The notes beneath the pieces were generated by a model, which was not told where the DNA came from, did not search any database, and worked only from the letters and a program-made list of their open reading frames with translations. A stretch of DNA of 64,000 bases from Escherichia coli (GTDB lineage: Bacteria; Pseudomonadota; Gammaproteobacteria; Enterobacterales; Enterobacteriaceae). Position numbers and translations under genes: made by a program. How positions within the stretch are numbered: the first letter of the stretch is position 1; the number at the start of each line of letters is the position of its first letter. Of the stretch, positions 1 through 64,000 are shown piece by piece. Location of the stretch: NCBI RefSeq assembly GCF_051903065.1, contig NZ_CP178438.1. The stretch is one strand, 5' to 3'.

Positions 1-1350
1 GTGCAGATCTCCCGGCAGACGAGCATCACGAATGGCACGGATCAGATTGTGCTCCAGCACATAGTTATCCATGGTTGCCAACTGCACTACCTGCTGGCGG
101 ATGCGGCAGCGATAGGCCCAGATAAAGCACTTCTCGATGGCCAGTGACAGCCCTTGGCTGCCGAACTTGTCGATATAGAAGATCAGGGCGCAGTCGAACA
201 TGGCCCGCACATAACGATCCCCGGTGCGGTGGCGACGCTCGTAGCTGCCCAGGGTCGATAGCACCTTGCTGGCCATCGGTGTCAGCGTTTCGCCGAGCAG
301 GGTGGCAGATTGCGCCTTGCCGGAATCAGACTCCTCGGCCACGATGGCGGCCACCCGCGTCTGGTAGTACTCGGCCATCTCGAAAAAGCGCCGACCATTG
401 ATGATCATCTGGTCGAGATGAAAGGGAAACGTCATGTACTGGCCGTCAATCTTGCGCTGGTACTGGCGGTTGTACTCATCGACAAAGTGGTGGGCGATGC
501 GCAGCGACTCCACGTAAGGATAATGCCCTACCCGATCTAGGTTGACCCCCTTGAAGAGATCCACCTCCCCCTTGCCAAAGTAGCGGGCCGACTTGCCCTC
601 GGCCCACTGGCGTACCCGATAGAGATAGAGGGCGAACAGATTGGCCAGCTCGTCGCTTGGCAGGCGCTCCCAATGGGCGACCGCCTCGGCCTTGAGATTG
701 GCCTCATGACCGGCAAACTCGCGCAGGTGAAATGCCTTGAGCAGATCGTGAGGAGCCAGATCGCGCCCCCGGGCATTTTGCGAATCGAAGAACTGGAACG
801 CCTCCGAGATATCCTGCAGTACAAAGCAGACCACCTGACAGCGGTTGAGCAGAAAGTCAATTTGCTGCTCGTCAAACTCAGGGCGGGCCACCAGCCGACG
901 CAACTCCAGATAGTTGCGTCTGAGGTTGAACTCCGAATCCCGGCTGGGGAAGCGCTGGCGCTGCATAAACGCATCGATAGGTCCACGCAAGACCTGCAAT
1001 TGCTCACGCAGATCCTGACGTTGAAACCGGATACTCTTCTCTTTGCCACTGCGATTTTCGTTATCCAGCACCTCGATCAGCGCCTTGACGGTCAACATCA
1101 GGGTCAGGGTGCGTTGCTGACCATCGACGATATCAAGCATCTCGCCCTGCTCACTATCGGTGTGCTGATGAAACACCACCGAGCCCAGCCGGTAGGCGCT
1201 CTTGTCCTGATGGGTTGCCAAATCGGTAAAGAGATCCGAGATATTCTTGGAGCCCCAGCGGTAAGGTCGCTGATAGCTTGGGATGGCCAGTTGGGGAATG
1301 GCCAGCAACTGGCGTACCGACTGCACTTGATTATTAATGCTCTCCATCAT
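1..1350 (-). CDS. DUF262 (ParB/Srx-like nuclease domain) protein, N-terminal ~450 aa; 3' end beyond window start
   Basis: Minus-strand frame open from the ATG pair at 1347-1350 to the window edge; translation MMESINNQVQS...IVDGQQRTLTL carries the DGQQR motif; not in ORF track because no stop in window. Confidence 0.6.
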   Translation of the reverse strand, partial: MMESINNQVQSVRQLLAIPQLAIPSYQRPYRWGSKNISDLFTDLATHQDKSAYRLGSVVFHQHTDSEQGEMLDIVDGQQRTLTLMLTVKALIEVLDNENRSGKEKSIRFQRQDLREQLQVLRGPIDAFMQRQRFPSRDSEFNLRRNYLELRRLVARPEFDEQQIDFLLNRCQVVCFVLQDISEAFQFFDSQNARGRDLAPHDLLKAFHLREFAGHEANLKAEAVAHWERLPSDELANLFALYLYRVRQWAEGKSARYFGKGEVDLFKGVNLDRVGHYPYVESLRIAHHFVDEYNRQYQRKIDGQYMTFPFHLDQMIINGRRFFEMAEYYQTRVAAIVAEESDSGKAQSATLLGETLTPMASKVLSTLGSYERRHRTGDRYVRAMFDCALIFYIDKFGSQGLSLAIEKCFIWAYRCRIRQQVVQLATMDNYVLEHNLIRAIRDARLPGDLH

Positions 1351-1371
1351 GCCTCCTGCGGTATGAAGTGG

Positions 1372-1973
<602 letters not shown>

Positions 1974-2004
1974 GACAAATGAGCCCATTGGAATAAGTTA
2001 GAAA

Positions 2005-2760
2005 CTACATATCTGCCAACAACATCCCAGCCATACCATCCAGTCGCTTCTTAACCTTTTCCCAGCCCGGCATAACCTGCCCCATCAGACGGTAAAACTC
2101 CTCGCTGTGGTTGTGCTCAGCCACATGGCATAACTCATGTAGCAAAACATAATCGATACATTCTGAGGATGCCTTAACCAGCCATGGATTCAGGGTCAGA
2201 CAGCCTTTTGCTGAACAGTTGCCCCATTGCGTTTGCATCGCCCGCAGACGTATCGGAGGACGCTCACTGACCCAAAGGGTCTGCGGAATCAGTAAATCAA
2301 GCCTGCGCTGAAAAACATCTCTGGCACGTTCCCGATACCATTCAGCCAGCAAGGCTTTAATCTTTTCTGCCGATTTGTGTCTGACAGTCACTTCCAGACG
2401 CCCACGCAACATTTTCACTCGTTGCGGCACAGTAGCGTCTTCTGTCACTTTCAACTGATATTGCTTACCGAGATAATAATGGCTTTCTCCGCTGACATAC
2501 TGACGCGGAACAATGTGTATCTGTTGCTCCCTGAAATCACGCAGTTGCTGGTATATCCAGCGCCCACGTTTTTTCAGCGCAGACAATACCTCGTGCTCCG
2601 GTGTTTCAGGCGGTACAGAGGCCACAACCCGGCAGTCCGGATAAACCTTAATGAGCACCCTGCCCTTTACGACCTGACGCGGAACACACTGTACGACGAT
2701 GACCTCATCACCATAGACAATGCGTAACGCTTTCATTGATGGCGATTCTTTTTCACTCAT
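2005..2760 (-). CDS. HExxH metal-dependent hydrolase (DUF45/YgjP/SprT-like), last gene of the R-M operon
   Basis: HELCHVAEHNH motif; 4-bp overlap with hsdR stop. Confidence 0.65.
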   Translation of the reverse strand: MSEKESPSMKALRIVYGDEVIVVQCVPRQVVKGRVLIKVYPDCRVVASVPPETPEHEVLSALKKRGRWIYQQLRDFREQQIHIVPRQYVSGESHYYLGKQYQLKVTEDATVPQRVKMLRGRLEVTVRHKSAEKIKALLAEWYRERARDVFQRRLDLLIPQTLWVSERPPIRLRAMQTQWGNCSAKGCLTLNPWLVKASSECIDYVLLHELCHVAEHNHSEEFYRLMGQVMPGWEKVKKRLDGMAGMLLADM

Positions 2761-5700
2761 GATTTCATCAAACCAACGCGCAGTATCTGGATGATGGTTT
2801 CCACAATACGGTTAACCTGATTCATTCCGGCACCAATTTCCCGGCAGGCCGTAAACAGCAGTGGTAGCAGACTTGTCTTAACGACTTTCTCAATGTCCTG
2901 GGGGTTCAGGGAGTTTTCTGCCACCGCTCTAACGATAATGCTGTCCACTTCAAAAGCCAGCTTCGTCCACTTATCCTGCACCTGAACGTCTTTTACCACA
3001 AAAACCTCAGGTAGCTCTTTTTTAAATACACCGTAATACGCCTGAGCATGCTTGTTTACCGCCAGTGCATCCGGGATATCGCTGAGCTTACGGGCTTCAA
3101 CCTGTTCTTCAAACTCACGGAATAAGAGGTACTGCTTAAGTGGATGGTCGAACAGTTTTTCAGCCTCTTCGATTGCCATACGCAGGAGTCTGGAAAAGGC
3201 CTCCTGAGCATACGGATCATCACGCAGCTCCTGCTCAATCATCTTCGTCACACGGGTTTTAATGATGTCGGTTTCATTGCGGGTTTTATTGTTGTCCCAC
3301 TCTTCGGGCTTTTCGCTCTTACCCATTTTACCGACTTCATACACGCCATCCGGTTCACGAACCTCAACGCCGGTGACATGCTTATCCAGCAGTTTTTTCA
3401 CCTGCTCGGCGTAGTCGTCATAATTGACCTGCTCTCCACTGACCTGCATCGCCCACTGGCGCAGGCTGGACATCTGTTTTACGGTTTCTTTATAGAGGTT
3501 TCGGTCTTGTTCCGTAAAGCTCTTGTCGGTGAAGAAGGTGGCGGACTGCAGTGCCACTTTCAGGCATCCGGCAAAGGCCGTTAACGCCTCGAAGAAATCA
3601 TCACGGGTTTTCTGATGGATATCGACCATCTCTCCGTCACGTTCTTCCATTTTAGGCACCAGTACCGCACGTAACTGCTCAGTATCATTTTTGTTTTTGA
3701 CACCAGCAAATATGGCCCACAGCTGGTTATACAGATGCGGCAGGCGCTTGTATTCAGAGCTCATGGCGCTGTACAGCCCGTCAATATCTTTGATGTCGTA
3801 TCCGCCCTGAGTTCGGGAGGCGAGGTCCTGATATTTGCCGATAGTCGTGTCCAGCTCAGCCAGAATACCGCGATAATCAATCAGCAGACCGAACTTTTTT
3901 AGTGGATGCAGTCGGTTCACCCGCGCAATCGCCTGGATAAGGTTGTGGGACTTAAGCGGCTTGTCGATATACAGCACGGTATTCTTCGGCTCATCAAACC
4001 CGGTGAGCAGTTTATCAACGACTATCAGCAATTTGAGCTTCTCATCGGTATCGAAACGACTGATGATATTGCGGGTATACACAGACTCATCCTGCGTGCC
4101 GACGTTATCTTTCCACCATTTCGTCACTTCCGGCAGTTTGCTTTCATCCACCTCAGTATTCCCTTCCCGGGTATCCGGCGGGCTGATAACTACAGCTGAC
4201 TCAAACAACCCGGCTTCATCAAGATACTTTTTATATTTGATGGCGGAAATCTTGCTGTCGCAGGCAAGCTGGCCTTTCAGCCCCTCATCAATATTCTTCG
4301 AGAAGTGCGTGGCGATATCGAGTGCGATCAGACGGATGCGATCATCTGCACTATAAACCTCACCTTTACGGGCATATTTACGCTTAAGGTCGGCTTTTTG
4401 CGCTTCGCTTAACCCATCGGTAATACGATCAAACCAGGCATCTATTGCCCGATCGTTAACCTCAAGGTCGGGAATACGTTCTTCATACAGCAAAGGTGTA
4501 ACGGCTTTATCTTCTACCGCTCGCTGCATGGTATAAGCGTGGACAATCGGTCCGAATTTATTGGTGGTCTTATCTTCTTTTAGCAATGGCGTACCAGTAA
4601 ATGCTACAAAGGCGGCGTTCGGCAGTGCCAGTTTCATTCGCACATGGTTCTCACCACCCTGGCTACGGTGTCCTTCATCAATCAGAACGATGATATCGGG
4701 GCTGGTATTGACGCATTCAGGAAGTTTTGTCGCTGAATTAAATTTCTGGATTAGGGTGAAAATGATGCGTTCTTTACCGGAGCCAATCTGTTTCGCCAGC
4801 ATCTGCCCGGATGTCGCCATTGCATTGGCTTTGTCTTTTTTCCCGGCCAACTCGCCGCCGGATGCAAAGGTACTGCTGAGCTGTTCTTCAAGATCGATAC
4901 GGTCCGTCACCACCACGATACGACACCGCTTCAGGCTGTCATGAAGGATCAGCGCCTTGCTGAGGAACACCATGGTGTACGATTTGCCAGAGCCGGTGGT
5001 ATGCCAGATAACACCACCTTCCCTGCCCCCATCGGGTCTGCGGGTACTGATGCGTTCCAGCAGTCTTTTAATCCCGAACACCTGCTGATAGCGGGCAACA
5101 ATTTTTCCGGTCTTTTTATCAAACAGGGTGAAGAAGCGGGTCATCTCCAGCAGACGTTCCGGCGAAAGCAGACTGATGAGCAGCTTATCCTGCCCGCTGA
5201 CAGCCAGTTCCCCCCCGGCGATTAACTGCTGATACCAGTTGAGATCGCCAACAGGACGATGCTCAAATAACGCATCAATTTGTTCAGTCGATAAAGGATG
5301 GTTGCGCAGGGCATACATCTGCGCATCGGTAATATCCTCTTCGCGCCATGCCGCCCAGAATTTCATTGGCGTATGGCATGTACCGTAGCGCCCGTCATGA
5401 CCGTTAATCGAAAGTAATAACTGGCTGTAGACAAACAGCTGCGGGATTTCATCGTTGAACTGGTTGCGGATACTCTGGGATATCCCCTCGTCAATGGTTG
5501 GCCCTTTCTTGCCATGACCAGCCGGGCTTTTCGCTTCAATAACAGCCAGCGGGATACCATTAACAAAGCAGACAATATCTGGCCTCCGGGTTTCAACACC
5601 ACCTGACCGCAATACCGTAAATTCTTCAGTAAAATGGAACTGGTTATTTTCCGGATGTTCCCAGTCGATCAGCGCAATGGTGGGGTTGACCTTCTTGCCA

Positions 5701-6044
5701 TCGACAAACTCCGTGACGGCGATACCGTAGAGCAGATGGTTATACATCCGCTCATTGGCTTTGAGCAGCCCTTCATTCAGCGCCGGAGAACAGACCTGTG
5801 ATATCAGGTTATCCAGTGCTTTTTCCGATAACTGGCAGGTTTTGCCACCCGCCATAAAGGAACGCTTCGACAGCTCTTCACGCAGAACCGGACGCAGCAC
5901 CACCTCATCCTGTTTATAGCCCCGGTAATCCATAATCTGTTTCGGAGATAAAAACGCCCAGCCGAGGCTGGTCAGTAACGTCAGTGCCGGAATTTTGGCG
6001 CTGTATTCTTCCTGGAATTTTGGCGTGTACGTCTGGTTCATCAT
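2757..6044 (-). CDS. hsdR: Type I restriction enzyme R subunit
   Basis: 1095-aa ORF with helicase motifs (GSGKS Walker A, DEGH box). Confidence 0.9.
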   Translation of the reverse strand: MMNQTYTPKFQEEYSAKIPALTLLTSLGWAFLSPKQIMDYRGYKQDEVVLRPVLREELSKRSFMAGGKTCQLSEKALDNLISQVCSPALNEGLLKANERMYNHLLYGIAVTEFVDGKKVNPTIALIDWEHPENNQFHFTEEFTVLRSGGVETRRPDIVCFVNGIPLAVIEAKSPAGHGKKGPTIDEGISQSIRNQFNDEIPQLFVYSQLLLSINGHDGRYGTCHTPMKFWAAWREEDITDAQMYALRNHPLSTEQIDALFEHRPVGDLNWYQQLIAGGELAVSGQDKLLISLLSPERLLEMTRFFTLFDKKTGKIVARYQQVFGIKRLLERISTRRPDGGREGGVIWHTTGSGKSYTMVFLSKALILHDSLKRCRIVVVTDRIDLEEQLSSTFASGGELAGKKDKANAMATSGQMLAKQIGSGKERIIFTLIQKFNSATKLPECVNTSPDIIVLIDEGHRSQGGENHVRMKLALPNAAFVAFTGTPLLKEDKTTNKFGPIVHAYTMQRAVEDKAVTPLLYEERIPDLEVNDRAIDAWFDRITDGLSEAQKADLKRKYARKGEVYSADDRIRLIALDIATHFSKNIDEGLKGQLACDSKISAIKYKKYLDEAGLFESAVVISPPDTREGNTEVDESKLPEVTKWWKDNVGTQDESVYTRNIISRFDTDEKLKLLIVVDKLLTGFDEPKNTVLYIDKPLKSHNLIQAIARVNRLHPLKKFGLLIDYRGILAELDTTIGKYQDLASRTQGGYDIKDIDGLYSAMSSEYKRLPHLYNQLWAIFAGVKNKNDTEQLRAVLVPKMEERDGEMVDIHQKTRDDFFEALTAFAGCLKVALQSATFFTDKSFTEQDRNLYKETVKQMSSLRQWAMQVSGEQVNYDDYAEQVKKLLDKHVTGVEVREPDGVYEVGKMGKSEKPEEWDNNKTRNETDIIKTRVTKMIEQELRDDPYAQEAFSRLLRMAIEEAEKLFDHPLKQYLLFREFEEQVEARKLSDIPDALAVNKHAQAYYGVFKKELPEVFVVKDVQVQDKWTKLAFEVDSIIVRAVAENSLNPQDIEKVVKTSLLPLLFTACREIGAGMNQVNRIVETIIQILRVGLMKS

Positions 6045-6093
6045 TAATCCTTTTCTTTCTGGCGCTACTCGCTACTGGTCACATGAAGATTCA

Positions 6094-6777
6094 TCAATGC
6101 AGACAGCACCTCTTAAATTTTTTACCGCTGCCACACGGACACGGGTCATTTCGCCCGGGCATGTTTTCTGCCCCCTTCACTGGAACAGGCCGGGATGATG
6201 CCTCTGACATTCTCACTGACAACCAGTACTGATAAAGTGCCAGTGCAGCAGGCTGAATAAGGGAAATACTTTTCTCAAACTGCTCTCCGGTCATTTTCTC
6301 AAGTACAGGAAAATTCTTCTCCACGCCATGAAGAGCGATCACTTCCAGAGAAGGCCGTAACTCACCGGGAAGACCAGACCAGTCATCCAGTGACTTTCCT
6401 TTCATATAACCAAAACACCACTCTTCCACAATGGTATATTTTTCCCCCTTTACCTCACGCTCATTGAAAATCGGTTCAAACTGTTCAGGGGCCTCATACA
6501 GGCAGCCAGCGATATCGTTCATATGCTGAAAACACAGCCCCACAAAACGCGTCATCTCTTTTTCGGTGGTCCAGCGAGGGTGGTAATCACCTCGCCCCCA
6601 GATAGCACTGAGCCAGGTATTAGGGGAAATCGTATTCGGGCCAGAGACAATCGCTGTCAGAAAGCCATCCAGCTCAGAGAAACAGAGCACAGAATCATCA
6701 TTGCCGTATTTCAGCAACACCTCTTCCAGCCAGTCGATTTCCCGGTCAATCAGCGGCCCGCTTTTCGTCAGTTTCAT
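6094..6777 (-). CDS. YecA-like UPF0149 protein with C-terminal SEC-C zinc motif, embedded between hsdS and hsdR
   Basis: 227 aa; C-terminal GRNDPCPCGSGKKFKRCC; start ATG overlaps hsdS stop (ATGA). Confidence 0.8.
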   Translation of the reverse strand: MKLTKSGPLIDREIDWLEEVLLKYGNDDSVLCFSELDGFLTAIVSGPNTISPNTWLSAIWGRGDYHPRWTTEKEMTRFVGLCFQHMNDIAGCLYEAPEQFEPIFNEREVKGEKYTIVEEWCFGYMKGKSLDDWSGLPGELRPSLEVIALHGVEKNFPVLEKMTGEQFEKSISLIQPAALALYQYWLSVRMSEASSRPVPVKGAENMPGRNDPCPCGSGKKFKRCCLH

Positions 6778-8012
6778 TCGGCAACCGCCTCATCGACCTT
6801 AACACGACGTTTGCCAGTCAGTAGCTGTTGCATCAGGGCTTTTTTCTCATCTCTCAGGCAGGCGAGTTTTTTCTCCAGCGTGGAGATTTCGGCATCGGCG
6901 ACGGACAGGACGGCGGCGATTTTTTGTTGTTCTCTTATACTGGGTAAGTCTAGTTCAAACTCTTTAACCATTCCGGCGTTTAGGTTGGACTGTGTACCTT
7001 GCTGGCCTTGTAGTTTTATTTTTTCTTTTAATGATGTAAGATAGAAATATAAAAACTCATAATTTAAACAATCTTTTGGTCTAATACCCAAGATTGCCTG
7101 CGAAGATGTTAAATTTACAGCAGCAATGCTGCATTCACCTATAGAAGCATACATAGCATAAAGAACCGAGTTTTTTGGATATATTCTTGCGGATGAACTG
7201 TTCAATCCTAATTCAGTCAGATATTTTTCAGTTGTAGCAATCCACTTTCCATTAGATGTCATATCAGAAATAGATACCCATGGGATATTCCCGCCATAAT
7301 ACTCTTCAACCGTTGATTTCGGAGTACCTCCACTGTTCATATCGGCTATCGCACCCAGTTTTACTCTCTTCCACTCCCCACTAAACCTCACCCCATTCTC
7401 ATCCAGCAAGCGTTTCTTCCCGGTAAGTAATTGCTGCATCAGGGCTTTTTTCTGCTGCTGACTATTGGCGAGCAGCTTTTCCGTCACTGAAATCGCGTTA
7501 TCCCAGGTTGACAAGATTTTGGCTATTTTCTTTTGTTCCGCCAGTGGGGGGAGTAATACAGGAAAACCGCAAACATCATCACGTGTAATATTAGGGTCTT
7601 TACGACTACTTGCCGCAAATTTCTTCCATAATTTTACATTCCCGTTTAAGTAATTCAGGATATATGCTGGTTCTGCTTTATCACGATCGAGTATAAGACC
7701 GGATAATGCTTGGTTTATTGCTGCCGGTATAGTGAGAAGTCCAGTTCTTCCGATCTGGTTAAAGCCTCCATACATCGCTACTAAAACAGTACCAACAGGA
7801 AATACAGAGCAAGATGTTTCTAAAAGGGCTGTGTCAGTAATTTTCTCATCAGTTGAGATAATTTCACCGTTATTTAGGTCTAATGTCTTTACCCATGGAG
7901 TACCAGCAGTAGAAAAATAACGCTCTCCCTCAGCCCTCAGCGGAGTAGATCCAGATTTAATTTTTGCTATGTCCGATAATTTGACATGTCTCCAGCCAGG
8001 TTTGAGCTTCAT
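6774..8012 (-). CDS. hsdS: Type I R-M specificity subunit
   Basis: Two target-recognition domains with repeated conserved spacer motif KKALMQQLLTGK(K/R)R. Confidence 0.85.
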   Translation of the reverse strand: MKLKPGWRHVKLSDIAKIKSGSTPLRAEGERYFSTAGTPWVKTLDLNNGEIISTDEKITDTALLETSCSVFPVGTVLVAMYGGFNQIGRTGLLTIPAAINQALSGLILDRDKAEPAYILNYLNGNVKLWKKFAASSRKDPNITRDDVCGFPVLLPPLAEQKKIAKILSTWDNAISVTEKLLANSQQQKKALMQQLLTGKKRLLDENGVRFSGEWKRVKLGAIADMNSGGTPKSTVEEYYGGNIPWVSISDMTSNGKWIATTEKYLTELGLNSSSARIYPKNSVLYAMYASIGECSIAAVNLTSSQAILGIRPKDCLNYEFLYFYLTSLKEKIKLQGQQGTQSNLNAGMVKEFELDLPSIREQQKIAAVLSVADAEISTLEKKLACLRDEKKALMQQLLTGKRRVKVDEAVAE

Positions 8013-9565
8013 AAGCTATCCTCTTGCATACTGAAGTTTTCTCTTTCACCATAACCCAACTCCTTCAGATAACCCGCCATCTCTGTTTCGAGTTTTGACA
8101 GTTCCACTTTCAATTGCTCACGTTCGGCACGCACAGCCAGCAAGTCAATCTCGTCTTCTTCCTCAAAGGTATCGACATAGCGCGGAATATTGAGGTTGTA
8201 ATCGTTGTCCTGAATTTCCTTCAGGCTGGCGAGATAGGCGTATTTCTCGACGTTATCGCCATCACGGTAGGTCTTGACGATTTTCTTAATGTTTTCTTCG
8301 CTAAGCTGGTTCTGGTTTTTACCTGCCTTGAATTCACGGCTGGCATCGATAAACAGCACCTTATCATCAACTTTCTGCTTTTTGAAAATCAGAATCGCAG
8401 CCGGAATCCCCGTACCGTAGAACAGTTTTTCCGGCAGACCAATTACCGCATCCAGCAAATTTTCGTCGATCAGTTTCTGGCGAATTTTACCTTCGCTGGA
8501 GCCACGGAAAAGCACACCGTGTGGCACAACTACGCCCATACGGCCAGTTCCCGGTTTCAGGGTTTCGATCATATGCGAGATAAAAGCGTAATCTCCTTTA
8601 GTCTTCGGCGGTACACCGCGACGAAAACGGCCAAACTTATCGTTCTCAGCCTCGTCATGGCCCCACTTATCCAGGCTGAACGGTGGGTTAGCGGTCACGA
8701 TATCAAACAGCATCAGGTCGCCATTTTTATCGAGCAGTTTCGGGTTACGAATGGTATCGCCCCACTCGATTTTATGGTTGTCTTCGCCGTGCAGGAACAT
8801 GTTCATTTTCGCCAGCGACCACGTGGAGCCAATCGCTTCCTGACCAAACAACGCATAATTACGGCTGTTATGTCCGGAGACAATTTTACGTCCGCACTTC
8901 ATCAATAACGAACCAGAGCCGCAGGCCGGATCGCAGATGGTATCACCCGGTTGCGGATCAAGCAGTTCAGCAATCAGGTCTGAAACTTCTGGTGGGGTAT
9001 AGAATTCCCCGGCTTTCTGCCCACCGCTGGCGGCAAAGTTTTTGATCAGATATTCGTAGGCATTACCGATAACGTCCAGCGTACCTACACGGCTTGGCTT
9101 CAGGTTGAGATCTTCACCGGCGAAGTCTTCCAGCAACTGACGCAGGATGGTGTTCTTCTGTTTTTCTTCACCCAAGCGGTCAGTGTTAAACGAAATATCC
9201 TGGAACACGCTTTTCCCGGCATCTTTCAGTTTGGTTCCGTTGGCTTCTTCGATTGCATGCAGAGCCTGATCGATACGCTCACCGTTACCCGGCTCATGGC
9301 GGCGTTCGTACAGCGCATAAAAGCTGGCACTTTTTGGCAGTACAAAACGCTCGTTGGCCATCATCGCTTCAATCAGTTCCGGCGCATCGCCATACTGTTC
9401 TTTGTATTCGTCATAGTGATCCTGCCAGACATCTGAAATGTACTTGAGGAACAGCATGGTAAGGATAAAGTCTTTATAGGTATCAGCACTGATGGTGCCA
9501 CGGAACGTATCACACGCGGCCCACAGGGCTTTGTTGATCGTGTCCTGACTGATTTTGTCGTTCAT
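8009..9565 (-). CDS. hsdM: Type I R-M N6-adenine DNA methyltransferase
   Basis: 518 aa; NPPF catalytic motif; AdoMet-binding DPACGSG; 4-bp overlap with hsdS. Confidence 0.9.
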   Translation of the reverse strand: MNDKISQDTINKALWAACDTFRGTISADTYKDFILTMLFLKYISDVWQDHYDEYKEQYGDAPELIEAMMANERFVLPKSASFYALYERRHEPGNGERIDQALHAIEEANGTKLKDAGKSVFQDISFNTDRLGEEKQKNTILRQLLEDFAGEDLNLKPSRVGTLDVIGNAYEYLIKNFAASGGQKAGEFYTPPEVSDLIAELLDPQPGDTICDPACGSGSLLMKCGRKIVSGHNSRNYALFGQEAIGSTWSLAKMNMFLHGEDNHKIEWGDTIRNPKLLDKNGDLMLFDIVTANPPFSLDKWGHDEAENDKFGRFRRGVPPKTKGDYAFISHMIETLKPGTGRMGVVVPHGVLFRGSSEGKIRQKLIDENLLDAVIGLPEKLFYGTGIPAAILIFKKQKVDDKVLFIDASREFKAGKNQNQLSEENIKKIVKTYRDGDNVEKYAYLASLKEIQDNDYNLNIPRYVDTFEEEDEIDLLAVRAEREQLKVELSKLETEMAGYLKELGYGERENFSMQEDSL

Positions 9566-9937
9566 GAATCATCCTGGTCTGAAGAAAAAGCTAGCGATGC
9601 AGGGCTTTGCATCTTAAAAATTGCGGTAAATGATACCGTAAGATGCCTCCCCTGACACGCCAATATCGCAGCATTCAGGTTTGCATCATCCCCGTAATAT
9701 CGACATGAGACAGACTGACACAACCTGGCTCGTCACTCGCTAAAAACCAATTATCTTAGTAAGATAGCATCCATATTAGCCATGGTGTAAAACTGCCGTT
9801 GGGGTAATGATGATCCATATATCACCCGTTCTGGTGTGTGGAGCTGACATGATCCATAATCGGCAACGTTGATGCCCTTTGATAGTAATGATGACCGTCA
9901 ATGTGATTCCCCTGCTGACTGGAGGTCTCCGGATAGA

Positions 9938-11104
9938 ATGAGTATTGCCAACTGCGCTATCGGCCCACTTTATGATGAGCAAATAAAAAAAACACTTATG
10001 TATGCTGACCATAAATTCAAGCGGCTAATGAATACACGAATGTCGTTACTCGAACATTTATCACCCCACTATGACTTATCTTCCATGTTCAGCTATGAGT
10101 TGGAGGGAAGAGTTTTTCGGATTAAATTGATCAAGCCTGAGATTAAATTATCTCGCCAGCAGTTGATCTTCTCCTCACTCTTTTTAGAGCATGATTTTCT
10201 AAAAGAATATAAAAAACACATCTCAAATACTCTACAAAAAACAATCAAACAGTGCATTAAAAAACACAAACAAAAAATCAAAATCGAGCCTTCTATTTTA
10301 GATTACATATCAGCGTCACCCCGCAATACGTCGAGTTATGTATTACATGAGATAGTTTTTGAATCTAAACATTGCGATGAAATTCGCAATATTAAAAATG
10401 ATATATTGCTTGATGAACTAACGTTGAATGGCCGGATCACTAACATTTCAAAATACATTAAAAATAGTCAAGATAAAATCGTCGAACATATAGAGTTCTG
10501 CACTCATAAATTTGTCAATATAAGTCGTAAGAACCGGCACATTTTCAACACCACCACAATATCTGGCAGAAAACCTAACATCACTGGTGTTTTACTTTGC
10601 CTTTCAGAATTGATAAGCAACCTGCATATTTACCCAACTGAAATTAATAATATAAGCAATGCCATAATATTAAGCATTGCATACTCTGTACTTCAACATC
10701 TTCAATCCGGAAGAGAAACAGAAAAAACCAAAACCTCTCCAGCACTGGATTTTATCCCCACCATCATCGCACCTCATGTTTTCTACCTGGCGAAACGCGA
10801 AAAATCCTCTCAATATAAATACATTGAAAAAGAATATCTTCTCGGCCAGTTACTTATATTTTTGATGTATAAAACAGTTTACTACTCGATTCATAGCATC
10901 AGGGTAAGCCGTAAGCATTTCTATAATGATATAAAACCAAAATTAGTGACACTAAAAAAAGAAAGCTTATTAAGCACCAATTTCATGAAAAATCGAAGAG
11001 AGATTAGTGGTGAAGTCTTTGGTGATGTTGGTAGTATTGAGGCTGATTTTCGAGAAATCAGTACACTGATTCATCGGCGGAAGGCATTATTTATTTCCTT
11101 TTAA
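9938..11104 (+). CDS. Hypothetical protein, AT-rich, Lys/Ile/Asn-rich, no recognised domain
   Basis: Long ORF (track 9869..11104); start at 9938 chosen where composition turns AT-rich; start uncertain. Confidence 0.45.
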   Translation: MSIANCAIGPLYDEQIKKTLMYADHKFKRLMNTRMSLLEHLSPHYDLSSMFSYELEGRVFRIKLIKPEIKLSRQQLIFSSLFLEHDFLKEYKKHISNTLQKTIKQCIKKHKQKIKIEPSILDYISASPRNTSSYVLHEIVFESKHCDEIRNIKNDILLDELTLNGRITNISKYIKNSQDKIVEHIEFCTHKFVNISRKNRHIFNTTTISGRKPNITGVLLCLSELISNLHIYPTEINNISNAIILSIAYSVLQHLQSGRETEKTKTSPALDFIPTIIAPHVFYLAKREKSSQYKYIEKEYLLGQLLIFLMYKTVYYSIHSIRVSRKHFYNDIKPKLVTLKKESLLSTNFMKNRREISGEVFGDVGSIEADFREISTLIHRRKALFISF

Positions 11105-11610
11105 CTTTAAAACGATAAAAACAAATGAGAGACTGAATAAATATCAGCCTCTCACATAGTTAATAAGTTTCAACTTTAATATCTGAGAAATCATTCTATC
11201 TGGGCCTTGTGGACATTAATCCTCCTGGCAACATACGACTCAAAGTTTCAGCCTTGTATAGCCATCATAAATAGTACAGGATTGGGTGCTGCTCGCATGT
11301 ATCATTCTGGTATTAATACTGATCATCAGGGGTAACTTGTATGTAATTTAAAAACCATCATATCTCAAATCTCACAATGCTCATATTTTAACCATAAAAA
11401 CTAACCGATTTACACCCGCCATATATTATCATAACTTATTGTATTTAAATGGCTATAAGCCTCTAACTCACTGATTACACCATTAAATTCAAGCCATATC
11501 CTTACGCAGATACAAGCTTGCCCCTGCTGCCATTCACGTTTTAGGATTACCTCGCTAACACGACATGCTACTTTTTAAATCAGTGTAATAATTCAAACGA
11601 GGATAAAATT

Positions 11611-12741
11611 ATGTTCGAGAAAATGAAAAACAATGTAACCCGTATACCGGGGAATTTAACAAAACTTAATCAATACCAAAAAGACATTGATCACCTGTCT
11701 AAACTATTTTCTGAACAGCAATTACTGGAACTAATGACGACTACCGAATCCGATCAAATATTGCAAATGAAGCCTGCTGTAGATATTCTTCATGTACTAT
11801 CTCCATCAGCATCTACTGCTAAGCATATCAATTTTTTTCAGCACGTCCCAGTGCTCGAACAATGGTTAAAAAAGGAGTGCACTGCCTTTAATTTACTGGC
11901 AGTACATTTCTATTCACAGCAATCCCGTAAAAATGTCATTCCGAAAGAAATCTGTATGCTACTGGATGCATTTATTAAAACTGAACTTTCATCTGCGGTT
12001 AATGGTAATAATAATGCCGAACTCCTTTCTTGTTTTCAAAACACGCTGGATAAAATGTGCAATACACTAACATTTATAGACCACACAGTTACGGAACAAT
12101 CAGGTCAAGTAGCAATGCTTGATTTCAGCGCAAAAATGCATGAATATACTGTTGAAATCAGGACCTTTTTGAAGTCTGAATACTGGCTAAACAAACTACC
12201 TAAGGATATTAATATTCCATCCATTGACCTATCCTGGCTTGTGTTTTGTTACTTTTGCTCTGAATATCTTTTTGTATTTATTCAAACAACGCTCAATACA
12301 ATGAAGGCAGGAAAAATCATTCGTGATAACTACCTTTATCATCCTAAAATGATTGCATTGATCATTTTATCTATGCTGCCTTATGAAGTCATTCATAACG
12401 ATGGATCACTGAGTGAGTTTAAAACGCCTTTAACCAGCCCTGATGAGTTCATAATCAAATCTATTTGCATTAAAGGTAAGCAAAACACTACAGGGCATAA
12501 AAAAGATATAGAACAATTGCTTCGTAAGACATATATCTATATTGCATTACTCTTAAACCCTGAGTGGGCACCATCTTCCAAGGAGTTGATTTCCTTTTTA
12601 TCAGGAAAGTCCACAGTGATAAGTGGTTCACTCAACTTCCAGTCAACCTCCAGTGGTCTGGGTGTTCAAACAAACAATATCACTCTTCTTAAGAATGAGG
12701 TTTACTTCGAAAAAATAGCGAACAAGATCATGAAACTGTAG
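11611..12741 (+). CDS. Hypothetical protein, AT-rich, no recognised domain
   Basis: 376-aa ORF with GAGGA RBS upstream of ATG. Confidence 0.5.
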   Translation: MFEKMKNNVTRIPGNLTKLNQYQKDIDHLSKLFSEQQLLELMTTTESDQILQMKPAVDILHVLSPSASTAKHINFFQHVPVLEQWLKKECTAFNLLAVHFYSQQSRKNVIPKEICMLLDAFIKTELSSAVNGNNNAELLSCFQNTLDKMCNTLTFIDHTVTEQSGQVAMLDFSAKMHEYTVEIRTFLKSEYWLNKLPKDINIPSIDLSWLVFCYFCSEYLFVFIQTTLNTMKAGKIIRDNYLYHPKMIALIILSMLPYEVIHNDGSLSEFKTPLTSPDEFIIKSICIKGKQNTTGHKKDIEQLLRKTYIYIALLLNPEWAPSSKELISFLSGKSTVISGSLNFQSTSSGLGVQTNNITLLKNEVYFEKIANKIMKL

Positions 12742-12884
12742 TTTCTTAATATAATGGCGACATGGAATTGTGTTGCCATTATATCCGAATCTGCGTTTTT
12801 TCACCTGATGAACTGTGAAAGCTGTAACTGGCAGACTATAACCTCACATCGTATTTTTCCAGTGTCATTTACAGGAGAAATACG

Positions 12885-14021
12885 ATGCCTATTCTGGATC
12901 TGCGTTTCAGCAACAAATCACTTCACCAACTTCTACATCCCCTCACGGGTTGTCAGGAATACCGTGATATTCACTGCCAAAACCTGCGTGCTCTGGTGTA
13001 TCCCAATCGGATCACGCTGGCCTTTCGTGCCACTATAAACAATCAGCGTATATATGAAACCCTGGGTCAGTTCCCTCAGCTCTGCGTTGAGGATGCCCGT
13101 CAGCATGTGATGAAACTGCTTGCTGATAAAAATCGTCTTGCGGTTCAGTCCCGTCGATTCACTGTGGAACAGGCCATCAATGACCTGTGGCTACCGGATT
13201 TGCAGTTGTATAAAAAGAGTCCTCAGTCAGAGTTGTCAAAACTCAACCTCTACGTTCGCCCGTTCTGGGGCAAGCGGCAACTTCGCGACATCACGGCAGG
13301 AGAACTAGAACAATATGCTGCTGGCTTACGGGAAAAATTACGTCCGTCAACAGTAAACCGTATCCTCGCAATATTGTCCAAAATATGCTCTCTGGCAGTA
13401 CGTGCTGGATGGATCACGCATTCCCCGATGTCACATGTCCGCTATCTGAAAGAAAATAACATTCGCTATCGCACACTGTCAGCGACAGAAATCCCGCGCT
13501 TTATTGACGCGGCAACAGCGCTGCAAACACCGGCAGCTGATTCTATATTGCTTGCTCTTTATACGGGGATGCGTATTGGTGAGGTATGTACCCTGAAATG
13601 GGAGTACTGGCACCCGGATATGCATCAACTCATACTGCCTGATACAAAGTCCGGACACCCTTTCACCTGCCCACTTGCACCTCCAGCCATTGCAGTTGTC
13701 CAGTGCCAGCAGGACCTGATGCTCAGCAAAACTTACATTTTTCCACAACTAACCGACAATGTCCGCCCTCTGGCATATCCGCGTGCAACCTTTGCCCGTA
13801 TTTGTCGGGATGCCAACATTGATAACCTGCGGATGCATGACCTGCGCCGTACCTTTGCCACCCGGGTACTACAGGCGACCGGGGATATTGCAATCGCTTC
13901 CCATCTGCTAAATCACCATTCACTCACGGCGACCCGTCGCTACGCTTTTCACAATGCAGCGACATCACACGCAGTGGTTTCTCAGGTCATAGAAAGTTAT
14001 GACACAAAAATGAACCTATGA
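12885..14021 (+). CDS. Tyrosine recombinase / phage-type integrase
   Basis: C-terminal catalytic motifs HDLRRTFAT and LNHHSLTATRRY; AGGAG RBS. Confidence 0.8.
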   Translation: MPILDLRFSNKSLHQLLHPLTGCQEYRDIHCQNLRALVYPNRITLAFRATINNQRIYETLGQFPQLCVEDARQHVMKLLADKNRLAVQSRRFTVEQAINDLWLPDLQLYKKSPQSELSKLNLYVRPFWGKRQLRDITAGELEQYAAGLREKLRPSTVNRILAILSKICSLAVRAGWITHSPMSHVRYLKENNIRYRTLSATEIPRFIDAATALQTPAADSILLALYTGMRIGEVCTLKWEYWHPDMHQLILPDTKSGHPFTCPLAPPAIAVVQCQQDLMLSKTYIFPQLTDNVRPLAYPRATFARICRDANIDNLRMHDLRRTFATRVLQATGDIAIASHLLNHHSLTATRRYAFHNAATSHAVVSQVIESYDTKMNL

Positions 14022-14163
14022 TCTGTGATTCGTGATTGATGCAACACTCGTTTAAGGACGGTATTGTCATTGCATGCTTCTGCAGGGCCCTGCATTAAGT
14101 CATCAAAGAATGTGGATTGATATTAAATCCGCGTGGTTTCTTCTTCTCTAAAACCGGAGGTTT

Positions 14164-14364
14164 ATGTATTTAACCATTAAGCAGTTTGCAGAAAGATTTA
14201 ATCTTTCCGCATCCACGGTTGCGTCAGATATATCGCGCAACCCAGGAAAACTCCCGCCCTTCATCAGAATTGGGCGGGCTATACGATTCTCTCTTGATGA
14301 TATTGTTGAGTGGGAAAATGCACATCGTCAAAACAAACTTAAAGGTGATATAAATGGTTACTAA
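14164..14364 (+). CDS. AlpA/Xis-like small HTH DNA-binding protein (putative excisionase)
   Basis: 66 aa, position downstream of integrase, GGAGG RBS. Confidence 0.6.
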   Translation: MYLTIKQFAERFNLSASTVASDISRNPGKLPPFIRIGRAIRFSLDDIVEWENAHRQNKLKGDINGY

Positions 14365-14410
14365 GAACACAGCAAATAATGCTAATAATGCACTGAACAT
14401 TCTTCCTGAA

Positions 14411-14419
14411 GCAGCAAAC
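14411..14419. repeat. 9-bp target-site duplication gcagcaaac (left copy; right copy at 15477..15485)
   Basis: Identical 9-mers directly flank the IS903-like element. Confidence 0.85.
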
Positions 14420-15476
14420 GGCTTTGTTGAATAAATCGAACTTTTGCTGAGTTGAAGGATCAGATCACGTATCTTCCCGACAACGCAGACCGTTCCGTGG
14501 CAAAGCAAAAGTTCAAAATCACCAACTGGCCCACCTACAATAAAGCCCTCATCAACCGTGGCTCCATAACTTTCTGGCTGGATGATGAAGCTATTCAGGC
14601 CTGGTATGAGTCAGCAACACCTTCTTCACGAGGCAGACCTCAGCGCTATTCTGACCTTGCCATCACGACTGTGCTGGTCATTAAACGCGTATTCAGGCTG
14701 ACCCTGCGCGCTGCGCAGGGCTTTATTGATTCCATTTTTTCTCTGATGAACGTTCCGCTACGCTGCCCGGATTACAGCTGTGTCAGCAGGCGGGCAAAGT
14801 CGGTTAATGTCAGTTTCAAAACGCCCACCCGGGGTGAAATCGCACACCTGGTAATTGATTCCACCGGGCTGAAGGTCTTCGGTGAAGGCGAGTGGAAAGT
14901 CAAAAAGCATGGCCAGGAACGCCGCCGTATCTGGCGTAAGCTGCATCTCGCCGTTGACAGTAAAACACATGAAATCATCTGCGCTGACCTGTCGCTGAAC
15001 AACGTTACGGACTCAGAGGCCTTCCCCGGGTTAATCCGGCAAACCCACCGGAAAATCAGGTCAGCCGCCGCCGATGGCGCTTACGATACCCGGCTATGTC
15101 ACGATGAACTGCGGCGTAAGAAAATCAGCGCGCTTATCCCTCCCCGAAAAGGTGCGGGTTACTGGCCCGGTGAATATGCAGACCGTAACCGTGCAGTGGC
15201 TAATCAGCGAATGACCGGGAGTAATGCGCGGTGGAAATGGACAACAGATTACAACCGTCGCTCGATAGCGGAAACGGCGATGTACCGGGTAAAACAGCTG
15301 TTCGGGGGTTCACTGACACTGCGTGACTACGATGGTCAGGTTGCAGAGGCTATGGCCCTGGTACGAGCGCTGAACAAAATGACGAAAGCAGGTATGCCTG
15401 AAAGCGTGCGTATTGCCTGAAAACACAACCCGCTACGGGGGAGACTTACCCGAAATCTGATTTATTCAACAAAGCC
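14420..15476 (+). mobile_element. IS903-like element (IS5 family), 1057 bp with terminal inverted repeats
   Basis: Terminal IRs ggctttgttgaataaatcg / cagatttattcaacaaagcc; transposase ORF; 9-bp flanking duplications. Confidence 0.85.
14452..15420 (+). CDS. IS5-family (IS903 group) DDE transposase
   Basis: ORF inside the IS; N-terminus QKFKITNWPTYNKALINRGSITFWLD; true start may be internal. Confidence 0.85.
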   Translation: MKDQITYLPDNADRSVAKQKFKITNWPTYNKALINRGSITFWLDDEAIQAWYESATPSSRGRPQRYSDLAITTVLVIKRVFRLTLRAAQGFIDSIFSLMNVPLRCPDYSCVSRRAKSVNVSFKTPTRGEIAHLVIDSTGLKVFGEGEWKVKKHGQERRRIWRKLHLAVDSKTHEIICADLSLNNVTDSEAFPGLIRQTHRKIRSAAADGAYDTRLCHDELRRKKISALIPPRKGAGYWPGEYADRNRAVANQRMTGSNARWKWTTDYNRRSIAETAMYRVKQLFGGSLTLRDYDGQVAEAMALVRALNKMTKAGMPESVRIA

Positions 15477-16065
15477 GCAGCAAACACAGCTGTAGACAAC
15501 GATGAAAAATATCTGTCCTTTGCATTAGTTCTCGCTATCACGATTATGGACAACTTAGTAAAGCTCATCGGCACAGATGGCTTCGTACTTTATACCTACA
15601 CCCTGCAGGACACGGCTACTGCTCGTGCTGTTTTTAATGAATTAGCCAGGCGTCTCAAAAATTTCAATCGTCAGGAGGAGGTCTACACCACCGATTCCCT
15701 CACCTTTCGAATGAAATACATTTACGGTGTTACCCTGTTCGAACATGATAGTAAATCTATCCTTAACCTCTTTGATAAGAAGGGTTATCCGGTATTGAGT
15801 GAATCAGGAGAACCCGGTTCTCTTGATGATATGTATCTTGACATTCAAGCCCGATTACATGGCGGCTACGCCTCAAAAAAGTTTCTTCATTTACATGAAC
15901 ATTGTCTGTTATCTGCACACGTTACCCCGTCTGTGGAAAAGACGCAACGCGGTATCCTGATTAAAGTAGGCAGGAAACTCGTTTCCTTTATCCATGTAGA
16001 TGATGAATCACACAAAACCGATATTTTCAAATCTGTAGTAAATGTTATTAAATCTTGATTCTTTA

Positions 16066-16093
16066 TGCCGGGACACAGCTCCCGGCATTTTTT
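16066..16093 (+). terminator. Hairpin plus T-tract just upstream of the piPolB start
   Basis: tgccggga-cacagc-tcccggca followed by tttttt. Confidence 0.5.
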
Positions 16094-16104
16094 CGGAGTT
16101 AACT

Positions 16105-18705
16105 ATGAGCAATAATTTGCAGGACATCCTCGCTGCCGCCTCGGGGTATCAGTCCGTGACTTCAGAGCCAGCGTTCAATCGTAAAAGACCTAAAACGCTT
16201 GATGATTATCCTGTGATACCACCTGCATCAAAAAAAGTATCTGTTATTTCAAGTGACCTGACACTCCATATCGGTTTTGATACCGAATATGTTTTCAACC
16301 CTGAAACACGACAGAATGATATTCTGTCATATCAGAGTTATGTTGTCTTACCCGATAATACAGGTATATCGAACATTATCTATCCACCTGACTCACAGAA
16401 AAAATCCCGGCTGTCTTTTAAGGAATTTCTCTGTCAAACGATTACACCGCTTCTTGAAACGGGTGTGATTACAAAATGGCCCGGTATTATTAATATATAT
16501 GCGCATTTCATTCGTGCGGATATCGCCTCCTTTGCCAATTTCTGGTCAGACTACAAAATTCTTCTGAAAGGAATACGCGGTACTGTCAGCAGCTTCAAAA
16601 ATCGTTACGGTATCGATTTTGATGAACAGCAGGAACGTCGCGTAAAGACTGAACAGATAATGTTTGACAAACGAACTTCCCCTCCGCGTTGCAGTAACGT
16701 AGCTTTCATCGATACACTGCTTATCACTCCCGGGGGTATGGGTCTGGCTGAATGTGGTGAATTACTGGGTCTTCCCAAACTCACCATTCCTGCACCTTAT
16801 TCCATAACCAATATGCGTGAATATCTTCTGGGCGACAGAGCAGGGTTTGAAGCCTATGCTCTGCGGGATGCCGAGATTGCGGTTCGTTATGCTTTACAGG
16901 TTCGCAATTTTTGCGCCCGGGAGCTGATGATTGATCGTGTCCCCGCCACCATCGGGGCGATGGCAGTTTCACGGTTCACCAAAACACTTAAAGAAAACAA
17001 TATGTCTCCTGAAGTCTGCCTTGGGACACACATTAAAACCCGTGAACTCTGGCTCACGGAGAAACAGGCATTCCGGACGATTAAAAACCCCGCCAGTGTT
17101 CCTTCAAGAGAGTTGTTTGAAACGTTCCCGATCAACTGTTACCACGGCGGACGCAATGAGTGTTTTATGATGGGGGTTACACCGTCTGATCACTGGTATG
17201 ACTACGATCTGGCTGGAGCGTATACCACCGGGCTATTAGATATCCTCACACCCGATTACGGGAACATCCGCCTCAGTAAAAATCCGGACGATTACTGTGG
17301 GCATGTAATGGGATTTGCGCTTGTCACATTTCGGTTCCCGGAATCAGTTCCCTATCCCAGCCTGCCGGTTCGGACCGATCAATATGGGTTATTCTTTCCA
17401 TTAAGTGGCGAATCATGGGCAACGGCACCTGAAATCGAACTTGCTCTGTCGCTCGGGGCAGAGATGACGATCCATAATGGGATCATCGTCCCCTGGATCT
17501 GTGACACCTCCCCACATAACAGCGAATCAACATCGGTGTTTCTTCCCTTTGTTCAACAGGTCCGTGAGAACCGTAATCGCCATATTAAAGGTTCTCTGGA
17601 GGAGAAATTCTGGAAAGAAATTGGCAACTCGCTTTATGGCAAACTTGCTCAGGGCCTTCGCGCCAAAACCGCCTTTGATACTGCCCGTGGATTAAACAGA
17701 TCCCTCCCACCATCATCGGTTACTCAGCCATTCTTTGCTGCGCATGTGACGGGATTTATCCGCGCCGTTGTCGGGGAACTCATGAATGCTTTGCCTTCTG
17801 ATTCATCGGTTGTCAGCGTCACAACCGATGGTTTTTTGACAAATTGCCCACTTGACAAGATAAACATGAGCGGTCCACTGTCTTCCCGCTTCCAGTCGCT
17901 GTGCGATATTGTTGATCCGGGTTCATCAATGTTGACATGTAAGCATGAGGTCAGCCAGCTTATCGCCATGAAAACCCGGGGGCAGTTAACCTATAGAGCT
18001 ATTCAGGGAAAACCTGTTGTTCATGCCAGGGCTGGCGTCAAACCTCCTGCCGATATTCCACGCAGTGACTATAACGACTATATGGTAGATCTTTACCTTA
18101 ATCGTTTACCCGGTCAGACGTTATCCCGAAGTACGTTGATATCAACGCGTGAGATGTGGCTCTCGGAAAGCGATCTGGTATCCCGGGAACAGGATATCCG
18201 TCTTAATCTGGAATTCGATTTCAAACGCCAGCCCGTACAGCCCGCCATGAATGAAGGGCATTTACTGATGTTTTCCCGCCCGTGGGATAATATGGAAGAG
18301 GCTCTGCAGCAACGCTCTCTTTTCGACGACTGGCGGCAAACGCATACACTGAAGACCCTGGCTGACTGGGATGACTGGTGTGATTTTCTCTATTGCCGGA
18401 CGGTGTTTTCTGATATGAAACTAAAAGTCGGAAGCAAACGTAGTGATGATATTTTAGTCAGACTATTTCTCCGGGCGCTGACTCAGTGCCAATGGGGGCT
18501 GATGCTGAAAGATAAAAAAAGTTATTCCTGTAAAGAGGTTGCTGAATGGCTGACGTCAGAAGGCTATTCAGTAACGGTGACTGATGTAAAAAATGCGGTA
18601 AGAGCAAAAATACCCCAAATGAAATTTAGTTCTGTAACACCGCGAATGAAGTCACTGATGGATATCATAGCCCGTAAATATCCGACATTCTGTCTTCCAG
18701 TCTGA
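16105..18705 (+). CDS. Family-B DNA polymerase of the primer-independent (piPolB) type
   Basis: Exo I FDTEY, Exo III YALRD, motif B NSLYGKL, motif C VTTDG, and KTRG in place of KxY; start taken at MSNNLQ after GGAG. Confidence 0.8.
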   Translation: MSNNLQDILAAASGYQSVTSEPAFNRKRPKTLDDYPVIPPASKKVSVISSDLTLHIGFDTEYVFNPETRQNDILSYQSYVVLPDNTGISNIIYPPDSQKKSRLSFKEFLCQTITPLLETGVITKWPGIINIYAHFIRADIASFANFWSDYKILLKGIRGTVSSFKNRYGIDFDEQQERRVKTEQIMFDKRTSPPRCSNVAFIDTLLITPGGMGLAECGELLGLPKLTIPAPYSITNMREYLLGDRAGFEAYALRDAEIAVRYALQVRNFCARELMIDRVPATIGAMAVSRFTKTLKENNMSPEVCLGTHIKTRELWLTEKQAFRTIKNPASVPSRELFETFPINCYHGGRNECFMMGVTPSDHWYDYDLAGAYTTGLLDILTPDYGNIRLSKNPDDYCGHVMGFALVTFRFPESVPYPSLPVRTDQYGLFFPLSGESWATAPEIELALSLGAEMTIHNGIIVPWICDTSPHNSESTSVFLPFVQQVRENRNRHIKGSLEEKFWKEIGNSLYGKLAQGLRAKTAFDTARGLNRSLPPSSVTQPFFAAHVTGFIRAVVGELMNALPSDSSVVSVTTDGFLTNCPLDKINMSGPLSSRFQSLCDIVDPGSSMLTCKHEVSQLIAMKTRGQLTYRAIQGKPVVHARAGVKPPADIPRSDYNDYMVDLYLNRLPGQTLSRSTLISTREMWLSESDLVSREQDIRLNLEFDFKRQPVQPAMNEGHLLMFSRPWDNMEEALQQRSLFDDWRQTHTLKTLADWDDWCDFLYCRTVFSDMKLKVGSKRSDDILVRLFLRALTQCQWGLMLKDKKSYSCKEVAEWLTSEGYSVTVTDVKNAVRAKIPQMKFSSVTPRMKSLMDIIARKYPTFCLPV

Positions 18706-18753
18706 TAACCGTTAAATCTCCCCCAACTCCTTTAACAGAAGTTGGGGGCTTAA

Positions 18754-19080
18754 TCACAGGCAATCGGCATCAAAACAGTGAAATAACTGCCGCGCGTCAG
18801 GATGGCCATTTACATGATAGATCCGCATGGCATGACAGGTGATACTCTGGAGATTAGCCGCCAGCCTTTTCCCCATATTCACCAGTATGCCGTGTGGTAT
18901 TTTACTGCTTGTACTGTTTACTGTCAGAGTAAAACAATTTGTTTCAACGCTGACCTCAATAAAATCATTTCCAAATAATGTACCGACAACCTGCCTGATT
19001 GTTTCTTCATAATCTGTCAGATCAATGACATCACGCCATCTCGCATTTACGAGTTGATACTTTCTGATATGTAAATACAT
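18754..19080 (-). CDS. Hypothetical protein (108 aa)
   Basis: ORF with AAAGGTGG RBS. Confidence 0.45.
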   Translation of the reverse strand: MYLHIRKYQLVNARWRDVIDLTDYEETIRQVVGTLFGNDFIEVSVETNCFTLTVNSTSSKIPHGILVNMGKRLAANLQSITCHAMRIYHVNGHPDARQLFHCFDADCL

Positions 19081-19299
19081 AGAACCACCTTTATGTTATT
19101 TCAACTAATATGATGTTCTCCGATATTATGAAAATATTAATCATCATTGTAATTGCTGATAACCTCTCTAACCTTCGGATCTTACGTTCCCCCCTGCCTC
19201 TCCGACTTGATGGCAAAAGTGCATGGTCAAATATGCAGCAAAAACATGTCATGTACAGGTCAGGATAATAATTATCACCCTGAACTTAAAAATACACAT

Positions 19300-19410
19300 G
19301 GACAGGATGAGTCCACATGTTATTCGATGATTCCAGCAATGTTTTAATATATTGATAATTAATGAGTTAATTTTTTTCTCCGTCACAGTAAAAGTGGACT
19401 CATCCTGTCC
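19300..19410. repeat. Perfect 17-bp inverted repeat pair (19300..19316 and 19394..19410) around a 77-bp AT-rich spacer, upstream of the WYL regulator gene
   Basis: ggacaggatgagtccac and its exact reverse complement gtggactcatcctgtcc. Confidence 0.7.
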
Positions 19411-19459
19411 GTTACTTTGCTGAAAATATCCTCTTCGCTGGCATTAACCGGATAAACGA

Positions 19460-20362
19460 ATGGGTAAGCACGATAAACTTGGATATCGACTCGGATTGAT
19501 ATTAACTCGCCTGAACAATGGTGAGTCACTAGCCGTCCGGGAGTTATCTGAGGAATTTAACGTTTGCGAAAAAACTATCCGTCGCGATCTTACTCAGCGC
19601 CTGTCCTATCTTAATCTGATTCGACAAAATGGTCGCTATCGCCTGTCTGACGGTGTTCTCGGTCAACGCAGCAATGCTGATTTACGTCATTTCACGCGCA
19701 TCCTGGGTATTGAAGGGCTGTTCCCTCGCTGGGATGACAGACTACTGAGTATTTTGTTAGGTAACACGAAAAATAACCCGTTTCTGATAAAACAACGTCC
19801 ATACGAAAACTGCGGATCATTCATGTCAATTCTGAATGTATTATCCGATGCCATCCTGTCACAGAAGAAAGTAAATTTTAATTACAAAGATAAAGAGTTT
19901 CGGGCTGTTGAGCCATACAGACTGGTTAATGACAACGGATTGTGGTATCTCGCTGCCGCCCATGACAGTACATTAAAAAGCTTTGTTATCTCATCTGTCA
20001 AAGACGTTTGCATGAGTAATATCTCTTTCAGGATAATCCCCGAAATTAATGAAAAAATAGAAAAGACAGATGGTATCTGGTATAGCGAAGACCTTATCGA
20101 AGTTCTCATTTCAGTTTCCGCACATGTTGCTCCGTGGTTTACCCACCGTCATCTATTGCCAGGACAGGAAATAATTCATACTTCCCGGTCTGGCGATTTA
20201 CTGGTGATATCACGTGTAACACACACAGATCAGATAATGCCTTTAATGAAATACTGGATACCGGATGTCGAAGTAATACAACCGGCCTCAATCCGTCAAC
20301 AACTTGCTGAAGATATACAATCCGCACTGAAACGTTACACCCAGCCAAGTAACGCCCCGTAA
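19460..20362 (+). CDS. WYL-domain transcriptional regulator (HTH-WYL-WCX; YafY/BrxR/CapW-like)
   Basis: N-terminal HTH ([21 protein letters not shown]), central GLWYL signature. Confidence 0.75.
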
Positions 20363-20423
20363 TGACACGGATAATATAATTTTCATTAAGTGCTATTTTT
20401 ATAAGCTAAAAAATGGAGTTACC

Positions 20424-21242
20424 ATGAAAAAATGCCCGGTTCTTCTTGTTGTATCAGGGTTTCTGACCGAAAATGATATATCATGGTTTAACCGAATTAA
20501 AGCAGGGTGTGGCCTTGATGTCAGATACTATAAATGGGAATCGGCAAATCTACTATCCATATTAAGTTCTGACATAGCGAACAAGTGGGGGTTATATACT
20601 CTCTTCCCCCTGAGAACATCTCCTTTATTGTCATCAATCTCCATTCCATTTAAAGCGCGTCAGGCCTGGTATAATGCAACGAAAGCAGCAGTTAATAACA
20701 GAGAAAAATTAGCACACGTAATAAACGAGATATACGTTAAAGAAAAGCGTAATGTGATCATAATGGGTCATTCTTTAGGGACTCGATTAATAAACAATAC
20801 ATTACCCTATATAAAAAATGATAATATTCTCTTAACAATCTCTATGGCCGGAGCCACCCCAATAACAAGTTATACAGAGAACATAATGAAAATGGCTTAC
20901 GGTTCAAAAATGGGGCATTTAAATATCTACAGTGAACATGATAAAGTACTTAACACGATATACCCTCTCGTAGAGTCAGTAACGCCAATTGGGGTTCGGG
21001 AGGTGAGATTCAGACCTGCTCGGGTGATCAACTGGAAGTGGGATATTGGTCACACTGAATATATTACTTCAAACAGGATTGATTCATTAACACACTGGTT
21101 AAATGTTACCTGTGCCGATTTAGCTGATCCAGCCGTAGAAATCACTGACGACGACATGAAATCATTTCATGATATTATTAATCTTGCGAATTTAACATGT
21201 CATAAAAACACTGTCGCACCTAAATTAATATCATTTGAGTAG
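20424..21242 (+). CDS. Putative alpha/beta hydrolase (GHSLG nucleophile elbow)
   Basis: 272 aa, IIMGHSLGTR motif; GGAG RBS; 61 bp downstream of the WYL gene. Confidence 0.55.
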   Translation: MKKCPVLLVVSGFLTENDISWFNRIKAGCGLDVRYYKWESANLLSILSSDIANKWGLYTLFPLRTSPLLSSISIPFKARQAWYNATKAAVNNREKLAHVINEIYVKEKRNVIIMGHSLGTRLINNTLPYIKNDNILLTISMAGATPITSYTENIMKMAYGSKMGHLNIYSEHDKVLNTIYPLVESVTPIGVREVRFRPARVINWKWDIGHTEYITSNRIDSLTHWLNVTCADLADPAVEITDDDMKSFHDIINLANLTCHKNTVAPKLISFE

Positions 21243-21261
21243 TTAAAAAAAGGTTGCATTA

Positions 21262-21300
21262 TAACGGGAGTGTATATTTACTCCCGTTAAGTTTCATATT
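21262..21300. terminator. Stem-loop between convergent hydrolase and small HTH genes
   Basis: taacgggag-loop-ctcccgtta, T-rich downstream. Confidence 0.45.
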
Positions 21301-21372
21301 TTATAGAATTGATATGGGGTGATGCTGCCAACTTACTGATTTAGTGTATGATGGTGTTTTTGAGGTGCTCCA

Positions 21373-21648
21373 GTGGCTTCTGTTTCTATCAGCTGTCCCT
21401 CCTGTTCAGCTACTGAAGGCGTGGTGCGTAACGGTAAAAGTACTGCCGGACATCAGCGCTATCTCTGCTCTCACTGCCGTAAAACATGGCAACTGCAGTT
21501 CACTTACACCGCTTCTCAACCCGGTACGCACCAGAAAATCATTGATATGGCCATGAATGGCGTTGGATGCCGGGCAACCGCCCGCATTATGAGCGTTGGC
21601 CTCAACACGATTTTCCGCCATTTAAAAAACTCAGGCCGCAGTCGGTAA
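21373..21648 (+). CDS. insA: IS1 InsA
   Basis: 91-aa ORF. Confidence 0.85.
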
Positions 21649-22070
21649 CCTCGCGCATACAGCCGGGCAGTGACGTCATCGTCTGCGCGGAAATGGACGA
21701 ACAGTGGGGCTATGTCGGGGCTAAATCGCGCCAGCGCTGGCTGTTTTACGCGTATGACAGGCTCCGGAAGACGGTTGTTGCGCACGTATTCGGTGAACGC
21801 ACTATGGCGACGCTGGGGCGTCTTATGAGCCTGCTGTCACCCTTTGACGTGGTGATATGGATGACGGATGGCTGGCCGCTGTATGAATCCCGCCTGAAGG
21901 GAAAGCTGCACGTAATCAGCAAGCGATATACGCAGCGAATTGAGCGGCATAACCTGAATCTGAGGCAGCACCTGGCACGGCTGGGACGGAAGTCGCTGTC
22001 GTTCTCAAAATCGGTGGAGCTGCATGACAAAGTCATCGGGCATTATCTGAACATAAAACACTATCAATAA
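21567..22070 (+). CDS. insB: IS1 InsB reading frame (expressed as InsAB' by -1 frameshift)
   Basis: 167-aa ORF overlapping insA. Confidence 0.8.
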
Positions 22071-22100
22071 GTTGGAGTCATTACCTTGATATGGATTCGA

Positions 22101-22328
22101 TTAAAAATTTCGTCTAACTCGTTCCCTTATCAAACTTGCCAGCCTTACCCTTCCAGGTGAAATAGTTTCCGTTACAGTTTCAACTCTCAACAAATCACGC
22201 TGTCCGGTTCGGCGACTGACCGCGAAACGCTGACATATATCATTAACCGATACCGTATTACCGGTATACAGTTGAAGTAATATCCAGCACAGCCTTTCTG
22301 CGATCCTTTCACCGCGAGTTTTATACAT
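22101..22328 (-). CDS. Small HTH DNA-binding protein (75 aa)
   Basis: HTH-like VSVNDICQRFAVSRRTGQRDL; GAAGG RBS. Confidence 0.45.
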   Translation of the reverse strand: MYKTRGERIAERLCWILLQLYTGNTVSVNDICQRFAVSRRTGQRDLLRVETVTETISPGRVRLASLIRERVRRNF

Positions 22329-22629
22329 CTGTAAAACCTTCAGTTATCGTCAACGATGACATAGCCCACCTCAAAACCCACATAACTGACTGTATTCATG
22401 AACATTTATTACCGGTGTAATACTGTCGTTGGGGTAATGGATTAACCGTTATCACCCTGCTACAGGAGAATGCTCCATAGGGGGCAAAAACCACGAGGGA
22501 TCTGAGATCCCCCGTGTCTGCACTTGTTTATGCGAACAGCCAGGAAAAAGAGACATCATCTCCATGCTGTGATGCACGCCACATGCAGTAGATTACAAAG
22601 CCGCCCGCTTTCTTCCTGTTCATAACGGG

Positions 22630-23064
22630 TCAACAACTTTCCACAGTTACCGTTACCCGGTAAATCCCCATAGAGAGATACTCCATAAAATTACGCTCCC
22701 ACAGGGACCAGAGTTCATTCCTCTCTGCTGCCAGTGAAATATCCCCAATCAGATAATGGAATACATAATTCCCCGACCAGCAAAAATCAATTTCTTTTTC
22801 CAGCTCAGGGTAGACACGCCCCATATAACTAAAATCTGTGACATAATCAAAATACCATTCATTATTCTTACGGATAAACCGTATTTCAACGGGATGAAAG
22901 CCCCCGGATTCTGCACTGTAGTCCGGATCACGGAAATTAATAACCACTGCCTCAGTTATTTTTTGTAAAACCTGATTTGCCAGAAGAGTAGTAATATGCT
23001 GCTGAAATTCTTTAGTAACAGGCAGAGTTAATCCTGCCTGTTTTAAGGCATATTGGGTTTGCAT
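22630..23064 (-). CDS. Hypothetical protein, possibly DUF2787-like
   Basis: 144 aa; NFRDPDYSAESGGFHPVEI recalled as DUF2787-like; RBS present. Confidence 0.45.
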   Translation of the reverse strand: MQTQYALKQAGLTLPVTKEFQQHITTLLANQVLQKITEAVVINFRDPDYSAESGGFHPVEIRFIRKNNEWYFDYVTDFSYMGRVYPELEKEIDFCWSGNYVFHYLIGDISLAAERNELWSLWERNFMEYLSMGIYRVTVTVESC

Positions 23065-23136
23065 AATAAATTTTCCTTTAGAAAGTAAATAGCGGTGTGT
23101 GGTGATTTCTGGTTGTATAACAGTGCAGGAAATAAA

Positions 23137-23670
23137 TTAATCCTCTGTAATCTTTTCCTGGCTACTGATCGTATTAAGTTTATTCAACCGCTCCCTCCAG
23201 TCCGGGTATAATACATGAGTAAATAACTTCTCTGGATGTGCCTCCAGCAGACATATATCCGGGGAGCGTAAAACAGCAGCCAGAAAACCTGCATTGTTGG
23301 CGCTTGCCCCTTTGAATAGCGGCCTGAATACTCCGGATGAGAAGCCGGTAGCAGGTTGTGTTTCCAGAACGGTTGCAATCTTTGAAAGTGAGATCCAGTC
23401 CTTAGAGAACAACCCTCCACAGCCATTTGCCACCAGACGAAGATAAAGTTCATTGTCCACCTCTGATATCGCCAGTTGCCATGTCAGCATACCACTTGCC
23501 TTAGGACTGATTTTTTCTGCCTGGCCTGTTTCAATGAGCAACTGATAGTCTTTTACATCAGATAATGTTTGTTCATCTGCACTGAGATTTTCATGAATAA
23601 CCTCTGCCTCATTTTTAATCTCCTTCGAAACTGACTCAACATTATTTTTAACTAATTTTGATTTACTCAT
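23137..23670 (-). CDS. Hypothetical protein (177 aa)
   Basis: ORF with RBS. Confidence 0.45.
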   Translation of the reverse strand: MSKSKLVKNNVESVSKEIKNEAEVIHENLSADEQTLSDVKDYQLLIETGQAEKISPKASGMLTWQLAISEVDNELYLRLVANGCGGLFSKDWISLSKIATVLETQPATGFSSGVFRPLFKGASANNAGFLAAVLRSPDICLLEAHPEKLFTHVLYPDWRERLNKLNTISSQEKITED

Positions 23671-23695
23671 TTTGCGTTCCTGGTTTTGCTTGTGT

Positions 23696-24067
23696 TTAAT
23701 AGCGTGATTCGGCCATAGAAATTAATAAATCAATACCCTTCAGAGGGCAATCGGGGTGAAATAACAGATAAATACCGTTCCCGTTATCTTCCGTAACAGA
23801 AAGCATCAGGTAATAGTCATCTGTCAGACGGACTACAAATTCTGGATTTGCAATTAACTGATGAATCACATTTAATACCTGCGCTTTAATATCTTCAGGT
23901 ACATCATCGGGCTCGACATATATTAATGTCACCCCGACTTCATCCCAGAAACTCATTGCAGAGTATTCATCTTCAAATGGGAGTACCAGCTCTGTTTTCA
24001 ACAGACTCATTACTGACTCCGGAAGAGATAGTGATGGCAGACTTTGCCAGTTAGCGATAAACTTCAT
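23696..24067 (-). CDS. Hypothetical protein (123 aa)
   Basis: ORF with AAGGAT RBS. Confidence 0.45.
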   Translation of the reverse strand: MKFIANWQSLPSLSLPESVMSLLKTELVLPFEDEYSAMSFWDEVGVTLIYVEPDDVPEDIKAQVLNVIHQLIANPEFVVRLTDDYYLMLSVTEDNGNGIYLLFHPDCPLKGIDLLISMAESRY

Positions 24068-24163
24068 TGTTCAATCCTTATAAGTAAAAAACCCCGATAC
24101 AATTAACGTATCGGGGTTTTTATACATGCGCATAACTATTATTTACAGTTATTGGTTTTCTAT

Positions 24164-24406
24164 TTAAATTCTTTCATAATATCCACAGTCCATACAGATA
24201 AGAACTGGAGCATTATTCCTTTCACACTGTTCAAGGAATCCAAATAGTTTTTTAATAGCCTTAATAATTTCTTTCAGTATTTCAGGTAAAAACTCCAGGC
24301 TAATATACCCAGAGCGTTTATTATCGGTTATTGATGGCAGTTTTCCTGCTGAACTTATCAATGTATTACAACTGCCACACTGTGGGCATTTTAAATGCAT
24401 CCTCAT
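24164..24406 (-). CDS. Small zinc-ribbon protein (CPQCGSC ... CMDCG)
   Basis: 80 aa with two CxxC pairs. Confidence 0.45.
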   Translation of the reverse strand: MRMHLKCPQCGSCNTLISSAGKLPSITDNKRSGYISLEFLPEILKEIIKAIKKLFGFLEQCERNNAPVLICMDCGYYERI

Positions 24407-24436
24407 TCTCCATATTTATAGTTTGCTAAAAAGTAG

Positions 24437-25636
24437 TCACATCTGCTTCGTAGCCGCAGTATTCAGAAGCAGGTCAGTCACTCCCTGCCCTGTCTGACGC
24501 ATACGTTCCGGTGTTAATTTCGCGTAACGTTCTGTACTCTGAATACTGGCATGCGCCAGTTGGGCTTTAACGTCATACAGGCTGAATTGACCACTCGAAA
24601 CCAGTAAAGAGGCAACAGAATGACGTGTGGTGTGAAAACAGACTTCATTCTTGTCTATACCGCACTGTGCCAGTATTTTTTCATATGCCCATCGGGGTTC
24701 CGATATCGGTTTTCCATTATCCTTAATGGCGAACAGATACGGATTACTGCCAACTCGTGGGATAGCATCAATAATCGATAATGCGGCATCGCTTAGATAT
24801 ACCGTCCGACTGCGACCATTTTTTGTATAAGGAATGAACAGAGTACGATTGGCCCGGTCGATATGTTCATGCCTGACATTAAGCATTTCTGATTTGCGTG
24901 TACCGGTTAACAACAACATGGCTATCAATCCCCCGGCAGCTTTGTTGGGATATTGGGTAGCAGCGTCAAGAATGCGCCTGATCTCATCAGCATCAAAAAA
25001 GCGCGTCCGCTGATTATTCTCTTTCAGTAAAGGGATCTTATCGGCTTCATTCTTTTCCAGCACATCCTGTCGCAACGCATAACGCCCCATCGTTTTCAGA
25101 ATAGCAAGGGCTCTGTTACAGGTAGACGGCGCATATTGCTGCCCGTGAATACGCCCCTCCAGCATGTCAAACAGCACCTGTTGTATCTCTCTGGCCCTGA
25201 GATCGCAGTAACGTATCTTTCCCAGACGAGGTTCAATGTATTGCGTGAAACGCTGAACATCCTTATCCCAGGACTTTTTATGGCGCTTGATGAACGGAAC
25301 ATAGGTCTGGTGAAAAAACTCACTAAGCGTTGGCATCGCACGATAATTATCGCGCTCTGCCTTGGGGTCATTTCCAAGTGCAATCGCCTCCTTATGACGG
25401 CGAGCTATCTGGCGAGCTGTCCCCACATCAATTTCAGGGAATCTGCCAATACTGATACTTTTTTTGGTACCGTGGAATGTGTAGCGCAGGAGGAAACGTT
25501 TGTTACCCGTTCGACCTGAGAGACATTTGAGGCCAATAACTTCGGTATCAGATACCTCAAGCTCTGTAGATCGGGTATCTGTGTTTGCCGGAAGGGCTTT
25601 GATGGATGAATTGGTGAATCGGAAGGATTTTTGCAT
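24437..25636 (-). CDS. P4-type tyrosine integrase with N-terminal arm-binding domain
   Basis: R...HxxR...Y catalytic residues (HTTRHSVAS, TERYAKL); start at MQKSF after GAGGA. Confidence 0.85.
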   Translation of the reverse strand: MQKSFRFTNSSIKALPANTDTRSTELEVSDTEVIGLKCLSGRTGNKRFLLRYTFHGTKKSISIGRFPEIDVGTARQIARRHKEAIALGNDPKAERDNYRAMPTLSEFFHQTYVPFIKRHKKSWDKDVQRFTQYIEPRLGKIRYCDLRAREIQQVLFDMLEGRIHGQQYAPSTCNRALAILKTMGRYALRQDVLEKNEADKIPLLKENNQRTRFFDADEIRRILDAATQYPNKAAGGLIAMLLLTGTRKSEMLNVRHEHIDRANRTLFIPYTKNGRSRTVYLSDAALSIIDAIPRVGSNPYLFAIKDNGKPISEPRWAYEKILAQCGIDKNEVCFHTTRHSVASLLVSSGQFSLYDVKAQLAHASIQSTERYAKLTPERMRQTGQGVTDLLLNTAATKQM

Positions 25637-25716
25637 ATTTATCCTCATGTATCTGATTGATATCATGAAAATAATATATATCTGAAGGTGTTTTTATTAC
25701 GGGGCAGGATTGAAGA

Positions 25717-26457
25717 ATGGAAAAGCTATTAGACGCGTACAAACGGATATTGCAGGAAGTTAACGCCCAGTCATTTAACCTGAATGAGGATAAATACTCA
25801 GGCGTATTTTTACCCGTACCCTTTGAAGAATACTGGCATTCACCGGTAAAAATCATGCTGGTTGGACGTGAAACCGCAGGCTGGAATACGCTGAATGGTA
25901 AGAATACGATATCACGGGTGTTGGGACTTATACCTGACGTTACCATCGGGCAAGTGGTTGAAGAAGCTGTAGATCGTTACAGGAAACATCTTCCGGTACA
26001 AAATTATGGCACCGCCAACCTCAAATCACGTAGCCGCTTCACGCAATATCATTTCAGGCTGGCCCGGGAGCTTAATATCCCTCCTCAGGCTATCGTGTAT
26101 GCCAATCTACTGGCGTGGGATTACGACGGACTGACCCCTCTCAATCGCCCTCAAAATGAAGTGCAGGAAGTTATATTAGCCTCGCTGAAGCTGCTGGCGG
26201 TACAAATTAAACACCTTGAGCCTGATTTCATGATCTTTGCATCCGGAGCCCGGAGAACAGACTACATCATTAAACAGGTGCTTACTGAGCTGGGCGGTTA
26301 TGAGACTTCTTCAGTCATTCCGGGGAAGCTGTGGGAGTTCAAAACAGGTAATACAATCTGTTTCAGAATTGCCCATCCAAGGGCTATGCGCGGACACCAG
26401 AAGTACAGAGATGAGGTGATTGCACGAATTAAGCAACTTTGTACTAAGGGCGGCTAG
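25717..26457 (+). CDS. Hypothetical protein; weak resemblance to uracil-DNA glycosylase superfamily motifs
   Basis: 246-aa ORF; VGRETAGW and AHPRAM segments loosely resemble UDG motifs A/B. Confidence 0.4.
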   Translation: MEKLLDAYKRILQEVNAQSFNLNEDKYSGVFLPVPFEEYWHSPVKIMLVGRETAGWNTLNGKNTISRVLGLIPDVTIGQVVEEAVDRYRKHLPVQNYGTANLKSRSRFTQYHFRLARELNIPPQAIVYANLLAWDYDGLTPLNRPQNEVQEVILASLKLLAVQIKHLEPDFMIFASGARRTDYIIKQVLTELGGYETSSVIPGKLWEFKTGNTICFRIAHPRAMRGHQKYRDEVIARIKQLCTKGG

Positions 26458-26633
26458 AGCATTACAACTTGCTCAGCAGGCCCCCCTTCCCGGAAGAGTA
26501 CCGGAAAACAGGCAAAGCGGCCTGGTTCTCTATGCTGGAGGCGACACGTTCAATTCGGCATTGCCAGGCTGTAGATTGCAGCTCATTGCACCCCGTGCGC
26601 ACAGGATATGCACAGGGCGTGAATTGCATGCAC

Positions 26634-26657
26634 AAAAAAACCACCCGAAGGTGGTTT
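26634..26657 (-). terminator. Rho-independent terminator of the glyW-cysT-leuZ operon
   Basis: ccacccgaaggtgg hairpin followed by T-run on minus strand. Confidence 0.6.
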
Positions 26658-26698
26658 CACGACACTGCTTATTGCTTTGATTATTCTGATGTTTCCCA

Positions 26699-26785
26699 TG
26701 GTACCCGGAGCGGGACTTGAACCCGCACAGCGCGAACGCCGAGGGATTTTAAATCCCTTGTGTCTACCGATTCCACCATCCGGGC
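26699..26785 (-). tRNA. leuZ: tRNA-Leu (anticodon UAA)
   Basis: 87-nt match to recalled E. coli leuZ, CCA end encoded. Confidence 0.9.
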
Positions 26786-26797
26786 TCGGGAAGAAAG

Positions 26798-26871
26798 TGG
26801 AGGCGCGTTCCGGAGTCGAACCGGACTAGACGGATTTGCAATCCGCTACATAACCGCTTTGTTAACGCGCC
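26798..26871 (-). tRNA. cysT: tRNA-Cys (GCA)
   Basis: 74-nt match to recalled cysT. Confidence 0.9.
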
Positions 26872-26924
26872 AAATTCTTCAGGCCTTTCAGCCAGACATC
26901 CGCTGACGCCGATGTCTTTTAAAC

Positions 26925-27000
<76 letters not shown>

Positions 27001-27151
27001 ATTCATCAAGCAATCAGTTAATCACTTGATTTTATTATCGTCTGGCAATCAGTGCCGCCGTTCGATGCGTTGCATTCTACTTACCTGGCGCGATGAGTCA
27101 ACGATATTTTTCACCACTTTTGATCGTTTGCTGAAAATTGCGCCGAAACGA

Positions 27152-27700
27152 TCACTGATCAAGCAAATCTGCACGCGCAGCGCTCAAATATTGCAACATT
27201 GACCACAGAGTCAGTACCGCAGCCACAAAGAAAAGTGCAATACCGGCGTACTCAACCCAAATGTTCGGACGCCACAGCAGCCATGCCAACGCCACCATCT
27301 GGGCAGTGGTTTTCACTTTCCCAATCCAGGAGACAGCCACGCTACTGCGTTTACCCAACTCCGCCATCCATTCGCGTAGCGCAGAAATAATAATTTCACG
27401 GGCGATCATCGTTGCCGCCGGTAAGGTCACCCACCAGCTGTGGTAATGCTCGGTTACCAGCACCATGGCGATAGCCACGAGAACTTTATCTGCTACAGGG
27501 TCAAGGAAAGCACCAAACCGGGTACTCTGGTTCCAGCGGCGTGCCAGAAAACCATCGAACCAGTCAGTCACCGCCGCGACGCAGAAAATGAGCGCGGCGG
27601 CAAACGGCGACCAGGTGACAGGCAGATAAAAGACCAATACAAAGAATGGGATAAGGATGACACGGAACAGTGTAAGCAACGTAGGGATATTAAATTGCAT
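27152..27700 (-). CDS. pgsA: CDP-diacylglycerol--glycerol-3-phosphate 3-phosphatidyltransferase
   Basis: 182 aa, recognised sequence. Confidence 0.95.
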
Positions 27701-27756
27701 AATGACGGGTAACTATCTGTTGTCAGTAAGATTACCCCTATGTTGCTACAGAGACA

Positions 27757-29589
27757 TCAATGTTTCAACGACCAGAAGATCTTTTCTGCCAGACCTTGCG
27801 AAATACCCGGCACTTTTGCAATTTCCTCAACGCTGGCGTTACGTAAACCTTGCAAACCGCCCATATATTTCAACAACATTTGCCGACGTTTTGGCCCGAC
27901 GCCTTCAATGGTTTCCAGGGAACTGGTATTTTTGACCTTCGCCCGTTTCTTACGGTGCCCACCAATCGCGTGATCGTGAGATTCATCGCGAATATGCTGG
28001 ATAACATGCAGCGCGGGAGAATCTGGCGGCAAACTGAATCCCTCACCTTCCGGCTCAAAGAACAGCGTTTCCAGCCCAGCCTTACGATCTGCTCCTTTGG
28101 CAACGCCAAGTAGCAGCGGATGATTTTTATCCCATGAGACATCCAGTTCGGCGAAGACATTTTTCGCCTGCGCAAGCTGGCCTTTGCCGCCGTCGATAAG
28201 TATCACATCCGGGATCTTACTGTCGTCGATGGCTTTACCATAACGCCGACGCAGCACCTGATTCATCGCCGCATAATCATCGCCCGGCGTGATGCCTGTA
28301 ATGTTATAGCGCCGATACTCCGCACGCAGCGGGCCGTTAGCATCAAACACCACACAGGAAGCGACGGTTTGTTCACCCATGGTATGGCTGATGTCAAAGC
28401 ACTCCATCCGCTTCACTTCCGGCAATTTCAACACGCTGGCAAGCGCGGTCAGTCGCTGGTGAACGGTAGATTGCTGCGAAAGTTTGCTGGTTAAGGCCGT
28501 CGCCGCATTGGTGCGCGCGAGTTTCAGATAACGCGCCCTATCGCCGCGAGGTTTGGTTTGAACATTAATCTTGCGTCCCGCCAGTTCTGAAAGGGAATCG
28601 GCGAGCAGCGTTTTATCGCTAAGATTAAAATCGAGCAGGATCTCACCCGGTAAGGTGCGCATCTGGCTGCCTTGTAAATAGAACTGTCCTACGAAGGTTT
28701 CCACCACCTCGCTCAGTTCCGTACCGCCAGGCACTTTCGGGAAATAGCTGCGGCTGCCAAGCACTTTGCCCTGACGAATGAACAATACGTGGACACAAGC
28801 CATGCCCGCATCGAACGCCACACCAATAACGTCAAGGTCGTCGCCGGTATTGGAAACAAACTGTTTTTCGGTGACGCGTCGCACCGCCTGAATTTGGTCG
28901 CGAATACGTGCCGCTTCTTCAAACTCCAGATTGTGACTGGCAGTTTCCATACGGCTAATCAGTTGCGTAAGCACCTGATCATCTTTGCCAGACAAAAACA
29001 GGCGCACATACTCGACCTGCTGAGCGTATTCTTCTTCACTAACCAGTCCTTCAACGCACGGTCCCAGACAGCGCCCTATCTGATATTGCAGACATGGACG
29101 CGAGCGATTGCGATAAACACTATTTTCGCACTGGCGAATGGGGAAAATCTTTTGCAGTAGCGCCAGTGTTTCACGTACGGCATAGCCATTCGGGAACGGG
29201 CCGAAATATTCACCTTTGGCATGCTTCGCACCACGATGCATCGCCAGACGCGGGTGGGTATCGCCACTCAGGAAGATAAAAGGATATGATTTATCATCGC
29301 GTAGCAAAACATTGTAACGCGGCTGATAGAGTTTGATGTAGTTGTGTTCCAGCAACAGCGCTTCGGTTTCTGTATGAGTAACCGTTACATCAATTTGCTG
29401 GATCTGGGCGACCAGCGCTTCGGTTTTGCGCGAAGCGAGGTTGCTACGGAAATAGCTGGAAAGCCGTTTTTTCAGGTCTTTCGCTTTGCCGACATAGATA
29501 ACCGTACCACCAGCATCGTACATGCGATAAACGCCAGGCTGGCTGGTTACGGTTTTTAAAAACGCTTTTGCGTCAAACTGATCACTCAC
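27757..29589 (-). CDS. uvrC: Excinuclease ABC subunit C
   Basis: 610 aa, recognised. Confidence 0.95.
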
Positions 29590-30242
29590 TGACTTGATAA
29601 TGTCTCCGCATTACACAGACCATGGCGAATTGCCAGGTGAGTCAGCTCAACATCGCCATGAATGTTTAGTTTACTGAACATACGATAGCGGTAGCTGTTC
29701 ACCGTTTTCGGACTGAGATTGAGCTGTTCTGAGATCTCATTGACCTTCTGGCCCTTCGTGATCATCAGCATAATCTGCAATTCACGTTCAGACAAACTGG
29801 CAAATGGGCTTTCTGTTTTTTCTGGTTCGATCTGGCTTAACGCCATTTGTTGAGCGATATCAGAAGCAATGTAACGCTGCCCTGAATAGACAGAACGGAT
29901 CGCACTCACGACTTCCTGCGGAGCCGCGCCTTTGCTGAGGTAGCCCGCAGCACCGGCCTGCATGACTTTCGCTGGTAAAGGGTTTTCTGTATGGACGGTA
30001 AGCATGATGATTTTTACATCAGCTGTGGAACGCGCGATTTTACGCGTCGCCTCAAGACCGCCAATGCCCGGCATACTCATGTCCATTAGCACCACGTCAA
30101 CGGCATTTGCCCGGCACCACTTAACGGCGTCTTCACCGCACGATGCCTCACCGACGACTTTTATACCCTTTATATCTTCCAGAATGCGTCGTATCCCTGC
30201 GCGCACCAGTTCGTGGTCATCAACAAGTAGAACGTTGATCAA
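29586..30242 (-). CDS. uvrY: Response regulator UvrY (BarA/UvrY)
   Basis: 218 aa, receiver plus LuxR HTH. Confidence 0.95.
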
Positions 30243-30700
30243 AGGAATATCTCCAGAAATAGGGATAACGCTACTGATAGTTAGTCATTCGTATATTAGC
30301 GGTTTTTATTGCAACTTTGAAACGTTAAAAATGGTGGGTATTCGATTTTTCTCTCGTTTTTGTAAATTCGATTGTCCACAGTTATGGTCACGCCCGTCAC
30401 CAACGGCTTCCGGGATCGTTTCACAGTAAGCCCTGCGATGAAATGTGACAAAAATTGACTTTATTCAGCAAAAATGAAAATCAGCCCGCTGAATATGTAA
30501 CATTAATTAACCCGAACAATACGGGCAAAAAACATTCATGATAAAAATATTTATTGGTCATTATATTAACGCATTTAATAGCACCGTTGACGACACGCTC
30601 AAAAAACAACCACTGCTATTTTTAGCAAAGCTTATGGTATACTCCGCCGCCTTAACATTTTTCACCGCAAATTTTCATTGCAACATGACGAGGAAAATAA

Positions 30701-30925
30701 ATGAGTACGCCTGATTTTTCTACTGCCGAGAATAATCAAGAACTGGCAAATGAAGTCTCCTGCCTGAAAGCGATGCTGACGCTGATGCTGCAGGCGATGG
30801 GACAAGCTGACGCGGGCCGCGTGATGTTAAAGATGGAAAAACAGCTTGCGCTGATCGAAGACGAAACCCAGGCTGCAGTATTTTCCAAAACGGTTAAGCA
30901 AATTAAACAAGCCTACCGTCAGTAA
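30701..30925 (+). CDS. yecF: Uncharacterised protein YecF
   Basis: 74 aa, conserved position. Confidence 0.85.
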
Positions 30926-30928
30926 TAT

Positions 30929-30965
30929 AAAACCGGCTGATAGCGTGCCTTTCAGCCGGTTTTTG
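30929..30965. terminator. Bidirectional hairpin between yecF and sdiA
   Basis: aaaccggctga...tcagccggtttt. Confidence 0.5.
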
Positions 30966-30992
30966 CATCTGGCACGCAGGACAGAAAAGAGA

Positions 30993-31715
30993 TCAAATTA
31001 AGCCAGTAGCGGCCGCGTAACAGGCAACCTGGGTCTTATTTGGTGCATTAATTTTTTTCTGCATGTTTTTCTGGTGGAAATTGACCGTATTCTCAGAGAT
31101 TGACAAAATCATCGCTATCTCTGCTGATGTCTTCCCTTCCGCCGTCCACCTCAGAATTTCTTTTTCGCGCTTGCTGAAATTCATCTCTGGCGTCATCACT
31201 ATTTCATCATTTAAACGCATCAGAGCCATCAGACTTTCGCGCACCAGTAACTGCATTTTTAATTGCAGTTCATCACTAAGAATGGGTATTTCGCGCGCGC
31301 TGCAACGGGAAAAGGACAAAAAGCCCAGCGCCCGGTTTGGCAGCATTAAATACTGAGTGACACCGCGGCGTAAACCATGTGCGCGCGCGGCTTCCCATAA
31401 CGGCTGTGCTTCGCTGAATAAGTCATCATTCCACATTAAATGGCCCTGACTAAAGTTTTCAGGGTTCAGCACCGGATCAATTGCGAGAAAGTTTTTTGCC
31501 TGATAATAACTAACCCACGCCTCAGGGTAATTGGTGTAAAAAGCCACTTTAGGTCGCGTGAATGGTACCGGGTGGCGAACACATAACGAATAGTAATCGT
31601 ACTCCAGCAGCTGAGCCTGAAGCTCTATTTCATGGTAGACCTCTTCTGCGGCCTCCATCCTCTGAAAACGCAACAGCATCGTGCGACGCCAGCTGAAAAA
31701 ATCCGTATCCTGCAT
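30993..31715 (-). CDS. sdiA: LuxR-type quorum-sensing regulator SdiA
   Basis: 240 aa starting MQDTDFF. Confidence 0.95.
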   Translation of the reverse strand: MQDTDFFSWRRTMLLRFQRMEAAEEVYHEIELQAQLLEYDYYSLCVRHPVPFTRPKVAFYTNYPEAWVSYYQAKNFLAIDPVLNPENFSQGHLMWNDDLFSEAQPLWEAARAHGLRRGVTQYLMLPNRALGFLSFSRCSAREIPILSDELQLKMQLLVRESLMALMRLNDEIVMTPEMNFSKREKEILRWTAEGKTSAEIAMILSISENTVNFHQKNMQKKINAPNKTQVACYAAATGLI

Positions 31716-31944
31716 AGTAAACCGCAACGCCCCTGAGAGTGAGTATCATTTATAATGATAATTCAAACTATCACATAAATAAGATTTATATATAATTTAT
31801 ATTATTCAGGCAATGAATTACTTTTGCAAGCCATCACATTCTCTTATGTTATTAATGAGTTATGCTGATTTGTTAAGCAGTTTTATCAGGCTTGAAATGG
31901 CGTTCCGCCCCGACTGTCGAATCGTCGGGGCTGATTTTTTCTTA

Positions 31945-32697
31945 TTATTGCAGCAGAAACTTCTCGAGGAACTGGCGGGTGCGAGGCTGCTTGGGATCGG
32001 CAAATAACGCTTTTGCGGCCCCCTGCTCGACTATCCGCCCCTGGTCCATAAAAATCGCCCGGTCCGCAACATCCCGGGCAAAGCTCATTTCGTGTGTCAC
32101 AATCACCATCGTGCGCTTTTCCTGCGCCAGCTGACGGATGGTGTTCAGGACTTCGCCCACCAGCTCTGGATCCAGCGCTGACGTTGGCTCGTCAAACAAA
32201 ATCACCTCAGGACGCATTGCCAGCGCACGCGCAATCGCAACACGCTGCTGTTGACCGCCAGACAAACGACGTGGATAGCTGGTTTCTTTACCTGCCAGCC
32301 CAACTTTTGCCAGCAGCTCGCGAGCGCGCGCCGTGGCCTCTTCTTTCGGTTCGCCTTTGACGATCACCGGCCCTTCAATAATGTTTTCCAGCACCGTACG
32401 ATGCGGAAACAAATTAAAGTTCTGGAAGACAAACCCGACGTGCTGACGCAACTGGCGAATCAGCGATTTTTGCTGACTTAATGAACGTGCAGTATCAATA
32501 GTGATATCGCCAACGGTGATCGTTCCCGCTTCGGGTTGTTCCAGCAGATTTATGCTGCGTAGCAACGTGGTTTTGCCGGAACCACTCGGACCGATAATTG
32601 CCACCACTTCGCCAGGCTTTACCTCGAGGTCGATACCGTGCAGCACCGTCTGACCGTGAAATTTTTTCACCAGGTTCTTAACTTCAATGGCACTCAT
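31945..32697 (-). CDS. tcyN: Cystine ABC transporter ATP-binding protein
   Basis: 250 aa, Walker A GPSGSGKTT. Confidence 0.9.
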   Translation of the reverse strand: MSAIEVKNLVKKFHGQTVLHGIDLEVKPGEVVAIIGPSGSGKTTLLRSINLLEQPEAGTITVGDITIDTARSLSQQKSLIRQLRQHVGFVFQNFNLFPHRTVLENIIEGPVIVKGEPKEEATARARELLAKVGLAGKETSYPRRLSGGQQQRVAIARALAMRPEVILFDEPTSALDPELVGEVLNTIRQLAQEKRTMVIVTHEMSFARDVADRAIFMDQGRIVEQGAAKALFADPKQPRTRQFLEKFLLQ

Positions 32698-33362
32698 TTT
32701 GGTTCTCTCTCCTGGCGATTAAGTTGATTCTCAAAATGGTTCTGCAACGTCGATAATACTGTCGCCATGATCCAGTAGATGAGCGAAGCCGCCAGGTACA
32801 TGGTGAACACCTCCAGCGTGCGCGAGGTAATCAACTGCGCCTGACGGAACAGCTCCGGCACCTGGATTGTCGCGGCCAGCGACGTATCTTTTACCAGACT
32901 GATAAAGCTGTTCGACAGCGGCGGCAACGCCACACGCGCCGCCTGTGGCAAAATCGCGCGACGCATAGTCTGCCATGGCGTCATACCAATACTGGCAGCT
33001 GCTTCCCACTGGCCTTTATCAATAGAAGAAATGGCGGCGCGAAGCGTTTCGGCAGCATAGGCGGCAGTGTTGAGCGACAGACCAATCATTGCTGACGGAA
33101 TGGGATCTAATTCGATACCAAACTGCGGCAGGCCGTAATAGATCATAAAAAGTTGTGCGATGAGCGGCGTACCACGAAAAATAGAGATATAAAAACGCGC
33201 CAGCCAGCGCACGGGCCAGATTGGCGACAGGCGCATCAGCGCGAGAATAAACCCGAGCAGTAAGCCAAAAAACATGCCGCCGATACTGAGTTGCAGCGTA
33301 TACCCAGCCCCTTTCAGCAGGAACGGCAAGGAATCAATAACCAGTTGTATACTTTCTTGCAT
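32694..33362 (-). CDS. tcyL: Cystine ABC transporter permease
   Basis: 222 aa. Confidence 0.9.
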   Translation of the reverse strand: MQESIQLVIDSLPFLLKGAGYTLQLSIGGMFFGLLLGFILALMRLSPIWPVRWLARFYISIFRGTPLIAQLFMIYYGLPQFGIELDPIPSAMIGLSLNTAAYAAETLRAAISSIDKGQWEAAASIGMTPWQTMRRAILPQAARVALPPLSNSFISLVKDTSLAATIQVPELFRQAQLITSRTLEVFTMYLAASLIYWIMATVLSTLQNHFENQLNRQEREPK

Positions 33363-33376
33363 GAGCGTTCCCGGAG

Positions 33377-35268
<1,892 letters not shown>

Positions 35269-35355
35269 ATTCACCCCGAATGTTGTTATGTCTGTTTGCA
35301 GTGTAGAGCCATTGTTTGTAAACACAAAAACAACTCCGCTACATCTTATTCTTAT

Positions 35356-35907
35356 TTAATATATATCAGAAGCAGGCAGGCTGGAGGATTTCTGCACAAG
35401 TCCGGTACAGGTTTGGCGCTGATAGTGTTGATACTTCCGTAATGCGATGCGGTAATTGTTGGTGCTGGTGGTGGGCAGCCACGGGGCGAGGATTTCATCA
35501 AGGAAACCGTCCTGCAGCTGATCGAGGGAAATATTTTGCTCGTGTAGATGATTCCCCAAACGGCGCAGACGAACGACATATTCACGCACCGTACCAGGGC
35601 TCATTTCAGTTTGCTCAAAAAGAAATTGCTTAAAGCCGATAATATCGAAAAAATCACTCTGCGTTTTGCAATGTAAATCACCGCAAAATCGGCACAATGC
35701 CGCCCATGATTTTTGTTCCGTTTGCCAGCCATTTTCATCAAGCAGCGTGTCCAGGCGGGAAATCTCGATTTTATTCACTATTTTGCCGTCGCGAACTAAG
35801 GTAATGCGATCGAGTAATTTACGGCAATGCGCGCAATGGGTCTGGCTGTGTTTAAAGTCTTTAAGATAGCGGCTTAATGGCCGTCTTTTCAGGTGCTGCA
35901 CCATCAT
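35356..35907 (-). CDS. fliZ: Regulator FliZ
   Basis: Start at MMVQHLKRR (183 aa). Confidence 0.9.
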   Translation of the reverse strand: MMVQHLKRRPLSRYLKDFKHSQTHCAHCRKLLDRITLVRDGKIVNKIEISRLDTLLDENGWQTEQKSWAALCRFCGDLHCKTQSDFFDIIGFKQFLFEQTEMSPGTVREYVVRLRRLGNHLHEQNISLDQLQDGFLDEILAPWLPTTSTNNYRIALRKYQHYQRQTCTGLVQKSSSLPASDIY

Positions 35908-35952
35908 TAAGAACTCCTGGTAGTCAAAGTTAAAGTGCGGCATTTACTGACG

Positions 35953-36672
35953 TTATAACTTACCCAGTTTAGTGCGTAACCGTTTAATGGCCTGGCTGTG
36001 TAACTGACTGACCCGCGATTCCCCGACCTCCAGCACCGCGCCAATCTCTTTGAGATTCAGCTCTTCCTGGTAATAGAGGGTTAATACCAGTTTTTCGCGC
36101 TCCGGCAACGTTTCGATAGCTTCCATCACCCGCTGGCGCAGATTACTGTCCAGCAGTTGTTGTAGCGGGTTTTCTCGCTGATGATCATCAGTAACCAGTT
36201 CAATGCTATCGCCGTGCTCTTCGCGCCACTCATCGTAGGAGAAGAGCTGGCTGTTATTGGTGTCGAGCAACATTTGGCGATAGTCGGCAATATCGATCCC
36301 TAAACGTTCCGCTACCTCAGTTTCCGTGGCGTTGCGGCCAAGTTCCTGCTCCAGTTGCCCTATTGCCTGTGCCACTTCACGCGCGTTGCGTCGCACGCTG
36401 CGCGGCACCCAGTCACGGCTGCGAAGTTCATCCAGCATAGCGCCACGGATACGCTGCACTGCGTAAGTTGTAAATGCCGTTCCTTGTAGGGCGTCATAGC
36501 GTTCGACGGCATTAAGTAACCCAATGCCGCCCGCCTGTAGCAGATCGTCAAGTTCCACGCTCGCGGGCAGTCGAACCTGCAGGCGCAATGCTTCGTGACG
36601 CACCAGCGGGACATAACGCTGCCACAGCGAGTGTTTATCCATTACACCTTCAGCGGTATAGAGTGAATTCAC
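35953..36672 (-). CDS. fliA: Flagellar sigma factor sigma-28
   Basis: 239 aa. Confidence 0.95.
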   Translation of the reverse strand: MNSLYTAEGVMDKHSLWQRYVPLVRHEALRLQVRLPASVELDDLLQAGGIGLLNAVERYDALQGTAFTTYAVQRIRGAMLDELRSRDWVPRSVRRNAREVAQAIGQLEQELGRNATETEVAERLGIDIADYRQMLLDTNNSQLFSYDEWREEHGDSIELVTDDHQRENPLQQLLDSNLRQRVMEAIETLPEREKLVLTLYYQEELNLKEIGAVLEVGESRVSQLHSQAIKRLRTKLGKL

Positions 36673-36794
36673 GATAAACAGCCCTGCGTTATATGAGTTA
36701 TCGGCATGATTATCCGTTTCTGCAGGGTTTTTAATCGGACGATTAGTGGGTGAAATGAGGGGTTATTTGGGGGTTACCGGTAAATTGCGGACAG

Positions 36795-36817
36795 AAAAAA
36801 CCCCGCCGGCGGCGGGG
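36795..36817 (-). terminator. Terminator in the fliC 3' region
   Basis: ccccgccggcggcgggg palindrome followed by T-run on minus strand. Confidence 0.5.
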
Positions 36818-36849
36818 AAGCACGTTGCTGACAAATTACCATTCATGTT

Positions 36850-36885
<36 letters not shown>

Positions 36886-36919
36886 AAATGTGCAAATTCA
36901 ATAAATTGCAATTCACCTT

Positions 36920-36949
36920 GTAGGCCTGATAAGCGCAGCGCATCAGGCA
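36920..36949. repeat. REP element
   Basis: gtaggcctgataagcgcagcgcatcaggca. Confidence 0.6.
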
Positions 36950-36991
36950 ATTTGGCGTTGCCGTCAGTCTCAGTTAATCAGGTTACGACGA

Positions 36992-38290
36992 TTAACCCTG
37001 CAGCAGAGACAGAACCTGCTGAGGAACCTGGTTAGCTTTGGACAGCACGGAGTTACCGGCCTGCTGAACGATCTGCGCTTTAGACATATTTGACACTTCG
37101 GTCGCATAGTCGGCATCCTGAATACGGGACTGCGCTTCAGACAGGTTAGTGGTGGTGTTATTCAGGTTGGTTACAGCAGAGCTCAGACGATTCTGTACCG
37201 CACCCAGAGAAGAACGGAATTTATCAACAGAAGCGATAGCTTTGTCCAATAGTGCCAGTGGGTTCTGAGTTGCAGTACCTTTCAGCTCAGTAGTTGCACC
37301 AGTACCGCTCAGTTGCAGAGTACCGGTATCAACAGCTGTAGTTGGAGCTGCAACACCGCTGTTCGCCAGAACGTCAACACCGGTCGCACCAGCCTGATAG
37401 TTTTTACCCTGAATGGTTACGTAACCAACAGCTGCACCGTTGGCGTCAGAAGTTACTTTGATCAGCTGACCGTTCTGAGTCGCTCCAGTAACACCATTAG
37501 TAGCGTCATCATAGGTGACGTCAGTGGTGTTCAGGTTAACTGCACCAGAGGCCGCGTTTACAGACACAGCATAGTTGTCGCTGCCAGAAGAAACAACGAA
37601 GGTACCAGTACCGTCACCAGCAGAGTCCTGAACTTCGTGCAGGCTCAGGGTGCTTGCATTCACGCCCAGTTTAGTTGCTACTGCGCTCAGGTCCACGTTC
37701 TTCGATGCAGCAGTAGTATTGCCGATCGTAGTGATAGAATCGCTCAGTTTCAGGGAGTTCTGAGAAACAGAGAAGCCGCTCAGACCCAGAGTAGAAGAGT
37801 CTATTTTCTGCAGGTCGATAGAGATAGTCTGGCCATCGTTCGCGCCAACCTGAATTGCCATAGAACCGTTTTTAGCCAGTACGTTCACGCCGTTAAACTG
37901 GGTCTGACCAGAGACGCGGTCAATTTCATCCAGACGAGATTTAATTTCATCCTGAATAGAAGAGAGATCGGAATCAGAGTTGGTACCAGTGGTGGCCTGC
38001 ACGGTCAACTCACGCACACGCTGCAAGTTGTTGTTAATCTCTGACAGCGCGCCTTCTGCTGTCTGTGCTAGAGAAATACCGTCATTGGCGTTACGTGCAG
38101 CCTGAGTCAGACCTTTGATGTTAGAAGTGAAGCGGTTAGCAATCGCCTGGCCCGCAGCGTCATCTTTAGCGCTGTTAATGCGCAGACCAGAAGAGAGGCG
38201 CTCGATAGAAGTCGACAGCGCAGACTGGTTTTTGTTGATGTTGTTCTGAGTGATCAGCGAGAGGCTGTTGGTATTAATGACTTGTGCCAT
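36992..38290 (-). CDS. fliC: Flagellin
   Basis: 432 aa; conserved N/C termini with a variable centre. Confidence 0.95.
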
Positions 38291-38366
38291 GATTCATTTT
38301 CCTGTTTTCAAGTCTACGGTTTAAGTATTGGGCTTCCACCCTTCGGCTTCGTCGCCGTCAACCCTG

Positions 38367-38393
38367 TTATCGTCTGGTCACTCACAACCTTTA
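38367..38393 (-). promoter_or_regulatory. Sigma-28 promoter for fliC
   Basis: Minus strand TAAAGGTT-N11-GACGATAA versus consensus TAAAGTTT-N11-GCCGATAA. Confidence 0.5.
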
Positions 38394-38466
38394 GAATTTT
38401 TTTCTAGCGGTCGAAATACTCCCCTTCCTCGTTGCTGTTCGTGTCATTAAGCCAAAAAATAAATCG

Positions 38467-38493
38467 TAAACTTTGCCCCGCTTACGCCGATAA
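38467..38493 (+). promoter_or_regulatory. Sigma-28 promoter for fliDST
   Basis: TAAACTTT-N11-GCCGATAA. Confidence 0.7.
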
Positions 38494-38535
38494 CCCCGGT
38501 ATTCGTTCTATACGTCGCATGATTAAGGAATCTAT

Positions 38536-39951
38536 ATGGCTAGTATTTCAACGCTTGGGGTTGGGTCGGGGCTGGACTTAAGCAGCATCCTTGACAGTCT
38601 GGAGGCGGCAGAAAAATCTACCCTGACGCCGATATCAAAACAGCAAAGCTCTTATACCGCGAAACTGAGCGCCTACGGGACGCTGAAAAGCGCACTAGAG
38701 AGCTTCCAGACAGCCAACACAGCACTGAATAAAGCCGATTTATTTACCGCCACCTCAACCACCAGCAGTTCATCGGCTTTCAGCGCCACCACCACGGGCA
38801 GCGCGATTGCCGGGAAATACACCATTAGCGTTAGCCAACTGGCGCAGGCACAAACGCTGACCACAAAAATTAGTCAAAAAGACAGTAAAGCTGCCATCGC
38901 AACCAGCGATAGCGTACTGACCATCCAGCAAGGCGGCGGTAAAGATCCGGTCACGATTGATATCAGCGCGGCTAACTCGTCACTTTCCGGCATTCGCGAT
39001 GCCATTAACAACGCCAAAGCTGGTGTCAGCGCCAGTATCATCAATGTGGGAAACGGCGAATATCGTCTGTCCATCACCGCTAACGATACGGGCAACGATA
39101 ACGCTATGAAACTTAGCGTCAGCGGCGACAGCGCCCTGGAAAGTTTTATGGGTTACAACGGAACGTCGGGTGATAGCAGCAATGGCATGATTGAAAGCGT
39201 CACCGCGCAAAACGCCAAACTGACAGTCAATAACGTTGAGATTGAAAACAGCAGTAACACTATCAGCGACGCGCTGGAAGATATCACACTCAACCTGAAT
39301 GACGTCACCACCGGTAATCAGACACTGACCATCAGTAAAGACACATCCAAAGCTGAAAATGCAGTCAAAGCATGGGTGGATGCCTATAACACATTGCAGG
39401 ATACATTCAGTAGCTTAACCAAATACACCGCTGTCGATGCCGGAGCAGAAAGTCAGGACTCCAGTAATGGAGCATTACTTGGTGACTCCACACTGCGTAC
39501 CATCCAGACACAGCTTAAAACCTTGCTCGCCAATACTCACAGCAGTTCAAACTATAAAACGCTGGCACAGATTGGCATTACCAGCGATGCCAGTACCGGC
39601 AAGCTGGAAATCGCGACCGACAAACTGCAAACGGCACTAAAAAAAGATGCCGCAGGCATCGGTGAAATGTTTATAGGTGACGGTAAAAGTACAGGGGTAA
39701 CTACCGGCATTAGTAGCAACCTGACCAGTTGGCTCTCTTCCACCGGGATAATCCAGGCCGCAAAAGATGGCGTCAGCAAAACGCTGAATAATTTGACCGA
39801 CCAGTACAACGCAGCCAGTGAGCGTATCGATACCTTAATGACGCGCTATAAAGCCCAGTTCACCCAATTAGATGTGTTAATGAACTCGCTTAACTCCACC
39901 AGTAGCTATCTGACACAGCAGTTCGACACCTCAAATAGCAACTCGAAATAA
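38536..39951 (+). CDS. fliD: Flagellar filament cap protein
   Basis: 471 aa. Confidence 0.95.
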   Translation: MASISTLGVGSGLDLSSILDSLEAAEKSTLTPISKQQSSYTAKLSAYGTLKSALESFQTANTALNKADLFTATSTTSSSSAFSATTTGSAIAGKYTISVSQLAQAQTLTTKISQKDSKAAIATSDSVLTIQQGGGKDPVTIDISAANSSLSGIRDAINNAKAGVSASIINVGNGEYRLSITANDTGNDNAMKLSVSGDSALESFMGYNGTSGDSSNGMIESVTAQNAKLTVNNVEIENSSNTISDALEDITLNLNDVTTGNQTLTISKDTSKAENAVKAWVDAYNTLQDTFSSLTKYTAVDAGAESQDSSNGALLGDSTLRTIQTQLKTLLANTHSSSNYKTLAQIGITSDASTGKLEIATDKLQTALKKDAAGIGEMFIGDGKSTGVTTGISSNLTSWLSSTGIIQAAKDGVSKTLNNLTDQYNAASERIDTLMTRYKAQFTQLDVLMNSLNSTSSYLTQQFDTSNSNSK

Positions 39952-39966
39952 TCTTCAGGAGAAACT

Positions 39967-40377
39967 ATGTACGCGGCAAAAGGCACCCAGGCCTATGCAC
40001 AAATTGGCGTCGAAAGCGCCGTAATGAGCGCCAGCCAGCAACAGCTGGTCACCATGCTATTTGATGGAGTGCTGAGCGCACTGGTTAGGGCGCGCCTGTT
40101 TATGCAGGACAACAATCAGCAAGGCAAAGGCGTCTCTTTGTCAAAAGCGATCAACATCATTGAGAACGGGCTGCGGGTGAGTCTTGATGAAGAGAGCAAA
40201 GACGAACTAACCCAAAACTTGATTGCTCTTTATAGCTATATGGTCAGGCGCTTGCTGCAAGCCAATTTACGCAACGATGTCTCCGCAGTCGAAGAGGTGG
40301 AAGCATTAATGCGTAATATTGCCGATGCCTGGAAAGAGTCTTTACTCTCCCCTTCTTTGATTCAGGACCCAGTCTGA
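39967..40377 (+). CDS. fliS: Flagellin chaperone
   Basis: 136 aa. Confidence 0.95.
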
Positions 40378-40742
40378 TGAACAATGCACCGCATTTGTAT
40401 TTCGCCTGGCAACAACTCGTCGAAAAAAGCCAGCTCATGTTACGCCTGGCAACAGAAGAACAGTGGGACGAACTCATCGCCAGCGAAATGGCGTATGTGA
40501 ATGCGGTGCAGGAGATTGCACACCTGACTGAAGAGGTTGAGCCGTCCACCACGATGCAGGAGCAGCTCCGCCCGATGCTGCGCCTGATTCTCGACAACGA
40601 AAGCAAGGTAAAGCAGTTATTACAGATTCGGATGGATGAACTGGCGAAACTGGTCGGTCAGTCATCGGTGCAAAAATCGGTGTTAAGTGCCTATGGCGAT
40701 CAGGGCGGCTTTGTGCTGGCTCCGCAGGATAACCTCTTTTGA
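40377..40742 (+). CDS. fliT: Flagellar chaperone / anti-FlhDC factor
   Basis: 121 aa. Confidence 0.9.
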
Positions 40743-40819
40743 ATCTTAAAGAGCCAATGGCTCGCGAATAATCCGATTACGGCTACGCTTCTAATGTTCC
40801 CCTTGAATGGAGTCGAAGA

Positions 40820-42307
40820 ATGCGTAATCCCACGCTGTTACAATGTTTTCACTGGTATTACCCGGAAGGCGGTAAGCTCTGGCCTGAACTGGCCGAGCGC
40901 GCCGACGGTTTTAATGATATTGGTATCAATATGGTCTGGTTGCCGCCCGCCTATAAAGGCGCATCGGGCGGGTATTCGGTCGGCTACGACTCCTATGATT
41001 TATTTGATTTAGGTGAGTTTGATCAGAAAGGCAGCATCCCTACTAAATATGGCGATAAAGCACAACTGCTGGCCGCCATTGACGCTCTGAAACGTAATGA
41101 CATTGCGGTGCTGTTGGACGTGGTAGTCAACCACAAAATGGGCGCGGATGAAAAAGAAGCTATTCGCGTGCAGCGTGTAAATGCTGACGACCGTACGCAA
41201 ATTGATGAAGAAATCATTGAGTGCGAAGGCTGGACGCGTTACACCTTCCCCGCCCGTGCCGGGCAATACTCGCAGTTTATCTGGGATTTCAAATGTTTTA
41301 GCGGTATCGACGATATCGAAAACCCTGATGAAGATGGCATTTTTAAAATTGTTAACGACTACACCGGCGAAGGCTGGAACGATCAGGTTGATGATGAACT
41401 CGGTAATTTCGATTATCTGATGGGTGAGAATATCGATTTCCGCAATCATGCCGTGACGGAAGAGATTAAATACTGGGCGCGCTGGGTGATGGAACAAACA
41501 CAATGCGACGGTTTTCGTCTTGATGCGGTCAAACATATTCCGGCGTGGTTTTATAAAGAGTGGATCGAACACGTACAGGAAGTTGCGCCAAAGCCGCTGT
41601 TTATTGTGGCAGAGTACTGGTCGCATGAAGTCGATAAACTGCAAACGTATATTGATCAGGTGGAAGGCAAAACCATGCTGTTTGATGCGCCGCTGCAGAT
41701 GAAATTCCATGAAGCATCGCGCATGGGGCGCGACTACGACATGACGCAGATTTTCACGGGTACATTAGTGGAAGCCGATCCTTTCCATGCCGTGACCCTC
41801 GTTGCCAACCACGACACCCAACCGTTGCAAGCCCTCGAAGCACCGGTCGAACCGTGGTTTAAACCGCTGGCGTATGCTCTAATTTTGTTGCGGGAAAATG
41901 GCGTTCCTTCGGTATTCTATCCGGACCTCTACGGTGCGCATTACGAAGATGTCGGTGGTGACGGGCAAACCTATCCGATAGATATGCCAATAATCGAACA
42001 GCTTGATGAGTTAATTCTCGCCCGTCAGCGTTTCGCCCACGGTGTACAGACGTTATTTTTCGACCATCCGAACTGCATTGCCTTTAGCCGCAGTGGCACC
42101 GACGAATATCCCGGCTGCGTGGTGGTCATGTCGAACGGGGATGATGGCGAAAAAACCATTCATCTGGGAGAGAATTACGGCAATAAAACCTGGCGTGATT
42201 TTCTGGGGAACCGGCAAGAGAGCGTAGTGACCGACGAAAACGGCGAAGCAACCTTCTTTTGCAACGGCGGCAGCGTAAGCGTGTGGGTTATCGAAGAGGT
42301 GATTTAA
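40820..42307 (+). CDS. amyA: Cytoplasmic alpha-amylase
   Basis: 495 aa. Confidence 0.95.
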
Positions 42308-42340
42308 ATTCATCCCCGGCGGCAAGCCGGGGAGATTTCA

Positions 42341-42754
42341 TTACGGCAATGGCGTCGGTAACGGCGCTTTATCCAGCGCGGCGGCACACTCTGCTGTCGG
42401 GCGATCCACACGCTCCATCGTCATACCATCGTACTCAATGGTGTTACCGTCACGCTCAACCTCGTACAGCTCACGTTTTACGGTAACGTTAGTGAGATCA
42501 TCAGACATCAATGTCAACTTACCCGGCACGGCAATCACCCGCTGCCACTGACGGCAATCCAGGGTATCGCCCTCTTTAGTGACAATCAGGCTGCCTATCG
42601 CTTCCGGGCTGACCAGCGCACGTTGCGGCCCTTTGGTCTGCCAGTAGCCCGCCAGCCAGTCCGGCGCGGGGGTTTTCACGACATTGTTATAGTTTTCGAC
42701 TTCGGCACAGCCCGCCAGCAACATGAGCGCGCCTGCAATTGCGAGTTTTTTCAT
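42341..42754 (-). CDS. yedD: Lipoprotein YedD
   Basis: Start at MKKLAIAG with lipobox LAGC. Confidence 0.85.
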   Translation of the reverse strand: MKKLAIAGALMLLAGCAEVENYNNVVKTPAPDWLAGYWQTKGPQRALVSPEAIGSLIVTKEGDTLDCRQWQRVIAVPGKLTLMSDDLTNVTVKRELYEVERDGNTIEYDGMTMERVDRPTAECAAALDKAPLPTPLP

Positions 42755-42940
42755 CATTCGTCCTGCATGAGAAGAAAAGAGGATTGTGGCATTAAAGCCC
42801 TGATGTCGCCAGCCTTTCAAGGTTCAGAGAGAAATTTGATCTAACTATTATTTTTGTGAATTATTACCCCGAAAATAAATTTGCATGGTGTATGATTCGC
42901 GACTCTTGTTTCAAACCTTCTGAGTTCAGAGGCTACATTC

Positions 42941-44146
42941 ATGTCATGGCAGCAATTCAAACACGCCTGGTTGATTAAATTCTGGGCCCCCATCCCTGCG
43001 GTCATCGCGGCGGGTATTCTCTCTACTTACTATTTTGGCATTACTGGCACCTTTTGGGCTGTCACGGGTGAATTTACCCGTTGGGGCGGTCAGCTCCTGC
43101 AGCTGTTTGGCGTCCATGCTGAAGAGTGGGGTTATTTTAAAATTATCCATCTGGAAGGATCGCCATTAACCCGCATCGACGGGATGATGATCCTCGGTAT
43201 GTTTGGCGGCTGCTTTGCCGCAGCGCTGTGGGCCAACAATGTCAAACTACGCATGCCGCGTAGCCGTATCCGCATTATGCAGGCCATCATTGGCGGCATT
43301 ATCGCCGGTTTTGGCGCGCGTCTGGCAATGGGCTGTAACCTGGCGGCATTCTTTACCGGTATTCCTCAGTTCTCGCTGCATGCCTGGTTCTTTGCCATCG
43401 CCACTGCCATTGGTTCATGGTTTGGCGCGCGCTTTACCCTGCTGCCCATCTTCCGTATTCCCGTGAAAATGCAGAAAGTTTCTGCCGCCTCACCGCTGAC
43501 GCAAAAACCGGATCAGGCGCGGCGTCGTTTTCGTCTCGGGATGCTGGTCTTTTTCGGCATGCTGGGCTGGGCGCTGCTCACGGCGATGAACCAACCAAAA
43601 CTGGGGCTGGCAATGCTGTTTGGCGTCGGCTTTGGTTTACTGATTGAACGTGCGCAAATCTGCTTTACTTCGGCGTTCCGCGATATGTGGATCACCGGAC
43701 GTACCCATATGGCGAAAGCAATCATTATTGGTATGGCGGTGAGTGCCATCGGGATCTTCAGTTACGTACAGTTAGGCGTTGAACCCAAAATCATGTGGGC
43801 GGGACCAAACGCGGTAATTGGTGGTTTACTGTTTGGTTTTGGCATCGTGCTGGCTGGCGGCTGCGAAACCGGCTGGATGTACCGCGCGGTAGAAGGCCAG
43901 GTGCACTACTGGTGGGTCGGTCTGGGCAATGTGATCGGCTCAACGATTCTGGCGTATTACTGGGATGATTTCGCTCCGGCGCTGGCCACCGACTGGGACA
44001 AAATCAACCTGCTGAAAACCTTTGGTCCGATGGGTGGCCTGCTGGTGACATATTTGCTGTTGTTTGCTGCGCTGATGTTGATTATCGGCTGGGAAAAACG
44101 CTTCTTCCGCCGTGCGGCACCGCAGACTGCTAAGGAGATCGCATGA
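42941..44146 (+). CDS. yedE: YedE family membrane transporter
   Basis: 401 aa. Confidence 0.9.
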   Translation: MSWQQFKHAWLIKFWAPIPAVIAAGILSTYYFGITGTFWAVTGEFTRWGGQLLQLFGVHAEEWGYFKIIHLEGSPLTRIDGMMILGMFGGCFAAALWANNVKLRMPRSRIRIMQAIIGGIIAGFGARLAMGCNLAAFFTGIPQFSLHAWFFAIATAIGSWFGARFTLLPIFRIPVKMQKVSAASPLTQKPDQARRRFRLGMLVFFGMLGWALLTAMNQPKLGLAMLFGVGFGLLIERAQICFTSAFRDMWITGRTHMAKAIIIGMAVSAIGIFSYVQLGVEPKIMWAGPNAVIGGLLFGFGIVLAGGCETGWMYRAVEGQVHYWWVGLGNVIGSTILAYYWDDFAPALATDWDKINLLKTFGPMGGLLVTYLLLFAALMLIIGWEKRFFRRAAPQTAKEIA

Positions 44147-44376
44147 AAAATATCGTTCCTGATTACCGTCTTGATATGGTGGGTGAACCCTGCCCTTATC
44201 CGGCAGTCGCAACTCTTGAGGCGATGCCGCAGTTAAAAAAAGGGGAAATCCTGGAAGTGGTGAGCGACTGTCCGCAGTCGATCAATAATATACCACTGGA
44301 TGCGCGTAATCACGGCTATACGGTGCTGGATATTCAGCAAGACGGGCCGACCATTCGTTATTTAATTCAGAAGTAA
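44143..44376 (+). CDS. yedF: TusA-like protein YedF
   Basis: 77 aa, 4-bp overlap with yedE. Confidence 0.9.
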   Translation: MKNIVPDYRLDMVGEPCPYPAVATLEAMPQLKKGEILEVVSDCPQSINNIPLDARNHGYTVLDIQQDGPTIRYLIQK

Positions 44377-44484
44377 TCCCTCATTCCCGCTGTGGCCCAC
44401 AGCGGGAATATCGTTGCCTCTGTACCACATAGATTTTACCCGCCCCCTCTCCTATTCTTTTCAGTGTGCTCTCAGGAGGTTTCT

Positions 44485-45153
44485 ATGTGTGGACGCTTTG
44501 CCCAATCCCAAACGCGTGAAGATTACCTTGCGCTTCTCGCGGAAGATATTGAACGCGATATTCCCTATGATCCCGAACCCATTGGCAGATACAACGTCGC
44601 GCCGGGAACCAAAGTCCTTCTGCTCAGTGAACGTGACGAACACCTTCATCTGGATCCGGTTTTCTGGGGATATGCTCCCGGATGGTGGGATAAACCGCCG
44701 CTGATTAACGCCCGCGTAGAAACTGCCGCAACGAGTCGCATGTTTAAGCCGCTCTGGCAACATGGTCGGGCAATCTGTTTTGCCGATGGCTGGTTTGAGT
44801 GGAAAAAAGAAGGCGACAAAAAGCAGCCTTATTTTATCTATCGTGCTGATGGACAACCTGTTTTTATGGCAGCGATAGGCAGCACACCGTTCGAGCGCGG
44901 TGACGAAGCCGAAGGATTTTTGATTGTCACTGCAGCAGCAGACCAGGGTCTGGTAGATATTCATGACCGCCGCCCGCTGGTTCTGTCGCCAGAAGCTGCG
45001 CGGGAATGGATGCGGCAAGATATTGGCGGTAAAGAAGCCTCAGAAATCGCTACCAGTGGTTGTGTGCCAGCAAACCAGTTCACCTGGCACCCGGTATCGC
45101 GCGCGGTGGGTAATGTTAAAAACCAGGGTGCGGAGTTAATTCAACCTGTTTGA
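44485..45153 (+). CDS. yedK: SOS-response associated peptidase (SRAP) YedK
   Basis: Start MCGRF after GGAGG. Confidence 0.9.
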   Translation: MCGRFAQSQTREDYLALLAEDIERDIPYDPEPIGRYNVAPGTKVLLLSERDEHLHLDPVFWGYAPGWWDKPPLINARVETAATSRMFKPLWQHGRAICFADGWFEWKKEGDKKQPYFIYRADGQPVFMAAIGSTPFERGDEAEGFLIVTAAADQGLVDIHDRRPLVLSPEAAREWMRQDIGGKEASEIATSGCVPANQFTWHPVSRAVGNVKNQGAELIQPV

Positions 45154-45264
45154 TAAGCCTGGAGATTATTGATCAACAATACTGCGTCATAAGTAATCTC
45201 TATTAGACAAAGATTTCATTACCTGTTGGCATATTGCAAAAAATAACACCAATACGGAATCGTC

Positions 45265-45744
45265 ATGTTCACGATTAAAACAGATGATCTCACCCATCCA
45301 GCAGTGCAAGCATTAGTGGCTTACCATATTTCCGGCATGCTGCAGCAGTCTCCCCCTGAAAGCAGTCATGCTTTAGATGTGCAAAAATTACGTAACCCGA
45401 CAGTGACATTCTGGTCAGTATGGGAAGGCGAACAACTCGCAGGAATTGGTGCGCTGAAGTTGCTGGATGATAAACATGGCGAACTGAAATCAATGCGTAC
45501 CGCGCCAAATTATTTACGTCGGGGTGTCGCCAGTCTGATTTTACGCCACATTTTGCAGGTCGCCCATGACAGATGCCTTCATCGCCTGAGCTTAGAAACG
45601 GGTACACAGGCTGGATTTACGGCCTGCCATCAACTTTATTTGAAGCATGGTTTCGTTGATTGCGAACCGTTTGCCGATTATCAACTTGATCCACACAGTC
45701 GATTTTTGTCATTGACGCTATGCGAAAATAATGAATTGCCATGA
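45265..45744 (+). CDS. yedL: GNAT family N-acetyltransferase
   Basis: 159 aa. Confidence 0.9.
   Translation: MFTIKTDDLTHPAVQALVAYHISGMLQQSPPESSHALDVQKLRNPTVTFWSVWEGEQLAGIGALKLLDDKHGELKSMRTAPNYLRRGVASLILRHILQVAHDRCLHRLSLETGTQAGFTACHQLYLKHGFVDCEPFADYQLDPHSRFLSLTLCENNELP

Positions 45745-64000: not shown

Follow-up and report, generated by a model that had tools for sequence, protein, structure and literature searches.

A YecA/AscA-like gene as interchangeable cargo in the hsdS-hsdR gap of a widespread Type I restriction-modification operon

The stretch of Escherichia coli DNA that was analysed (64,000 nucleotides of NZ_CP178438.1, assembly GCF_051903065.1; hereafter the window) contains a Type I restriction-modification operon of five genes, which the ORF list places co-oriented on the minus strand: hsdM, hsdS, a YecA-like gene, hsdR and a gene for a YgjP-like peptidase (Table 1). 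Overlaps of 4 bp, in the form ATGA, can be read in the sequence at three of the four junctions (hsdM/hsdS, hsdS/YecA-like gene and hsdR/peptidase), and an identical chromosome, that of E. coli strain 23CRST027, carries these five genes and their overlaps in its RefSeq annotation as well. The ORF list, the junction sequences and this annotation agree with a preliminary description of the locus, which had proposed a co-oriented Type I operon with three ATGA overlaps. In the leader that separates the YecA-like gene from hsdR, a terminator scan found no terminator-like site on the operon strand; this leader and approximately the first four codons of hsdR vary with the cargo lineage. A consensus scan returned promoter-like sites, among them the one upstream of hsdM, in numbers not above shuffled expectation for the region. 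The operon is carried by an island at leuZ, a pipolin, and the record of strain 23CRST027 supports the earlier proposal that this island separates core yecA from leuZ: the two lie 37.6 kb apart, with the pipolin in between.

Table 1. Features of the restriction operon, with positions counted from the first letter of the window.
Feature	Position	Strand	Evidence
YgjP-like (M48-annotated) HExxH metallopeptidase, 251 aa	2005-2760	-	Pfam YgjP-like, E 7.6e-58; HELCH present
hsdR, restriction/translocase subunit, 1094-1095 aa	2757-6044	-	TIGR00348, 461 bits, above cut-off; PADLOC REase_I PDLC03041, 1374 bits
49-nt leader, YecA-like stop to hsdR start	6045-6093	-	purine-rich RBS
YecA/AscA-like gene, 227 aa, embedded cargo	6094-6777	-	NF007704; PDC-S12; Pfam UPF0149 + SEC-C
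SEC-C metal-binding motif, residues 209-225, DPCPCGSGKKFKRCC	6103-6153	-	Pfam PF02810, E 7.8e-10
UPF0149 domain, residues 15-185	6223-6735	-	Pfam PF03695, E 1.3e-28; TIGR02292, 136 bits
hsdS, specificity subunit, 412 aa	6774-8012	-	PADLOC Specificity_I, E 3.7e-147
hsdM, Type I methyltransferase subunit, 518 aa	8009-9565	-	TIGR00497, 284 bits (cut-off 243); PADLOC MTase_I, E 5.5e-133
Promoter-like site upstream of hsdM, GTGTCA-17-TATCAT	9630-9658	-	consensus scan, weak evidence

The gene order hsdM-hsdS-hsdR is that of the Type IC systems EcoR124I and EcoprrI, and the operon shares it. The high conservation of HsdM and HsdR that marks the Type IC family is, however, absent, and the relatedness is distant only: the nearest relatives of HsdM with a solved structure include the M protein of EcoR124II, at 237 bits over the full length, compared with 99 bits for that of EcoKI, and HsdR matches its EcoR124I counterpart with only 119 bits, the best stretch covering 220 residues. 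The host family is, in these terms, a widespread Type I family with the EcoR124/EcoprrI gene order. Membership of Type IC is defined by subunit complementation, antibody cross-reaction and DNA hybridisation; one paper has assigned Type I units on Klebsiella plasmids to 'type IC', and a plasmid used in that work carries the YecA-like gene adjoining hsdS. At the other end of the operon, a homologue of the YgjP-like peptidase lies 3' of hsdR in 74 of 79 related loci, and profile searches with the peptidase also gave weak WLM and SprT-like matches.

The 227-aa protein encoded between hsdS and hsdR scores 359.1 bits against the NCBIfam YecA equivalog NF007704 (cut-off 149) and shares 57% identity with core E. 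coli YecA, in line with the earlier view of the gene as a paralogue of core yecA. Its architecture, a UPF0149 domain with a SecA-type SEC-C motif, is that of YecA/AscA, and the protein ends in CPCGSGKKFKRCCLH. The SEC-C motif is identical to SecA C-terminal peptides at 15 of 17 aligned residues; C213, C215, C224 and C225 are invariant, and all cysteine and basic positions of the motif are kept in the embedded and core clades alike. For the UPF0149 domain, an AlphaFold2 model is mainly helical, with a moderate mean pLDDT of 75, and its best fold match in the PDB, YgfB (1IZM), is weak and not significant.

A core yecA is present elsewhere in the same genome (L001, 6535-7200), and the embedded copy, inside the restriction operon of the island, does not occupy the orthologous tyrP-yecA-leuZ position. 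It is therefore a paralogue or xenologue of core yecA, not its orthologue. The embedded proteins form a separate clade, whose members share at least 75% identity, followed by a gap to at most 60% for core proteins; the nearest non-embedded relative, P0021, is 69% identical and has no adjoining tRNA on the available contigs of 3-5 kb. The embedded copy thus differs from core YecA/AscA in being a second, mobile one, which lies in a restriction operon and starts within an overlap with the hsdS stop. Furthermore, core yecA has RyhB and RybB sRNA binding sites immediately upstream of its cistron (AscA preprint), whereas the 5' context of the embedded copy differs.

At the protein level the two clades are much alike. 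When 17 sequences of the embedded clade were set beside 96 of core YecA, 74 positions reached at least 90% conservation in each group, and a single position, 126, is switched between the two, from R to K. The embedded gene is under purifying selection, with a dN/dS of 0.10-0.20 at dS values of up to 1.5, although this selection is approximately three times weaker than that on hsdR (dN/dS 0.03-0.05). The overlap of its start with the hsdS stop, in the form ATGA or TGATG, was found in all 11 loci examined, from eight genera.

Among complete E. coli genomes, 417 of 5426 (7.7%) carry the YecA-like gene; the hsdR family of this operon is present in 540 such genomes, 77% of which carry the gene. It is also found, as matches at 80% identity or above, on approximately 346 plasmids, mostly conjugative Klebsiella plasmids. 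In every context examined (30 evenly sampled E. coli rows, the annotated plasmid rows and the contig contexts), members with at least 75% identity adjoin an hsdS gene or an hsdS remnant. The YecA-in-Type-I arrangement is common, not rare, and the embedded family is already listed as a phage-defence candidate (PDC-S12, in PADLOC-DB); the rarity and novelty implied by the preliminary description were, in view of these frequencies, this listing and the routine use of the slot for cargo, overstated. As regards a routine presence at this position with a known role, the former is indeed the case, while the searchable literature yielded no assigned role for a YecA-family protein in a restriction-modification operon, as the preliminary description had stated.

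The position itself is a recurrent site of insertion. In 56 of 71 related loci, drawn from many phyla, other co-oriented genes lie in the hsdM/hsdS or hsdS/hsdR gaps; this cargo comprises 89 clusters and includes CBASS, SIR2-like, Fic (PDC-S04), DinD-like (PDC-S13) and PDC-S05/S34 genes. The hsdS-hsdR gap is a variable slot that is routinely occupied by cargo genes. A similar nesting is seen for TgvAB, a GmrSD-like pair of V. cholerae VPI-2 that is carried as cargo inside a Type I operon and expressed together with it, and that alone protects 10- to 100-fold less than the whole cluster against several phages. TgvAB is, however, a modification-dependent nuclease system whose activity against phages has been demonstrated, whereas the YecA-like protein possesses no nuclease domain.

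Cargo and restriction genes may each persist without the other. Loci with 96-97% identical HsdR proteins are devoid of the YecA-like gene, with hsdS abutting hsdR (L011, L012, L016, L031 and L049), and in C. braakii (L015) the gene is broken beside hsd genes that are matched over nearly their full length; near-identical loci that lack the gene imply that the restriction system does not need it. Conversely, the YecA-like gene is intact in Providencia (L002-L005), where hsdS is a remnant followed by a GmrSD gene, and in E. coli O145:H28 (L090), in which both hsdM and hsdR have become pseudogenes, showing that it outlives decay of the restriction genes. The 227-aa gene is, almost certainly, a mobile, operon-embedded xenologue of YecA/AscA and interchangeable cargo in the hsdS-hsdR slot.

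PDC candidates were derived through 'guilt-by-embedding', that is, as genes embedded in BREX, DISARM or Type I systems (Payne et al. 2024), and PDC-S12 and Type I systems have together been reported to be frequent among the cargo of pipolins. The embedded protein matches the PDC-S12 model PDLC04917 over its full length (E 1.9e-99, 330 bits), whereas housekeeping core YecA scores 364 bits against it. The model is a generic YecA-family profile that does not separate embedded from housekeeping copies and, since core YecA outscores the embedded copy, the label carries no evidence beyond the embedding itself.

Studied relatives provide a guide to what the protein may do. AscA binds SecB and ribosomes through its metal-binding domain, prevents aggregation and holds unfolded clients; its overproduction is tolerated and suppresses the cold sensitivity of a secB mutant (AscA preprint). 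YgfB of P. aeruginosa sequesters the antiterminator AlpA, and MtvS of Francisella binds the beta-prime subunit of RNA polymerase and regulates the defence system Cas12a. The latter two resemble the embedded protein in belonging to the UPF0149 fold family and act by binding a partner, but they are UPF0149-only proteins of a different subfamily, without a SEC-C knuckle and outside restriction operons. Because these three studied cases work in this manner, the UPF0149 domain of the embedded protein may likewise bind and hold a partner protein. The best reading of the gene, with a mechanism that we infer from these homologues, is a non-toxic protein-binding adaptor or holdase and not a PrrC-like suicide nuclease. 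The protein would be produced through translational coupling to hsdS, just before HsdR, and its SecA-type Fe/Zn knuckle would dock on SecB and the ribosome, as in AscA. Modulation by protein binding, with no enzymatic defence step and no killing of the cell, appears most likely; candidate partners are HsdR newly synthesised during establishment of the element, or small proteins that a phage or plasmid produces soon after it enters. By analogy, then, we tentatively propose that the YecA-like gene is a protein-sequestering accessory. The combined account, of an embedded YecA/AscA xenologue that is cargo and has a protein-binding accessory role, is plausible, if somewhat short of probable.

A precedent for the recruitment of a chaperone relative is found in toxin-antitoxin-chaperone (TAC) modules, in which a SecB-like chaperone paralogue has been recruited to control a partner in a selfish or defence module; the fold there is that of SecB, however, and the hsd operon contains no toxin-antitoxin pair. 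When HsdS C-termini and HsdR N-termini were compared across loci, no chaperone-addiction segment was found, nor any difference between loci with and without the YecA-like gene that would mark a dependent client.

The survival of the intact gene where hsdM or hsdR is broken also suits an unlikely, though serious, alternative, namely that it is a stand-alone single-gene anti-phage factor (PDC-S12) that acts independently of restriction, perhaps through binding to RNA polymerase, to an antiterminator of the phage or to its nascent proteins, with embedding providing only co-mobility and expression. Identifiable genes in the same slot elsewhere are self-contained defence modules, TgvAB protects when expressed alone, and the targets of YgfB and MtvS, an antiterminator and RNA polymerase, are of the appropriate kind. 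Such independence is harder to reconcile with the invariable adjoining of an hsdS gene or remnant by members of the clade in the contexts examined, and at conserved positions the embedded copy cannot be told from housekeeping YecA, nor does the PDC-S12 model, which scores core YecA higher, separate the two. Furthermore, the searchable literature yielded no functional or anti-phage test of PDC-S12.

The shared conserved residues may instead indicate a captured neighbour: a core gene without a defence role, whose extra chaperone dose slightly benefits the host or the element, and which was trapped in the operon when an ancestral rearrangement caught a yecA copy beside a Type I family residing in the leuZ-yecA hotspot. 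The distance between this restriction family and core yecA is indeed 4-7 kb in Citrobacter and Buttiauxella and approximately 13 kb in E. coli, and the two share an orientation in Citrobacter and E. coli. The gene is optional and sometimes broken, and distant members of the YecA family travel as simple passengers on Tn3-family transposons and plasmids, without a restriction system in the vicinity, so the benefit of the family to mobile elements need not involve restriction. We nevertheless regard this alternative as rather improbable: a dN/dS of 0.1-0.2 has been maintained across dS values above 1, the hsdS start/stop overlap is kept in two different forms, the gene has been retained on hundreds of conjugative Klebsiella plasmids outside the hotspot, and P0021, which is not beside a tRNA on its contigs, lends capture no direct support.

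In its most specific form, the protein-binding account would make the embedded copy a dedicated protein trap that joins the ribosome/SecB chaperone network to restriction, and this we consider decidedly unlikely. The basic metal knuckle would sit at the ribosome while a specific client was captured. An incoming phage or plasmid could supply that client early on, as an acidic anti-restriction protein that mimics DNA or as an antiterminator; alternatively, the client could be nascent HsdR, which would amount to ClpXP-independent control of restriction during establishment of the element. In both cases the YecA-like protein would serve the Type I system as a non-enzymatic subunit for 'anti-anti-restriction' or assembly control.

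The order hsdM-hsdS-X-hsdR does place the gene where PrrC sits in EcoprrI, as the preliminary description had noted, as a co-oriented accessory gene between hsdS and hsdR. PrrC comprises an ATPase-like N-terminal regulatory domain and a C-terminal anticodon-nuclease domain. It is an anticodon nuclease, described in a review as a latent toxin restrained by the restriction enzyme, and it has been cited as a gene found embedded almost only in Type I systems. The embedded protein is not PrrC, as had also been observed: Pfam recognises UPF0149 and SEC-C only, and no PrrC or ATPase model of PADLOC matches. A PrrC-like guardian, latent on the Type I enzyme and freed when a phage inhibits restriction so that its metal-binding knuckle blocks ribosomes or SecB and aborts infection, would suit this position, the close tie to hsdS and the binding of both targets by the AscA knuckle, but it is very unlikely, given that no nuclease, ATPase or other effector domain is present, that overproduced AscA is tolerated and the embedded copy keeps the same conserved residues, and that the gene is intact where hsdM and hsdR are disrupted, which a restrained toxin should not tolerate.

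If the embedded copy had a role tied to restriction, it would represent a new kind of Type I accessory, neither nuclease nor toxin but a chaperone or adaptor, and would provide a defence-related function for the poorly understood YecA/UPF0149 family. Since the carriers, pipolins and conjugative Klebsiella plasmids, are common, any influence on the traffic of phages or plasmids would be of practical consequence. For surveys, housekeeping yecA is picked up by the PDC-S12 model no less well than the embedded copy, and 'PDC-S12' counts in Enterobacterales are therefore probably inflated through inclusion of core yecA; the embedded clade is better counted by its hsdS-adjoining context or with a clade-specific model.

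The operon in the window comprises five genes on the minus strand (see the table), of which hsdM, hsdS and hsdR were identified by profile search. The hsdM/hsdS, hsdS/227-aa gene and hsdR/HExxH gene junctions all read ATGA, while a leader of 49 nt lies between the 227-aa YecA-like gene and hsdR; a site scan of this gap revealed no internal promoter or terminator above chance. The same five genes are annotated on the identical chromosome of E. coli strain 23CRST027, and all checkable details of the preliminary description were found to be right. In the 23CRST027 record, the island carrying the operon is a pipolin at leuZ, which encodes a B-family DNA polymerase and integrases and has core yecA at its far side. 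The part of the island to the left of the operon contains the anti-phage gene hhe as well as two genes with DUF262 (GmrSD-like), interspersed with IS1 remnants; the operon therefore belongs to a larger pipolin defence cargo region. Two long hypothetical ORFs of 411 and 376 aa separate the operon from an integrase; in a second E. coli strain (L091), the operon again has this pair next to it.

Positions of the operon genes and of related features in the window and in compared loci (L numbers)
Record	Feature	Position	Strand	Remarks
Window	hsdM	9565-8009	-
Window	hsdS	8012-6774	-
Window	227-aa YecA-like gene	6777-6094	-	UPF0149 residues 15-185; SEC-C motif 209-225
Window	hsdR	6044-2757	-
Window	251-aa HExxH gene	2760-2005	-	YgjP-like metallopeptidase; weak WLM, SprT-like similarity
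Window	Left flank (DUF262 genes, hhe)	1-1350
L001 (23CRST027)	Left flank (DUF262 genes, hhe)	10040-19448
Window	411-aa ORF	9869-11104	+
Window	376-aa ORF	11611-12741	+
L001 (23CRST027)	Core yecA	6535-7200
L002-L005 (Providencia)	GmrSD-family gene	8789-10723
L018	CBASS cyclase + phospholipase	7462-9963
L090 (E. coli O145:H28)	594-aa family gene	7194-8978
L013	594-aa family gene	8069-9931
L008	594-aa family gene	3801-5585
L097	Distant YecA-family gene	7001-7699
L098	Distant YecA-family gene	6974-7687
L099	Distant YecA-family gene	6911-7699

The 227-aa product passes the NCBIfam YecA equivalog with 359 bits (cut-off 149), and its full-length comparison with core E. coli YecA gives 57% identity. 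A database search with this embedded protein returned a tight clade of at least 75% identity (E. coli, Providencia and others), followed by a gap, below which the core Enterobacterales YecA proteins appear at 60% identity or less. In a neighbour-joining tree, the embedded proteins form one monophyletic group, with their nearest non-embedded relative (P0021, 69% identity) beside it; P0021 lies in a context devoid of a restriction system, and its short metagenome contigs carry no tRNA near it. Seventy-four positions are at least 90% conserved in both the embedded clade and 96 core proteins, and a single position at this level of conservation differs between the two (R to K at 126). Aligned with C-terminal peptides of SecA, the metal-binding motif is identical at 15 of the 17 aligned positions. 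Pairwise comparisons of the YecA-like gene give dN/dS of 0.10-0.20, with dS reaching 1.5; hsdR of the same loci gives 0.03-0.05. Together with the shared conserved positions, these values indicate that the gene is under maintenance by selection, with no sign of an altered biochemical core. Pfam and PADLOC profiles detect neither an ATPase nor a nuclease domain in the protein, nor any other effector domain, and the absence of the first two rules out a PrrC-like nature. An AlphaFold2 model of moderate quality (25-sequence alignment, pLDDT 75) produced, as its only Foldseek match in the PDB, a weak one to YgfB (E 0.23, TM 0.30/0.38); with this model, the structural route gave nothing past the Pfam assignment. 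The 'YecA' of papers on Neisseria and Histophilus refers to gene names or contexts unrelated to the family discussed here.

The operon shares its gene order with EcoR124I and EcoprrI. Its HsdM scores 237 bits over the full length against EcoR124II M but 99 bits against EcoKI M, and is accordingly closer to the former; its HsdR reaches only 119 bits against that of EcoR124I. The operon is therefore a distant relative of the family of EcoR124I and EcoprrI and, by the criterion of sequence, not a member of it. Assignment to Type ID (StySBLI) was also considered; the reviews consulted mention no extra ORF for that family.

Among 5426 complete E. coli genomes, the hsdR family of the window operon is present in 540, the YecA-like gene in 417, and the entire five-gene block (at least 80% coverage) in 398. 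The YecA-like gene overlaps the annotated hsdS in all 30 rows sampled evenly along the E. coli ranking, and the junction reads ATGA or TGATG in 11 of 11 loci from eight genera. By tblastn, approximately 346 plasmids carry the gene at 80% identity or above; these are mostly conjugative Klebsiella plasmids, in which it also adjoins hsdS, and one of them comes from a study in which Type I units on Klebsiella plasmids were classed as 'type IC'. The gene is optional, since near-identical loci in Citrobacter, Enterobacter, Atlantibacter and Intestinirhabdus (96-97% identical HsdR) have hsdS directly against hsdR. In C. braakii the YecA-like gene is broken while the hsd genes still match over nearly their full length. 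It is intact in Providencia (L002-L005), where hsdS is a remnant followed by a GmrSD gene, and in E. coli O145:H28, where hsdM and hsdR are pseudogenes.

The embedded protein is matched over its full length by the PADLOC-DB model PDC-S12. PDC candidates were picked by 'guilt-by-embedding' (Payne et al.) from among genes that lie inside BREX, DISARM and Type I systems; the same paper gives PrrC as an example embedded almost exclusively in Type I systems. A survey of pipolins lists 'Type 1 RM, PDC-S12' among frequent cargo. The earlier interpretation of a divergent yecA paralogue in the position of PrrC is supported, but the arrangement singled out there is common and already catalogued. A functional study of the embedded gene or of PDC-S12 was not found in the literature searched. 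Core E. coli YecA scores higher on PDC-S12 than the embedded copy (364 versus 330 bits); the label therefore adds no information past the embedding itself, and tallies of PDC-S12 reported for Enterobacterales probably contain housekeeping yecA as well. Several E. coli prophage records (H106-H111) open with a copy of core yecA, 57% identical to the embedded gene; these prophages were probably cut in silico from the leuZ-yecA hotspot, rather than representing phages that encode yecA.

A survey with HsdR as query, limited to one genome per species, yielded 79 loci from many phyla (34-97% identity), of which 71 have a same-strand hsdM or hsdS upstream and served as the base for counting co-oriented ORFs of at least 100 aa. 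One or more such ORFs lie between hsdM and hsdS or between hsdS and hsdR in 56 of the 71 loci, the former gap being occupied in 32 and the latter in 52. The 164 slot ORFs fall into 89 clusters, with representatives matching a CBASS cyclase and phospholipase, SIR2-like, Fic (PDC-S04) and DinD-like (PDC-S13) proteins, PDC-S05 and PDC-S34. The YecA-like gene is thus one among many cargoes, and within the 79 loci it is limited to an Enterobacterales subset. The possibility that other phyla independently took up SEC-C proteins at this position was also considered, but no further SEC-C protein occupies any slot of the 79 loci. A full CBASS cyclase and phospholipase pair is nested in related Type I operons of several unrelated bacteria (L018, L036, L063 and L070), in either the hsdS-hsdR or the hsdM-hsdS gap.

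The leader and the first four or so hsdR codons vary with the cargo (MNQTY, MTPTS or VDKHY; window 6030-6110 and 6765-6830, and near 9900-10015 in the surveyed loci L011, L013, L017 and L032), between a conserved hsdS C-terminus (LLTGKRRV) and conserved hsdR residues (PKFQEEY). This pattern would fit an exchange of cassettes by homologous recombination between the 3' end of hsdS and the 5' end of hsdR. The Providencia GmrSD-family gene starts with MTPTSSQKF, like the hsdR start MTPTSTPKF of a related lineage, which suggests that recombination at the 5' end of hsdR may have led to its replacement there.

About half of the E. coli loci (199 genomes) have, after the YecA-like gene, a gene for a 594-aa protein that shows a weak cold-shock domain at its N-terminus and matches no PADLOC or NCBIfam model; 65 further genomes retain only the last 210 nt of this gene. 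An obligatory two-gene cassette is contradicted by the window and other loci, which lack the 594-aa gene, and by relatives of the latter that occur without a YecA-like partner in a Vibrio ICE hotspot, an Erwinia chromosome and a Pseudomonas integrase island. Its presence alone on other mobile elements marks this family as an independent module, and the protein is likely to be uncharacterised defence cargo.

A YgjP-like homologue follows hsdR in 74 of the 79 loci, across many phyla, and so behaves as though it were a fourth, conserved member of these Type I operons; in the window it overlaps the hsdR stop. From its weak similarity to WLM and SprT-like proteins, it may be a protease that acts on enzyme stalled or bound on DNA, perhaps as part of restriction alleviation. 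We found no paper on this.

Insight into the embedded protein comes from three studied relatives. AscA, the core YecA, uses its metal-binding domain to bind SecB (Kd ~150 nM) and ribosomes, and it keeps proteins from aggregating; cells tolerate its overproduction, which also suppresses cold sensitivity in a secB mutant. YgfB neutralises the antiterminator AlpA, to which it binds. In the case of MtvS, the partner is RNA polymerase beta-prime, and the protein up-regulates a Cas12a system. All three work through protein binding, not catalysis, and the embedded copy retains the conserved YecA positions. We consider a non-toxic adaptor or holdase its most likely role. The protein would be made in step with HsdS, dock on SecB or the ribosome, and then hold a client, perhaps nascent HsdR, whereby restriction would be buffered during element establishment, or else early phage or plasmid proteins. 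Less likely, it is a stand-alone defence gene, or a captured copy of the neighbouring core yecA with general chaperone value only; in favour of capture, the distance between core yecA and this restriction family is 4-7 kb in other genera and ~13 kb in E. coli. A PrrC-like guardian toxin is the least likely reading, since the protein has no effector domain, its family is tolerated in overproduction, and the gene outlasts the loss of hsdM and hsdR.

Other mobile elements (L097-L099) carry distant genes of the YecA family (26-32% identity), with no restriction system near those examined. In Acidovorax such a gene adjoins IS66, while on a Xanthomonas plasmid it lies directly beside a Tn3-family transposase (ISXc4), in a flanking module shared with a Pseudomonas plasmid; 90 Xanthomonas plasmids carry a distant gene of this kind.

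Follow-up and report, generated by a model that had tools for sequence, protein, structure and literature searches.

Two copies of a near-invariant 26-bp sequence in an Escherichia coli pipolin, a candidate operator for a small winged-HTH protein

The 64-kb stretch of E. coli DNA analysed here (the window) carries two copies of a 26-bp sequence, on the same strand and identical at 24/26 positions, as the first-pass annotation had claimed. Copy A, GGTGTAAAACTGCCGTTGGGGTAATG, occupies 9784-9809 where the core of a pipolin meets its cargo, within the 306 nt that separate hsdM from the divergent plus-strand genes, and copy B, GGTGTAATACTGTCGTTGGGGTAATG, occupies 22414-22439 between the terminator of the DUF2787 unit and the gene for p75, a stand-alone 75-aa winged-HTH protein. 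What was observed directly is the repeat at these positions, how extremely it is conserved and that it occurs together with p75. On balance, comparison of the sequences leads us to regard the 26-mer as a conserved operator that overlaps back-to-back promoter elements of enterobacterial pipolins and whose most likely ligand is p75.

The window contains an E. coli pipolin, a piPolB-encoding island located at the tRNA-Leu gene leuZ, which was itself undescribed and is of an already known kind. The piPolB ORF (16042-18705, plus strand) is annotated as a type-B DNA polymerase family protein, and an exhaustive search returned 2,078 homologues at E <= 0.001 in contexts typical of pipolins; distant piPolB loci were taken from the exhaustive representative search, a word-index search being saturated by near-identical E. 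coli proteins. The layout is that of a pipolin, with integration at tRNA genes (tRNA Leu-Cys-Gly, 26702-27000), an IntSXT-type integrase (24437-25666), a DUF2787 gene (22630-23064) and a WYL gene close by, and a distal defence cargo, and it agrees with the published description (PMC11551731). The WYL gene (19460-20362, plus strand) encodes a BrxR/CapW-like HTH-WYL-WCX regulator, an alternative candidate binder of the 26-mer. The core plus-strand genes (11611-18705) comprise an orphan gene (376 aa), the tyrosine recombinase IntP2 (12885-14021), the excisionase-like HTH_17 protein Exc (14164-14364), an IS5 remnant, orf170 and piPolB. Cargo in the window consists of a type I R-M system, M48 and DUF262, and the left end of the pipolin lies outside it. 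Excision of pipolins is reported to be negligible under standard conditions (PMC7385651), which is compatible with a repressed core, and two pipolin surveys (PMC11551731, PMC7385651) make no mention of a promoter, operator or regulator site.

Within the window, copies A and B were the sole matches to the 26-mer with at most 3 mismatches, while 100 dinucleotide-preserving shuffles of the window gave 0 matches, for a chance expectation of none. A relaxed scan (up to 9 mismatches) added matches at chance level only, four against about two expected, and none of them was intergenic. The likeness of the two copies is longer than first noted, since 10 unrelated bases to the right of each are followed by the same short box, TATCACCC, at 9820-9827 and 22450-22457; the remaining flanks of the two copies share no further similarity. 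The earlier suggestion of a duplicated promoter module does not fit, since beyond the 26-mer and a 6-8-nt box the copies lie in unrelated flanks. No third copy was found at the distal cargo end of the pipolin. By inspection, the 26-mer has no dyad symmetry (the only self-complementary bases are AAC/GTT, at positions 8-10 and 15-17) and, apart from the direct repeat GGTGTAA/GGGGTAA (17 nt apart), no internal regularity. A DnaA-box-like TTTTACACC (8/9) at its left end found no support. Resemblances to sigma-54, sigma-32, dif/XerCD, Ter, TyrR, LexA and CRP sites, judged by eye against consensus sequences, were rejected, as spacing or bases were unfit and none was conserved across lineages. A literature search for the 26-mer sequence returned one unrelated Drosophila paper only.

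Conservation was assessed in 27 distinct sequence contexts from at least five lineages (E. coli, Citrobacter, Serratia, Scandinavium, Buttiauxella and others), which yielded eight versions of the 26-mer. Positions 1-6, 9-10 and 14-25, i.e. 20/26, were invariant throughout, whereas the adjacent 40-nt flanks were 20-65% identical; the core proteins of the motif-bearing elements were 31-86% identical, IntSXT and a few closer pairs excepted. Such near-invariance amid strongly diverged flanks shows purifying selection, as expected for a protein-binding site, and amounts to a phylogenetic footprint above the neutral background in the contexts compared. Copy A was identical in four deeply diverged intergenic variants, bar one C13T change in locus L032, and copy B showed 0-2 changes upstream of every p75 homologue examined. 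The box to the right is of TWTCAC type (TATCAC, TATCAT, TTTCAC, CATCAC, TAACTC) and starts 10-12 nt from the motif in 27/27 contexts.

The strongest association found was with p75, the motif lying 80-86 nt upstream of this gene in every lineage that has it. Loci retrieved by protein rather than by motif, either via p75 (L024-L026, L032-L034) or via piPolB (L027), all carried the motif. Locus L027 combines a foreign IntP2 (33% identical), a 94%-identical hsdM gene devoid of the motif, no copy A, and a copy B identical at 25/26 positions. In the sequences compared, the motif thus follows p75 and neither IntP2 nor hsdM. A candidate degenerate copy A in L027 was discarded, its local alignment not being significant (14/300 shuffles scored as well). 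In the distant pipolins L028, L031, L035 and L036, neither p75 nor an analogous paired repeat was present, the scan for the 26-mer having covered L028 only. Among 5,426 complete E. coli genomes, about 400 contained the 26-mer, at no more than two places each, and its only carriers were pipolin-bearing genomes or plasmids that had captured the hsdM module; in E. coli it is not the dispersed repeat that would have undermined the first-pass proposal. Hundreds of Klebsiella plasmids carry hsdM with copy A, and two stretches inspected contained no pipolin core genes, so p75 in cis must be dispensable for hsdM expression there. Along with the type I R-M cargo, a piece of pipolin control DNA reached these plasmids.

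The p75 gene (22101-22328, minus strand), the product of which is the candidate cognate regulator, has its start codon 85 nt from copy B. The 75-aa HTH ORF predicted earlier at this place is real: NCBI PGAP does not call it in the window's lineage and calls homologues of 77-78 aa elsewhere, as 'DeoR family transcriptional regulator'. The family is uniformly 75-78 aa long, at least 73% identical and confined to Enterobacterales, and the same ORF is present in IS1-free genomes, so that truncation of p75 by the adjacent IS1 was rejected. Profile searches gave weak matches to Pfam HTH_11/HTH_DeoR, and p75 aligned with the N-terminal HTH part only of the PADLOC WYL-regulator model. Its AlphaFold model (pLDDT 66) has a helix-helix-helix-wing-helix topology, in the recognition region of which R40, T41, G42, R44, D45 and L46 are invariant or nearly so. 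A fold search gave generic winged-helix matches only, every one with E > 0.2, and a sequence search found no solved structural homologue.

An intrinsic terminator of the upstream IntSXT-DUF2787 transcription unit (22492-22516, minus strand) is conserved in all lineages, which means that a new transcription unit opens at copy B. ETEC H10407 carries a copy B region of the window's type (NC_017633.1, near 2,126,777). A PWM scan combined with alignment suggests a p75 promoter at 22389-22421 (minus strand), with a -35-like ATTACA inside copy B (complement of 22416-22421) and the -10-like hexamers ATGAAT (22394-22399) and TACAGT (22389-22394). At the equivalent place near copy B, four other lineages have TTTACA-N16-GATATT/GAAATT/GACATT, and TACAGT/TACAGC/TACAAT is kept 20-25 nt from the motif in copy B contexts. 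The window's own elements at copy B are poor (-35 ATTACA, -10 ATGAAT), the promoter candidates at the motif are weak PWM matches (scores 7-9), and a simple promoter scan reported none there.

Both copies are intergenic and in promoter regions, and this part of the first-pass placement held, whereas the label 'hsdM promoter' proved too narrow for copy A. The motif is 218 nt from the start of hsdM (8009-9565, minus strand), the first gene of the cargo operon hsdM-hsdS-yecA-like-hsdR-M48, and a better candidate promoter, GTGTCA-N17-TATCAT at 9630-9658 (minus strand), lies nearer hsdM, some 125 nt downstream of copy A; it is the top-scoring leftward candidate in the window and is conserved in L005 and L023. 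The 94%-identical hsdM of L027 occurs without the motif, and the Klebsiella plasmids have hsdM and copy A without pipolin core genes in the two stretches inspected. In relatives, copy A is 60-63 nt from the first plus-strand core gene and adjoins an extended -10, TGnTATACT, facing the orphan-IntP2-Exc-piPolB operon. Three variants of the region measure 306-308 nt and place the motif 218 nt from the ATG of hsdM and 63 nt from that of the orphan gene. TGnTATACT stands next to copy A in two unrelated right flanks and at no B copy; strain HCM-25C-3, of the L023 type, has it as TGtTATACT. In the window's lineage, a 410-aa gene (9872-11104, plus strand) inserted between copy A and the core orphan gene has taken the place of the extended -10, so the rightward role of copy A is presumably weakened or changed there. 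On the hsdM side, the PWM points to a candidate distal leftward promoter at 9761-9791 (minus strand), made of TTTACA within copy A (complement of 9786-9791), 19 nt, and TATCTT (complement of 9761-9766); it scores 8.5 both in the window and in L023, and TATC is kept in three flank variants. Searches by tblastn, blastn and tblastx revealed no relic of an HTH gene between copy A and hsdM, and the 53-codon ORF at 9562-9723 contains no HTH.

From these arrangements we infer where the promoters lie, which protein binds and in which direction it regulates, and the operator model is as follows. The site lies at the putative promoter of the regulator's own gene and at other promoters that it would regulate. 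At copy B, the -35-like TTTACA within the motif is oriented towards p75; a protein bound there would cover about -52 to -27 of the p75 promoter, and p75 may thereby autoregulate its gene. At copy A in relatives, the motif's two final bases would supply the TG of the extended -10 (TGnTATACT) aimed at the core operon, which puts the motif at about -39 to -14 of the core promoter, a repression position. Through copy A, p75 could hold the recombination/replication operon, and possibly the distal hsdM promoter too, under common control, a logic akin to that of a phage immunity operator. More tentatively, and in our opinion doubtfully, p75 and its two sites might be the master switch of enterobacterial pipolins, an immunity-type repressor silencing orphan-IntP2-Exc-piPolB from copy A and sustaining itself from copy B, with loss of binding leading to excision and piPolB-driven self-replication, the latter not known to have been observed in the laboratory.

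Some features of the motif sit uneasily with an operator. Typical operators of dimeric HTH proteins, that of BrxR included, have a dyad symmetry that the 26-mer does not share; the orientation of the motif is opposite relative to p75 and to the core operon; and 20/26 invariant positions exceed what most operators show. Variants of the p75 recognition helix showed no clear co-variation with variants of the motif.

An operator for another protein, be it the HTH-WYL-WCX regulator, Exc or a host factor, with p75 merely a controlled neighbour, is a less probable explanation that nevertheless deserves weight. Excisionases often bind direct repeats, yet Exc is just 39-58% identical between lineages sharing the motif. 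A conserved host factor would fit the near-total invariance of the 26-mer, and copy A is retained on Klebsiella plasmids, of which the two stretches inspected had no pipolin genes; against this, the motif in E. coli is restricted to pipolins and the captured hsdM module, unlike the sites of a host regulon. The gene for the WYL regulator belongs to the pipolin core and its HTH is conserved, and BrxR-family proteins recognise boxes of 25-27 bp located both at the regulator gene and at defence operons (PMC9122601). However, no motif (up to 9 mismatches) is found upstream of the WYL gene at 19460, where autoregulation of the BrxR/CapW type would place one, some strains with both copies have a split or uncalled WYL gene, and the dyad symmetry of BrxR boxes is lacking in the 26-mer.

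We think it improbable that the copies are attL/attR-type sites for IntP2 and its excisionase, serving excision of the 12.6-kb replicative core (from p75 through WYL and piPolB to Exc, IntP2 and the orphan gene) as a circle or module exchange. The two copies are same-orientation direct repeats flanking a segment that encodes the tyrosine recombinase IntP2 and the excisionase-like Exc, and P2-type att cores are of about this length; moreover, copy A is confined to lineages with the window's IntP2 family, the flank combinations around the motif are mosaic (L015, L019), and the literature assigns IntP2 no role (PMC11551731). Nevertheless, synthetic empty-site and circle-junction queries with window-type flanks detected no empty site, circle or tandem junction in the 5,426 complete E. 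coli genomes. The sole deletion between the copies, in strain I4, occurred elsewhere at a 3-bp tct microhomology and is illegitimate, both copies being kept. An apparent precise cargo junction at the motif edge in Serratia was rejected, its 54-aa ORF being an hsdM relic and its flank a diverged homologue of the hsdM leader. Inverted core-binding arms are absent from the 26-mer, 1-3 differences within the supposed att core are frequent between the copies of a single element, and the IntP2 gene adjoins neither copy. Co-variation with the recombinase family also fails in L027, which has copy B at 25/26, no copy A and an IntP2 only 33% identical.

It is slightly less probable still that the 26-mer is mere core promoter DNA for RNA polymerase, made of overlapping -35/-10 elements of back-to-back promoters and served by no dedicated regulator, or a patch persisting as a crossover point of homologous recombination between pipolin variants. 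It holds -35-like hexamers on both strands and supplies the TG of the extended -10, but contacts of RNA polymerase would constrain about 8-12 positions, against the 20/26 that are invariant, and the invariant block CGTTGGGGTAAT, no element of sigma-70 promoters, is kept in B copies despite the absence of a rightward -10. Flanks do recombine around the 26-mer (L015), and RecA-dependent exchange has a minimal length close to 26 bp; a recombination patch with no other function would have no reason to resist mutation. Finally, a function as RNA (leader, small RNA or attenuator) is very unlikely, since the 7-bp hairpin that the minus strand could form in A1- and B-type copies (GGGUGAU...AUUACCC) shows no compensatory changes and loses its partner TATCACC in the L023-type variant, predicted folds vary between variants with z-scores of +1.26 to -1.88, and neither copy has an Rfam match.

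Pipolins are widespread defence islands with a primer-independent DNA polymerase, and a near-invariant 26-bp site kept across genera together with a tiny conserved winged-HTH gene offers a concrete and cheap experimental handle on their switching. If the site is an ordinary autoregulatory operator only, the finding amounts to routine mobile-element annotation.

Several known systems resemble the proposed one in part. As with Vis of P4 and Cox of P2, excisionase-repressors that bind repeated boxes at a promoter and at attP, a small winged-HTH protein of an integrative element might couple transcription control with recombination, and the direct-repeat substructure is alike; by contrast, the 26-mer shows no sign of recombination and lies away from the pipolin att sites, and it is Exc rather than p75 that belongs to the HTH_17/excisionase family. 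Controller (C) proteins of R-M systems are likewise small HTH proteins; in both cases the protein is proposed to time or limit expression of R-M on a mobile element through a conserved box upstream of the operon. However, they are of Xre type, lie within type II R-M operons and act on a palindromic C-box immediately upstream of their own gene, whereas the R-M system of the pipolin is of type I, p75 is 12.6 kb off, the asymmetric box stands 218 nt from hsdM with neither an HTH gene nor a relic of one in between, and hsdM also exists without the box. Phage lambda OR, where CI and Cro act on PR and PRM, is alike in layout only, as a compact site overlapping divergent promoters; in the logic proposed here, the bound protein would sit at about -45 of its own promoter and over the core of a replication/recombination promoter. 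Unlike in lambda, the pipolin promoters are at two copies 12.6 kb apart, with no tandem operators shown and no sequence or protein homology; TATCACC resembles a lambda half-site, presumably by coincidence. The WYL regulator BrxR acts on R-BOX1 and R-BOX2, which are 10-11-bp inverted repeats with a 5-bp spacer (Picton et al. 2022, PMC9122601), while the 26-mer has no dyad symmetry and does not lie upstream of the pipolin's WYL gene, as an R-box of the BrxR/CapW type would. p75 has neither a WYL nor a WCX domain and is a predicted binder. In other respects the pEFER island of BrxR is arranged like the pipolin, with two 25-27-bp boxes on a mobile defence island, one for the regulator's own gene and one for a defence or other operon, and a regulator with a DeoR-like winged HTH that represses genes of the island, as we propose for p75 (PMC9122601).

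Copy A of the 26-mer (GGTGTAAAACTGCCGTTGGGGTAATG, 9784-9809) and copy B (GGTGTAATACTGTCGTTGGGGTAATG, 22414-22439) lie on the same strand and are identical at 24 of 26 positions, as the first-pass annotation had described. They are the sole matches in the window at ≤3 mismatches, with none in 100 dinucleotide-preserving shuffles, and relaxing the search to ≤9 mismatches only added chance-level matches, all within genes. The similarity extends beyond the 26 bp originally noted, since TATCACCC follows both copies after 10 unrelated bases (9820-9827 and 22450-22457), the remaining flanks bearing no relation to each other. A search for an HTH gene relic near copy A found none. The only internal regularity of the 26-mer is a direct repeat, GGTGTAA/GGGGTAA, 17 nt apart, and dyad symmetry is absent. 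Over the right end of copy A, 9803-9821 (GGTAATGATGATCCATATA) matches the Fur-box consensus (GATAATGATAATCATTATC) at 14 of 19 positions; this likeness occurs in the window lineage only and is probably due to chance.

The E. coli origin of the window is indicated by DsrA and a tRNA Gly-Cys-Leu cluster, and several complete genomes match the region at 100% identity. Left of tRNA-Leu (leuZ), the island runs from an IntSXT-type integrase (24437-25666, minus strand) through two or three orphan genes, DUF2787 (22630-23064, minus), an intrinsic terminator (22492-22516, minus), copy B, the 75-aa HTH ORF p75 (22101-22328, minus), IS1 and DUF726, an HTH-WYL-WCX regulator (19460-20362, plus), the type-B DNA polymerase piPolB (16042-18705, plus), the excisionase-like HTH_17 protein Exc (14164-14364, plus), the second tyrosine recombinase IntP2 (12885-14021, plus), a 376-aa orphan gene (11611-12741, plus) and a 410-aa gene (9872-11104, plus) to copy A and hsdM-hsdS-yecA-like-hsdR-M48, all minus. 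This is the published enterobacterial pipolin architecture, in which an IntSXT/DUF2787/WYL/piPolB/IntP2-Exc core stands beside a tRNA and distal defence cargo is swapped with plasmids (PMC11551731, PMC7385651); promoters, operators and an internal repeat go unmentioned in both papers. The core/cargo boundary is exactly where copy A lies. The integrase is 96-99% identical to those of three diverged lineages (L025, L024, L032) against 42-87% for the other core proteins, so the tRNA-proximal end has been exchanged between pipolin lineages or is far more constrained. The IS1 copy (21320-22086) ends 14 bp past the p75 stop codon and a frameshifted IS5-family element (14452-15420) breaks the gene between Exc and piPolB (170 aa, against 200-214 aa in relatives), so that the core operon of this element is probably damaged. 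The 410-aa gene may be a defence gene, judged by a sub-threshold match to AbiJ N-terminal domain 4 (E = 0.023); its annotated ATG (9872) is without a Shine-Dalgarno sequence, and GGAGG precedes the ATG at 9939. A conserved 110-nt stretch separates DUF2787 from its terminator, and this well-conserved 3' UTR holds an 18-codon ORF (MWRASQHGDDVSFSWLFA, 22528-22584, minus), whose length is conserved in three variants but not in the L032 lineage; it shows no obvious ribosome-binding site and is probably not a gene.

The search for further copies extended the motif to other pipolin lineages. Of 5,426 complete E. coli genomes, ~400 contain the copy A region and ~320 the window-type copy B region, with at most two motif places per genome, unlike the common dispersed repeat considered in the first-pass annotation. 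When 100,044 species representatives were scanned with a degenerate pattern, 13 loci came from Citrobacter, Buttiauxella, Intestinirhabdus, Franconibacter and Enterobacter, several genomes having two copies, and two further matches were MAGs: one labelled Nanosynbacter carries an enterobacterial A-type sequence, and that labelled Planctomycete is probably a chance match. The motif is also present in every locus retrieved independently of it, via p75 homologues (L024-L026, L032-L034) or a 50%-identical piPolB (L027). The 27 distinct contexts contain 8 motif versions, in which positions 1-6 (GGTGTA), 9-10 (AC) and 14-25 (CGTTGGGGTAAT) never vary; changes are confined to positions 7, 8, 11, 12, 13 and 26, and B copies account for nearly all of them. 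A TWTCAC-type box begins 10-12 nt right of the motif in all 27. The adjoining 40 nt show 20-65% identity between lineages, and the core proteins of these elements are typically 31-86% identical. At the sequence level, such conservation amounts to a strong phylogenetic footprint.

In every lineage, copy B comes after the DUF2787 terminator and 80-86 nt before the p75 start codon. The copy A region measures 306-308 nt in three otherwise barely alignable variants, with 218 nt between the motif and the hsdM ATG and 63 nt between it and the ATG of the core orphan gene; in the window, an insertion has placed the 410-aa gene next to the motif, ahead of the orphan homologue. Copy A is upstream of hsdM, but its first designation as an hsdM promoter motif is too narrow, the site being the divergent region between hsdM and the core operon, where core meets cargo. 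The idea that Serratia and L032 carry different cargo joined exactly at the motif was withdrawn, as their 54-aa ORF begins with the HsdM N-terminus. The 217-nt region upstream of this ORF is a third, diverged variant of the hsdM leader, indicating that the copy A layout is ancestral. Only the first ~13 hsdM codons and the leader are left beside copy A in L024 (19931-20234) and L032 (19607-20231), and Serratia and one E. coli lineage have a 956-aa UvrD-helicase/PD-(D/E)XK gene in place of the type I R-M. The ~75 nt just upstream of hsdM (window 9566-9640, minus, and equivalents in L023, L024 and L032) are highly conserved, with a hairpin (GATGCAaagcccTGCATC, 9613-9596) flanked by T-runs and a second small hairpin (9638-9624). 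In Serratia/L032 the hairpin sequence differs and self-complementarity is kept, so the changes look compensatory; this leader may control the type I R-M operon from its 5' UTR, for instance by attenuation.

Candidate promoters were taken from a position-weight-matrix scan across lineages, their assignments being inferred from sequence. Leftward on the p75 side, four B lineages have a -35-like TTTACA within the motif (complement of positions 3-8), followed after 16 nt by GATATT, GAAATT or GACATT, and the counterpart in the window (ATTACA ... ATGAAT) is weaker; TACAGT, TACAGC or TACAAT is conserved 20-25 nt from the motif on that side. The leftward candidate at copy A reads TTTACA-N19-TATCTT or TATCCT, and a proximal hsdM candidate, GTGTCA-N17-TATCAT (9658-9630), scores better at a position ~125 nt nearer hsdM. 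In the rightward direction, the final two bases of the motif combine with the flank into TGtTATACT (L023, L024) or TGaTATACT (L032), a near-perfect extended -10 in two unrelated right flanks. L005 has a weaker form of it (TGaTATATC), the window has lost it (TGaTGATCC), and no B copy shows it, these copies having no rightward gene. With these candidates, the core-operon promoter would have the motif at ~-39 to -14, and the p75 promoter at ~-52 to -27.

p75 is a real gene. PGAP does not call it in the window lineage; in other pipolin variants, the homologues (77-78 aa) carry the annotation DeoR family transcriptional regulator and open a three-gene minus-strand operon. The family is found in Enterobacterales only (75-78 aa, at least 73% identical), and its recognition region, SRRTGxRDLLR, has R40, T41, G42 and L46 invariant, with R44 and D45 nearly so. 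Pfam gave weak HTH_11/DeoR matches, a WYL-regulator model matched in its N-terminal HTH part only, and the AlphaFold model, of moderate confidence (pLDDT 66), has a helix-helix-helix-wing-helix topology that retrieved generic winged-helix domains only. Truncation of p75 by the neighbouring IS1 was ruled out. Two orphan genes (106 and 130 aa), without Pfam, PADLOC or NCBIfam match, lie downstream in the same operon in most lineages (L006 6843-7598, L024 10320-11075, L027 15846-16238), the 130-aa product being 80% identical between L006 and L027; the window lineage is without them, and there DUF726 converges on p75.

The window, L025 and L032 have copy B with p75 and also copy A, with IntP2 78% (L025) and 90% (L032) identical to that of the window and a first plus-strand gene 42% and 32% identical to its orphan. 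L027 has copy B (25/26) with p75 and no copy A; its IntP2 is 33% identical, its first plus-strand gene is unrelated to the orphan, and its hsdM is 94% identical, with another sequence upstream. Some strains with both motif copies have the WYL regulator split or uncalled. In L002 (13152-14054, strain M19) and L033 (5559-6463) it forms two ORFs, an HTH and a WYL part, p75 and both 26-mers being intact. hsdM with copy A also occurs on ~340 plasmids, nearly all from Klebsiella and mostly conjugative, with a few from E. coli and Serratia. The plasmid module (L008, hits H111-H199) corresponds to the pipolin cargo DUF262-M48-hsdR-yecA-like-hsdS-hsdM. No pipolin core gene was found in the two plasmid stretches inspected, and on the ET210 plasmid IS1 starts 45 bp right of the motif, suggesting IS1-mediated capture of the cargo with a piece of the control region. 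Neither p75 nor a comparable paired repeat was found in more distant piPolB elements (L028, L031, L035, L036), the scan for the 26-mer itself covering L028 only. Taken together, the lineages, L027, the WYL regulator and the plasmids indicate that the motif is associated most closely with p75, less so with the core operon and least with hsdM.

We propose that the 26-mer and the TWTCAC box would form an operator overlapping back-to-back promoters, with p75 as the most likely binder, autoregulating at copy B and, at copy A, repressing the orphan-IntP2-Exc-piPolB operon and perhaps influencing the distal hsdM promoter. Such repression would fit pipolin excision, reported as negligible or not detectable (PMC7385651). 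A functional cis-regulatory protein-binding site is the part we consider quite probable; the combined proposal is somewhat favoured, and the assignment of p75 as binder is tentative. The lack of dyad symmetry, the differing motif orientation relative to the p75 and core-operon units, the weak promoter matches and the 20/26 invariant positions, unusually strict for an operator, all count against the proposal. An operator bound by WYL, Exc or a host factor instead seems rather unlikely. A natural deletion in E. coli strain I4 (NZ_CP195978.1, 12140-12160) removed the whole core, including piPolB and most of p75, joining window-equivalent 9930 to 22299 via a 3-bp 'tct' microhomology and leaving both 26-mers 259 bp apart. 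That the 26-mers are attL and attR for IntP2-Exc, for which their geometry is attractive, is improbable: the 5,426 genomes gave no empty site or circle junction with window-type flanks, the I4 deletion used microhomology elsewhere, inverted arms are missing, the copies of one element often differ within the supposed core, and copy B persists with a foreign IntP2 (L027). Slightly less probable still, bare promoter DNA or a recombination patch would leave the invariant CGTTGGGGTAAT block unexplained, and an RNA element, with no Rfam match and no consistent fold, is very improbable.

The shared operator, possibly for the HTH protein, suggested in the first-pass annotation thus stands as the best reading, as a prediction. 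Its main value is as a tangible starting point for experiments on pipolin regulation. The element is undescribed and of a familiar kind. The proposed control resembles that by BrxR, whose two boxes lie at its own gene and at a defence operon (PMC9122601); the likeness lies in this pairing of a box at the regulator's gene with another at a different operon, while the likeness to lambda OR is one of layout.

Follow-up and report, generated by a model that had tools for sequence, protein, structure and literature searches.

What two large, AT-rich genes of no recognisable family are doing between a type I restriction-modification (R-M) system and an integrase gene is the question raised by the stretch of Escherichia coli DNA analysed here (64,000 nucleotides of contig NZ_CP178438.1, hereafter the window). 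The original prediction, made by eye, took the two genes (ORF1 and ORF2) for defence or addiction cargo, on account of their placement next to the R-M system in a mobile element. The answer depends on the kind of element they are in, on whether they really belong to the R-M system, and on how they evolve.

The window is an E. coli pipolin, i.e. an integrative island encoding the polymerase piPolB, at tRNA-Leu. A RefSeq E. coli chromosome matches it at 100% identity, from the cargo genes through tRNA-Leu/pgsA/uvrC, and the same stretch also holds piPolB, two integrases, DUF2787 and a WYL-like regulator. The piPolB protein is 66-97% identical to the polymerases of related loci (RefSeq places its start at 16104), and besides the tRNA-Leu gene there are terminal direct repeats of 300 nt (1342-1641 and 36432-36731 on the longer record L001, the left repeat lying outside the window). 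Annotation and Pfam labels supply the gammaproteobacterial pipolin core, consisting of an IntSXT-type integrase, IntP2 with its excisionase, DUF2787 and a WYL-type regulator, and the gene layout agrees with the pipolin architecture in the accessible portions of PMC11551731. The same source describes pipolins as defence islands, in which about 1 in 5 genes in Enterobacterales is a defence gene. In the window pipolin the defence genes are Hhe, two DUF262 genes and the type I R-M system. The features needed below are the following, those of the R-M operon being named from RefSeq annotation, NCBIfam and Pfam labels in related loci:

2005..9565, minus strand: type I R-M operon, a cargo module made up of the next five genes
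2005..2760, minus strand: M48/YgjP-like peptidase gene
2757..6044, minus strand: hsdR
6094..6777, minus strand: YecA-like UPF0149/SEC-C gene
6774..8012, minus strand: hsdS
8009..9565, minus strand: hsdM
9784..9809, plus strand: 26-bp element, copy 1, GGTGTAAAACTGCCGTTGGGGTAATG; the slot is bordered on the left by its 3' end
9938..11104, plus strand: ORF1, 388 aa, orphan family, predicted to be mostly helical
11370..11610, plus strand: conserved upstream region of class-A ORF2, from the alignment of eight class-A spacers including Edwardsiella
11611..12741, plus strand: ORF2, 376 aa, allele class A, orphan family predicted to be all-alpha
12749..12784, plus strand: terminator-like hairpin with 14-nt arms and an 8-nt loop, directly behind the stop codon of ORF2
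12800..12887, plus strand: conserved IntP2 leader, starting ...ATGATGAACTGTGAAA; right border of the slot
12885..14021, plus strand: IntP2-type tyrosine recombinase (NCBIfam Xer-like matches, Phage_integrase Pfam in relatives; nomenclature of PMC11551731)
14164..14364, plus strand: HTH_17 excisionase-like gene, 3' of IntP2
16042..18705, plus strand: piPolB, primer-independent family-B DNA polymerase (RefSeq 'DNA polymerase type-B family protein', PHROG DNA polymerase matches)
22414..22439, plus strand: 26-bp element, copy 2, with 2 mismatches, directly 3' of the DUF2787 gene
22630..23064, minus strand: DUF2787 gene
26699..26785, minus strand: tRNA-Leu(taa), island integration site (attR side)

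ORF1 and ORF2 are real protein-coding genes, lying on the plus strand between hsdM and the tyrosine recombinase gene just as they had first been read. Given their base composition, some 7% of random codons would be stops (by simple arithmetic), and an open frame of 376-388 codons is therefore vanishingly unlikely to arise by chance. Length is kept across genera at 36-69% identity, complete frames survive in many genera at identities of 31-69%, the terminal motifs at either end show strong conservation, and the dN/dS of 0.15-0.34, which is similar to that of IntP2 and piPolB, indicates purifying selection. Both genes are indeed far more AT-rich than their surroundings (34.4% GC for ORF1 and 35.8% for ORF2, with GC3 of 0.35 and 0.36, versus 48.9% for hsdM and 49.9% for both IntP2 and the chromosomal flank); so is the 506-bp spacer that separates them, at 34.8% GC. 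The supposed Lys/Asn/Ile-richness holds for Lys and Ile, whereas Asn is only mildly enriched (5-7%), both proteins being rich in Ile, Leu, Lys and Ser. The strong ribosome-binding site noticed for ORF2 is there (a GAGGA Shine-Dalgarno sequence at 11599-11603, 7 nt before the ATG). The start of ORF1, which had been flagged as uncertain, can be placed at 9938, because every 45-68%-identical homologue begins at MSI...; a GGAGG Shine-Dalgarno sequence lies 12 nt before this ATG, while the RefSeq start at 9872 would add 22 residues that are not conserved and lacks a Shine-Dalgarno sequence.

These observations leave little room for the idea that ORF1 and ORF2 are leftover foreign genes without a role, sitting in silenced, slowly decaying AT-rich DNA. 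The very low GC content, the lack of a detected promoter or function, and the existence of frameshifted or split copies (of ORF2 in two loci and of ORF1 in a third) would all fit such decay, but the dN/dS values, the diverged yet full-length frames, the conserved termini and the intact copies in about 85% of E. coli pipolins do not, and this explanation is scarcely credible.

As to what the proteins are, the profile and structure searches by which the original prediction was to be checked leave both as true orphans. ORF1, ORF2 and distant family members gave nothing above noise in Pfam (as single sequences and as alignments), NCBIfam, PHROGs, PADLOC and PDB sequence profiles, and fold searches against PDB, AFDB and BFVD gave no match. 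With the PADLOC-DB v2 defence HMMs, including the PDC and HEC candidates, no significant match was obtained for ORF1, ORF2 and eight distant members (the sole PDC-M36B match has E = 0.039, with no matched stretch passing alone). No housekeeping or phage structural family, which would have told against a defence role, was matched, and the genes are of neither kind. The only defence-flavoured match, on ORF1 residues 88-237 to AbiJ N-terminal domain 4 (PF18863, a helical domain of an abortive-infection protein), was rejected as noise (E = 0.05, short of every threshold, and <= 0.1 in 1 of 7 members). Walker A, HExxH and PD-(D/E)xK motifs are absent from both proteins, in agreement with the reading by eye. 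The Rx4-6H matches behind a HEPN idea are not kept in homologues, and a membrane location was rejected as well: the lone hydrophobic helix of ORF2 is below transmembrane strength and has charged residues in other classes.

The ORF1 family comprises 13 clusters, all Enterobacterales, and a profile run against 1.84 billion representatives recovered this family alone; the ORF2 family is likewise confined to Enterobacterales. Phages yielded no homologue of either gene and plasmids only an ORF2 fragment truncated by IS1, which lies next to the R-M module in Klebsiella plasmids, while a scan of IMG/VR with the IntP2 alignment, aimed at Vibrio/Aeromonas pipolins, returned no loci. ORF2 is predicted to be an all-alpha protein and ORF1 to be mostly helical (the AF2 model of ORF1 is unusable, with a pLDDT of 41.9). 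Paralogy of the two was rejected (BLASTP E = 0.56; hhalign probability 0.2-2.4% for whole proteins and halves); they have in common only a G[KR]x(1-2)NxTG motif, which stands at non-equivalent positions, and an N-terminal topology that is predicted to be similar.

A literature search on the RefSeq accessions returned no paper. The genes have nevertheless almost certainly been seen before among the published hypothetical genes of pipolins, to judge from the accessible portions of the two relevant papers, since these deal with orphan genes in the same element, at the same tRNA-Leu site and in the same gene order as in the window. The two papers (Flament-Simon et al. 2020, PMC7385651, Table S3; Mateo-Caceres & Redrejo-Rodriguez 2024, PMC11551731) list hypothetical genes without names that occur in 64-93% of E. 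coli pipolins and gave no HHpred match, and they speak of 'several orphan proteins' in the core. To that extent the placement of the genes in a pipolin and their being orphans are known already; in those portions ORF1 and ORF2 are not singled out, and neither the slot structure, nor the ORF2 allele classes, nor the restriction of ORF1 to one of them appears.

The affiliation of ORF2 follows from its position. In every pipolin locus read that extends to the integrase gene (about 20 loci, metagenome contigs included) a member of the ORF2 family lies directly upstream of IntP2, and the longer loci continue from the IntP2 integrase to the excisionase (HTH_17), an orphan gene and piPolB. The cargo upstream of ORF2 is either a type I R-M system or a set of UvrD/PD-(D/E)XK, N6_N4 methylase and ResIII genes. 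Because the position holds whatever the cargo, ORF2 belongs to the integrase edge and not to hsdM. ORF1, on the other hand, occurs in piPolB pipolins only alongside class-A ORF2, and five of the six ORF2 classes are without it. Class-A neighbourhoods are found in E. coli, Citrobacter, Intestinirhabdus, Edwardsiella and Phytobacter-type elements, and both proteins are present in Salmonella. Conservation of the pair as a unit, on which the original prediction was staked, thus holds within class A, whereas in the other classes ORF2 stands alone. In E. coli both genes occur in 233 genomes (ORF1 in 248-269, ORF2 in 233-250), and piPolB in 281-295 of 5426.

With this synteny, it is largely refuted, and very improbable, that the two genes work together as a defence or addiction module in functional coupling with the type I R-M system next door. 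It is true that the genes adjoin hsdM in most E. coli pipolins, that the pair is kept together in class-A elements of several genera, and that the R-M module on a Klebsiella plasmid is accompanied by the first 94 codons of an ORF2 gene; this plasmid copy, however, is a fragment cut by IS1. Across genera, hsdM, hsdR and the YecA and M48 genes are 89-99% identical, and the R-M proteins are 96-99% identical between elements that have ORF2 proteins at only 36-43% identity (hsdS is itself 35-50% identical beside hsdM at 97-99%). ORF2 does not behave as an accessory subunit of type I R-M, as it also occurs without hsd genes and beside other cargo, and is divergent from hsdM. Nor is the layout the usual one of a toxin-antitoxin pair: the proteins are of similar size, ORF2 is mostly alone, and the class-A spacer varies between 286 and 506 bp with indels. 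The 506-bp gap in the window and the terminator of ORF2 itself therefore make the pair unlike a toxin-antitoxin system or a tightly coupled two-gene operon, and PADLOC, again, does not match it. What survives of the original prediction is the orphan status of both genes and their placement in a mobile element, which proves to be rich in defence genes; the link to the R-M system is incidental.

Instead, ORF1 and ORF2 fill a single variable slot, with the 26-bp element at its left and the IntP2 leader at its right. The element, which is expected 0 times by chance, contains two GG(T/G)GTAA half-sites and, irrespective of the cargo, immediately precedes ORF1 or ORF2 in 19 loci, and the homology between ORF2 allele classes ends at 9809-9811, i.e. 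at the end of copy 1. The second copy is 12.6 kb away, at a position also seen in lineage-3 elements. A role of the element as att site of IntP2 is not supported, though assemblies alone are insufficient to exclude it. When 5426 E. coli genomes were searched with a chimeric 'empty site' sequence, only strain I4 came up, and its deletion (9932..22296) leaves both copies in place; no genome among those sampled breaks at copy 2. The predicted circle junction has 0 metagenome matches, and all 30 metagenome occurrences of the element (contigs with the 24-mer) are in its two native contexts, 27 in that of copy 1 and 3 in that of copy 2. There is no identity drop at copy 2 between E. coli and Citrobacter elements, and the truncations found in two loci, at 9860, are IS1-mediated.

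Inside the slot, the first ~260 bp of the spacer (11105-11369) are variable, with indels, and 11370..11610 is conserved. A consensus scan for sigma-70 promoters on the plus strand upstream of ORF1 or ORF2 found none, although this conserved 240-bp upstream region is present. An RNA gene in the spacers was rejected: Rfam gave no real match, and the minus-strand terminator-like hairpin after ORF1 is missing from several elements. ORF2 has its own terminator and IntP2 its own leader. The ORF2 hairpin (-19.2 kcal/mol, z = -4.4) has TTTTTT 12 nt downstream, and in Edwardsiella a hairpin of other sequence, with compensatory changes, occupies the same place and is followed by a U-run. The leader aligns across the sampled ORF2 allele classes, and its hairpin (12847-12887), which pairs the Shine-Dalgarno sequence and AUG of IntP2, has a fold energy of -22 kcal/mol (z = -6.1) as it stands in the window, the Enterobacter counterpart giving -22.2 kcal/mol (z = -5.9).

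Between these fixed borders ORF2 has diverged into at least six allele classes at 31-48% identity, compared to 69-99% for the flanking core genes. Serratia and Enterobacter ORF2 are 41% identical, against 74-98% for 11 other core genes; two E. coli elements differ in the same way (ORF2 32%, IntP2 90%). The class does not co-vary with IntP2, excisionase or piPolB: between Hafnia and Enterobacter, IntP2 is 97% and the HTH protein 90% identical where ORF2 is 42%. The central region of ORF2 is its least conserved part, and between close alleles pN/pS reaches 0.8-1.4 in aa 91-180 (from very few substitutions in the centre, with Nd 5-12 and Sd 1-4), as against 0-0.13 in aa 271-360. Recombination inside the gene is suggested by a mosaic segment (aa 181-270), and the allele classes are common to several host genera. 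Fast evolution alone is no proof of a role in conflict, because the core orphan upstream of piPolB also evolves fast (31-47% identity between lineages).

It is at this point that a role in the life cycle of the pipolin has to be weighed, in which ORF2, and by position ORF1, would be an accessory to IntP2 and the excisionase or to piPolB (e.g. as a regulator of recombination where core and cargo meet, as an architectural factor in it, or as a protein that controls replication), with its divergence tracking partners or DNA sites rather than enemies. The invariant synteny with IntP2, the homologue that is always present in the slot and the perfectly conserved 26-bp element with its paired half-sites just upstream are all in line with this. 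So is a different, pipolin-like island, with a DUF927 replication-type gene in place of piPolB, where a 45%-identical ORF1 homologue sits alone at the same position, upstream of an IntP2-like integrase, and the helix-helix-helix-hairpin topology at the N-terminus of both models could be a winged-helix DNA-binding domain. Against it stand the lack of co-variation of ORF2 with any of its would-be partners and the separate transcription unit that ends in its own terminator. No similarity to families of recombination directionality factors, Rep proteins or regulators was found, nor were iterons or repeated sites in the spacers, and disrupted ORF2 copies persist in otherwise intact elements. Taken together, a life-cycle role is unlikely, yet one to be reckoned with.

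The same signature of hypervariability, discrete allele classes and a variable centre could also be left by counter-defence or establishment proteins, which would shield the pipolin or piPolB-made DNA against the immunity of the host or of rivals on entry into a new cell, with classes matched to host defences. The sharing of classes across host genera and the predicted non-enzymatic, helical character, as in many inhibitor proteins, would suit such a role. ORF1 and ORF2 nonetheless lack similarity to viral proteins in BFVD or PHROGs, they have no homologue in phages and only the fragment in plasmids, no mechanism of cell-to-cell transfer is known for pipolins, and with 376-388 aa the proteins are large for known anti-defence inhibitors. 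This makes counter-defence distinctly improbable.

The preferred reading, to which we would give a probability of roughly 40%, is that ORF1 and ORF2 are slot-borne, moron-like conflict proteins of the pipolin. Its structural and evolutionary part is well supported and very probable, while its functional part is a guess, possible rather than probable; a defence or addiction function is as such plausible. Both would be cytoplasmic, non-enzymatic helical proteins, carried as self-contained accessory genes outside the type I R-M system, and their likeliest role would be in conflict with genetic elements, i.e. defence against phages or mobile elements, or keeping rival elements out. The working scaffold of ORF2 would be formed by its conserved N-terminal (~aa 1-100) and C-terminal (~aa 240-340) parts, and the fast-changing central helices (~aa 100-200) would recognise the target, with recombinational class switching keeping several specificities in circulation. 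What counts against this reading is that no catalytic, membrane or nucleotide-binding motifs were found in either protein, and that the slot always holds a homologue, so that it behaves like an element-essential gene. True defence hotspots usually house unrelated systems. A PADLOC match and an identified promoter are both missing, copies are broken now and then, and H-NS may silence DNA as AT-rich as this.

Comparison with known systems brings out both sides. Hotspots of defence genes beside integrase genes have reportedly been described in P2-like prophages and P4-like satellites (by Rousset et al. in 2022). Like these hotspots and the morons of phages, ORF2 has its own terminator and a low GC content (34-36% versus ~50% in its neighbours), lies beside a P2-type integrase gene and varies between otherwise similar elements. 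Unlike the P2/P4 hotspots, which hold unrelated and mostly recognisable defence systems, the slot always holds one orphan family, and no promoter was found. With the target-recognition domains of hsdS, ORF2 shares conserved ends, a variable middle, diverged alleles at a fixed position and intragenic mosaicism; it differs from HsdS in having no sequence or fold relationship with it, in lying outside the hsd operon and in persisting without that operon.

A further-reaching version can be put forward, although it is speculative and rather doubtful. Pipolins would keep an allele-switching slot by IntP2, and the family, which has no known fold relatives, would be a new single-protein immunity or exclusion determinant (a two-protein one with ORF1 in class A), whose variable central helices define the target. 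The 26-bp element would then be the site at which slot or cargo modules pass between pipolins and plasmids.

Pipolins have recently been recognised as widespread defence islands, and the role of their conserved orphans is the question addressed here. The results correct a natural but wrong assignment of ORF1 and ORF2 to the neighbouring restriction system, and they single out the 26-bp element as the precise border at which pipolin modules differ. The two genes are present in about 4-5% of complete E. coli genomes, which makes their cloning and challenge straightforward. One orphan family, fixed in place by IntP2 and yet far more diverged than every neighbour, is a specific candidate for such work: ORF2 may be a new immunity or exclusion protein with swappable specificity, or it may be a fast-evolving control factor of a self-replicating element.

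The window matches an E. coli chromosome at 100% identity, and in that chromosome the region is part of an island of ~36 kb, at tRNA-Leu beside pgsA-uvrC, whose gene order is that of the published enterobacterial pipolin (an integrative island encoding the polymerase piPolB). Its cargo consists of Hhe, two DUF262 genes and a type I R-M operon with a YecA-like gene and an M48 peptidase among its members. After this operon come ORF1, ORF2, an integrase (the core tyrosine recombinase IntP2), an HTH excisionase-like gene, an orphan, the family-B DNA polymerase and a WYL-like regulator, followed by DUF726, DUF2787, two orphans and a second integrase. According to the available text of the papers describing them, pipolins are bimodular: the core is small and close to the tRNA, while the cargo lies distally and has many defence genes (PMC7385651, PMC11551731). 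An earlier pangenome table, in its available part, contains several unnamed hypothetical genes that occur in 64-93% of E. coli pipolins and are without HHpred match, a description that ORF1 and ORF2 fit. Of 5426 complete E. coli genomes, 295 have piPolB, 269 ORF1 and 250 ORF2 (on the chromosome in all cases), with the 3.3-kb ORF1-ORF2 block intact in 233. The features around the slot, i.e. the variable interval between a 26-bp element and the IntP2 leader, are:

8009..9565, minus strand: hsdM, flanking ORF1/ORF2
9784-9809, plus strand: 26-bp element GGTGTAAAACTGCCGTTGGGGTAATG, copy 1; left slot border, class homology ending at its 3' end
9938..11104, plus strand: ORF1, between hsdM and the tyrosine recombinase gene
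11611..12741, plus strand: ORF2, between hsdM and the tyrosine recombinase gene
12749-12784, plus strand: terminator-like hairpin directly 3' of ORF2, z = -4.4
Right slot border: start of the conserved IntP2 leader, ATGATGAACTGTGAAA, where class homology resumes
12847-12887, plus strand: IntP2 leader hairpin, -22 kcal/mol, z = -6.1
12885..14021, plus strand: tyrosine recombinase gene (IntP2), flanking ORF1/ORF2
22414-22439, plus strand: 26-bp element, copy 2, 12.6 kb downstream of copy 1 and just 3' of DUF2787

ORF1 and ORF2 are two real genes, both from orphan families. As the original prediction had it, their GC content is low (34.4% and 35.8%, against 48.9% for hsdM and 49.9% for both the recombinase gene and the chromosomal flank), a motif scan of both proteins finds no Walker A, HExxH or PD-(D/E)xK, and ORF2 has a strong ribosome-binding site (Shine-Dalgarno GAGGA, 7 nt 5' of the ATG). 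Its ORF1 start at 9938, flagged as uncertain, proved correct, being preceded by GGAGG and shared by all homologues at 45-68% identity, which start here with MSI; RefSeq's alternative at 9872, which gives 22 extra, unconserved residues, was rejected. Neither protein has a convincing transmembrane segment. Against other alleles, dN/dS of both genes is 0.15-0.34, i.e. in the range of the adjacent integrase and polymerase genes, and that the pair is decaying junk is hardly credible.

The orphan status that had been read by eye was borne out by the profile searches, in which Pfam, NCBIfam, PHROGs, PADLOC and PDB sequence profiles gave no match for single proteins, alignment profiles or distant members. 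The relatives of ORF2 form 61 clusters (all E < 1e-76, Enterobacterales only), with no twilight-zone matches beyond these, while the ORF1 profile retrieved only its own family from 1.84 billion representative proteins; its predicted model (pLDDT 41.9) is unusable. No relatedness between ORF1 and ORF2 is detectable. A motif G[KR]x(1-2)NxTG, followed by a helix, is invariant in both families (ORF1 210-217 GRKPNITG, ORF2 289-295 GKQNTTG); it lies at non-equivalent positions and the likeness is without statistical support. The sole non-family Foldseek match to the ORF2 model with appreciable probability is A0A2T5DWI5 (AFDB; Vibrio splendidus, 371 aa), aligned over nearly its full length with probability 0.87, E = 0.2 and TM 0.28. 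On these predicted structures, this protein could be a distant ORF2 counterpart, pipolins also occurring in Vibrio species.

Loci of related elements were compared in species-representative genomes, other assemblies and metagenomes, from E. coli, Citrobacter koseri, C. amalonaticus, Intestinirhabdus, Edwardsiella, Serratia, Hafnia, Enterobacter and Buttiauxella, together with a contig carrying the protein labelled Phytobacter by NCBI. In all loci reaching the integrase gene, an ORF2-family gene lies ~145-300 bp upstream of IntP2 on the same strand, and in the longer contigs HTH_17, an orphan and piPolB follow downstream. The cargo on ORF2's other side is mostly the type I R-M operon, replaced in Serratia and one E. 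coli element by UvrD/PD-(D/E)XK, N6_N4 methylase and ResIII. Elements in which ORF2 identity is only 36-43% have R-M proteins at 96-99%. Following from the constant IntP2 neighbour, the changing cargo and this mismatch in identity, ORF2 is part of the integrase edge of the core, not of the R-M system, and the placement next to the R-M genes, to which the original prediction drew attention, is incidental. That ORF1 and ORF2 are an R-M-coupled pair or an addiction module is very improbable.

ORF1 is found only alongside class-A ORF2 (the allele class of the window) and is absent with all other classes, so that the pair is indeed a conserved unit in class A, across several genera, and not in the other classes, where ORF2 occurs without ORF1. 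The ORF1 neighbourhood was found in E. coli, Citrobacter, Intestinirhabdus, Edwardsiella and the Phytobacter-type contig, and both proteins also occur in Salmonella. In addition, a lone ORF1 homologue (45% identity) lies upstream of an IntP2-like integrase in a pipolin-like island where a DUF927 gene replaces piPolB; since it occupies ORF2's usual place there, the ORF1 and ORF2 families are positionally equivalent. This island (L017, Logan ERR1891491 contig, 5450-10385) also has DUF2787, WYL-like and orf108-like genes and two integrases.

Judged by sequence identity, ORF2 is the one strongly diverged gene of the 12 core genes for which lineage 3 elements were compared. Between Serratia and Enterobacter (one pipolin lineage) it is 41% identical, with 11 other core genes at 74-98%; between Hafnia and Enterobacter it is 42% identical, with IntP2 at 97%, and between two E. 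coli elements 32%, with IntP2 at 90% and piPolB at 87%. There are at least six ORF2 classes (A, B1, B2, C, D and a plasmid/metagenome type), with identities of 31-48% between and 68-100% within classes, and class is independent of cargo type and of core lineage. Conservation is highest in the N-terminal third and at residues ~240-340 and lowest at ~100-200; when closely related class-A alleles are compared, aa 91-180 have a pN/pS of 0.8-1.4, a value based on few substitutions, and aa 271-360 one of 0-0.13. At codons ~181-270 (window 12151-12420), synonymous divergence from three other class-A alleles is 0.35-0.48, compared to < 0.1 in the flanks, and this several-fold increase indicates intragenic recombination, with aa 181-270 as a probable imported patch.

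Homology between classes starts and stops at sharp points, and the slot that ORF1/ORF2 fill in this known mobile element has a fixed position, sharp borders and switching alleles. Within it, ORF2 appears to be an independent transcription unit without link to the R-M system: it has its own terminator-like hairpin (in Edwardsiella a hairpin of other sequence lies at the same place), and the 240 bp upstream of class-A ORF2 are conserved as far as Edwardsiella, the remainder of the 506-bp spacer being variable, with indels. No consensus promoter was found upstream of ORF1/ORF2. The predicted IntP2 leader hairpin pairs the integrase Shine-Dalgarno GGAG and AUG, and recurs with the same structure in the Enterobacter element (another lineage) and more weakly in Edwardsiella, which suggests that integrase translation is held off by RNA structure.

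The terminator, the foreign base composition and the discrete, deeply diverged alleles, as well as the variable centre between conserved ends and the location in a defence-specialised island, point to ORF1 and ORF2 as possible conflict proteins, which would ward off phages or other mobile elements, or exclude rival pipolins, the central helices of ORF2 setting specificity. Drawn from gene features and island context, this tentative reading is given a probability of roughly 0.35-0.4. Its main rival, somewhat doubtful, is that the genes are life-cycle accessories of the IntP2 module, as would agree with their invariant synteny with IntP2 and with a slot in which no unrelated gene ever occurs; ORF2 class, however, varies independently of IntP2, the excisionase and piPolB. 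It is unlikely that they are counter-defence proteins.

The 26-bp element at the left border has 0-3 substitutions in 18 of 19 loci and is shifted by 1 bp in the Phytobacter-type locus; inside it, half-sites GGTGTAA and GGGGTAA lie 17 bp apart. It was also found in L003, L005, L010, L011, L013-L016, L021 and 30 metagenome contigs (L024-L053), and is near-invariant across lineages with proteins only ~70% identical. Since the two copies, which occur as a pair in the same orientation in two pipolin lineages, have ORF1/2, IntP2, the excisionase, piPolB and WYL between them, the element was considered as an inner att site for IntP2. This is unsupported, as five tests were negative. No precise loss between the copies was seen, the sole E. 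coli genome without the block (strain I4) having an imprecise deletion (window 9932..22296, beginning shortly upstream of ORF1 and ending 117 bp short of copy 2) that keeps both copies and leaves a piPolB-less remnant; no genome breaks at copy 2 among the matches listed; the predicted circle junction is absent from the metagenome contigs; 30/30 metagenome occurrences lie in two native contexts, none in a non-native one; and a comparison of E. coli with Citrobacter elements shows no fall in identity at copy 2. The element may instead serve as an operator, or anchor homologous exchange. The strain I4 locus (L023, NZ_CP195978.1, 9040-9780) retains cargo, both elements, DUF2787 and IntSXT.

Other parts of the island have features of their own. 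In the type I R-M operon (window 2005-9565, minus strand; L005, L021, L018) a YecA-like UPF0149/SEC-C gene lies between hsdS and hsdR, an M48/YgjP-like peptidase gene is last, and some elements (L007, L018) add a cold-shock-domain gene. With the exception of the variable hsdS, proteins of this module keep 89-99% identity between E. coli and Edwardsiella, Hafnia and Buttiauxella, and the module also occurs on Klebsiella IncFIB plasmids, with the 26-bp element and an IS1-cut, 94-codon ORF2 stump. The excisionase-like gene and the orphan preceding piPolB are separated by a frameshifted IS5-family transposase gene (window 14452-15420), and this orphan (window 15546-16058) has 170 aa, compared to 200-220 aa in other elements; this copy of the core may therefore be damaged. 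The right module (window 22630-26457, compared to L003, L011, L024 and L032) has a separate history: IntSXT and a 246-aa gene are 92-97% identical between elements with piPolB at 71%, and DUF2787 and the two adjacent orphans reach only 71-85% where E. coli and Citrobacter elements have piPolB at 97%.

The pipolin itself, its nature as a defence island and the presence of orphan genes are already in the available text of the pipolin papers (PMC7385651, PMC11551731). What that text does not say is that ORF2 goes with the IntP2 edge instead of the cargo, that the slot has sharp borders, that ORF2 comes in deep allele classes and is the outlier among the 12 lineage-3 core genes, and that ORF1 is confined to one class, with a stand-alone homologue in a piPolB-less island. 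ORF1 and ORF2, proteins without known relatives and with a putative function, are filed as accessory genes of the pipolin defence island.

Follow-up and report, generated by a model that had tools for sequence, protein, structure and literature searches.

The locus described here is best explained by transposition of a copy of the insertion sequence IS903B into a gene located immediately upstream of the primer-independent family B DNA polymerase (piPolB) gene of an Escherichia coli pipolin, with the resulting knockout of that gene; we put the probability of this explanation at about 0.93. The analysed stretch of DNA, 64 kb (64,000 nucleotides) in length, is referred to as the window. The disrupted gene, which has 212 codons and lies between the excisionase gene and piPolB, is named here X212. 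In the proposed course of events, an IS903B copy (IS5 family, DDE transposase) transposed into codon 22/23 of X212, and staggered cleavage of the target produced the 9-bp duplication that flanks the element. The event is a textbook insertional inactivation by a known IS. Jumps of IS903B into genes are routine when an IS expands, and the modest value of the observation lies in the target gene. The non-trivial by-product is the characterization of X212 as a conserved, fast-evolving and unannotated pipolin gene with a confidently predicted three-repeat fold and with natural knockouts.

The Element and Its Target Site

The initial annotation described an IS903-like element flanked by identical 9-mers, and each of the coordinates that it gave was correct on direct reading and in a script check (Table 1). 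The ends of the element are perfect inverted repeats (GGCTTTGTTGAATAAATC), and no further copy of this motif was found anywhere in the 64-kb window (0 expected in shuffles). The sole open reading frame (ORF) inside the element occupies its positions 78..1001 and encodes a transposase that scores 357.6 bits against the NCBIfam model NF033579 (IS5 family transposase; cut-off, 140). In the published table, the reference IS903B (X02527) has a length of 1057 bp and a 307-aa ORF at 78..1001 (PMC8796155). A nucleotide search showed that the element is 100% identical over the full 1057 bp to many copies on plasmids of Citrobacter, Salmonella and E. coli; at a coverage of ≥80%, the number of plasmids with a copy exceeds 5000. 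The plasmid copies that were compared carry the PGAP label “IS5-like element IS903B family transposase”, and X02527 was compared by length and ORF position. Because the ORF sits exactly at the X02527 positions and the match to annotated copies is 100%, the sequence identifies the element as IS903B itself, i.e., as more than merely IS903-like. The 18-bp inverted repeats and the 9-bp target duplication are likewise shared with the reference, and the element itself shows no differences from it; what has no precedent in the literature searched is its insertion into a pipolin gene.

Table 1. Features of the disrupted locus (positions in the window)
Feature	Coordinates	Strand	Basis
Tyrosine recombinase, “IntP2”-type pipolin integrase	12885..14021	+	NCBIfam matches; RefSeq annotation in near-identical genomes
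Excisionase/AlpA-type HTH gene	14164..14364	+	NCBIfam TIGR01764 excisionase domain, E 3.5e-5; HTH_17 in homologous loci
5' fragment of X212, codons 1-22	14354..14419	+	translation; start as called by PGAP in the intact allele
Left 9-bp target-site duplication, GCAGCAAAC	14411..14419	.	sequence reading
IS903B (IS5 family), complete, 1057 bp	14420..15476	+	identity to annotated plasmid copies; length and ORF position equal those of X02527
Left 18-bp terminal inverted repeat	14420..14437	+	sequence reading
IS903B transposase, GTG start, 307 aa, intact	14497..15420	+	translation; NCBIfam IS5 family transposase
Right 18-bp terminal inverted repeat	15459..15476	-	sequence reading
Right 9-bp target-site duplication, GCAGCAAAC	15477..15485	.	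sequence reading
3' fragment of X212, codons 23-212 and stop	15486..16058	+	translation
GC-rich hairpin with T-run, intrinsic-terminator-like, between X212 and piPolB	16065..16095	+	sequence reading
piPolB (primer-independent family B DNA polymerase), 866 aa, intact	16105..18705	+	catalytic residues

On the + strand of the window, GCAGCAAAC is present only twice, in the two copies that flank the IS. For an element with perfect inverted repeats, the probability of an identical 9-mer at both ends by chance is ~4^-9, a consideration that is irrelevant because the empty-site allele exists. When the IS and one 9-mer are removed, the two X212 fragments join in frame and restore an ORF of 639 nt, i.e., 212 codons and the stop, in agreement with the ~213 codons expected by the initial annotation. 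The reconstructed 945-bp empty site, with a single 9-mer, has ungapped matches of 100% identity in 14 or more complete E. coli genomes, and it is contiguous in 269 genomes; strains 203740 and ATCC 43886 are examples with an identical empty site. With X212 alone as the query, the gene was found in 280 E. coli genomes, in 272 of which it runs uninterrupted from the N- to the C-terminal part. For example, the intact allele of strain 203740 is annotated in RefSeq as one 639-nt CDS, WP_000256731.1, encoding a 212-aa “hypothetical protein”; its start is the one proposed in the initial annotation, and the CDS overlaps the excisionase-type HTH gene that precedes it.

A query spanning both IS junctions was compared to 5426 complete genomes, and the split allele was detected in two of these, 23CRST027 and 23CRST031, both from human faeces in Ecuador. 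Each of these genomes has ~20 IS903B places; the median is 2 among the genomes with any match to the query. A comparison of the window with 23CRST027 over 1601 bp shows one difference, a 1-nt indel in the transposase. Since the insertion occurs in one small lineage only, its flanks are 100% identical to the empty-site alleles, and the IS is 100% identical to plasmid copies, the sequence data point to a recent event, as the initial annotation had supposed, in which the IS moved by simple transposition while IS903B was expanding in this lineage. The placement of the IS could also have been an assembly artefact, in which a repeat was collapsed or misplaced, given that IS903B is multicopy in the related genomes and is a classic source of misassembly. 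However, the 9-bp duplication matches at both junctions, the 9-mer occurs once at the empty site, and two independently assembled complete genomes have the same junctions; the probability of such an artefact appears to be negligible.

X212 as a Pipolin Gene

The initial annotation held that the IS splits a gene. The alternative that the IS landed in an intergenic region, with the N- and C-terminal parts never contiguous in related islands, is decisively contradicted by the E. coli genomes with the intact gene and by the homologous loci. A word-indexed search and two profile rounds, the first of which was exhaustive (1.84 billion representatives), found homologues of X212 at 70%, 50%, 35% and 30% identity. 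The family is small, and its members were found only in Enterobacterales; the named sources are E. coli, Citrobacter, Lelliottia, Leclercia, Hafnia, Klebsiella aerogenes, Enterobacter, Buttiauxella and Intestinirhabdus. We compared 10 loci outside E. coli, namely three metagenomic contigs and seven species genomes from the named genera, and the two parts of the gene are contiguous in all 10. In all non-E. coli loci that are long enough, including those of Citrobacter, Buttiauxella, Intestinirhabdus and Enterobacter, the gene order is a 376-aa hypothetical protein, the tyrosine recombinase, the HTH_17 excisionase, X212 and piPolB. The start of X212 in the homologous loci abuts or overlaps the stop codon of the excisionase gene (the overlap is 11 nt in the window), which suggests co-transcription and translational coupling of the excisionase gene (xis) and X212. 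The uninterrupted allele is one annotated CDS, and the N-terminal part is kept in homologues down to 30% identity; on these comparisons, we consider the N-terminal piece to be coding and X212 to be a true coding gene that belongs to the core of enterobacterial pipolins. The reconstructed X212 protein had no match in Pfam, NCBIfam, PHROGs or PADLOC, nor in a PDB sequence-profile search.

As the initial annotation stated, the gene directly upstream of the polymerase is X212, and the polymerase is a bona fide piPolB. It has D59/E61 (ExoI), D368 (PolC), K613-H614 (KH motif) and KTRG at 623 (replacing KxY), and these residue numbers equal those of the characterised E. coli enzyme (PMC5695915). Its match to Pfam DNA_pol_B_2 is marginal.

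Predicted Effect of the Insertion on X212 and piPolB

The 5' fragment of X212 reads into the IS and meets a stop after four codons (GFVE*), so that its product would be a 26-aa stub (22 aa and GFVE). A Shine-Dalgarno sequence, AAGGTGAT, is located 7 nt 5' of the ATG at 14354. On the 3' side of the IS, no in-frame start was found for residues 23-42; the only in-frame start there is Met43, at 15546, and it has no Shine-Dalgarno sequence. Because the upstream product is a 26-aa stub and residues 23-42 lack a programmed start, the X212 protein is almost certainly inactivated by the IS. In the genomes that carry the IS, RefSeq annotates 15546..16058 as a hypothetical protein of 170 aa. According to the structural model described below, a product initiated at Met43 would be short of residues 23-42, i.e., of three strands of domain 1. 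We regard this 170-aa remnant as a pseudogene fragment, which may be produced at a low level in the IS-bearing strain.

The RefSeq call can be read differently, with the IS located in a 5' leader and the true protein starting at Met43, intact and functional. This reading would fit the properties of residues 1-22, which form a variable, low-complexity tail that is absent in a 200-aa subfamily and contains an in-frame 9-nt repeat expansion in one E. coli allele. However, the region that corresponds to residues 23-45 is retained in homologues down to 30% identity, with V25 and V37 invariant, whereas Met43 is not kept as Met in the distant homologues. In the model, residues 23-26, 31-33 and 37-43 are strands within a block with pLDDT of 90-96, so that residues 23-42 belong to three high-confidence strands of domain 1. 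The strong Shine-Dalgarno sequence precedes the start at 14354 and not Met43, every homologue begins at or beside the excisionase stop, and the long ORF is the one that PGAP annotates in every intact allele. A functional protein starting at Met43 is thus very improbable, and a knockout of X212 is the reading that we retain. By the model, the IS lies where the tail ends and the folded body of the protein begins.

With respect to the downstream gene, transcripts from the integrase/excisionase side would have to cross 1 kb of IS, which itself contains a terminator-like hairpin at 14702..14720, and the IS may lower read-through into piPolB. The expression of piPolB may depend on this read-through and might thus drop further. 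Such polarity is speculative, since X212 and piPolB are already set apart by a terminator-like hairpin (Table 1). Three other divergent lineages also have a hairpin, of differing sequence, in the gap between X212 and piPolB; none of these three has a clear T-run, and two of them have no T-run at all.

Evolutionary Rate and Other Lesions in the Module

X212 diverges several-fold faster than its neighbour genes. In Buttiauxella/Enterobacter-type loci, the amino acid identity to the window is 77-79% for the recombinase, 70-71% for piPolB, about 70% for the WYL protein, 56-58% for the excisionase and 30-32% for X212. In a Citrobacter locus (L014), the corresponding values are 99.2% for piPolB, 100% for the excisionase and 90% for X212. 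The dN/dS ratio (Nei-Gojobori) is 0.31-0.41 for X212, compared to 0.14-0.17 for the recombinase and 0.17-0.24 for piPolB, and pairwise values among the E. coli X212 alleles are 0.29-0.40. These ratios are indicative of relaxed purifying selection on X212. Gene-wide positive selection as the cause of the divergence was rejected, with pairwise dN/dS of 0.3-0.4 and not above 1. Recombinational mosaicism is possibly an added contributor because dS is also uneven. In three divergent subfamilies, the similarity of X212 ranks with that of the excisionase and not with that of piPolB or the recombinase; these three points are a weak hint that xis and X212 travel together.

The insertion could also be a selected event, in which X212 was silenced, with or without dampening of piPolB, or in which read-out transcription from the IS rewires the X212 remnant and the polymerase. 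Several other lesions in the same module might be taken in this sense: an IS3-family copy that interrupts X212 at nt 481 in the O145 strains RM9873-C1 and 12E115, an IS3-family element within piPolB of the O145 strain RM13516, and recurrent 179-aa frameshift alleles at an A6 run in assemblies. The dN/dS of X212, higher than that of its neighbours (0.3-0.4 versus 0.14-0.24), would point in the same direction, and the orientation of the transposase, which is that of X212 and piPolB, would be compatible with rewiring. Conversely, X212 is intact in 272 of the 280 genomes, the frameshift alleles may be homopolymer sequencing errors, and a search for an outward promoter-like site at the right end of the IS found none. 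The ~20 IS903B places in the IS-bearing lineage imply that a random hit in an IS burst is enough. We consider a selected event to be improbable, compared to the simple transposition and knockout proposed above. Because 272 of the 280 copies are intact, the decay of a dispensable module is a simpler reading of these lesions than selection against the module.

Predicted Fold and Possible Role of X212

AlphaFold with a 5-sequence alignment gave a pLDDT of 36.5, and a usable model (AF2; pLDDT 90.7, pTM 0.84) was obtained with 28 sequences, including the distant homologues. The model consists of three tandem units of ~65 residues, each with about five beta strands followed by a long helix (a beta-sandwich-plus-helix arrangement); the helices span residues 65-82, 136-149 and 196-211. 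Profile-profile alignment places the three repeats in register, with weak scores (E ~0.01, probability ≤5%), and the repeat architecture is thus predicted by the model and not by the sequence. In Foldseek searches, three uncharacterised proteins of 153-178 aa, two of them from Vibrio splendidus, A0A2T5ERY3, and Photobacterium galatheae, A0A066RMF1, matched the X212 model. The next-best matches outside the family were LytTR DNA-binding domains (AFDB50, E 1e-3 to 5e-2); in PDB, the matches were ComE 4cbv (E 2.7e-3) and 3d6w (target-normalised TM 0.53). The structural resemblance of X212 to PH-like and LytTR-like folds is weak. The sequence searches found no PH, bPH or LytTR profile for X212, with no Pfam match for the query at E≤10 and nothing below E 1.6 in the PDB profile search. 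When the 28 family members were compared to Pfam, only weak Hus1 and KN17 matches were obtained, with Hus1 in 9 of the 28.

The idea of a sliding clamp arose from the three-repeat architecture, the weak Hus1 matches and the position of the gene upstream of a polymerase. A clamp or processivity factor (PCNA/Hus1/DnaN) was rejected, with clamps appearing at a probability of ≤0.04 in the fold searches. A strong general DNA binder is not favoured because the pI within the family is 4.9-8.7. Tentatively, X212 might be a binding or adaptor protein without enzymatic activity that serves the excision/replication module, has a protein or a nucleic acid as its ligand and is co-expressed with the excisionase. 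A stronger and more doubtful proposal is that the pipolin excision/replication machinery requires X212 as a lineage-specific partner, that X212 consists of a previously undescribed triple PH-like/LytTR-like repeat, and that it evolves fast to track a changing partner. In such a role, X212 would couple the action of the excisionase to piPolB-driven replication, or would recognise the DNA of the element. If so, the IS903B and IS3-family knockouts would mark pipolins without autonomous mobility or replication (the frameshift alleles could be the same mark, provided that they are not sequencing errors), and a ready genetic test of what pipolins need for movement would be at hand.

Pipolin Context and Precedents

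The core set of gammaproteobacterial pipolins comprises IntSXT, IntP2 with an excisionase, DUF2787 and a WYL protein (PMC11551731, which is also the source of the IntP2 name used here). The annotation of a near-identical RefSeq genome contains two tyrosine recombinases, the excisionase, WYL, DUF2787 and type I restriction-modification (R-M) cargo. By these gene assignments, the gene set corresponds to the pipolin core set, with the SXT and P2 integrase subtypes taken by name. A tRNA-Leu(taa) gene is located at 26699..26785, with an adjoining tyrosine recombinase at 24437..25666. The locus thus shares with the described E. coli pipolins (PMC5695915, PMC7385651, PMC11551731) the piPolB hallmark, the two recombinases, the excisionase, WYL, DUF2787, the R-M cargo and the adjacency to tRNA-Leu. 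It differs from them in the absence of an att direct repeat within the window and in the presence of IS1 copies. No second att direct repeat was found in positions 1..26000 of the window; the missing repeat may be outside the window or may have been lost to IS activity, and the pipolin may be degraded.

Insertional inactivation of mgrB by IS903B is well documented in Klebsiella (PMC10513040, PMC8796155). The insertion in X212 resembles these cases in being a simple insertion with 9-bp direct repeats and 100% identity to plasmid donors, at the expense of a small gene. In contrast, the mgrB insertions are selected by colistin, have a known phenotype and affect a core regulon, whereas X212 belongs to a mobile element. 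Pipolin biology is poorly understood with respect to excision, replication, transfer and the genes required besides piPolB. The IS-bearing and empty-site strains are 100% identical around the site and constitute a natural isogenic-like pair in which a requirement for X212 in pipolin excision, replication or maintenance could be tested.

The 2024 survey of pipolins lists six enterobacterial core genes, including two unnamed “orphan” proteins, and reports ISs near the IntP2 integrase (PMC11551731). It should be noted that the IS903B-split allele was already present, undescribed, in two RefSeq genomes.

Evolutionary rates in the integrase-piPolB segment

Comparing X212, the IS903B-split pipolin gene between the excisionase and piPolB genes, and its neighbours to the loci L007 and L014-L020 from other genomes and metagenomic contigs, we found that the dN of X212 was 3- to 10-fold above that of the flanking integrase and piPolB genes. 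In the deep comparison, X212 retained 30% identity versus 70-79% for the integrase and piPolB, and in a Citrobacter locus it showed 90% identity where these two genes showed 99%. The dN/dS of X212 was 0.3-0.4, and its similarity ranking tracked that of the excisionase, not that of the polymerase. The 376-aa hypothetical gene, which was syntenic in every related locus long enough to reach that far, is also fast-evolving, with 28-41% identity versus 63-79% for the integrase; no family match was obtained for its protein.

Features of the pipolin and of the comparison loci
Feature	Location	Remarks
Partial IS1 with IS3-type fragment	window about 1370..1973	left-end repeat 1951..1973 (-)
376-aa hypothetical gene	window 11611..12741	upstream of integrase
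X212	window 14354..16058	split by IS903B
9-nt unit	window 14369..14395	X212 N-terminal tail
A6 run	window 15875..15880	inside X212
Hairpin after X212	window 16065..16095; L004 about 2366..2386; L005 about 6650..6670; L007 about 6615..6637	
IS1 copy	window about 21318..22085	between DUF726 and DUF2787 genes; left-end repeat 21318..21340 (+)
tRNA-Leu	window 26699..26785	att region
IS3-family insertion	L008 (E. coli O145 RM9873-C1) 3501..5500	coordinates of the segment; insertion at nt 481 of X212
IS3-family insertion	L013 (O145:H28 RM13516) 4689..8557	coordinates of the segment; insertion inside piPolB

Allelic variation and structural matches of X212

The A6 run is the site of the frameshifted 179-aa alleles (P0009, P0011 and P0012, 64 member sequences altogether), which are missing the third of the three tandem repeats; these frameshifts may be genuine, or they may reflect sequencing errors in the homopolymer. 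The copy number of a short coding tandem repeat, the 9-nt unit GCAAATAAT/GCTAATAAT encoding ANN, is variable as well: strain 23CRST012 (L012 401..1048) carries one extra in-frame copy. Beyond its own family, the best structural matches of X212 (Foldseek, E 2e-5 to 2e-3) were three uncharacterised AFDB proteins of 153-178 aa: A0A2T5ERY3 from Vibrio splendidus, A0A066RMF1 from Photobacterium galatheae, and A0A161YZ84. These might represent the Vibrionales counterpart of this pipolin gene.

Hairpin between X212 and piPolB

Directly 3' of the X212 stop codon and 5' of piPolB, a GC-rich hairpin is present in four divergent lineages, with stem sequences that are not alike. A clear T-run was seen in the E. 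coli hairpin only, which is therefore terminator-like. The hairpin may represent a conserved attenuator or protein-binding site for the control of piPolB.

Insertion sequences and the pipolin boundary

No further direct repeat of the tRNA-Leu att region was found within window positions 1..26800; therefore, the far boundary of the pipolin may lie beyond the window or may have been lost. The window contains two perfect IS1 left-end repeats, inverted relative to each other and bracketing the segment with the R-M, integrase and piPolB genes. IS3-family elements were inserted independently within the X212/piPolB module, and in the O145 lineage the integrase is truncated by another IS3-family copy.

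Follow-up and report, generated by a model that had tools for sequence, protein, structure and literature searches.

The window analysed here, a 64,000-nt stretch of Escherichia coli DNA (RefSeq assembly GCF_051903065.1, contig NZ_CP178438.1), carries a piPolB coding sequence on its plus strand at 16105..18705 (866 aa plus stop), as indicated by the list of open reading frames, the RefSeq CDS, and the motifs of the encoded protein. The ATG at 16105 is the RefSeq-annotated start, and the product is recorded as 'DNA polymerase type-B family protein'; piPolB genes are often labelled 'hypothetical protein' in RefSeq. A Shine-Dalgarno sequence, GGAG (16095..16098, plus strand), lies 6 nt 5' of this ATG and is invariant in four E. 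coli alleles. A mechanical ORF call extends the frame to 16042..18705 (887 aa); this start was rejected because it overlaps the upstream ORF, would require translation through a hairpin, has no Shine-Dalgarno sequence, and would put the published residue numbering off by 21.

The protein contains the motifs of both an exonuclease and a polymerase, all encoded on the plus strand, and their conservation was scored in an alignment of 67 relatives with 30-48% identity. In the exonuclease portion, Exo I (FDTEY, aa 58-62; 16276..16290) contributes D59 and E61, each present in 66/67 relatives, Exo II (AHFIRADIASF; 16501..16533) contributes D139, which is Asp in 60/67 and Glu in 6/67, and Exo III (YALRD, aa 251-255; 16855..16869) contributes Y251 and D255, again each in 66/67. 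In the polymerase portion, the catalytic D368 of motif A (DYDLAGAY; 17200..17223) is present in all 67, as are K504 and G512 of motif B (KEIGNSLYGKL; 17614..17646, of which NSLYGKL is aa 508-514 at 17626-17646), while N508 is found in 66/67. Motif C has the piPolB form SVTTDG (aa 571-576; 17815..17832, with VTTDG at aa 572-576 and 17818-17832), in which T573 replaces the first Asp and D575 is the catalytic residue; T574, D575, and G576 are conserved in 67/67 relatives and T573 in 61/67. This replacement is the piPolB family signature SxTTDG, and the enzyme carrying Thr for the first Asp is active (PMC5695915). Finally, a KH-X8-KTRG motif (K613, H614, K623, T624, R625, and G626; 17941..17982, including the AMKTRGQL segment, aa 621-628 at 17965-17988) stands in place of KxY, with K613 in 67/67, R625 in 66/67, and Lys or Arg at position 623 in 65/67. 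Because these residues are conserved or invariant across relatives this divergent, the motifs are not chance matches.

A preliminary description of this DNA had proposed a piPolB-like polymerase, apparently intact, with Exo I, Exo III, motif B, motif C, and KTRG in the expected order. All of these motifs are present at the places and in the order it gave, and the coding sequence has no defect. The piPolB-like assignment also held up: the seven residues mutated in the study of the characterized enzyme, the piPolB of the E. coli 3-373-03_S1_C2 pipolin (KDU42669; Redrejo-Rodriguez et al., Cell Rep 2017, PMC5695915), namely D59, E61, D368, K613, H614, K623, and R625, occur here at the same numbers. 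Loss of the catalytic Asp residues of motifs A or C had been named as the observation that would overturn the proposal; D368 and D575 are both present, and neither varies across the family. The earlier list had omitted Exo II (D139) and motif A (D368), which the protein also has. Collectively, the sequence supports identification of the ORF at 16105..18705 as an intact piPolB, an E. coli pipolin protein orthologous to the published enzyme.

Profile databases were nearly silent on this protein. The only Pfam match was a sub-threshold one to DNA_pol_B_2 (organellar and viral; E 0.014), NCBIfam and PADLOC profiles gave no match for the polymerase, PHROGs gave only weak DNA polymerase matches, and no polymerase was found in the PDB either by sequence or by family profile; the PDB entries searched include no experimental piPolB structure. 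The closest solved structure, phi29 DNA polymerase (PDB 1XHX, 2EX3), was reached only through fold comparison, in which 489 of the 571 phi29 residues align with piPolB, an overlap that would make the absence of the TPR1 and TPR2 insertions hard to accommodate. The first 50 residues of the piPolB model are of low confidence (pLDDT about 40-54). The architecture is of the phi29-like, protein-primed type and resembles that of pPolB more than that of RNA-primed PolB, and identity to phi29 DNA polymerase is only 11-13%, which is below the reach of sequence and profile searches. The piPolB call is trustworthy despite the near silence of Pfam, NCBIfam, and PADLOC. Unlike phi29 DNA polymerase, the protein has KTRG in place of KxY, TTD in place of DTD, and an extra C-terminal, all-helical domain of 140 aa (aa 728-866; 18286..18702, plus strand), which is conserved, lies beyond the phi29-like core, and is structurally related to nothing in the PDB. 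There is likewise no terminal protein for piPolB, in contrast with phi29, and the published orthologue needs no primer to initiate.

The structural kinship with phi29, together with the weak Pfam DNA_pol_B_2 and PHROG DNA polymerase matches, would also be expected if the gene came from a prophage, casposon, or polinton-like element and encoded a protein-primed PolB of the phi29, PRD1, or Bam35 type. However, the canonical KxY and YxDTDS of such enzymes are replaced by KTRG and SVTTDG, the residue numbering is that of the characterized piPolB, the RefSeq annotation of the element includes no virion genes and no Cas1, and the element ends in direct att repeats at a tRNA, accompanied by tyrosine recombinases, rather than in terminal inverted repeats. 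This alternative is effectively refuted, and we give it almost no weight.

The element housing piPolB is an integrative pipolin, and its insertion site is the 3' end of leuZ, a tRNA-Leu gene. An attR direct repeat (26624..26754, plus strand) overlaps the 3' part of tRNA-Leu(taa) (26699..26785, minus strand). Over 35.7 kb, strain 23CRST027 matches the window at 99.994% identity, and in the 99.994%-identical genome the attL partner repeat (133 bp, 96% identical) adjoins yecA; a repeat search found no attL within the window, and attL lies upstream of it. In the near-identical complete genome the pipolin measures ~37.5 kb, of which the right-hand 26.7 kb falls inside the window, and three att copies are present, an arrangement already described for some E. 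coli pipolins (PMC7385651). Att-like direct repeats thus enclose piPolB here as in other E. coli pipolins, one of them overlapping a tRNA-Leu gene.

The pipolin core set was also found. A tyrosine recombinase (12885..14021, plus strand), assigned to the IntP2-type pipolin integrases by position and annotation, adjoins an excisionase/AlpA-like HTH protein (14164..14364, plus strand; TIGR01764, E 3.5e-5). Convergent with piPolB is a 108-aa orphan protein (18754..19080, minus strand; ORF list and RefSeq) with no family match in NCBIfam, PADLOC, or PHROGs; the identical protein, WP_000280683.1, adjoins piPolB in ETEC H10407, whose pipolin is IS-free, and in 214-4. Beyond it are two core genes as defined for pipolins (PMC11551731), an HTH-WYL regulator (19460..20362, plus strand; PADLOC WYL, E 7.5e-22) and a DUF2787 protein (22630..23064, minus strand; RefSeq of the near-identical genome), followed by a site-specific integrase adjoining the attachment site (24437..25636, minus strand; IntSXT-type by position). 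According to annotation, the cargo includes a block of type I restriction-modification genes on the minus strand (2757..9565), comprising hsdR (2757-6044), a YecA/YgfB-like gene (6094-6777), hsdS (6774-8012), and hsdM (8009-9565). Further defence cargo consists of DUF262 and, just outside the window, Hhe.

Among 5426 complete E. coli genomes, 295 have the same gene, which is chromosomal in every case and at ≥99% identity in 277, and a search of 50%-identity cluster representatives gave 2080 relatives. Between this allele and two others from E. coli there are 8-11 residue differences, all of them outside the motifs. The corresponding dN/dS values of 0.16-0.22, based on only 23-37 substitutions, indicate that the gene is apparently under purifying selection.

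The IS903-like element that had been placed ~600 bp upstream of piPolB proved to be a complete, 1057-bp IS903B (14420..15476, plus strand; transposase ORF 14452..15420) with perfect 18-bp inverted repeats, its right end 628 bp before the ATG. It is flanked by a 9-bp target duplication, GCAGCAAAC, at 14411-14419 and 15477-15485. The same junction occurs in only 2/5426 genomes, between which the piPolB sequence is 100% identical, and the site is uninterrupted in 276/283, all of which marks this IS903B copy as an evidently lineage-specific and recent insertion. In IS-free pipolins, a 639-bp CDS (212 aa; hereafter orf212) begins at the same start and overlaps the xis stop. Here, its first 22 codons (14354..14419, plus strand) are cut off by IS903B, and from the remainder (15486..16058, plus strand) only a 170-aa ORF from an internal ATG at 15546 is left; when the frame is rebuilt without IS903B, it is open. 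IS903B thus probably splits a conserved 212-aa gene directly upstream of piPolB, and the insertion would at the same time have separated piPolB from int-xis in this lineage. Strains 23CRST027 and 23CRST031, in which IS903B is present, could serve as natural mutants for the disrupted upstream core gene. IS1 insertion(s) are also found in this pipolin copy.

The second upstream feature, described earlier as a hairpin with a T-tract directly upstream of the gene, is real. An intrinsic-terminator-like hairpin plus T6 (16065..16094, plus strand) follows the upstream ORF, whose stop is at 16058, and precedes piPolB; its 9-bp stem and 6-nt loop at 16065-16088 end 16 nt before the ATG and are followed by T6. 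Its fold energy is -20.3 kcal/mol (z = -5.2 vs shuffles). Among E. coli alleles, the stem is conserved and the loop carries indels. In a survey of 10 divergent pipolin loci, unrelated hairpins plus T-runs were found at the same position in 8, with the significance of this count overstated by a background that was computed on whole loci, and across pipolins the distance from the end of the hairpin plus T-tract to the piPolB start ranges from 10 to 42 nt. The hairpin sequence turns over completely between lineages, with its position retained in those 8. A small upstream ORF of a 50%-identical pipolin was considered as a counterpart of orf212 and rejected as not homologous; it is the hairpin position that is conserved there, not the gene. 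The hairpin belongs to no known RNA family, since an Rfam search of 1..30000 returned only the three tRNAs. From this comparison, the hairpin is a conserved, native pipolin feature unrelated to the IS, and because it also occurs in IS-free pipolins, it is not by itself a sign of silencing.

The anatomy of the region suggests a string of genes on one strand, int-xis-orf212-piPolB, that ends with piPolB. No sigma-70-like promoter was found between the hairpin and the ATG, and since the hairpin ends 16 nt before the start, leaving no room for a separate promoter, piPolB would be expressed from read-through, at a level that is probably kept low. It could be argued from the same anatomy that the intact ORF is by now a silent passenger, cut off by IS903B from the int-xis-orf212 unit, blocked by the terminator from everything else, and with decay ahead of it. 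The IS sits within the conserved gene upstream, with 628 bp between it and the ATG, the hairpin is strong and close to the start, no promoter-like site lies between IS903B or the hairpin and piPolB, an IS-truncated piPolB occurs in other E. coli pipolins, e.g., RM13516, and truncated forms have been reported (PMC7385651). Yet the coding sequence is without defect, its motif residues are the same as in two other E. coli alleles, the rarity of the junction and the identity of piPolB in both genomes that carry it point to a recent event, and the hairpin is shared with IS-free pipolins. Moreover, the IS903B transposase gene runs in the same direction as piPolB, so read-through from it could replace the lost upstream transcription. 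We consider silencing improbable and retain expression by read-through as the preferred reading.

The positionally conserved terminator bears on when the polymerase is expressed in vivo. Attenuation or antitermination at the hairpin may hold a potentially dangerous primer-independent polymerase close to silence up to induction of the element. Neither the hairpin nor the aa 728-866 domain is mentioned in PMC5695915, PMC7385651, or PMC11551731. A reading that combines the two, with the hairpin as a conserved expression gate and aa 728-866 as an undescribed functional module, is tentative, and we would not favour it at present.

In vitro, the orthologous enzyme is a phi29-like family B polymerase with 3'-5' proofreading and strand displacement that can bypass non-bulky lesions and, uniquely among PolBs, needs no primer to begin DNA chains de novo; D59A/E61A abolishes exonuclease activity, D368A is polymerase-dead, and mutagenesis ties KH-X8-KTRG to de novo priming and translesion synthesis (PMC5695915). 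Because the catalytic and priming residues are all in place and the gene seems to be under purifying selection, we infer that this copy has the same activities. Proofreading would proceed through D59/E61, D139, and Y251/D255, and polymerization with strand displacement through D368 and D575, while the primer-free start would depend on KH-X8-KTRG (K613, K623, and R625) in place of KxY. The biological job of the enzyme would be replication of the pipolin once excised as a circle, or else a contribution to restart and to tolerance of damaged DNA.

A different emphasis, in which the polymerase serves the host through DNA-damage tolerance or anti-phage activity within a defence island rather than through replication of the element, draws on the finding that over-expressed wild-type piPolB, but not D368A, raised survival after mitomycin C and UV (PMC5695915), on the description of pipolins as defence islands (PMC11551731), and on the WYL regulator, type I restriction-modification, and DUF262 neighbours seen here. 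The survival data, however, were obtained by over-expressing piPolB in a heterologous strain, no PADLOC defence model matches the protein, and it is part of the conserved core rather than the exchangeable cargo (PMC11551731). We regard this emphasis as rather unlikely. For the reading as a whole, that is, a pipolin piPolB with the activities and role proposed above, expressed by read-through downstream of an orf212 that has probably been split by IS903B, our confidence is very high.

The gene is real but already known, being a copy of the published E. coli pipolin piPolB. The 2017 description of the polymerase and of E. coli pipolins was followed by surveys in 2020 (Flament-Simon et al., PMC7385651) and 2024 (Mateo-Caceres and Redrejo-Rodriguez, PMC11551731), and piPolB is already in use for whole-genome amplification, so the gene itself adds nothing new. 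With the reference enzyme of 3-373-03_S1_C2 it shares the species, the element type, and the SxTTDG and KH-X8-KTRG signatures, and its integration at tRNA-Leu is as reported for E. coli pipolins generally; the IS903B in the gene immediately upstream distinguishes this copy from that reference system. Compared with gammaproteobacterial pipolins (PMC7385651, PMC11551731), the tRNA-Leu integration, the att direct repeats, the core of piPolB, IntP2 and excisionase, WYL, DUF2787, and att-adjacent integrase, and the cargo of defence genes are all held in common. Nothing essential differs; this copy carries IS903B and IS1, and ISs near IntP2 have already been noted (PMC11551731).

The five exonuclease and polymerase motifs that the preliminary description had named in the primer-independent family B DNA polymerase (piPolB) ORF (16105..18705, + strand) were all found there in the order stated: FDTEY (residues 58-62), YALRD (251-255), NSLYGKL (508-514), VTTDG (572-576) and AMKTRGQL (621-628). 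Two further motifs, previously unlisted, were also identified: the sequence AHFIRADIASF is Exo II, with D139, and DYDLAGAY is motif A, with D368. In a six-frame ORF list, the + strand frame extends over 16042..18705 and would encode 887 aa; initiation at the ATG at 16105, inside this frame, yields an 866-aa protein. This ATG is preceded by GGAG at 16095-16098 and is the start used by RefSeq in the near-identical genome. Five 887-aa database entries (P0013, P0017, P0020, P0066 and P0098) begin at the upstream ATG at 16042, which is probably a start-codon mis-annotation, since a protein initiated there would overlap the preceding ORF and read through the hairpin upstream of piPolB.

One piPolB, that of the pipolin (the mobile element encoding this polymerase) in E. 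coli 3-373-03_S1_C2, has been characterised, including mutants of D59/E61 (exonuclease), D368 (polymerase), K613 and H614 (KH element), and K623 and R625 (KTRG) (PMC5695915). The window protein has the same residue at all seven positions (D59, E61, D368, K613, H614, K623 and R625), and we infer that it is the orthologue of the characterised enzyme. Both signatures reported for the family, SxTTDG replacing YxDTDS and KH-X8-KTRG replacing KxY (PMC5695915), are present as well. Scanned in full with HMMER, 1.84 billion cluster representatives yielded 2080 relatives. Among 67 aligned full-length relatives (30-48% identity), D368, K504, G512, T574, D575, G576 and K613 were invariant (67/67), D59, E61, Y251, D255 and R625 were each conserved in 66/67, position 139 was D in 60 and E in 6 of the 67, and position 623 was K or R in 65.

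An AlphaFold2 model derived from the 67-relative alignment was confident (mean pLDDT 89.8, pTM 0.88), with low-confidence stretches only at residues 1-45 and 166-180. The top Foldseek matches in the PDB were eight phi29 DNA polymerase chains (E ~3e-15; TM 0.63-0.65, normalised on phi29), followed by archaeal and eukaryotic PolBs. The structure prediction proposed earlier as a check therefore gave a phi29-type PolB fold with the catalytic residues in place. When the PDB was searched by sequence and by profile, no polymerase was matched, implying that no piPolB structure has been solved. The catalytic Asp residues of motifs A and C, whose absence had been raised as a possible objection, are not missing, with the clarification that the first Asp of motif C is Thr; this substitution is a piPolB trait, and the enzyme is active nonetheless (PMC5695915). 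Compared with protein-primed PolBs, the window piPolB lacks both KxY and DTD, and a protein-primed reading of the gene was rejected on this ground. On every criterion that sequence can test, the gene is a piPolB belonging to the E. coli pipolins.

The characterised orthologue coordinates proofreading and polymerisation, performs strand displacement, bypasses abasic and other non-bulky lesions, and makes DNA primers de novo on unprimed ssDNA without a strong sequence requirement, for which K613 is needed; its over-expression improved cell survival after MMC or UV (PMC5695915). The window piPolB would be expected to have the same activities, and, as presumed in the literature, this copy would replicate the excised circular pipolin. 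Relative to its alleles in ETEC H10407 and strain 214-4, the gene has 15 synonymous and 8-11 non-synonymous differences (dN/dS 0.16-0.22) and no motif substitutions, small numbers that point to purifying selection. In E. coli O145:H28 RM13516 (L005 2364-3541), an IS3-family element cuts piPolB after ~93 codons, consistent with the truncated forms reported previously (PMC7385651). RM13516 and two other O145-related records have piPolB cut alike and the excisionase region partly gone, indicating a decayed pipolin.

The hairpin and T-tract described directly upstream of piPolB proved to be real, comprising a 9-bp stem at 16065-16088 with a 6-nt loop, followed by T6. It folds at -20.3 kcal/mol, a stability reached by 0/200 shuffles. 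Across four E. coli alleles, both stem arms and the T-tract are kept and the loop differs, through substitutions and indels of 3-4 nt. A pipolin with a 50%-identical piPolB has another GC-rich hairpin with T9, ending 11 nt before the ATG, and its small upstream ORF is unrelated to orf212, the 212-aa gene conserved 5' of piPolB in IS-free pipolins. Among ten loci whose piPolB is 30-50% identical, the window counted in, 8 carry a terminator-like hairpin with the end of its stem 16-42 nt upstream of the called start (window 16065-16094, L007 3958-3989, and L009, L010, L011, L012, L013 and L014, all but the first being divergent pipolin loci); one of the remaining two has a hairpin ~90 nt upstream and the other has none. 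The hairpins of these eight loci share no sequence similarity. The background, taken from the same strand of the ten loci, was 0.04 per 110 nt, and the nominal P of 3e-10 is too strong because this background includes coding sequence.

A consensus scan detected no sigma-70-like promoter from the hairpin to the ATG, a gap of sixteen nucleotides that leaves no space for one. As a lead, piPolB transcripts may arise by read-through of the conserved terminator, which might in turn hold piPolB at a low or inducible level. Terminators and promoters are mentioned in none of the pipolin papers PMC5695915, PMC7385651 and PMC11551731. A single-sequence minimum-energy fold also contained an outer 8-bp helix with G-U pairs, joining 16055-16062 (the upstream ORF stop region) to 16095-16102 (including the piPolB Shine-Dalgarno GGAG); such a helix, if formed, could occlude this site or couple translation to the upstream ORF. 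Downstream, a 9-bp GC-rich hairpin (CCCCCAACT...AGTTGGGGG) at 18721-18749 occupies the 48-nt gap between piPolB and a convergent 108-aa ORF, and may be their shared terminator, without a + strand T-run after it.

The IS903-like element reported upstream of piPolB is a complete 1057-bp IS903B (14420..15476), bounded by perfect 18-bp inverted repeats and flanked by a 9-bp target-site duplication, GCAGCAAAC. Of 5426 complete E. coli genomes, only two, those of 23CRST027 and 23CRST031, contain its junction, both of them with ~20 IS903B-related matches, and an IS-free joined-flank query gave a single uninterrupted match in 276/283 genomes, indicating that the insertion is recent and lineage-specific. 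In IS-free pipolins, a 212-aa CDS is annotated before piPolB, with a start corresponding to window 14354, an overlap of 11 nt with the excisionase stop, and AGGTG as Shine-Dalgarno; this probable start was assigned from PGAP annotation, the Shine-Dalgarno and frame conservation in three alleles. In-silico removal of the IS reopens the frame, placing IS903B after codon 22. Probably, then, IS903B splits orf212 (14354-16058), leaving as sole ORF remnant a predicted 170-aa frame (15546..16058), whose internal ATG has no Shine-Dalgarno. Strains 23CRST027 and 23CRST031 could be used as natural orf212 mutants.

The window is part of the E. coli chromosome, and its positions 1..35706 match strain 23CRST027 at 99.994% identity; the sole differences from NZ_AP045789.1 over these 35.7 kb are two single-base indels, one extra base each at 15024 (IS903B transposase gene) and 21815 (IS1). 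RefSeq labels both transposases of NZ_AP045789.1 'frameshifted', and in the window the ORF of IS903B is open; this suggests that the indels of that record are either sequencing errors or real and inactivating. The piPolB gene was present in 295/5426 complete E. coli genomes, chromosomal every time and at >=99% identity in 277, under the RefSeq labels 'DNA polymerase type-B family protein', 'DNA polymerase' or 'hypothetical protein'.

On the right, a 131-bp att repeat (26624-26754) overlaps the 3' part of tRNA-Leu, within a cluster of tRNA-Leu(taa), -Cys and -Gly genes (26699-27000, - strand) followed by pgsA and uvrC. In the reference genome its partner (96% identity) adjoins yecA and lies ~10.9 kb upstream of where the window begins. 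The near-identical genome (L002) has three att copies, one internal, and there a 722-bp segment with att at its end is duplicated beside an IS1A (loci L002 19714-19846 and 21437-22158, outside the window, and window 26033-26754). The duplication encloses ~2 kb that include a truncated gene for a restriction endonuclease, perhaps left over from a second element or from an IS1-mediated rearrangement.

Between the att repeats lie a tyrosine recombinase (12885-14021), an excisionase-like HTH protein (14164-14364), the 108-aa orphan after piPolB (- strand), an HTH-WYL regulator (19460-20362; PADLOC WYL, E 7.5e-22), a DUF726 protein and an IS1, a DUF2787 protein, and a second integrase (24437-25636, - strand) adjoining the attachment site. 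The left-side cargo comprises a type I restriction-modification system and two DUF262 genes, with hhe outside the window. Within the type I cargo (2005-9565), hsdR and hsdS are separated by a YecA/YgfB-family gene (6094-6777), and the end of hsdR is overlapped by a gene for an M48 metallopeptidase (2005-2760); both are unusual accessories for a type I system.

The side observations, on where the terminator lies, on the upstream gene split by the IS and on the C-terminal domain of piPolB, are modest; the piPolB gene is already known and does not depart from published descriptions. Gammaproteobacterial pipolins combine piPolB, IntP2 with an excisionase, WYL, DUF2787, IntSXT by att, tRNA-Leu integration and defence cargo (PMC7385651, PMC11551731), and the window element has this same published organisation.

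What the first reader, a model, noticed from the sequence alone, without database searches (positions are those of the whole stretch)
19300..19410. Perfect 17-bp inverted repeat around a 77-bp AT-rich spacer upstream of the WYL gene
ggacaggatgagtccac (19300..19316) and its exact reverse complement (19394..19410) flank a very AT-rich 77-bp spacer that ends ~50 bp before the WYL start codon. This could be an operator for the WYL regulator, a large regulatory hairpin in the leader, or a small invertible segment.
Basis: seen in the sequence. Interest (0 to 1): 0.5.

Follow-up and report, generated by a model that had tools for sequence, protein, structure and literature searches.

The report
Paired WYL-regulator binding boxes at promoter
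The perfect inverted repeat is real and is most likely two copies of the DNA site bound by the neighbouring WYL regulator of an E. coli pipolin island; the gene-side copy sits in the regulator's own promoter in the layout known for the activators DriD and PafBC, so this is a new example of a known kind of control site.

Summary
In detail: 19300-19316 and 19394-19410 are exact reverse complements around a 77-bp spacer of 25% GC. No such repeat appeared in shuffled sequence.

The window is an E. coli pipolin, a mobile island carrying a primer-independent DNA polymerase, inserted at tRNA-Leu. The repeat lies upstream of an HTH-WYL-WCX regulator gene that is followed by a DUF726 hydrolase gene.

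Each arm is a 13-bp box, GAC-N7-GTC. Fifteen loci encoding homologues of the regulator (100% down to 33% identity) all carry this box upstream of the gene. In every locus a -10-like hexamer (nAnnnT) starts exactly 12 nt after the box, and none has a -35 hexamer. This matches published promoters of two WYL activators, DriD (CGAC-N7-GTCG) and PafBC (tGTCgg-N10-tAnnnT). DriD is also the closest solved structure.

A second, oppositely oriented box lies 51-111 bp upstream in ten loci, mostly near whole helical turns. Four distant loci have only one box.

The rival readings fail. About 170 genomes show one orientation only, the element is single-copy, and the arms lie upstream of the predicted -10 hexamer. 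Outside E. coli the arms match at only 10-12 of 13 positions.

Binding, activation versus repression, and the ligand were not tested.

The parts
19300..19316 (.). Distal WYL box (left arm). The core 13-mer is GACAGGATGAGTC at 19301-19313, with the extended palindrome TGGAC-N7-GTCCA.
   Evidence: A box in this orientation lies 51-111 bp upstream of the proximal box in 10 loci. Within E. coli and Citrobacter only one G/T polymorphism is seen.
19317..19393 (.). AT-rich spacer of 77 bp between the 17-mers (83 bp between the 13-mer cores), containing a T7 tract. I infer an UP-element-like or bendable region between the two boxes.
   Evidence: 24.7% GC. Spacers in homologous loci are 18-29% GC in 8 of 10 loci, against 44-54% for the loci as a whole. 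The centre is invariant in E. coli and Citrobacter while the ends vary.
19394..19410 (+). Proximal WYL box (right arm). The core 13-mer is GACTCATCCTGTC at 19397-19409. It is predicted to span about -37 to -25 of the WYL-gene promoter, where a -35 element would normally lie.
   Evidence: The box starts at -63 from the ATG in 9 loci, and at -61 to -103 in the other six. It is invariant in E. coli and Citrobacter. The composite pattern of box, 12 nt and nAnnnT occurs only at the two arms in the 64-kb window.
19422..19427 (+). Predicted -10 hexamer GAAAAT of the WYL-gene promoter. The predicted transcription start is near 19434, giving a leader of about 26 nt.
   Evidence: A hexamer with A at position 2 and T at position 6 starts exactly 12 nt after the box in 15 of 15 loci. 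Information content peaks at the box and at this hexamer. No transcription start was mapped.
19283..19288 (-). Mirror-image -10-like hexamer, TAAGTT (TACGTT in most E. coli and in Citrobacter), 12 nt beyond the distal box on the minus strand. It may mark a WYL-dependent leftward promoter.
   Evidence: An equivalent hexamer is present in L004, L007, L020 and L022 but absent in L009, L012, L006, L016 and L010, so the evidence is weak.
19460..20362 (+). Gene for a 300-aa HTH-WYL-WCX transcription regulator, the presumed binding protein.
   Evidence: Pfam HTH_DeoR, WYL and WCX domains. The profile matches PafBC and DriD in the PDB. The best Foldseek match is DriD, 8tp8, at E 2e-13.
20424..21242 (+). 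DUF726 alpha/beta-hydrolase gene, probably co-transcribed with the WYL gene as variable cargo.
   Evidence: Pfam DUF726 and LCAT. No terminator-like site lies in the 61-nt gap. The gene in this position differs between loci.
21262..21289 (+). Terminator-like hairpin after the DUF726 gene, the probable end of the two-gene unit.
   Evidence: an 11-bp stem. This is a consensus scan only.
18754..19080 (-). Divergent 108-aa gene of unknown function. It has its own sigma-70-like promoter candidate at 19153-19125 and is a possible target of a leftward promoter at the distal box.
   Evidence: The gene is not conserved next to the WYL gene in other lineages.

Best explanation
The two arms are two copies of the DNA site recognised by a dimer of the adjacent HTH-WYL-WCX regulator.

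The proximal (right) arm is part of the WYL-DUF726 promoter. It covers roughly -37 to -25, the place of the missing -35 element, and sits at a fixed 12 nt from the -10 hexamer. DriD sites occupy this position in DriD-activated promoters, and so does the PafBC '-26 element'. I therefore infer that the ligand-bound regulator recruits RNA polymerase and switches on its own gene and the downstream cargo gene.

The distal (left) arm is the same box in mirror orientation, 96 bp away (about 9 helical turns), across an AT-rich spacer. I infer that it helps the proximal site through cooperative binding or looping on one face of the helix, or serves a mirror-image leftward promoter, or both.

Shown: the sequence architecture and its conservation. 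Inferred: protein binding, the transcription start, the direction of regulation, the ligand, and the role of the distal box.
For: - The repeat is real and non-random.
- The box GAC-N7-GTC lies upstream of the WYL gene in all 15 loci examined, from 100% to 33% protein identity. These include pipolin and non-pipolin contexts with different neighbouring and downstream genes.
- The proximal box always has the same orientation, with CCTGTC toward the gene, and is followed after exactly 12 nt by nAnnnT in 15 of 15 loci. This holds even where the distance to the ATG differs (-61 to -103).
- No -35 hexamer is present.
- Published sites have the same geometry. The DriD consensus is ATACGAC-N7-GTCGTAT. 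DriD promoter probes read GTC, then 12 nt, then the -10 hexamer CAATCT, and the authors' 'optimised -35' falls inside the box. Cryo-EM shows DriD over the -35 position at a fixed distance from the -10 hexamer. The PafBC motif is tGTCgg-N10-tAnnnT in promoters lacking a -35 element. The DdaA motif is CGWCA-N5-TGWCG. The boxes of L014 and L015 fit the DriD and DdaA motifs exactly.
- The closest solved relatives of the protein are DriD and PafBC, ahead of CapW and BrxR.
- The two boxes of a locus change in parallel, and each box keeps its own half-site palindrome.
- Centre-to-centre spacings are 96, 85, 83, 94, 84, 51 and 111 bp. Six of these seven lie within 0.15 turn of a whole number of 10.5-bp turns.
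- In L022 both boxes have a -10-like hexamer at 12 nt and each faces a gene.
Against: - No binding, transcription-start or expression data exist for this locus. The -10 hexamer is only predicted, and in E. coli it is weak (GAAAAT).
- A site over the -35/spacer region is also a classic repressor position. The characterised WYL regulators of defence islands, BrxR and CapW, are repressors.
- The AT-rich spacer contains other -10-like hexamers (GATAAT in the window, TATAAT in L012 and L016). These could be the true promoter, which would place the proximal box downstream of the start as a roadblock.
- The mirror -10 hexamer at the distal box is present in only about half of the lineages.
- L010's spacing is out of helical phase, and the phasing test is post hoc with seven lineages.
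- Two of the three basic residues of the DriD/PafBC ssDNA-binding motif are absent: K-S-F-V-I-S-S here against R-S-W-R-L-D-R in DriD. The ligand may therefore not be ssDNA.
- Close homologues share ancestry, so their agreement is not fully independent evidence.
Confidence: 0.6

Rival explanations
1. The two boxes are bound by the same WYL protein, but it acts as a BrxR/CapW-type repressor. The unliganded dimer sits on the proximal box and blocks RNA polymerase. The distal box strengthens repression by looping the AT-rich spacer, and ligand binding releases the protein.
For: The HTH-WYL-WCX regulator sits in a defence island upstream of variable cargo genes, as BrxR and CapW do. The box overlaps the core promoter. 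Two in-phase sites separated by an AT-rich spacer resemble classical repression loops.
Against: BrxR sites lie downstream of the -10 hexamer and CapW sites overlap it, whereas this box lies upstream at the DriD/PafBC position. The promoters lack a -35 element in every lineage, so they should be weak without help. The strict 12-nt spacing is kept even in very distant loci, which occlusion does not require. DriD and PafBC are closer relatives than BrxR and CapW.
Confidence: 0.25
2. The repeat acts as a nucleic-acid structure: a long hairpin in an RNA leader, or a cruciform in DNA, that controls expression or replication.
For: The 131-nt region folds better than shuffled versions (z = -4.4). Arm-to-arm pairing shows covariation across loci.
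Against: The fold score comes only from the perfect 17-bp stem. Both arms lie upstream of the conserved -10-like hexamer. Outside E. coli the arms match at 10-12 of 13 positions with uncompensated mismatches. Four loci keep one box with no partner. Each box is self-palindromic, which a long hairpin does not require. There was no Rfam match.
Confidence: 0.04
3. The segment is a small invertible switch, flipped by one of the island's tyrosine recombinases acting on the 17-bp repeats.
For: The inverted repeats have an asymmetric 7-bp core and flank an AT-rich segment. The island encodes tyrosine recombinases.
Against: A query with the 111-bp segment inverted had no full-length match of 99% or more. 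All roughly 170 full-length matches were the native arrangement, at about 88% identity to the inverted query. A metagenome copy, L024, has the same orientation. The predicted -10 hexamer is outside the segment. The boxes occur next to WYL genes with no recombinase gene called nearby. 77 bp is very short for synapsis.
Confidence: 0.03
4. The 111-bp unit is a miniature transposable element or a remnant with terminal inverted repeats and has no regulatory role.
For: It has perfect terminal inverted repeats around a short AT-rich body.
Against: There is one copy per genome, always at this locus, in 174 E. coli genomes. There is no flanking target-site duplication (the flanks are ...acacat and gttact...). 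The arms are conserved at the same place in homologues down to 33% identity while the spacers differ completely.
Confidence: 0.02

Closest known systems
DriD-activated promoters of Caulobacter crescentus (didA, CCNA_03891/driD, bapE)
   Same: The regulator has the same domain order, wHTH-WYL-WCX, and DriD is the best structural match. The box has the same GAC-N7-GTC half-site geometry. The box covers the -35 position, no -35 hexamer is recognisable, and the distance from GTC to the -10 hexamer is the same 12 nt. One DriD target lies in a bidirectional promoter next to the regulator gene, and bapE has two candidate sites.
   Different: Protein identity is only about 15%. The host is an enterobacterium with sigma-70. 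The box flanks are TGGAC/GTCCA rather than ATACGAC/GTCGTAT. The box here has an asymmetric conserved core (AGGTTGT) with fixed orientation. The promoter here drives the regulator's own gene. A second, inverted box lies 8-9 helical turns upstream. Two Arg residues of the ssDNA-binding motif are missing. Nothing has been tested experimentally.
PafBC-dependent promoters of mycobacteria ('-26 element', sigma adaptation)
   Same: The PafBC motif tGTCgg-N10-tAnnnT has the same spacing from GTC to the -10 hexamer, the promoters lack a -35 element, and the regulator is a WYL protein. PafBC is the best profile hit in the PDB.
   Different: PafBC is a fused heterodimer that reads a single half-site, with its other HTH contacting sigma region 4. 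Here there is a full palindromic box, implying a homodimer. The phylum differs.
DdaA box of Moraxellaceae (CGWCA-N5-TGWCG)
   Same: The motif is nearly identical to the family consensus here, GACA-N5-TGTC. The boxes of L014 and L015 fit it exactly. DdaA is a WYL activator linked to DNA damage and anti-phage genes.
   Different: [quoted passage not shown]
BrxR and CapW operators (WYL repressors of BREX and CBASS defence islands)
   Same: Both have the HTH-WYL-WCX architecture, sit next to variable defence cargo on mobile islands, and bind palindromic sites upstream of the regulator gene. pEFER carries two R-boxes.
   Different: The BrxR site is an 11-bp repeat with a 5-bp gap, downstream of the -10 hexamer. 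CapW sites are 19-24 bp and overlap the -10 hexamer. Both proteins are repressors and are more distant structural matches (E about 1e-8, against 2e-13 for DriD).
WYL core gene of gammaproteobacterial pipolins (Mateo-Caceres et al. 2024, PMC11551731)
   Same: This is that gene. It is described as a conserved core marker alongside piPolB, IntSXT and DUF2787.
   Different: That paper does not mention inverted repeats ('inverted repeat' occurs 0 times in its text). No other paper in the searched library dealt with pipolin WYL regulation.

Membership tests
DriD/PafBC-type WYL-activator promoter | The regulator has wHTH, WYL and WCX domains. | tested here: met
   Pfam HTH_DeoR, WYL and WCX. Foldseek best match DriD at 2e-13, then PafBC. 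Profile hits to PafBC and DriD.
DriD/PafBC-type WYL-activator promoter | A pseudo-palindromic box with GAC and GTC half-sites 7 nt apart. | tested here: met
   Both arms in the window and all 15 loci. Published consensus.
DriD/PafBC-type WYL-activator promoter | The box covers the -35 position at a fixed distance from the -10 element (GTC, 12 nt, -10 hexamer), with no recognisable -35 hexamer. | tested here: met
   15 of 15 loci have nAnnnT starting 12 nt after GTC. Compare. The -10 hexamer is predicted, not mapped.
DriD/PafBC-type WYL-activator promoter | The protein binds the box and raises transcription when bound to ligand (ssDNA). | not testable with these tools
   Needs EMSA or footprinting, reporter assays and in vitro transcription. 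Only one of the three basic residues of the ssDNA-binding motif (K173) is kept.
BrxR/CapW-type repressor operator | A palindromic operator overlapping or downstream of the -10 element. | tested here: not met
   The box ends 12 nt upstream of the conserved -10-like hexamer, whereas BrxR and CapW sites lie on or after the -10 hexamer.
BrxR/CapW-type repressor operator | Repression that is relieved on infection or DNA damage. | not testable with these tools
   No expression data are available.
Invertible promoter switch (inverton) | Both orientations are found among genomes or reads. | tested here: not met
   The inverted query had no full-length match of 99% or more in 5,426 E. coli genomes, while about 170 have the native orientation. 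L024 is also native. Raw reads were not examined.
Invertible promoter switch (inverton) | A dedicated recombinase travels with the repeats. | tested here: not met
   The boxes follow the WYL gene into loci where no recombinase gene was called near the WYL gene (L013, L015).
MITE / IS remnant | Multiple copies per genome and target-site duplications. | tested here: not met
   One place per genome in 174 genomes. No direct repeat flanks the element.
Structured leader RNA (attenuator or riboswitch) | The element lies inside the transcript and its pairing is maintained by compensatory change. | tested here: not met
   It lies upstream of the predicted -10 hexamer. There are single-box loci and uncompensated mismatches. 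No Rfam hit. The transcription start is unmapped, so the position argument is an inference.

The most novel reading that the evidence does not exclude
The E. coli pipolin WYL protein is a DriD-like activator that takes the place of the -35 contact. It works with sigma-70 polymerase from two mirror-image boxes, forming a ligand-triggered bidirectional promoter pair or loop. This unit switches on exchangeable cargo genes when the island or the cell produces the ligand, for example ssDNA from phage attack, DNA damage or the island's own piPolB-driven replication. It would be the first such mechanism in Enterobacteria and would give the conserved but unexplained pipolin WYL core gene a role.
Probability: 0.3. 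Interest if true: 0.55.

Novelty: new member of a known kind. Interest (0 to 1): 0.4.

Why it matters
Pipolins are widespread defence islands, and their conserved WYL gene has no assigned role. This analysis supplies a defined binding motif (GAC-N7-GTC), a predicted promoter layout, a candidate two-gene unit and clear mutational targets, so the role can be tested directly in E. coli. The layout 'GTC, 12 nt, -10 hexamer, no -35 hexamer' is shared by this enterobacterial family, Caulobacter DriD and actinobacterial PafBC. That suggests this way of replacing the -35 contact is an old and general property of WYL regulators. It could be used to predict WYL-controlled promoters in other genomes.

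Tried and rejected
- **Multi-copy element.** A search with the 121-bp unit found one place per genome, so a MITE was rejected.
- **Inversion.** A synthetic inverted query found no matching genome.
- **Rfam.** A scan of 18000-21000 at E <= 1 found nothing.
- **Consensus promoter scan.** No sigma-70 promoter at 9/12 or better was found in or after the spacer. This fits a promoter without a -35 element but is not informative on its own.
- **DNA fold.** The z-score of -4.4 reflects only the perfect stem.
- **Further boxes in the window.** Four weak matches, at 4084, 9717, 25059 and 46718, are no more than chance gives, and none has the -10 hexamer at 12 nt. No wider regulon was seen in the window.
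- **Direct sequence search of the PDB.** The single protein found nothing. The profile and the fold search were needed.
- **PADLOC.** Only generic WYL models matched, and there was no hit for the DUF726 protein.
- **Genome-contig scan.** It returned only two near-identical Citrobacter loci.
- **Metagenome DNA-pattern scan.** It returned four hits. One is a new homologue (L022) and one is an E. coli copy (L024). L021 and L023 are long palindromes; L023 sits between a kinase/phosphatase gene and an MFS transporter gene, and L021's neighbours were not identified.
- **Breakpoint in the right arm (strain OW1E2).** I suspected a recombination hot spot, but the junction is an IS3 end, so this is an ordinary IS-linked deletion.
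- **The divergent 108-aa gene as a conserved partner.** Upstream genes are unrelated between lineages.
- **Mirror -10 hexamer at the distal box as a general feature.** It is present in only about half of the lineages.

Full report
**1. The observation**

GGACAGGATGAGTCCAC (19300-19316) and its exact reverse complement (19394-19410) are present, with 77 nt between them. The spacer is 24.7% GC. The 17-mer has no other match in the window even with three mismatches allowed. A perfect inverted repeat of 17 bp or more within 200 bp occurs once in the window and never in 20 shuffles. The right arm ends 49 nt before the ATG at 19460.

**2. Context**

The window is E. coli chromosome. The 321-bp region is 100% identical to strain 23CRST027 and is present in 187 of 5,426 complete genomes.

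The annotated neighbourhood is an island next to tRNA-Leu, pgsA and uvrC. It carries a type I restriction-modification system, tyrosine recombinases, IS remnants and a 'DNA polymerase type-B family protein'. tRNA-Leu lies at 26699-26785. This is a pipolin, and the 887-aa ORF at 16042-18705 is its piPolB.

The repeat lies in the 379-bp gap between a 108-aa gene of unknown function (18754-19080, minus strand) and a 300-aa gene (19460-20362). The 300-aa product has HTH_DeoR, WYL and WCX domains. A DUF726/LCAT-like hydrolase gene follows (20424-21242). No terminator-like site separates the two genes, and a terminator-like hairpin lies just after the hydrolase gene.

The 2024 pipolin survey lists the WYL gene as a core gene of gammaproteobacterial pipolins, and its text does not mention inverted repeats. 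I found no other paper on pipolin WYL regulation in the searchable library.

**3. Readings that fail**

- *Mobile element.* The 121-bp unit is found once per genome, always at this locus, in 174 genomes. It has no target-site duplication.
- *Invertible switch.* A query in which 19300-19410 was reverse-complemented between native flanks found no full-length high-identity match. The roughly 170 full-length matches were all the native arrangement, at about 88% identity to the inverted query. A metagenome copy also has the native orientation (L024).
- *Known RNA.* There was no Rfam match at E <= 1. The DNA fold z-score of -4.4 only restates that there is a 17-bp stem.

**4. Comparative evidence**

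Homologues of the WYL protein were collected at 74% to 30% identity. Their loci were then fetched, along with two Citrobacter loci. Scanning the 300 nt upstream of each gene for GAC-N7-GTC gave a very regular picture.

- A proximal box always reads GAC-(ACAAC)-CTGTC, with CCTGTC toward the gene.
- It starts at -63 from the ATG in nine loci, and at -61 to -69 in five more. In L014 and L015 it starts at -103 and -101.
- In ten loci a second box reads GACAGG-N4-GTC, the opposite orientation. Its centre lies 96 bp (window, Citrobacter), 85 bp (L009), 83 bp (L012, L006, L016), 94 bp (L007), 84 bp (L022), 111 bp (L010) or 51 bp (L020) upstream of the centre of the proximal box.
- Four distant loci (L013, L014, L015, L018) have only the proximal box, even at relaxed thresholds.

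The perfect 17/17 match is specific to E. coli. Citrobacter and some E. coli strains have 16/17. Other lineages match at 10-12 of the 13 core positions.

**5. Position in the promoter**

When all loci are aligned on the proximal box, a hexamer with A at position 2 and T at position 6 starts exactly 12 nt after the box in 15 of 15 loci. The hexamers are GAAAAT, GACAAT, GATAAT, CATAAT, GATACT, TATTGT, TAACCT, TAGGAT and TACACT. This holds even where the distance to the start codon differs by 40 nt. Information content peaks at GAC, at CCTGTC and at this hexamer, and nowhere else.

Taking the hexamer as the -10 element puts the 13-mer at about -37 to -25. The window's transcription start would then be near 19434, with a leader of about 26 nt. 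The positions where a -35 hexamer should sit, inside the box, never resemble TTGACA, and the consensus scan finds no sigma-70 promoter there. The composite pattern of box, 12 nt and nAnnnT occurs only twice in the 64-kb window, once at each arm and on opposite strands.

**6. Match to known WYL-regulator sites**

- DriD binds ATACGAC-N7-GTCGTAT.
- DdaA binds CGWCA-N5-TGWCG. The boxes of L014 and L015 (CGACA-N5-TGTCG) fit both motifs.
- The PafBC motif is tGTCgg-N10-tAnnnT, in promoters without a -35 element. The HTH of PafB reads the GTC triplet at -23 to -28.
- The probe printed in that paper reads ATACGAC-CGTTTCT-GTC, then GCAATGCGCGGA (12 nt), then CAATCT. The authors' 'optimised -35' is placed at positions 3-8 of the 13-mer. 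That is exactly the geometry found here.
- SiwR, another WYL activator, also binds a palindrome between the -35 and -10 positions and needs the -26 region.
- By contrast, BrxR repeats lie downstream of the -10 hexamer and CapW palindromes overlap it. Both proteins are repressors.

**7. The protein**

A direct sequence search of the PDB found nothing. A 15-sequence profile hits the WYL-WCX parts of PafBC (6.5e-11) and DriD (about 4e-9).

[quoted passage not shown] PafBC comes next, and CapW and BrxR follow at about 1e-8.

The WYL-domain motif that carries ssDNA-binding arginines in DriD (R-S-W-R-L-D-R) reads K-S-F-V-I-S-S here. Only one basic residue is kept, so the ligand is uncertain.

**8. 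One protein with two sites, or a hairpin?**

On an alignment of the ten two-box loci, arm-to-arm 'pairing' is 83% with covariation. The half-site palindrome inside each box is 82% paired, also with covariation. For example, the flanks are TGGAC...GTCCA in the E. coli clade and CGAC...GTCG in distant loci.

Parallel change of both boxes, together with self-symmetry of each box, is what two sites for one dimeric protein predict. A long hairpin does not need the second property and cannot exist in the single-box loci. Both arms also lie upstream of the predicted -10 hexamer. I therefore reject the leader-hairpin reading, with one caveat: the transcription start is predicted, not mapped.

**9. Role of the distal box and spacer (inferred)**

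Six of the seven independent spacings lie within 0.15 turn of a whole number of 10.5-bp turns. A crude binomial estimate gives about 0.004, but it is post hoc and based on few lineages. L010 is out of phase.

Spacers are 18-29% GC in eight of ten loci and carry T-tracts just upstream of the proximal box. I interpret this as bendable or UP-element-like DNA.

In L022 both boxes are followed at 12 nt by a -10-like hexamer, and each faces a gene: the WYL gene on one side and a 53-aa ORF with two predicted transmembrane segments on the other. The window (TAAGTT; TACGTT in most strains), L007 and L020 also have a mirror hexamer, but five lineages do not. The distal box may therefore aid the proximal one, drive a leftward promoter in some lineages, or both.

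**10. Activator or repressor?**

The box geometry, the absent -35 element, the weak -10 hexamer in E. coli and the closer kinship to DriD and PafBC all favour activation. The defence-island setting and the BrxR/CapW precedent favour repression. So does the possibility of an unrecognised promoter in the AT-rich spacer, which contains GATAAT or TATAAT hexamers at non-conserved positions.

My estimates are as follows:
- about 0.85 that the arms are binding sites for the WYL protein;
- about 0.6 for the full statement with activator-type geometry;
- about 0.25 for the repressor version.

**11. Verdict**

The finding is real and functional-looking, but it belongs to a known kind of element. It is a new, untested member of the DriD/PafBC-type class of WYL-controlled promoters. 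Its added feature is a second, mirrored box 8-9 helical turns upstream. Its value is that it gives the conserved pipolin WYL gene a concrete, testable regulatory model in E. coli.

Noticed in passing
window 19257-19286: A second palindrome, TCAGGATAATAATTATCACCCTGA, lies 14 bp to the left of the distal box. In Citrobacter both sides have changed (GATGAT-A-ATCATC), which keeps the palindrome. E. coli MLI104K2 has only one side changed. It may be the site of another regulator at a leftward promoter.
   Followed up: partly
L002 5922-6000 (E. coli OW1E2), junction at window 19398: In this strain everything from hsdM to the middle of the proximal box is replaced by an IS3 end. This is an IS-linked deletion that leaves half a box plus the -10 hexamer in front of the WYL gene.
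   Followed up: yes
L017 1-184; L003 6184-6889: Other IS damage affects the same unit. An IS1 end lies 8 nt upstream of the WYL ATG in an IMG/VR E. coli contig. In strain LR-46 the WYL-DUF726 pair has been lost next to an IS1.
   Followed up: partly
L022 about 5597-5906: In this metagenome homologue both boxes are followed at 12 nt by a -10-like hexamer. The mirrored one faces a 53-aa ORF with two hydrophobic segments, preceded by AAGGAG, which could be a small membrane effector.
   Followed up: partly
loci L006-L016, genes downstream of the WYL gene: The gene immediately after the WYL gene differs from locus to locus: DUF726 hydrolase, MMR_HSR1 GTPase, dynamin-like GTPases, a faint TerB hit, or unknown proteins of 131-145 aa. 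A DUF2787 gene is often nearby.
   Followed up: no
L021 24-120; L023 6524-6621: Two GC-rich metagenome contigs carry long perfect palindromes (arms over 30 nt) whose outer ends are box-like (CGACAGGATGAGTC..., GGACAGGGTGAGTCG...). The L023 palindrome lies between a kinase/PP2C phosphatase gene and an MFS transporter gene, with no WYL gene between. They are probably unrelated, but remain unexplained.
   Followed up: partly
window 19370-19376: The T7 tract in the spacer is T6 in some E. coli strains (MLI104K2, YY76-1), which changes the box-to-box distance from 96 to 95 bp.
   Followed up: no
window 19976-19999 (WYL residues 173-180): The WYL-domain motif reads K-S-F-V-I-S-S, where DriD has R-S-W-R-L-D-R and PafBC has K-R-V-F-R-L-S-R. 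Two arginines are missing, and arginines of the WYL domain were needed for activation in SiwR (R204, R207). The sensed ligand may therefore differ from ssDNA.
   Followed up: partly
window 14452-15420 and 21344-22070: Frameshifted IS5-family and IS1-family transposase remnants lie on either side of the block running from piPolB through the 108-aa gene and the WYL gene to the DUF726 gene.
   Followed up: no
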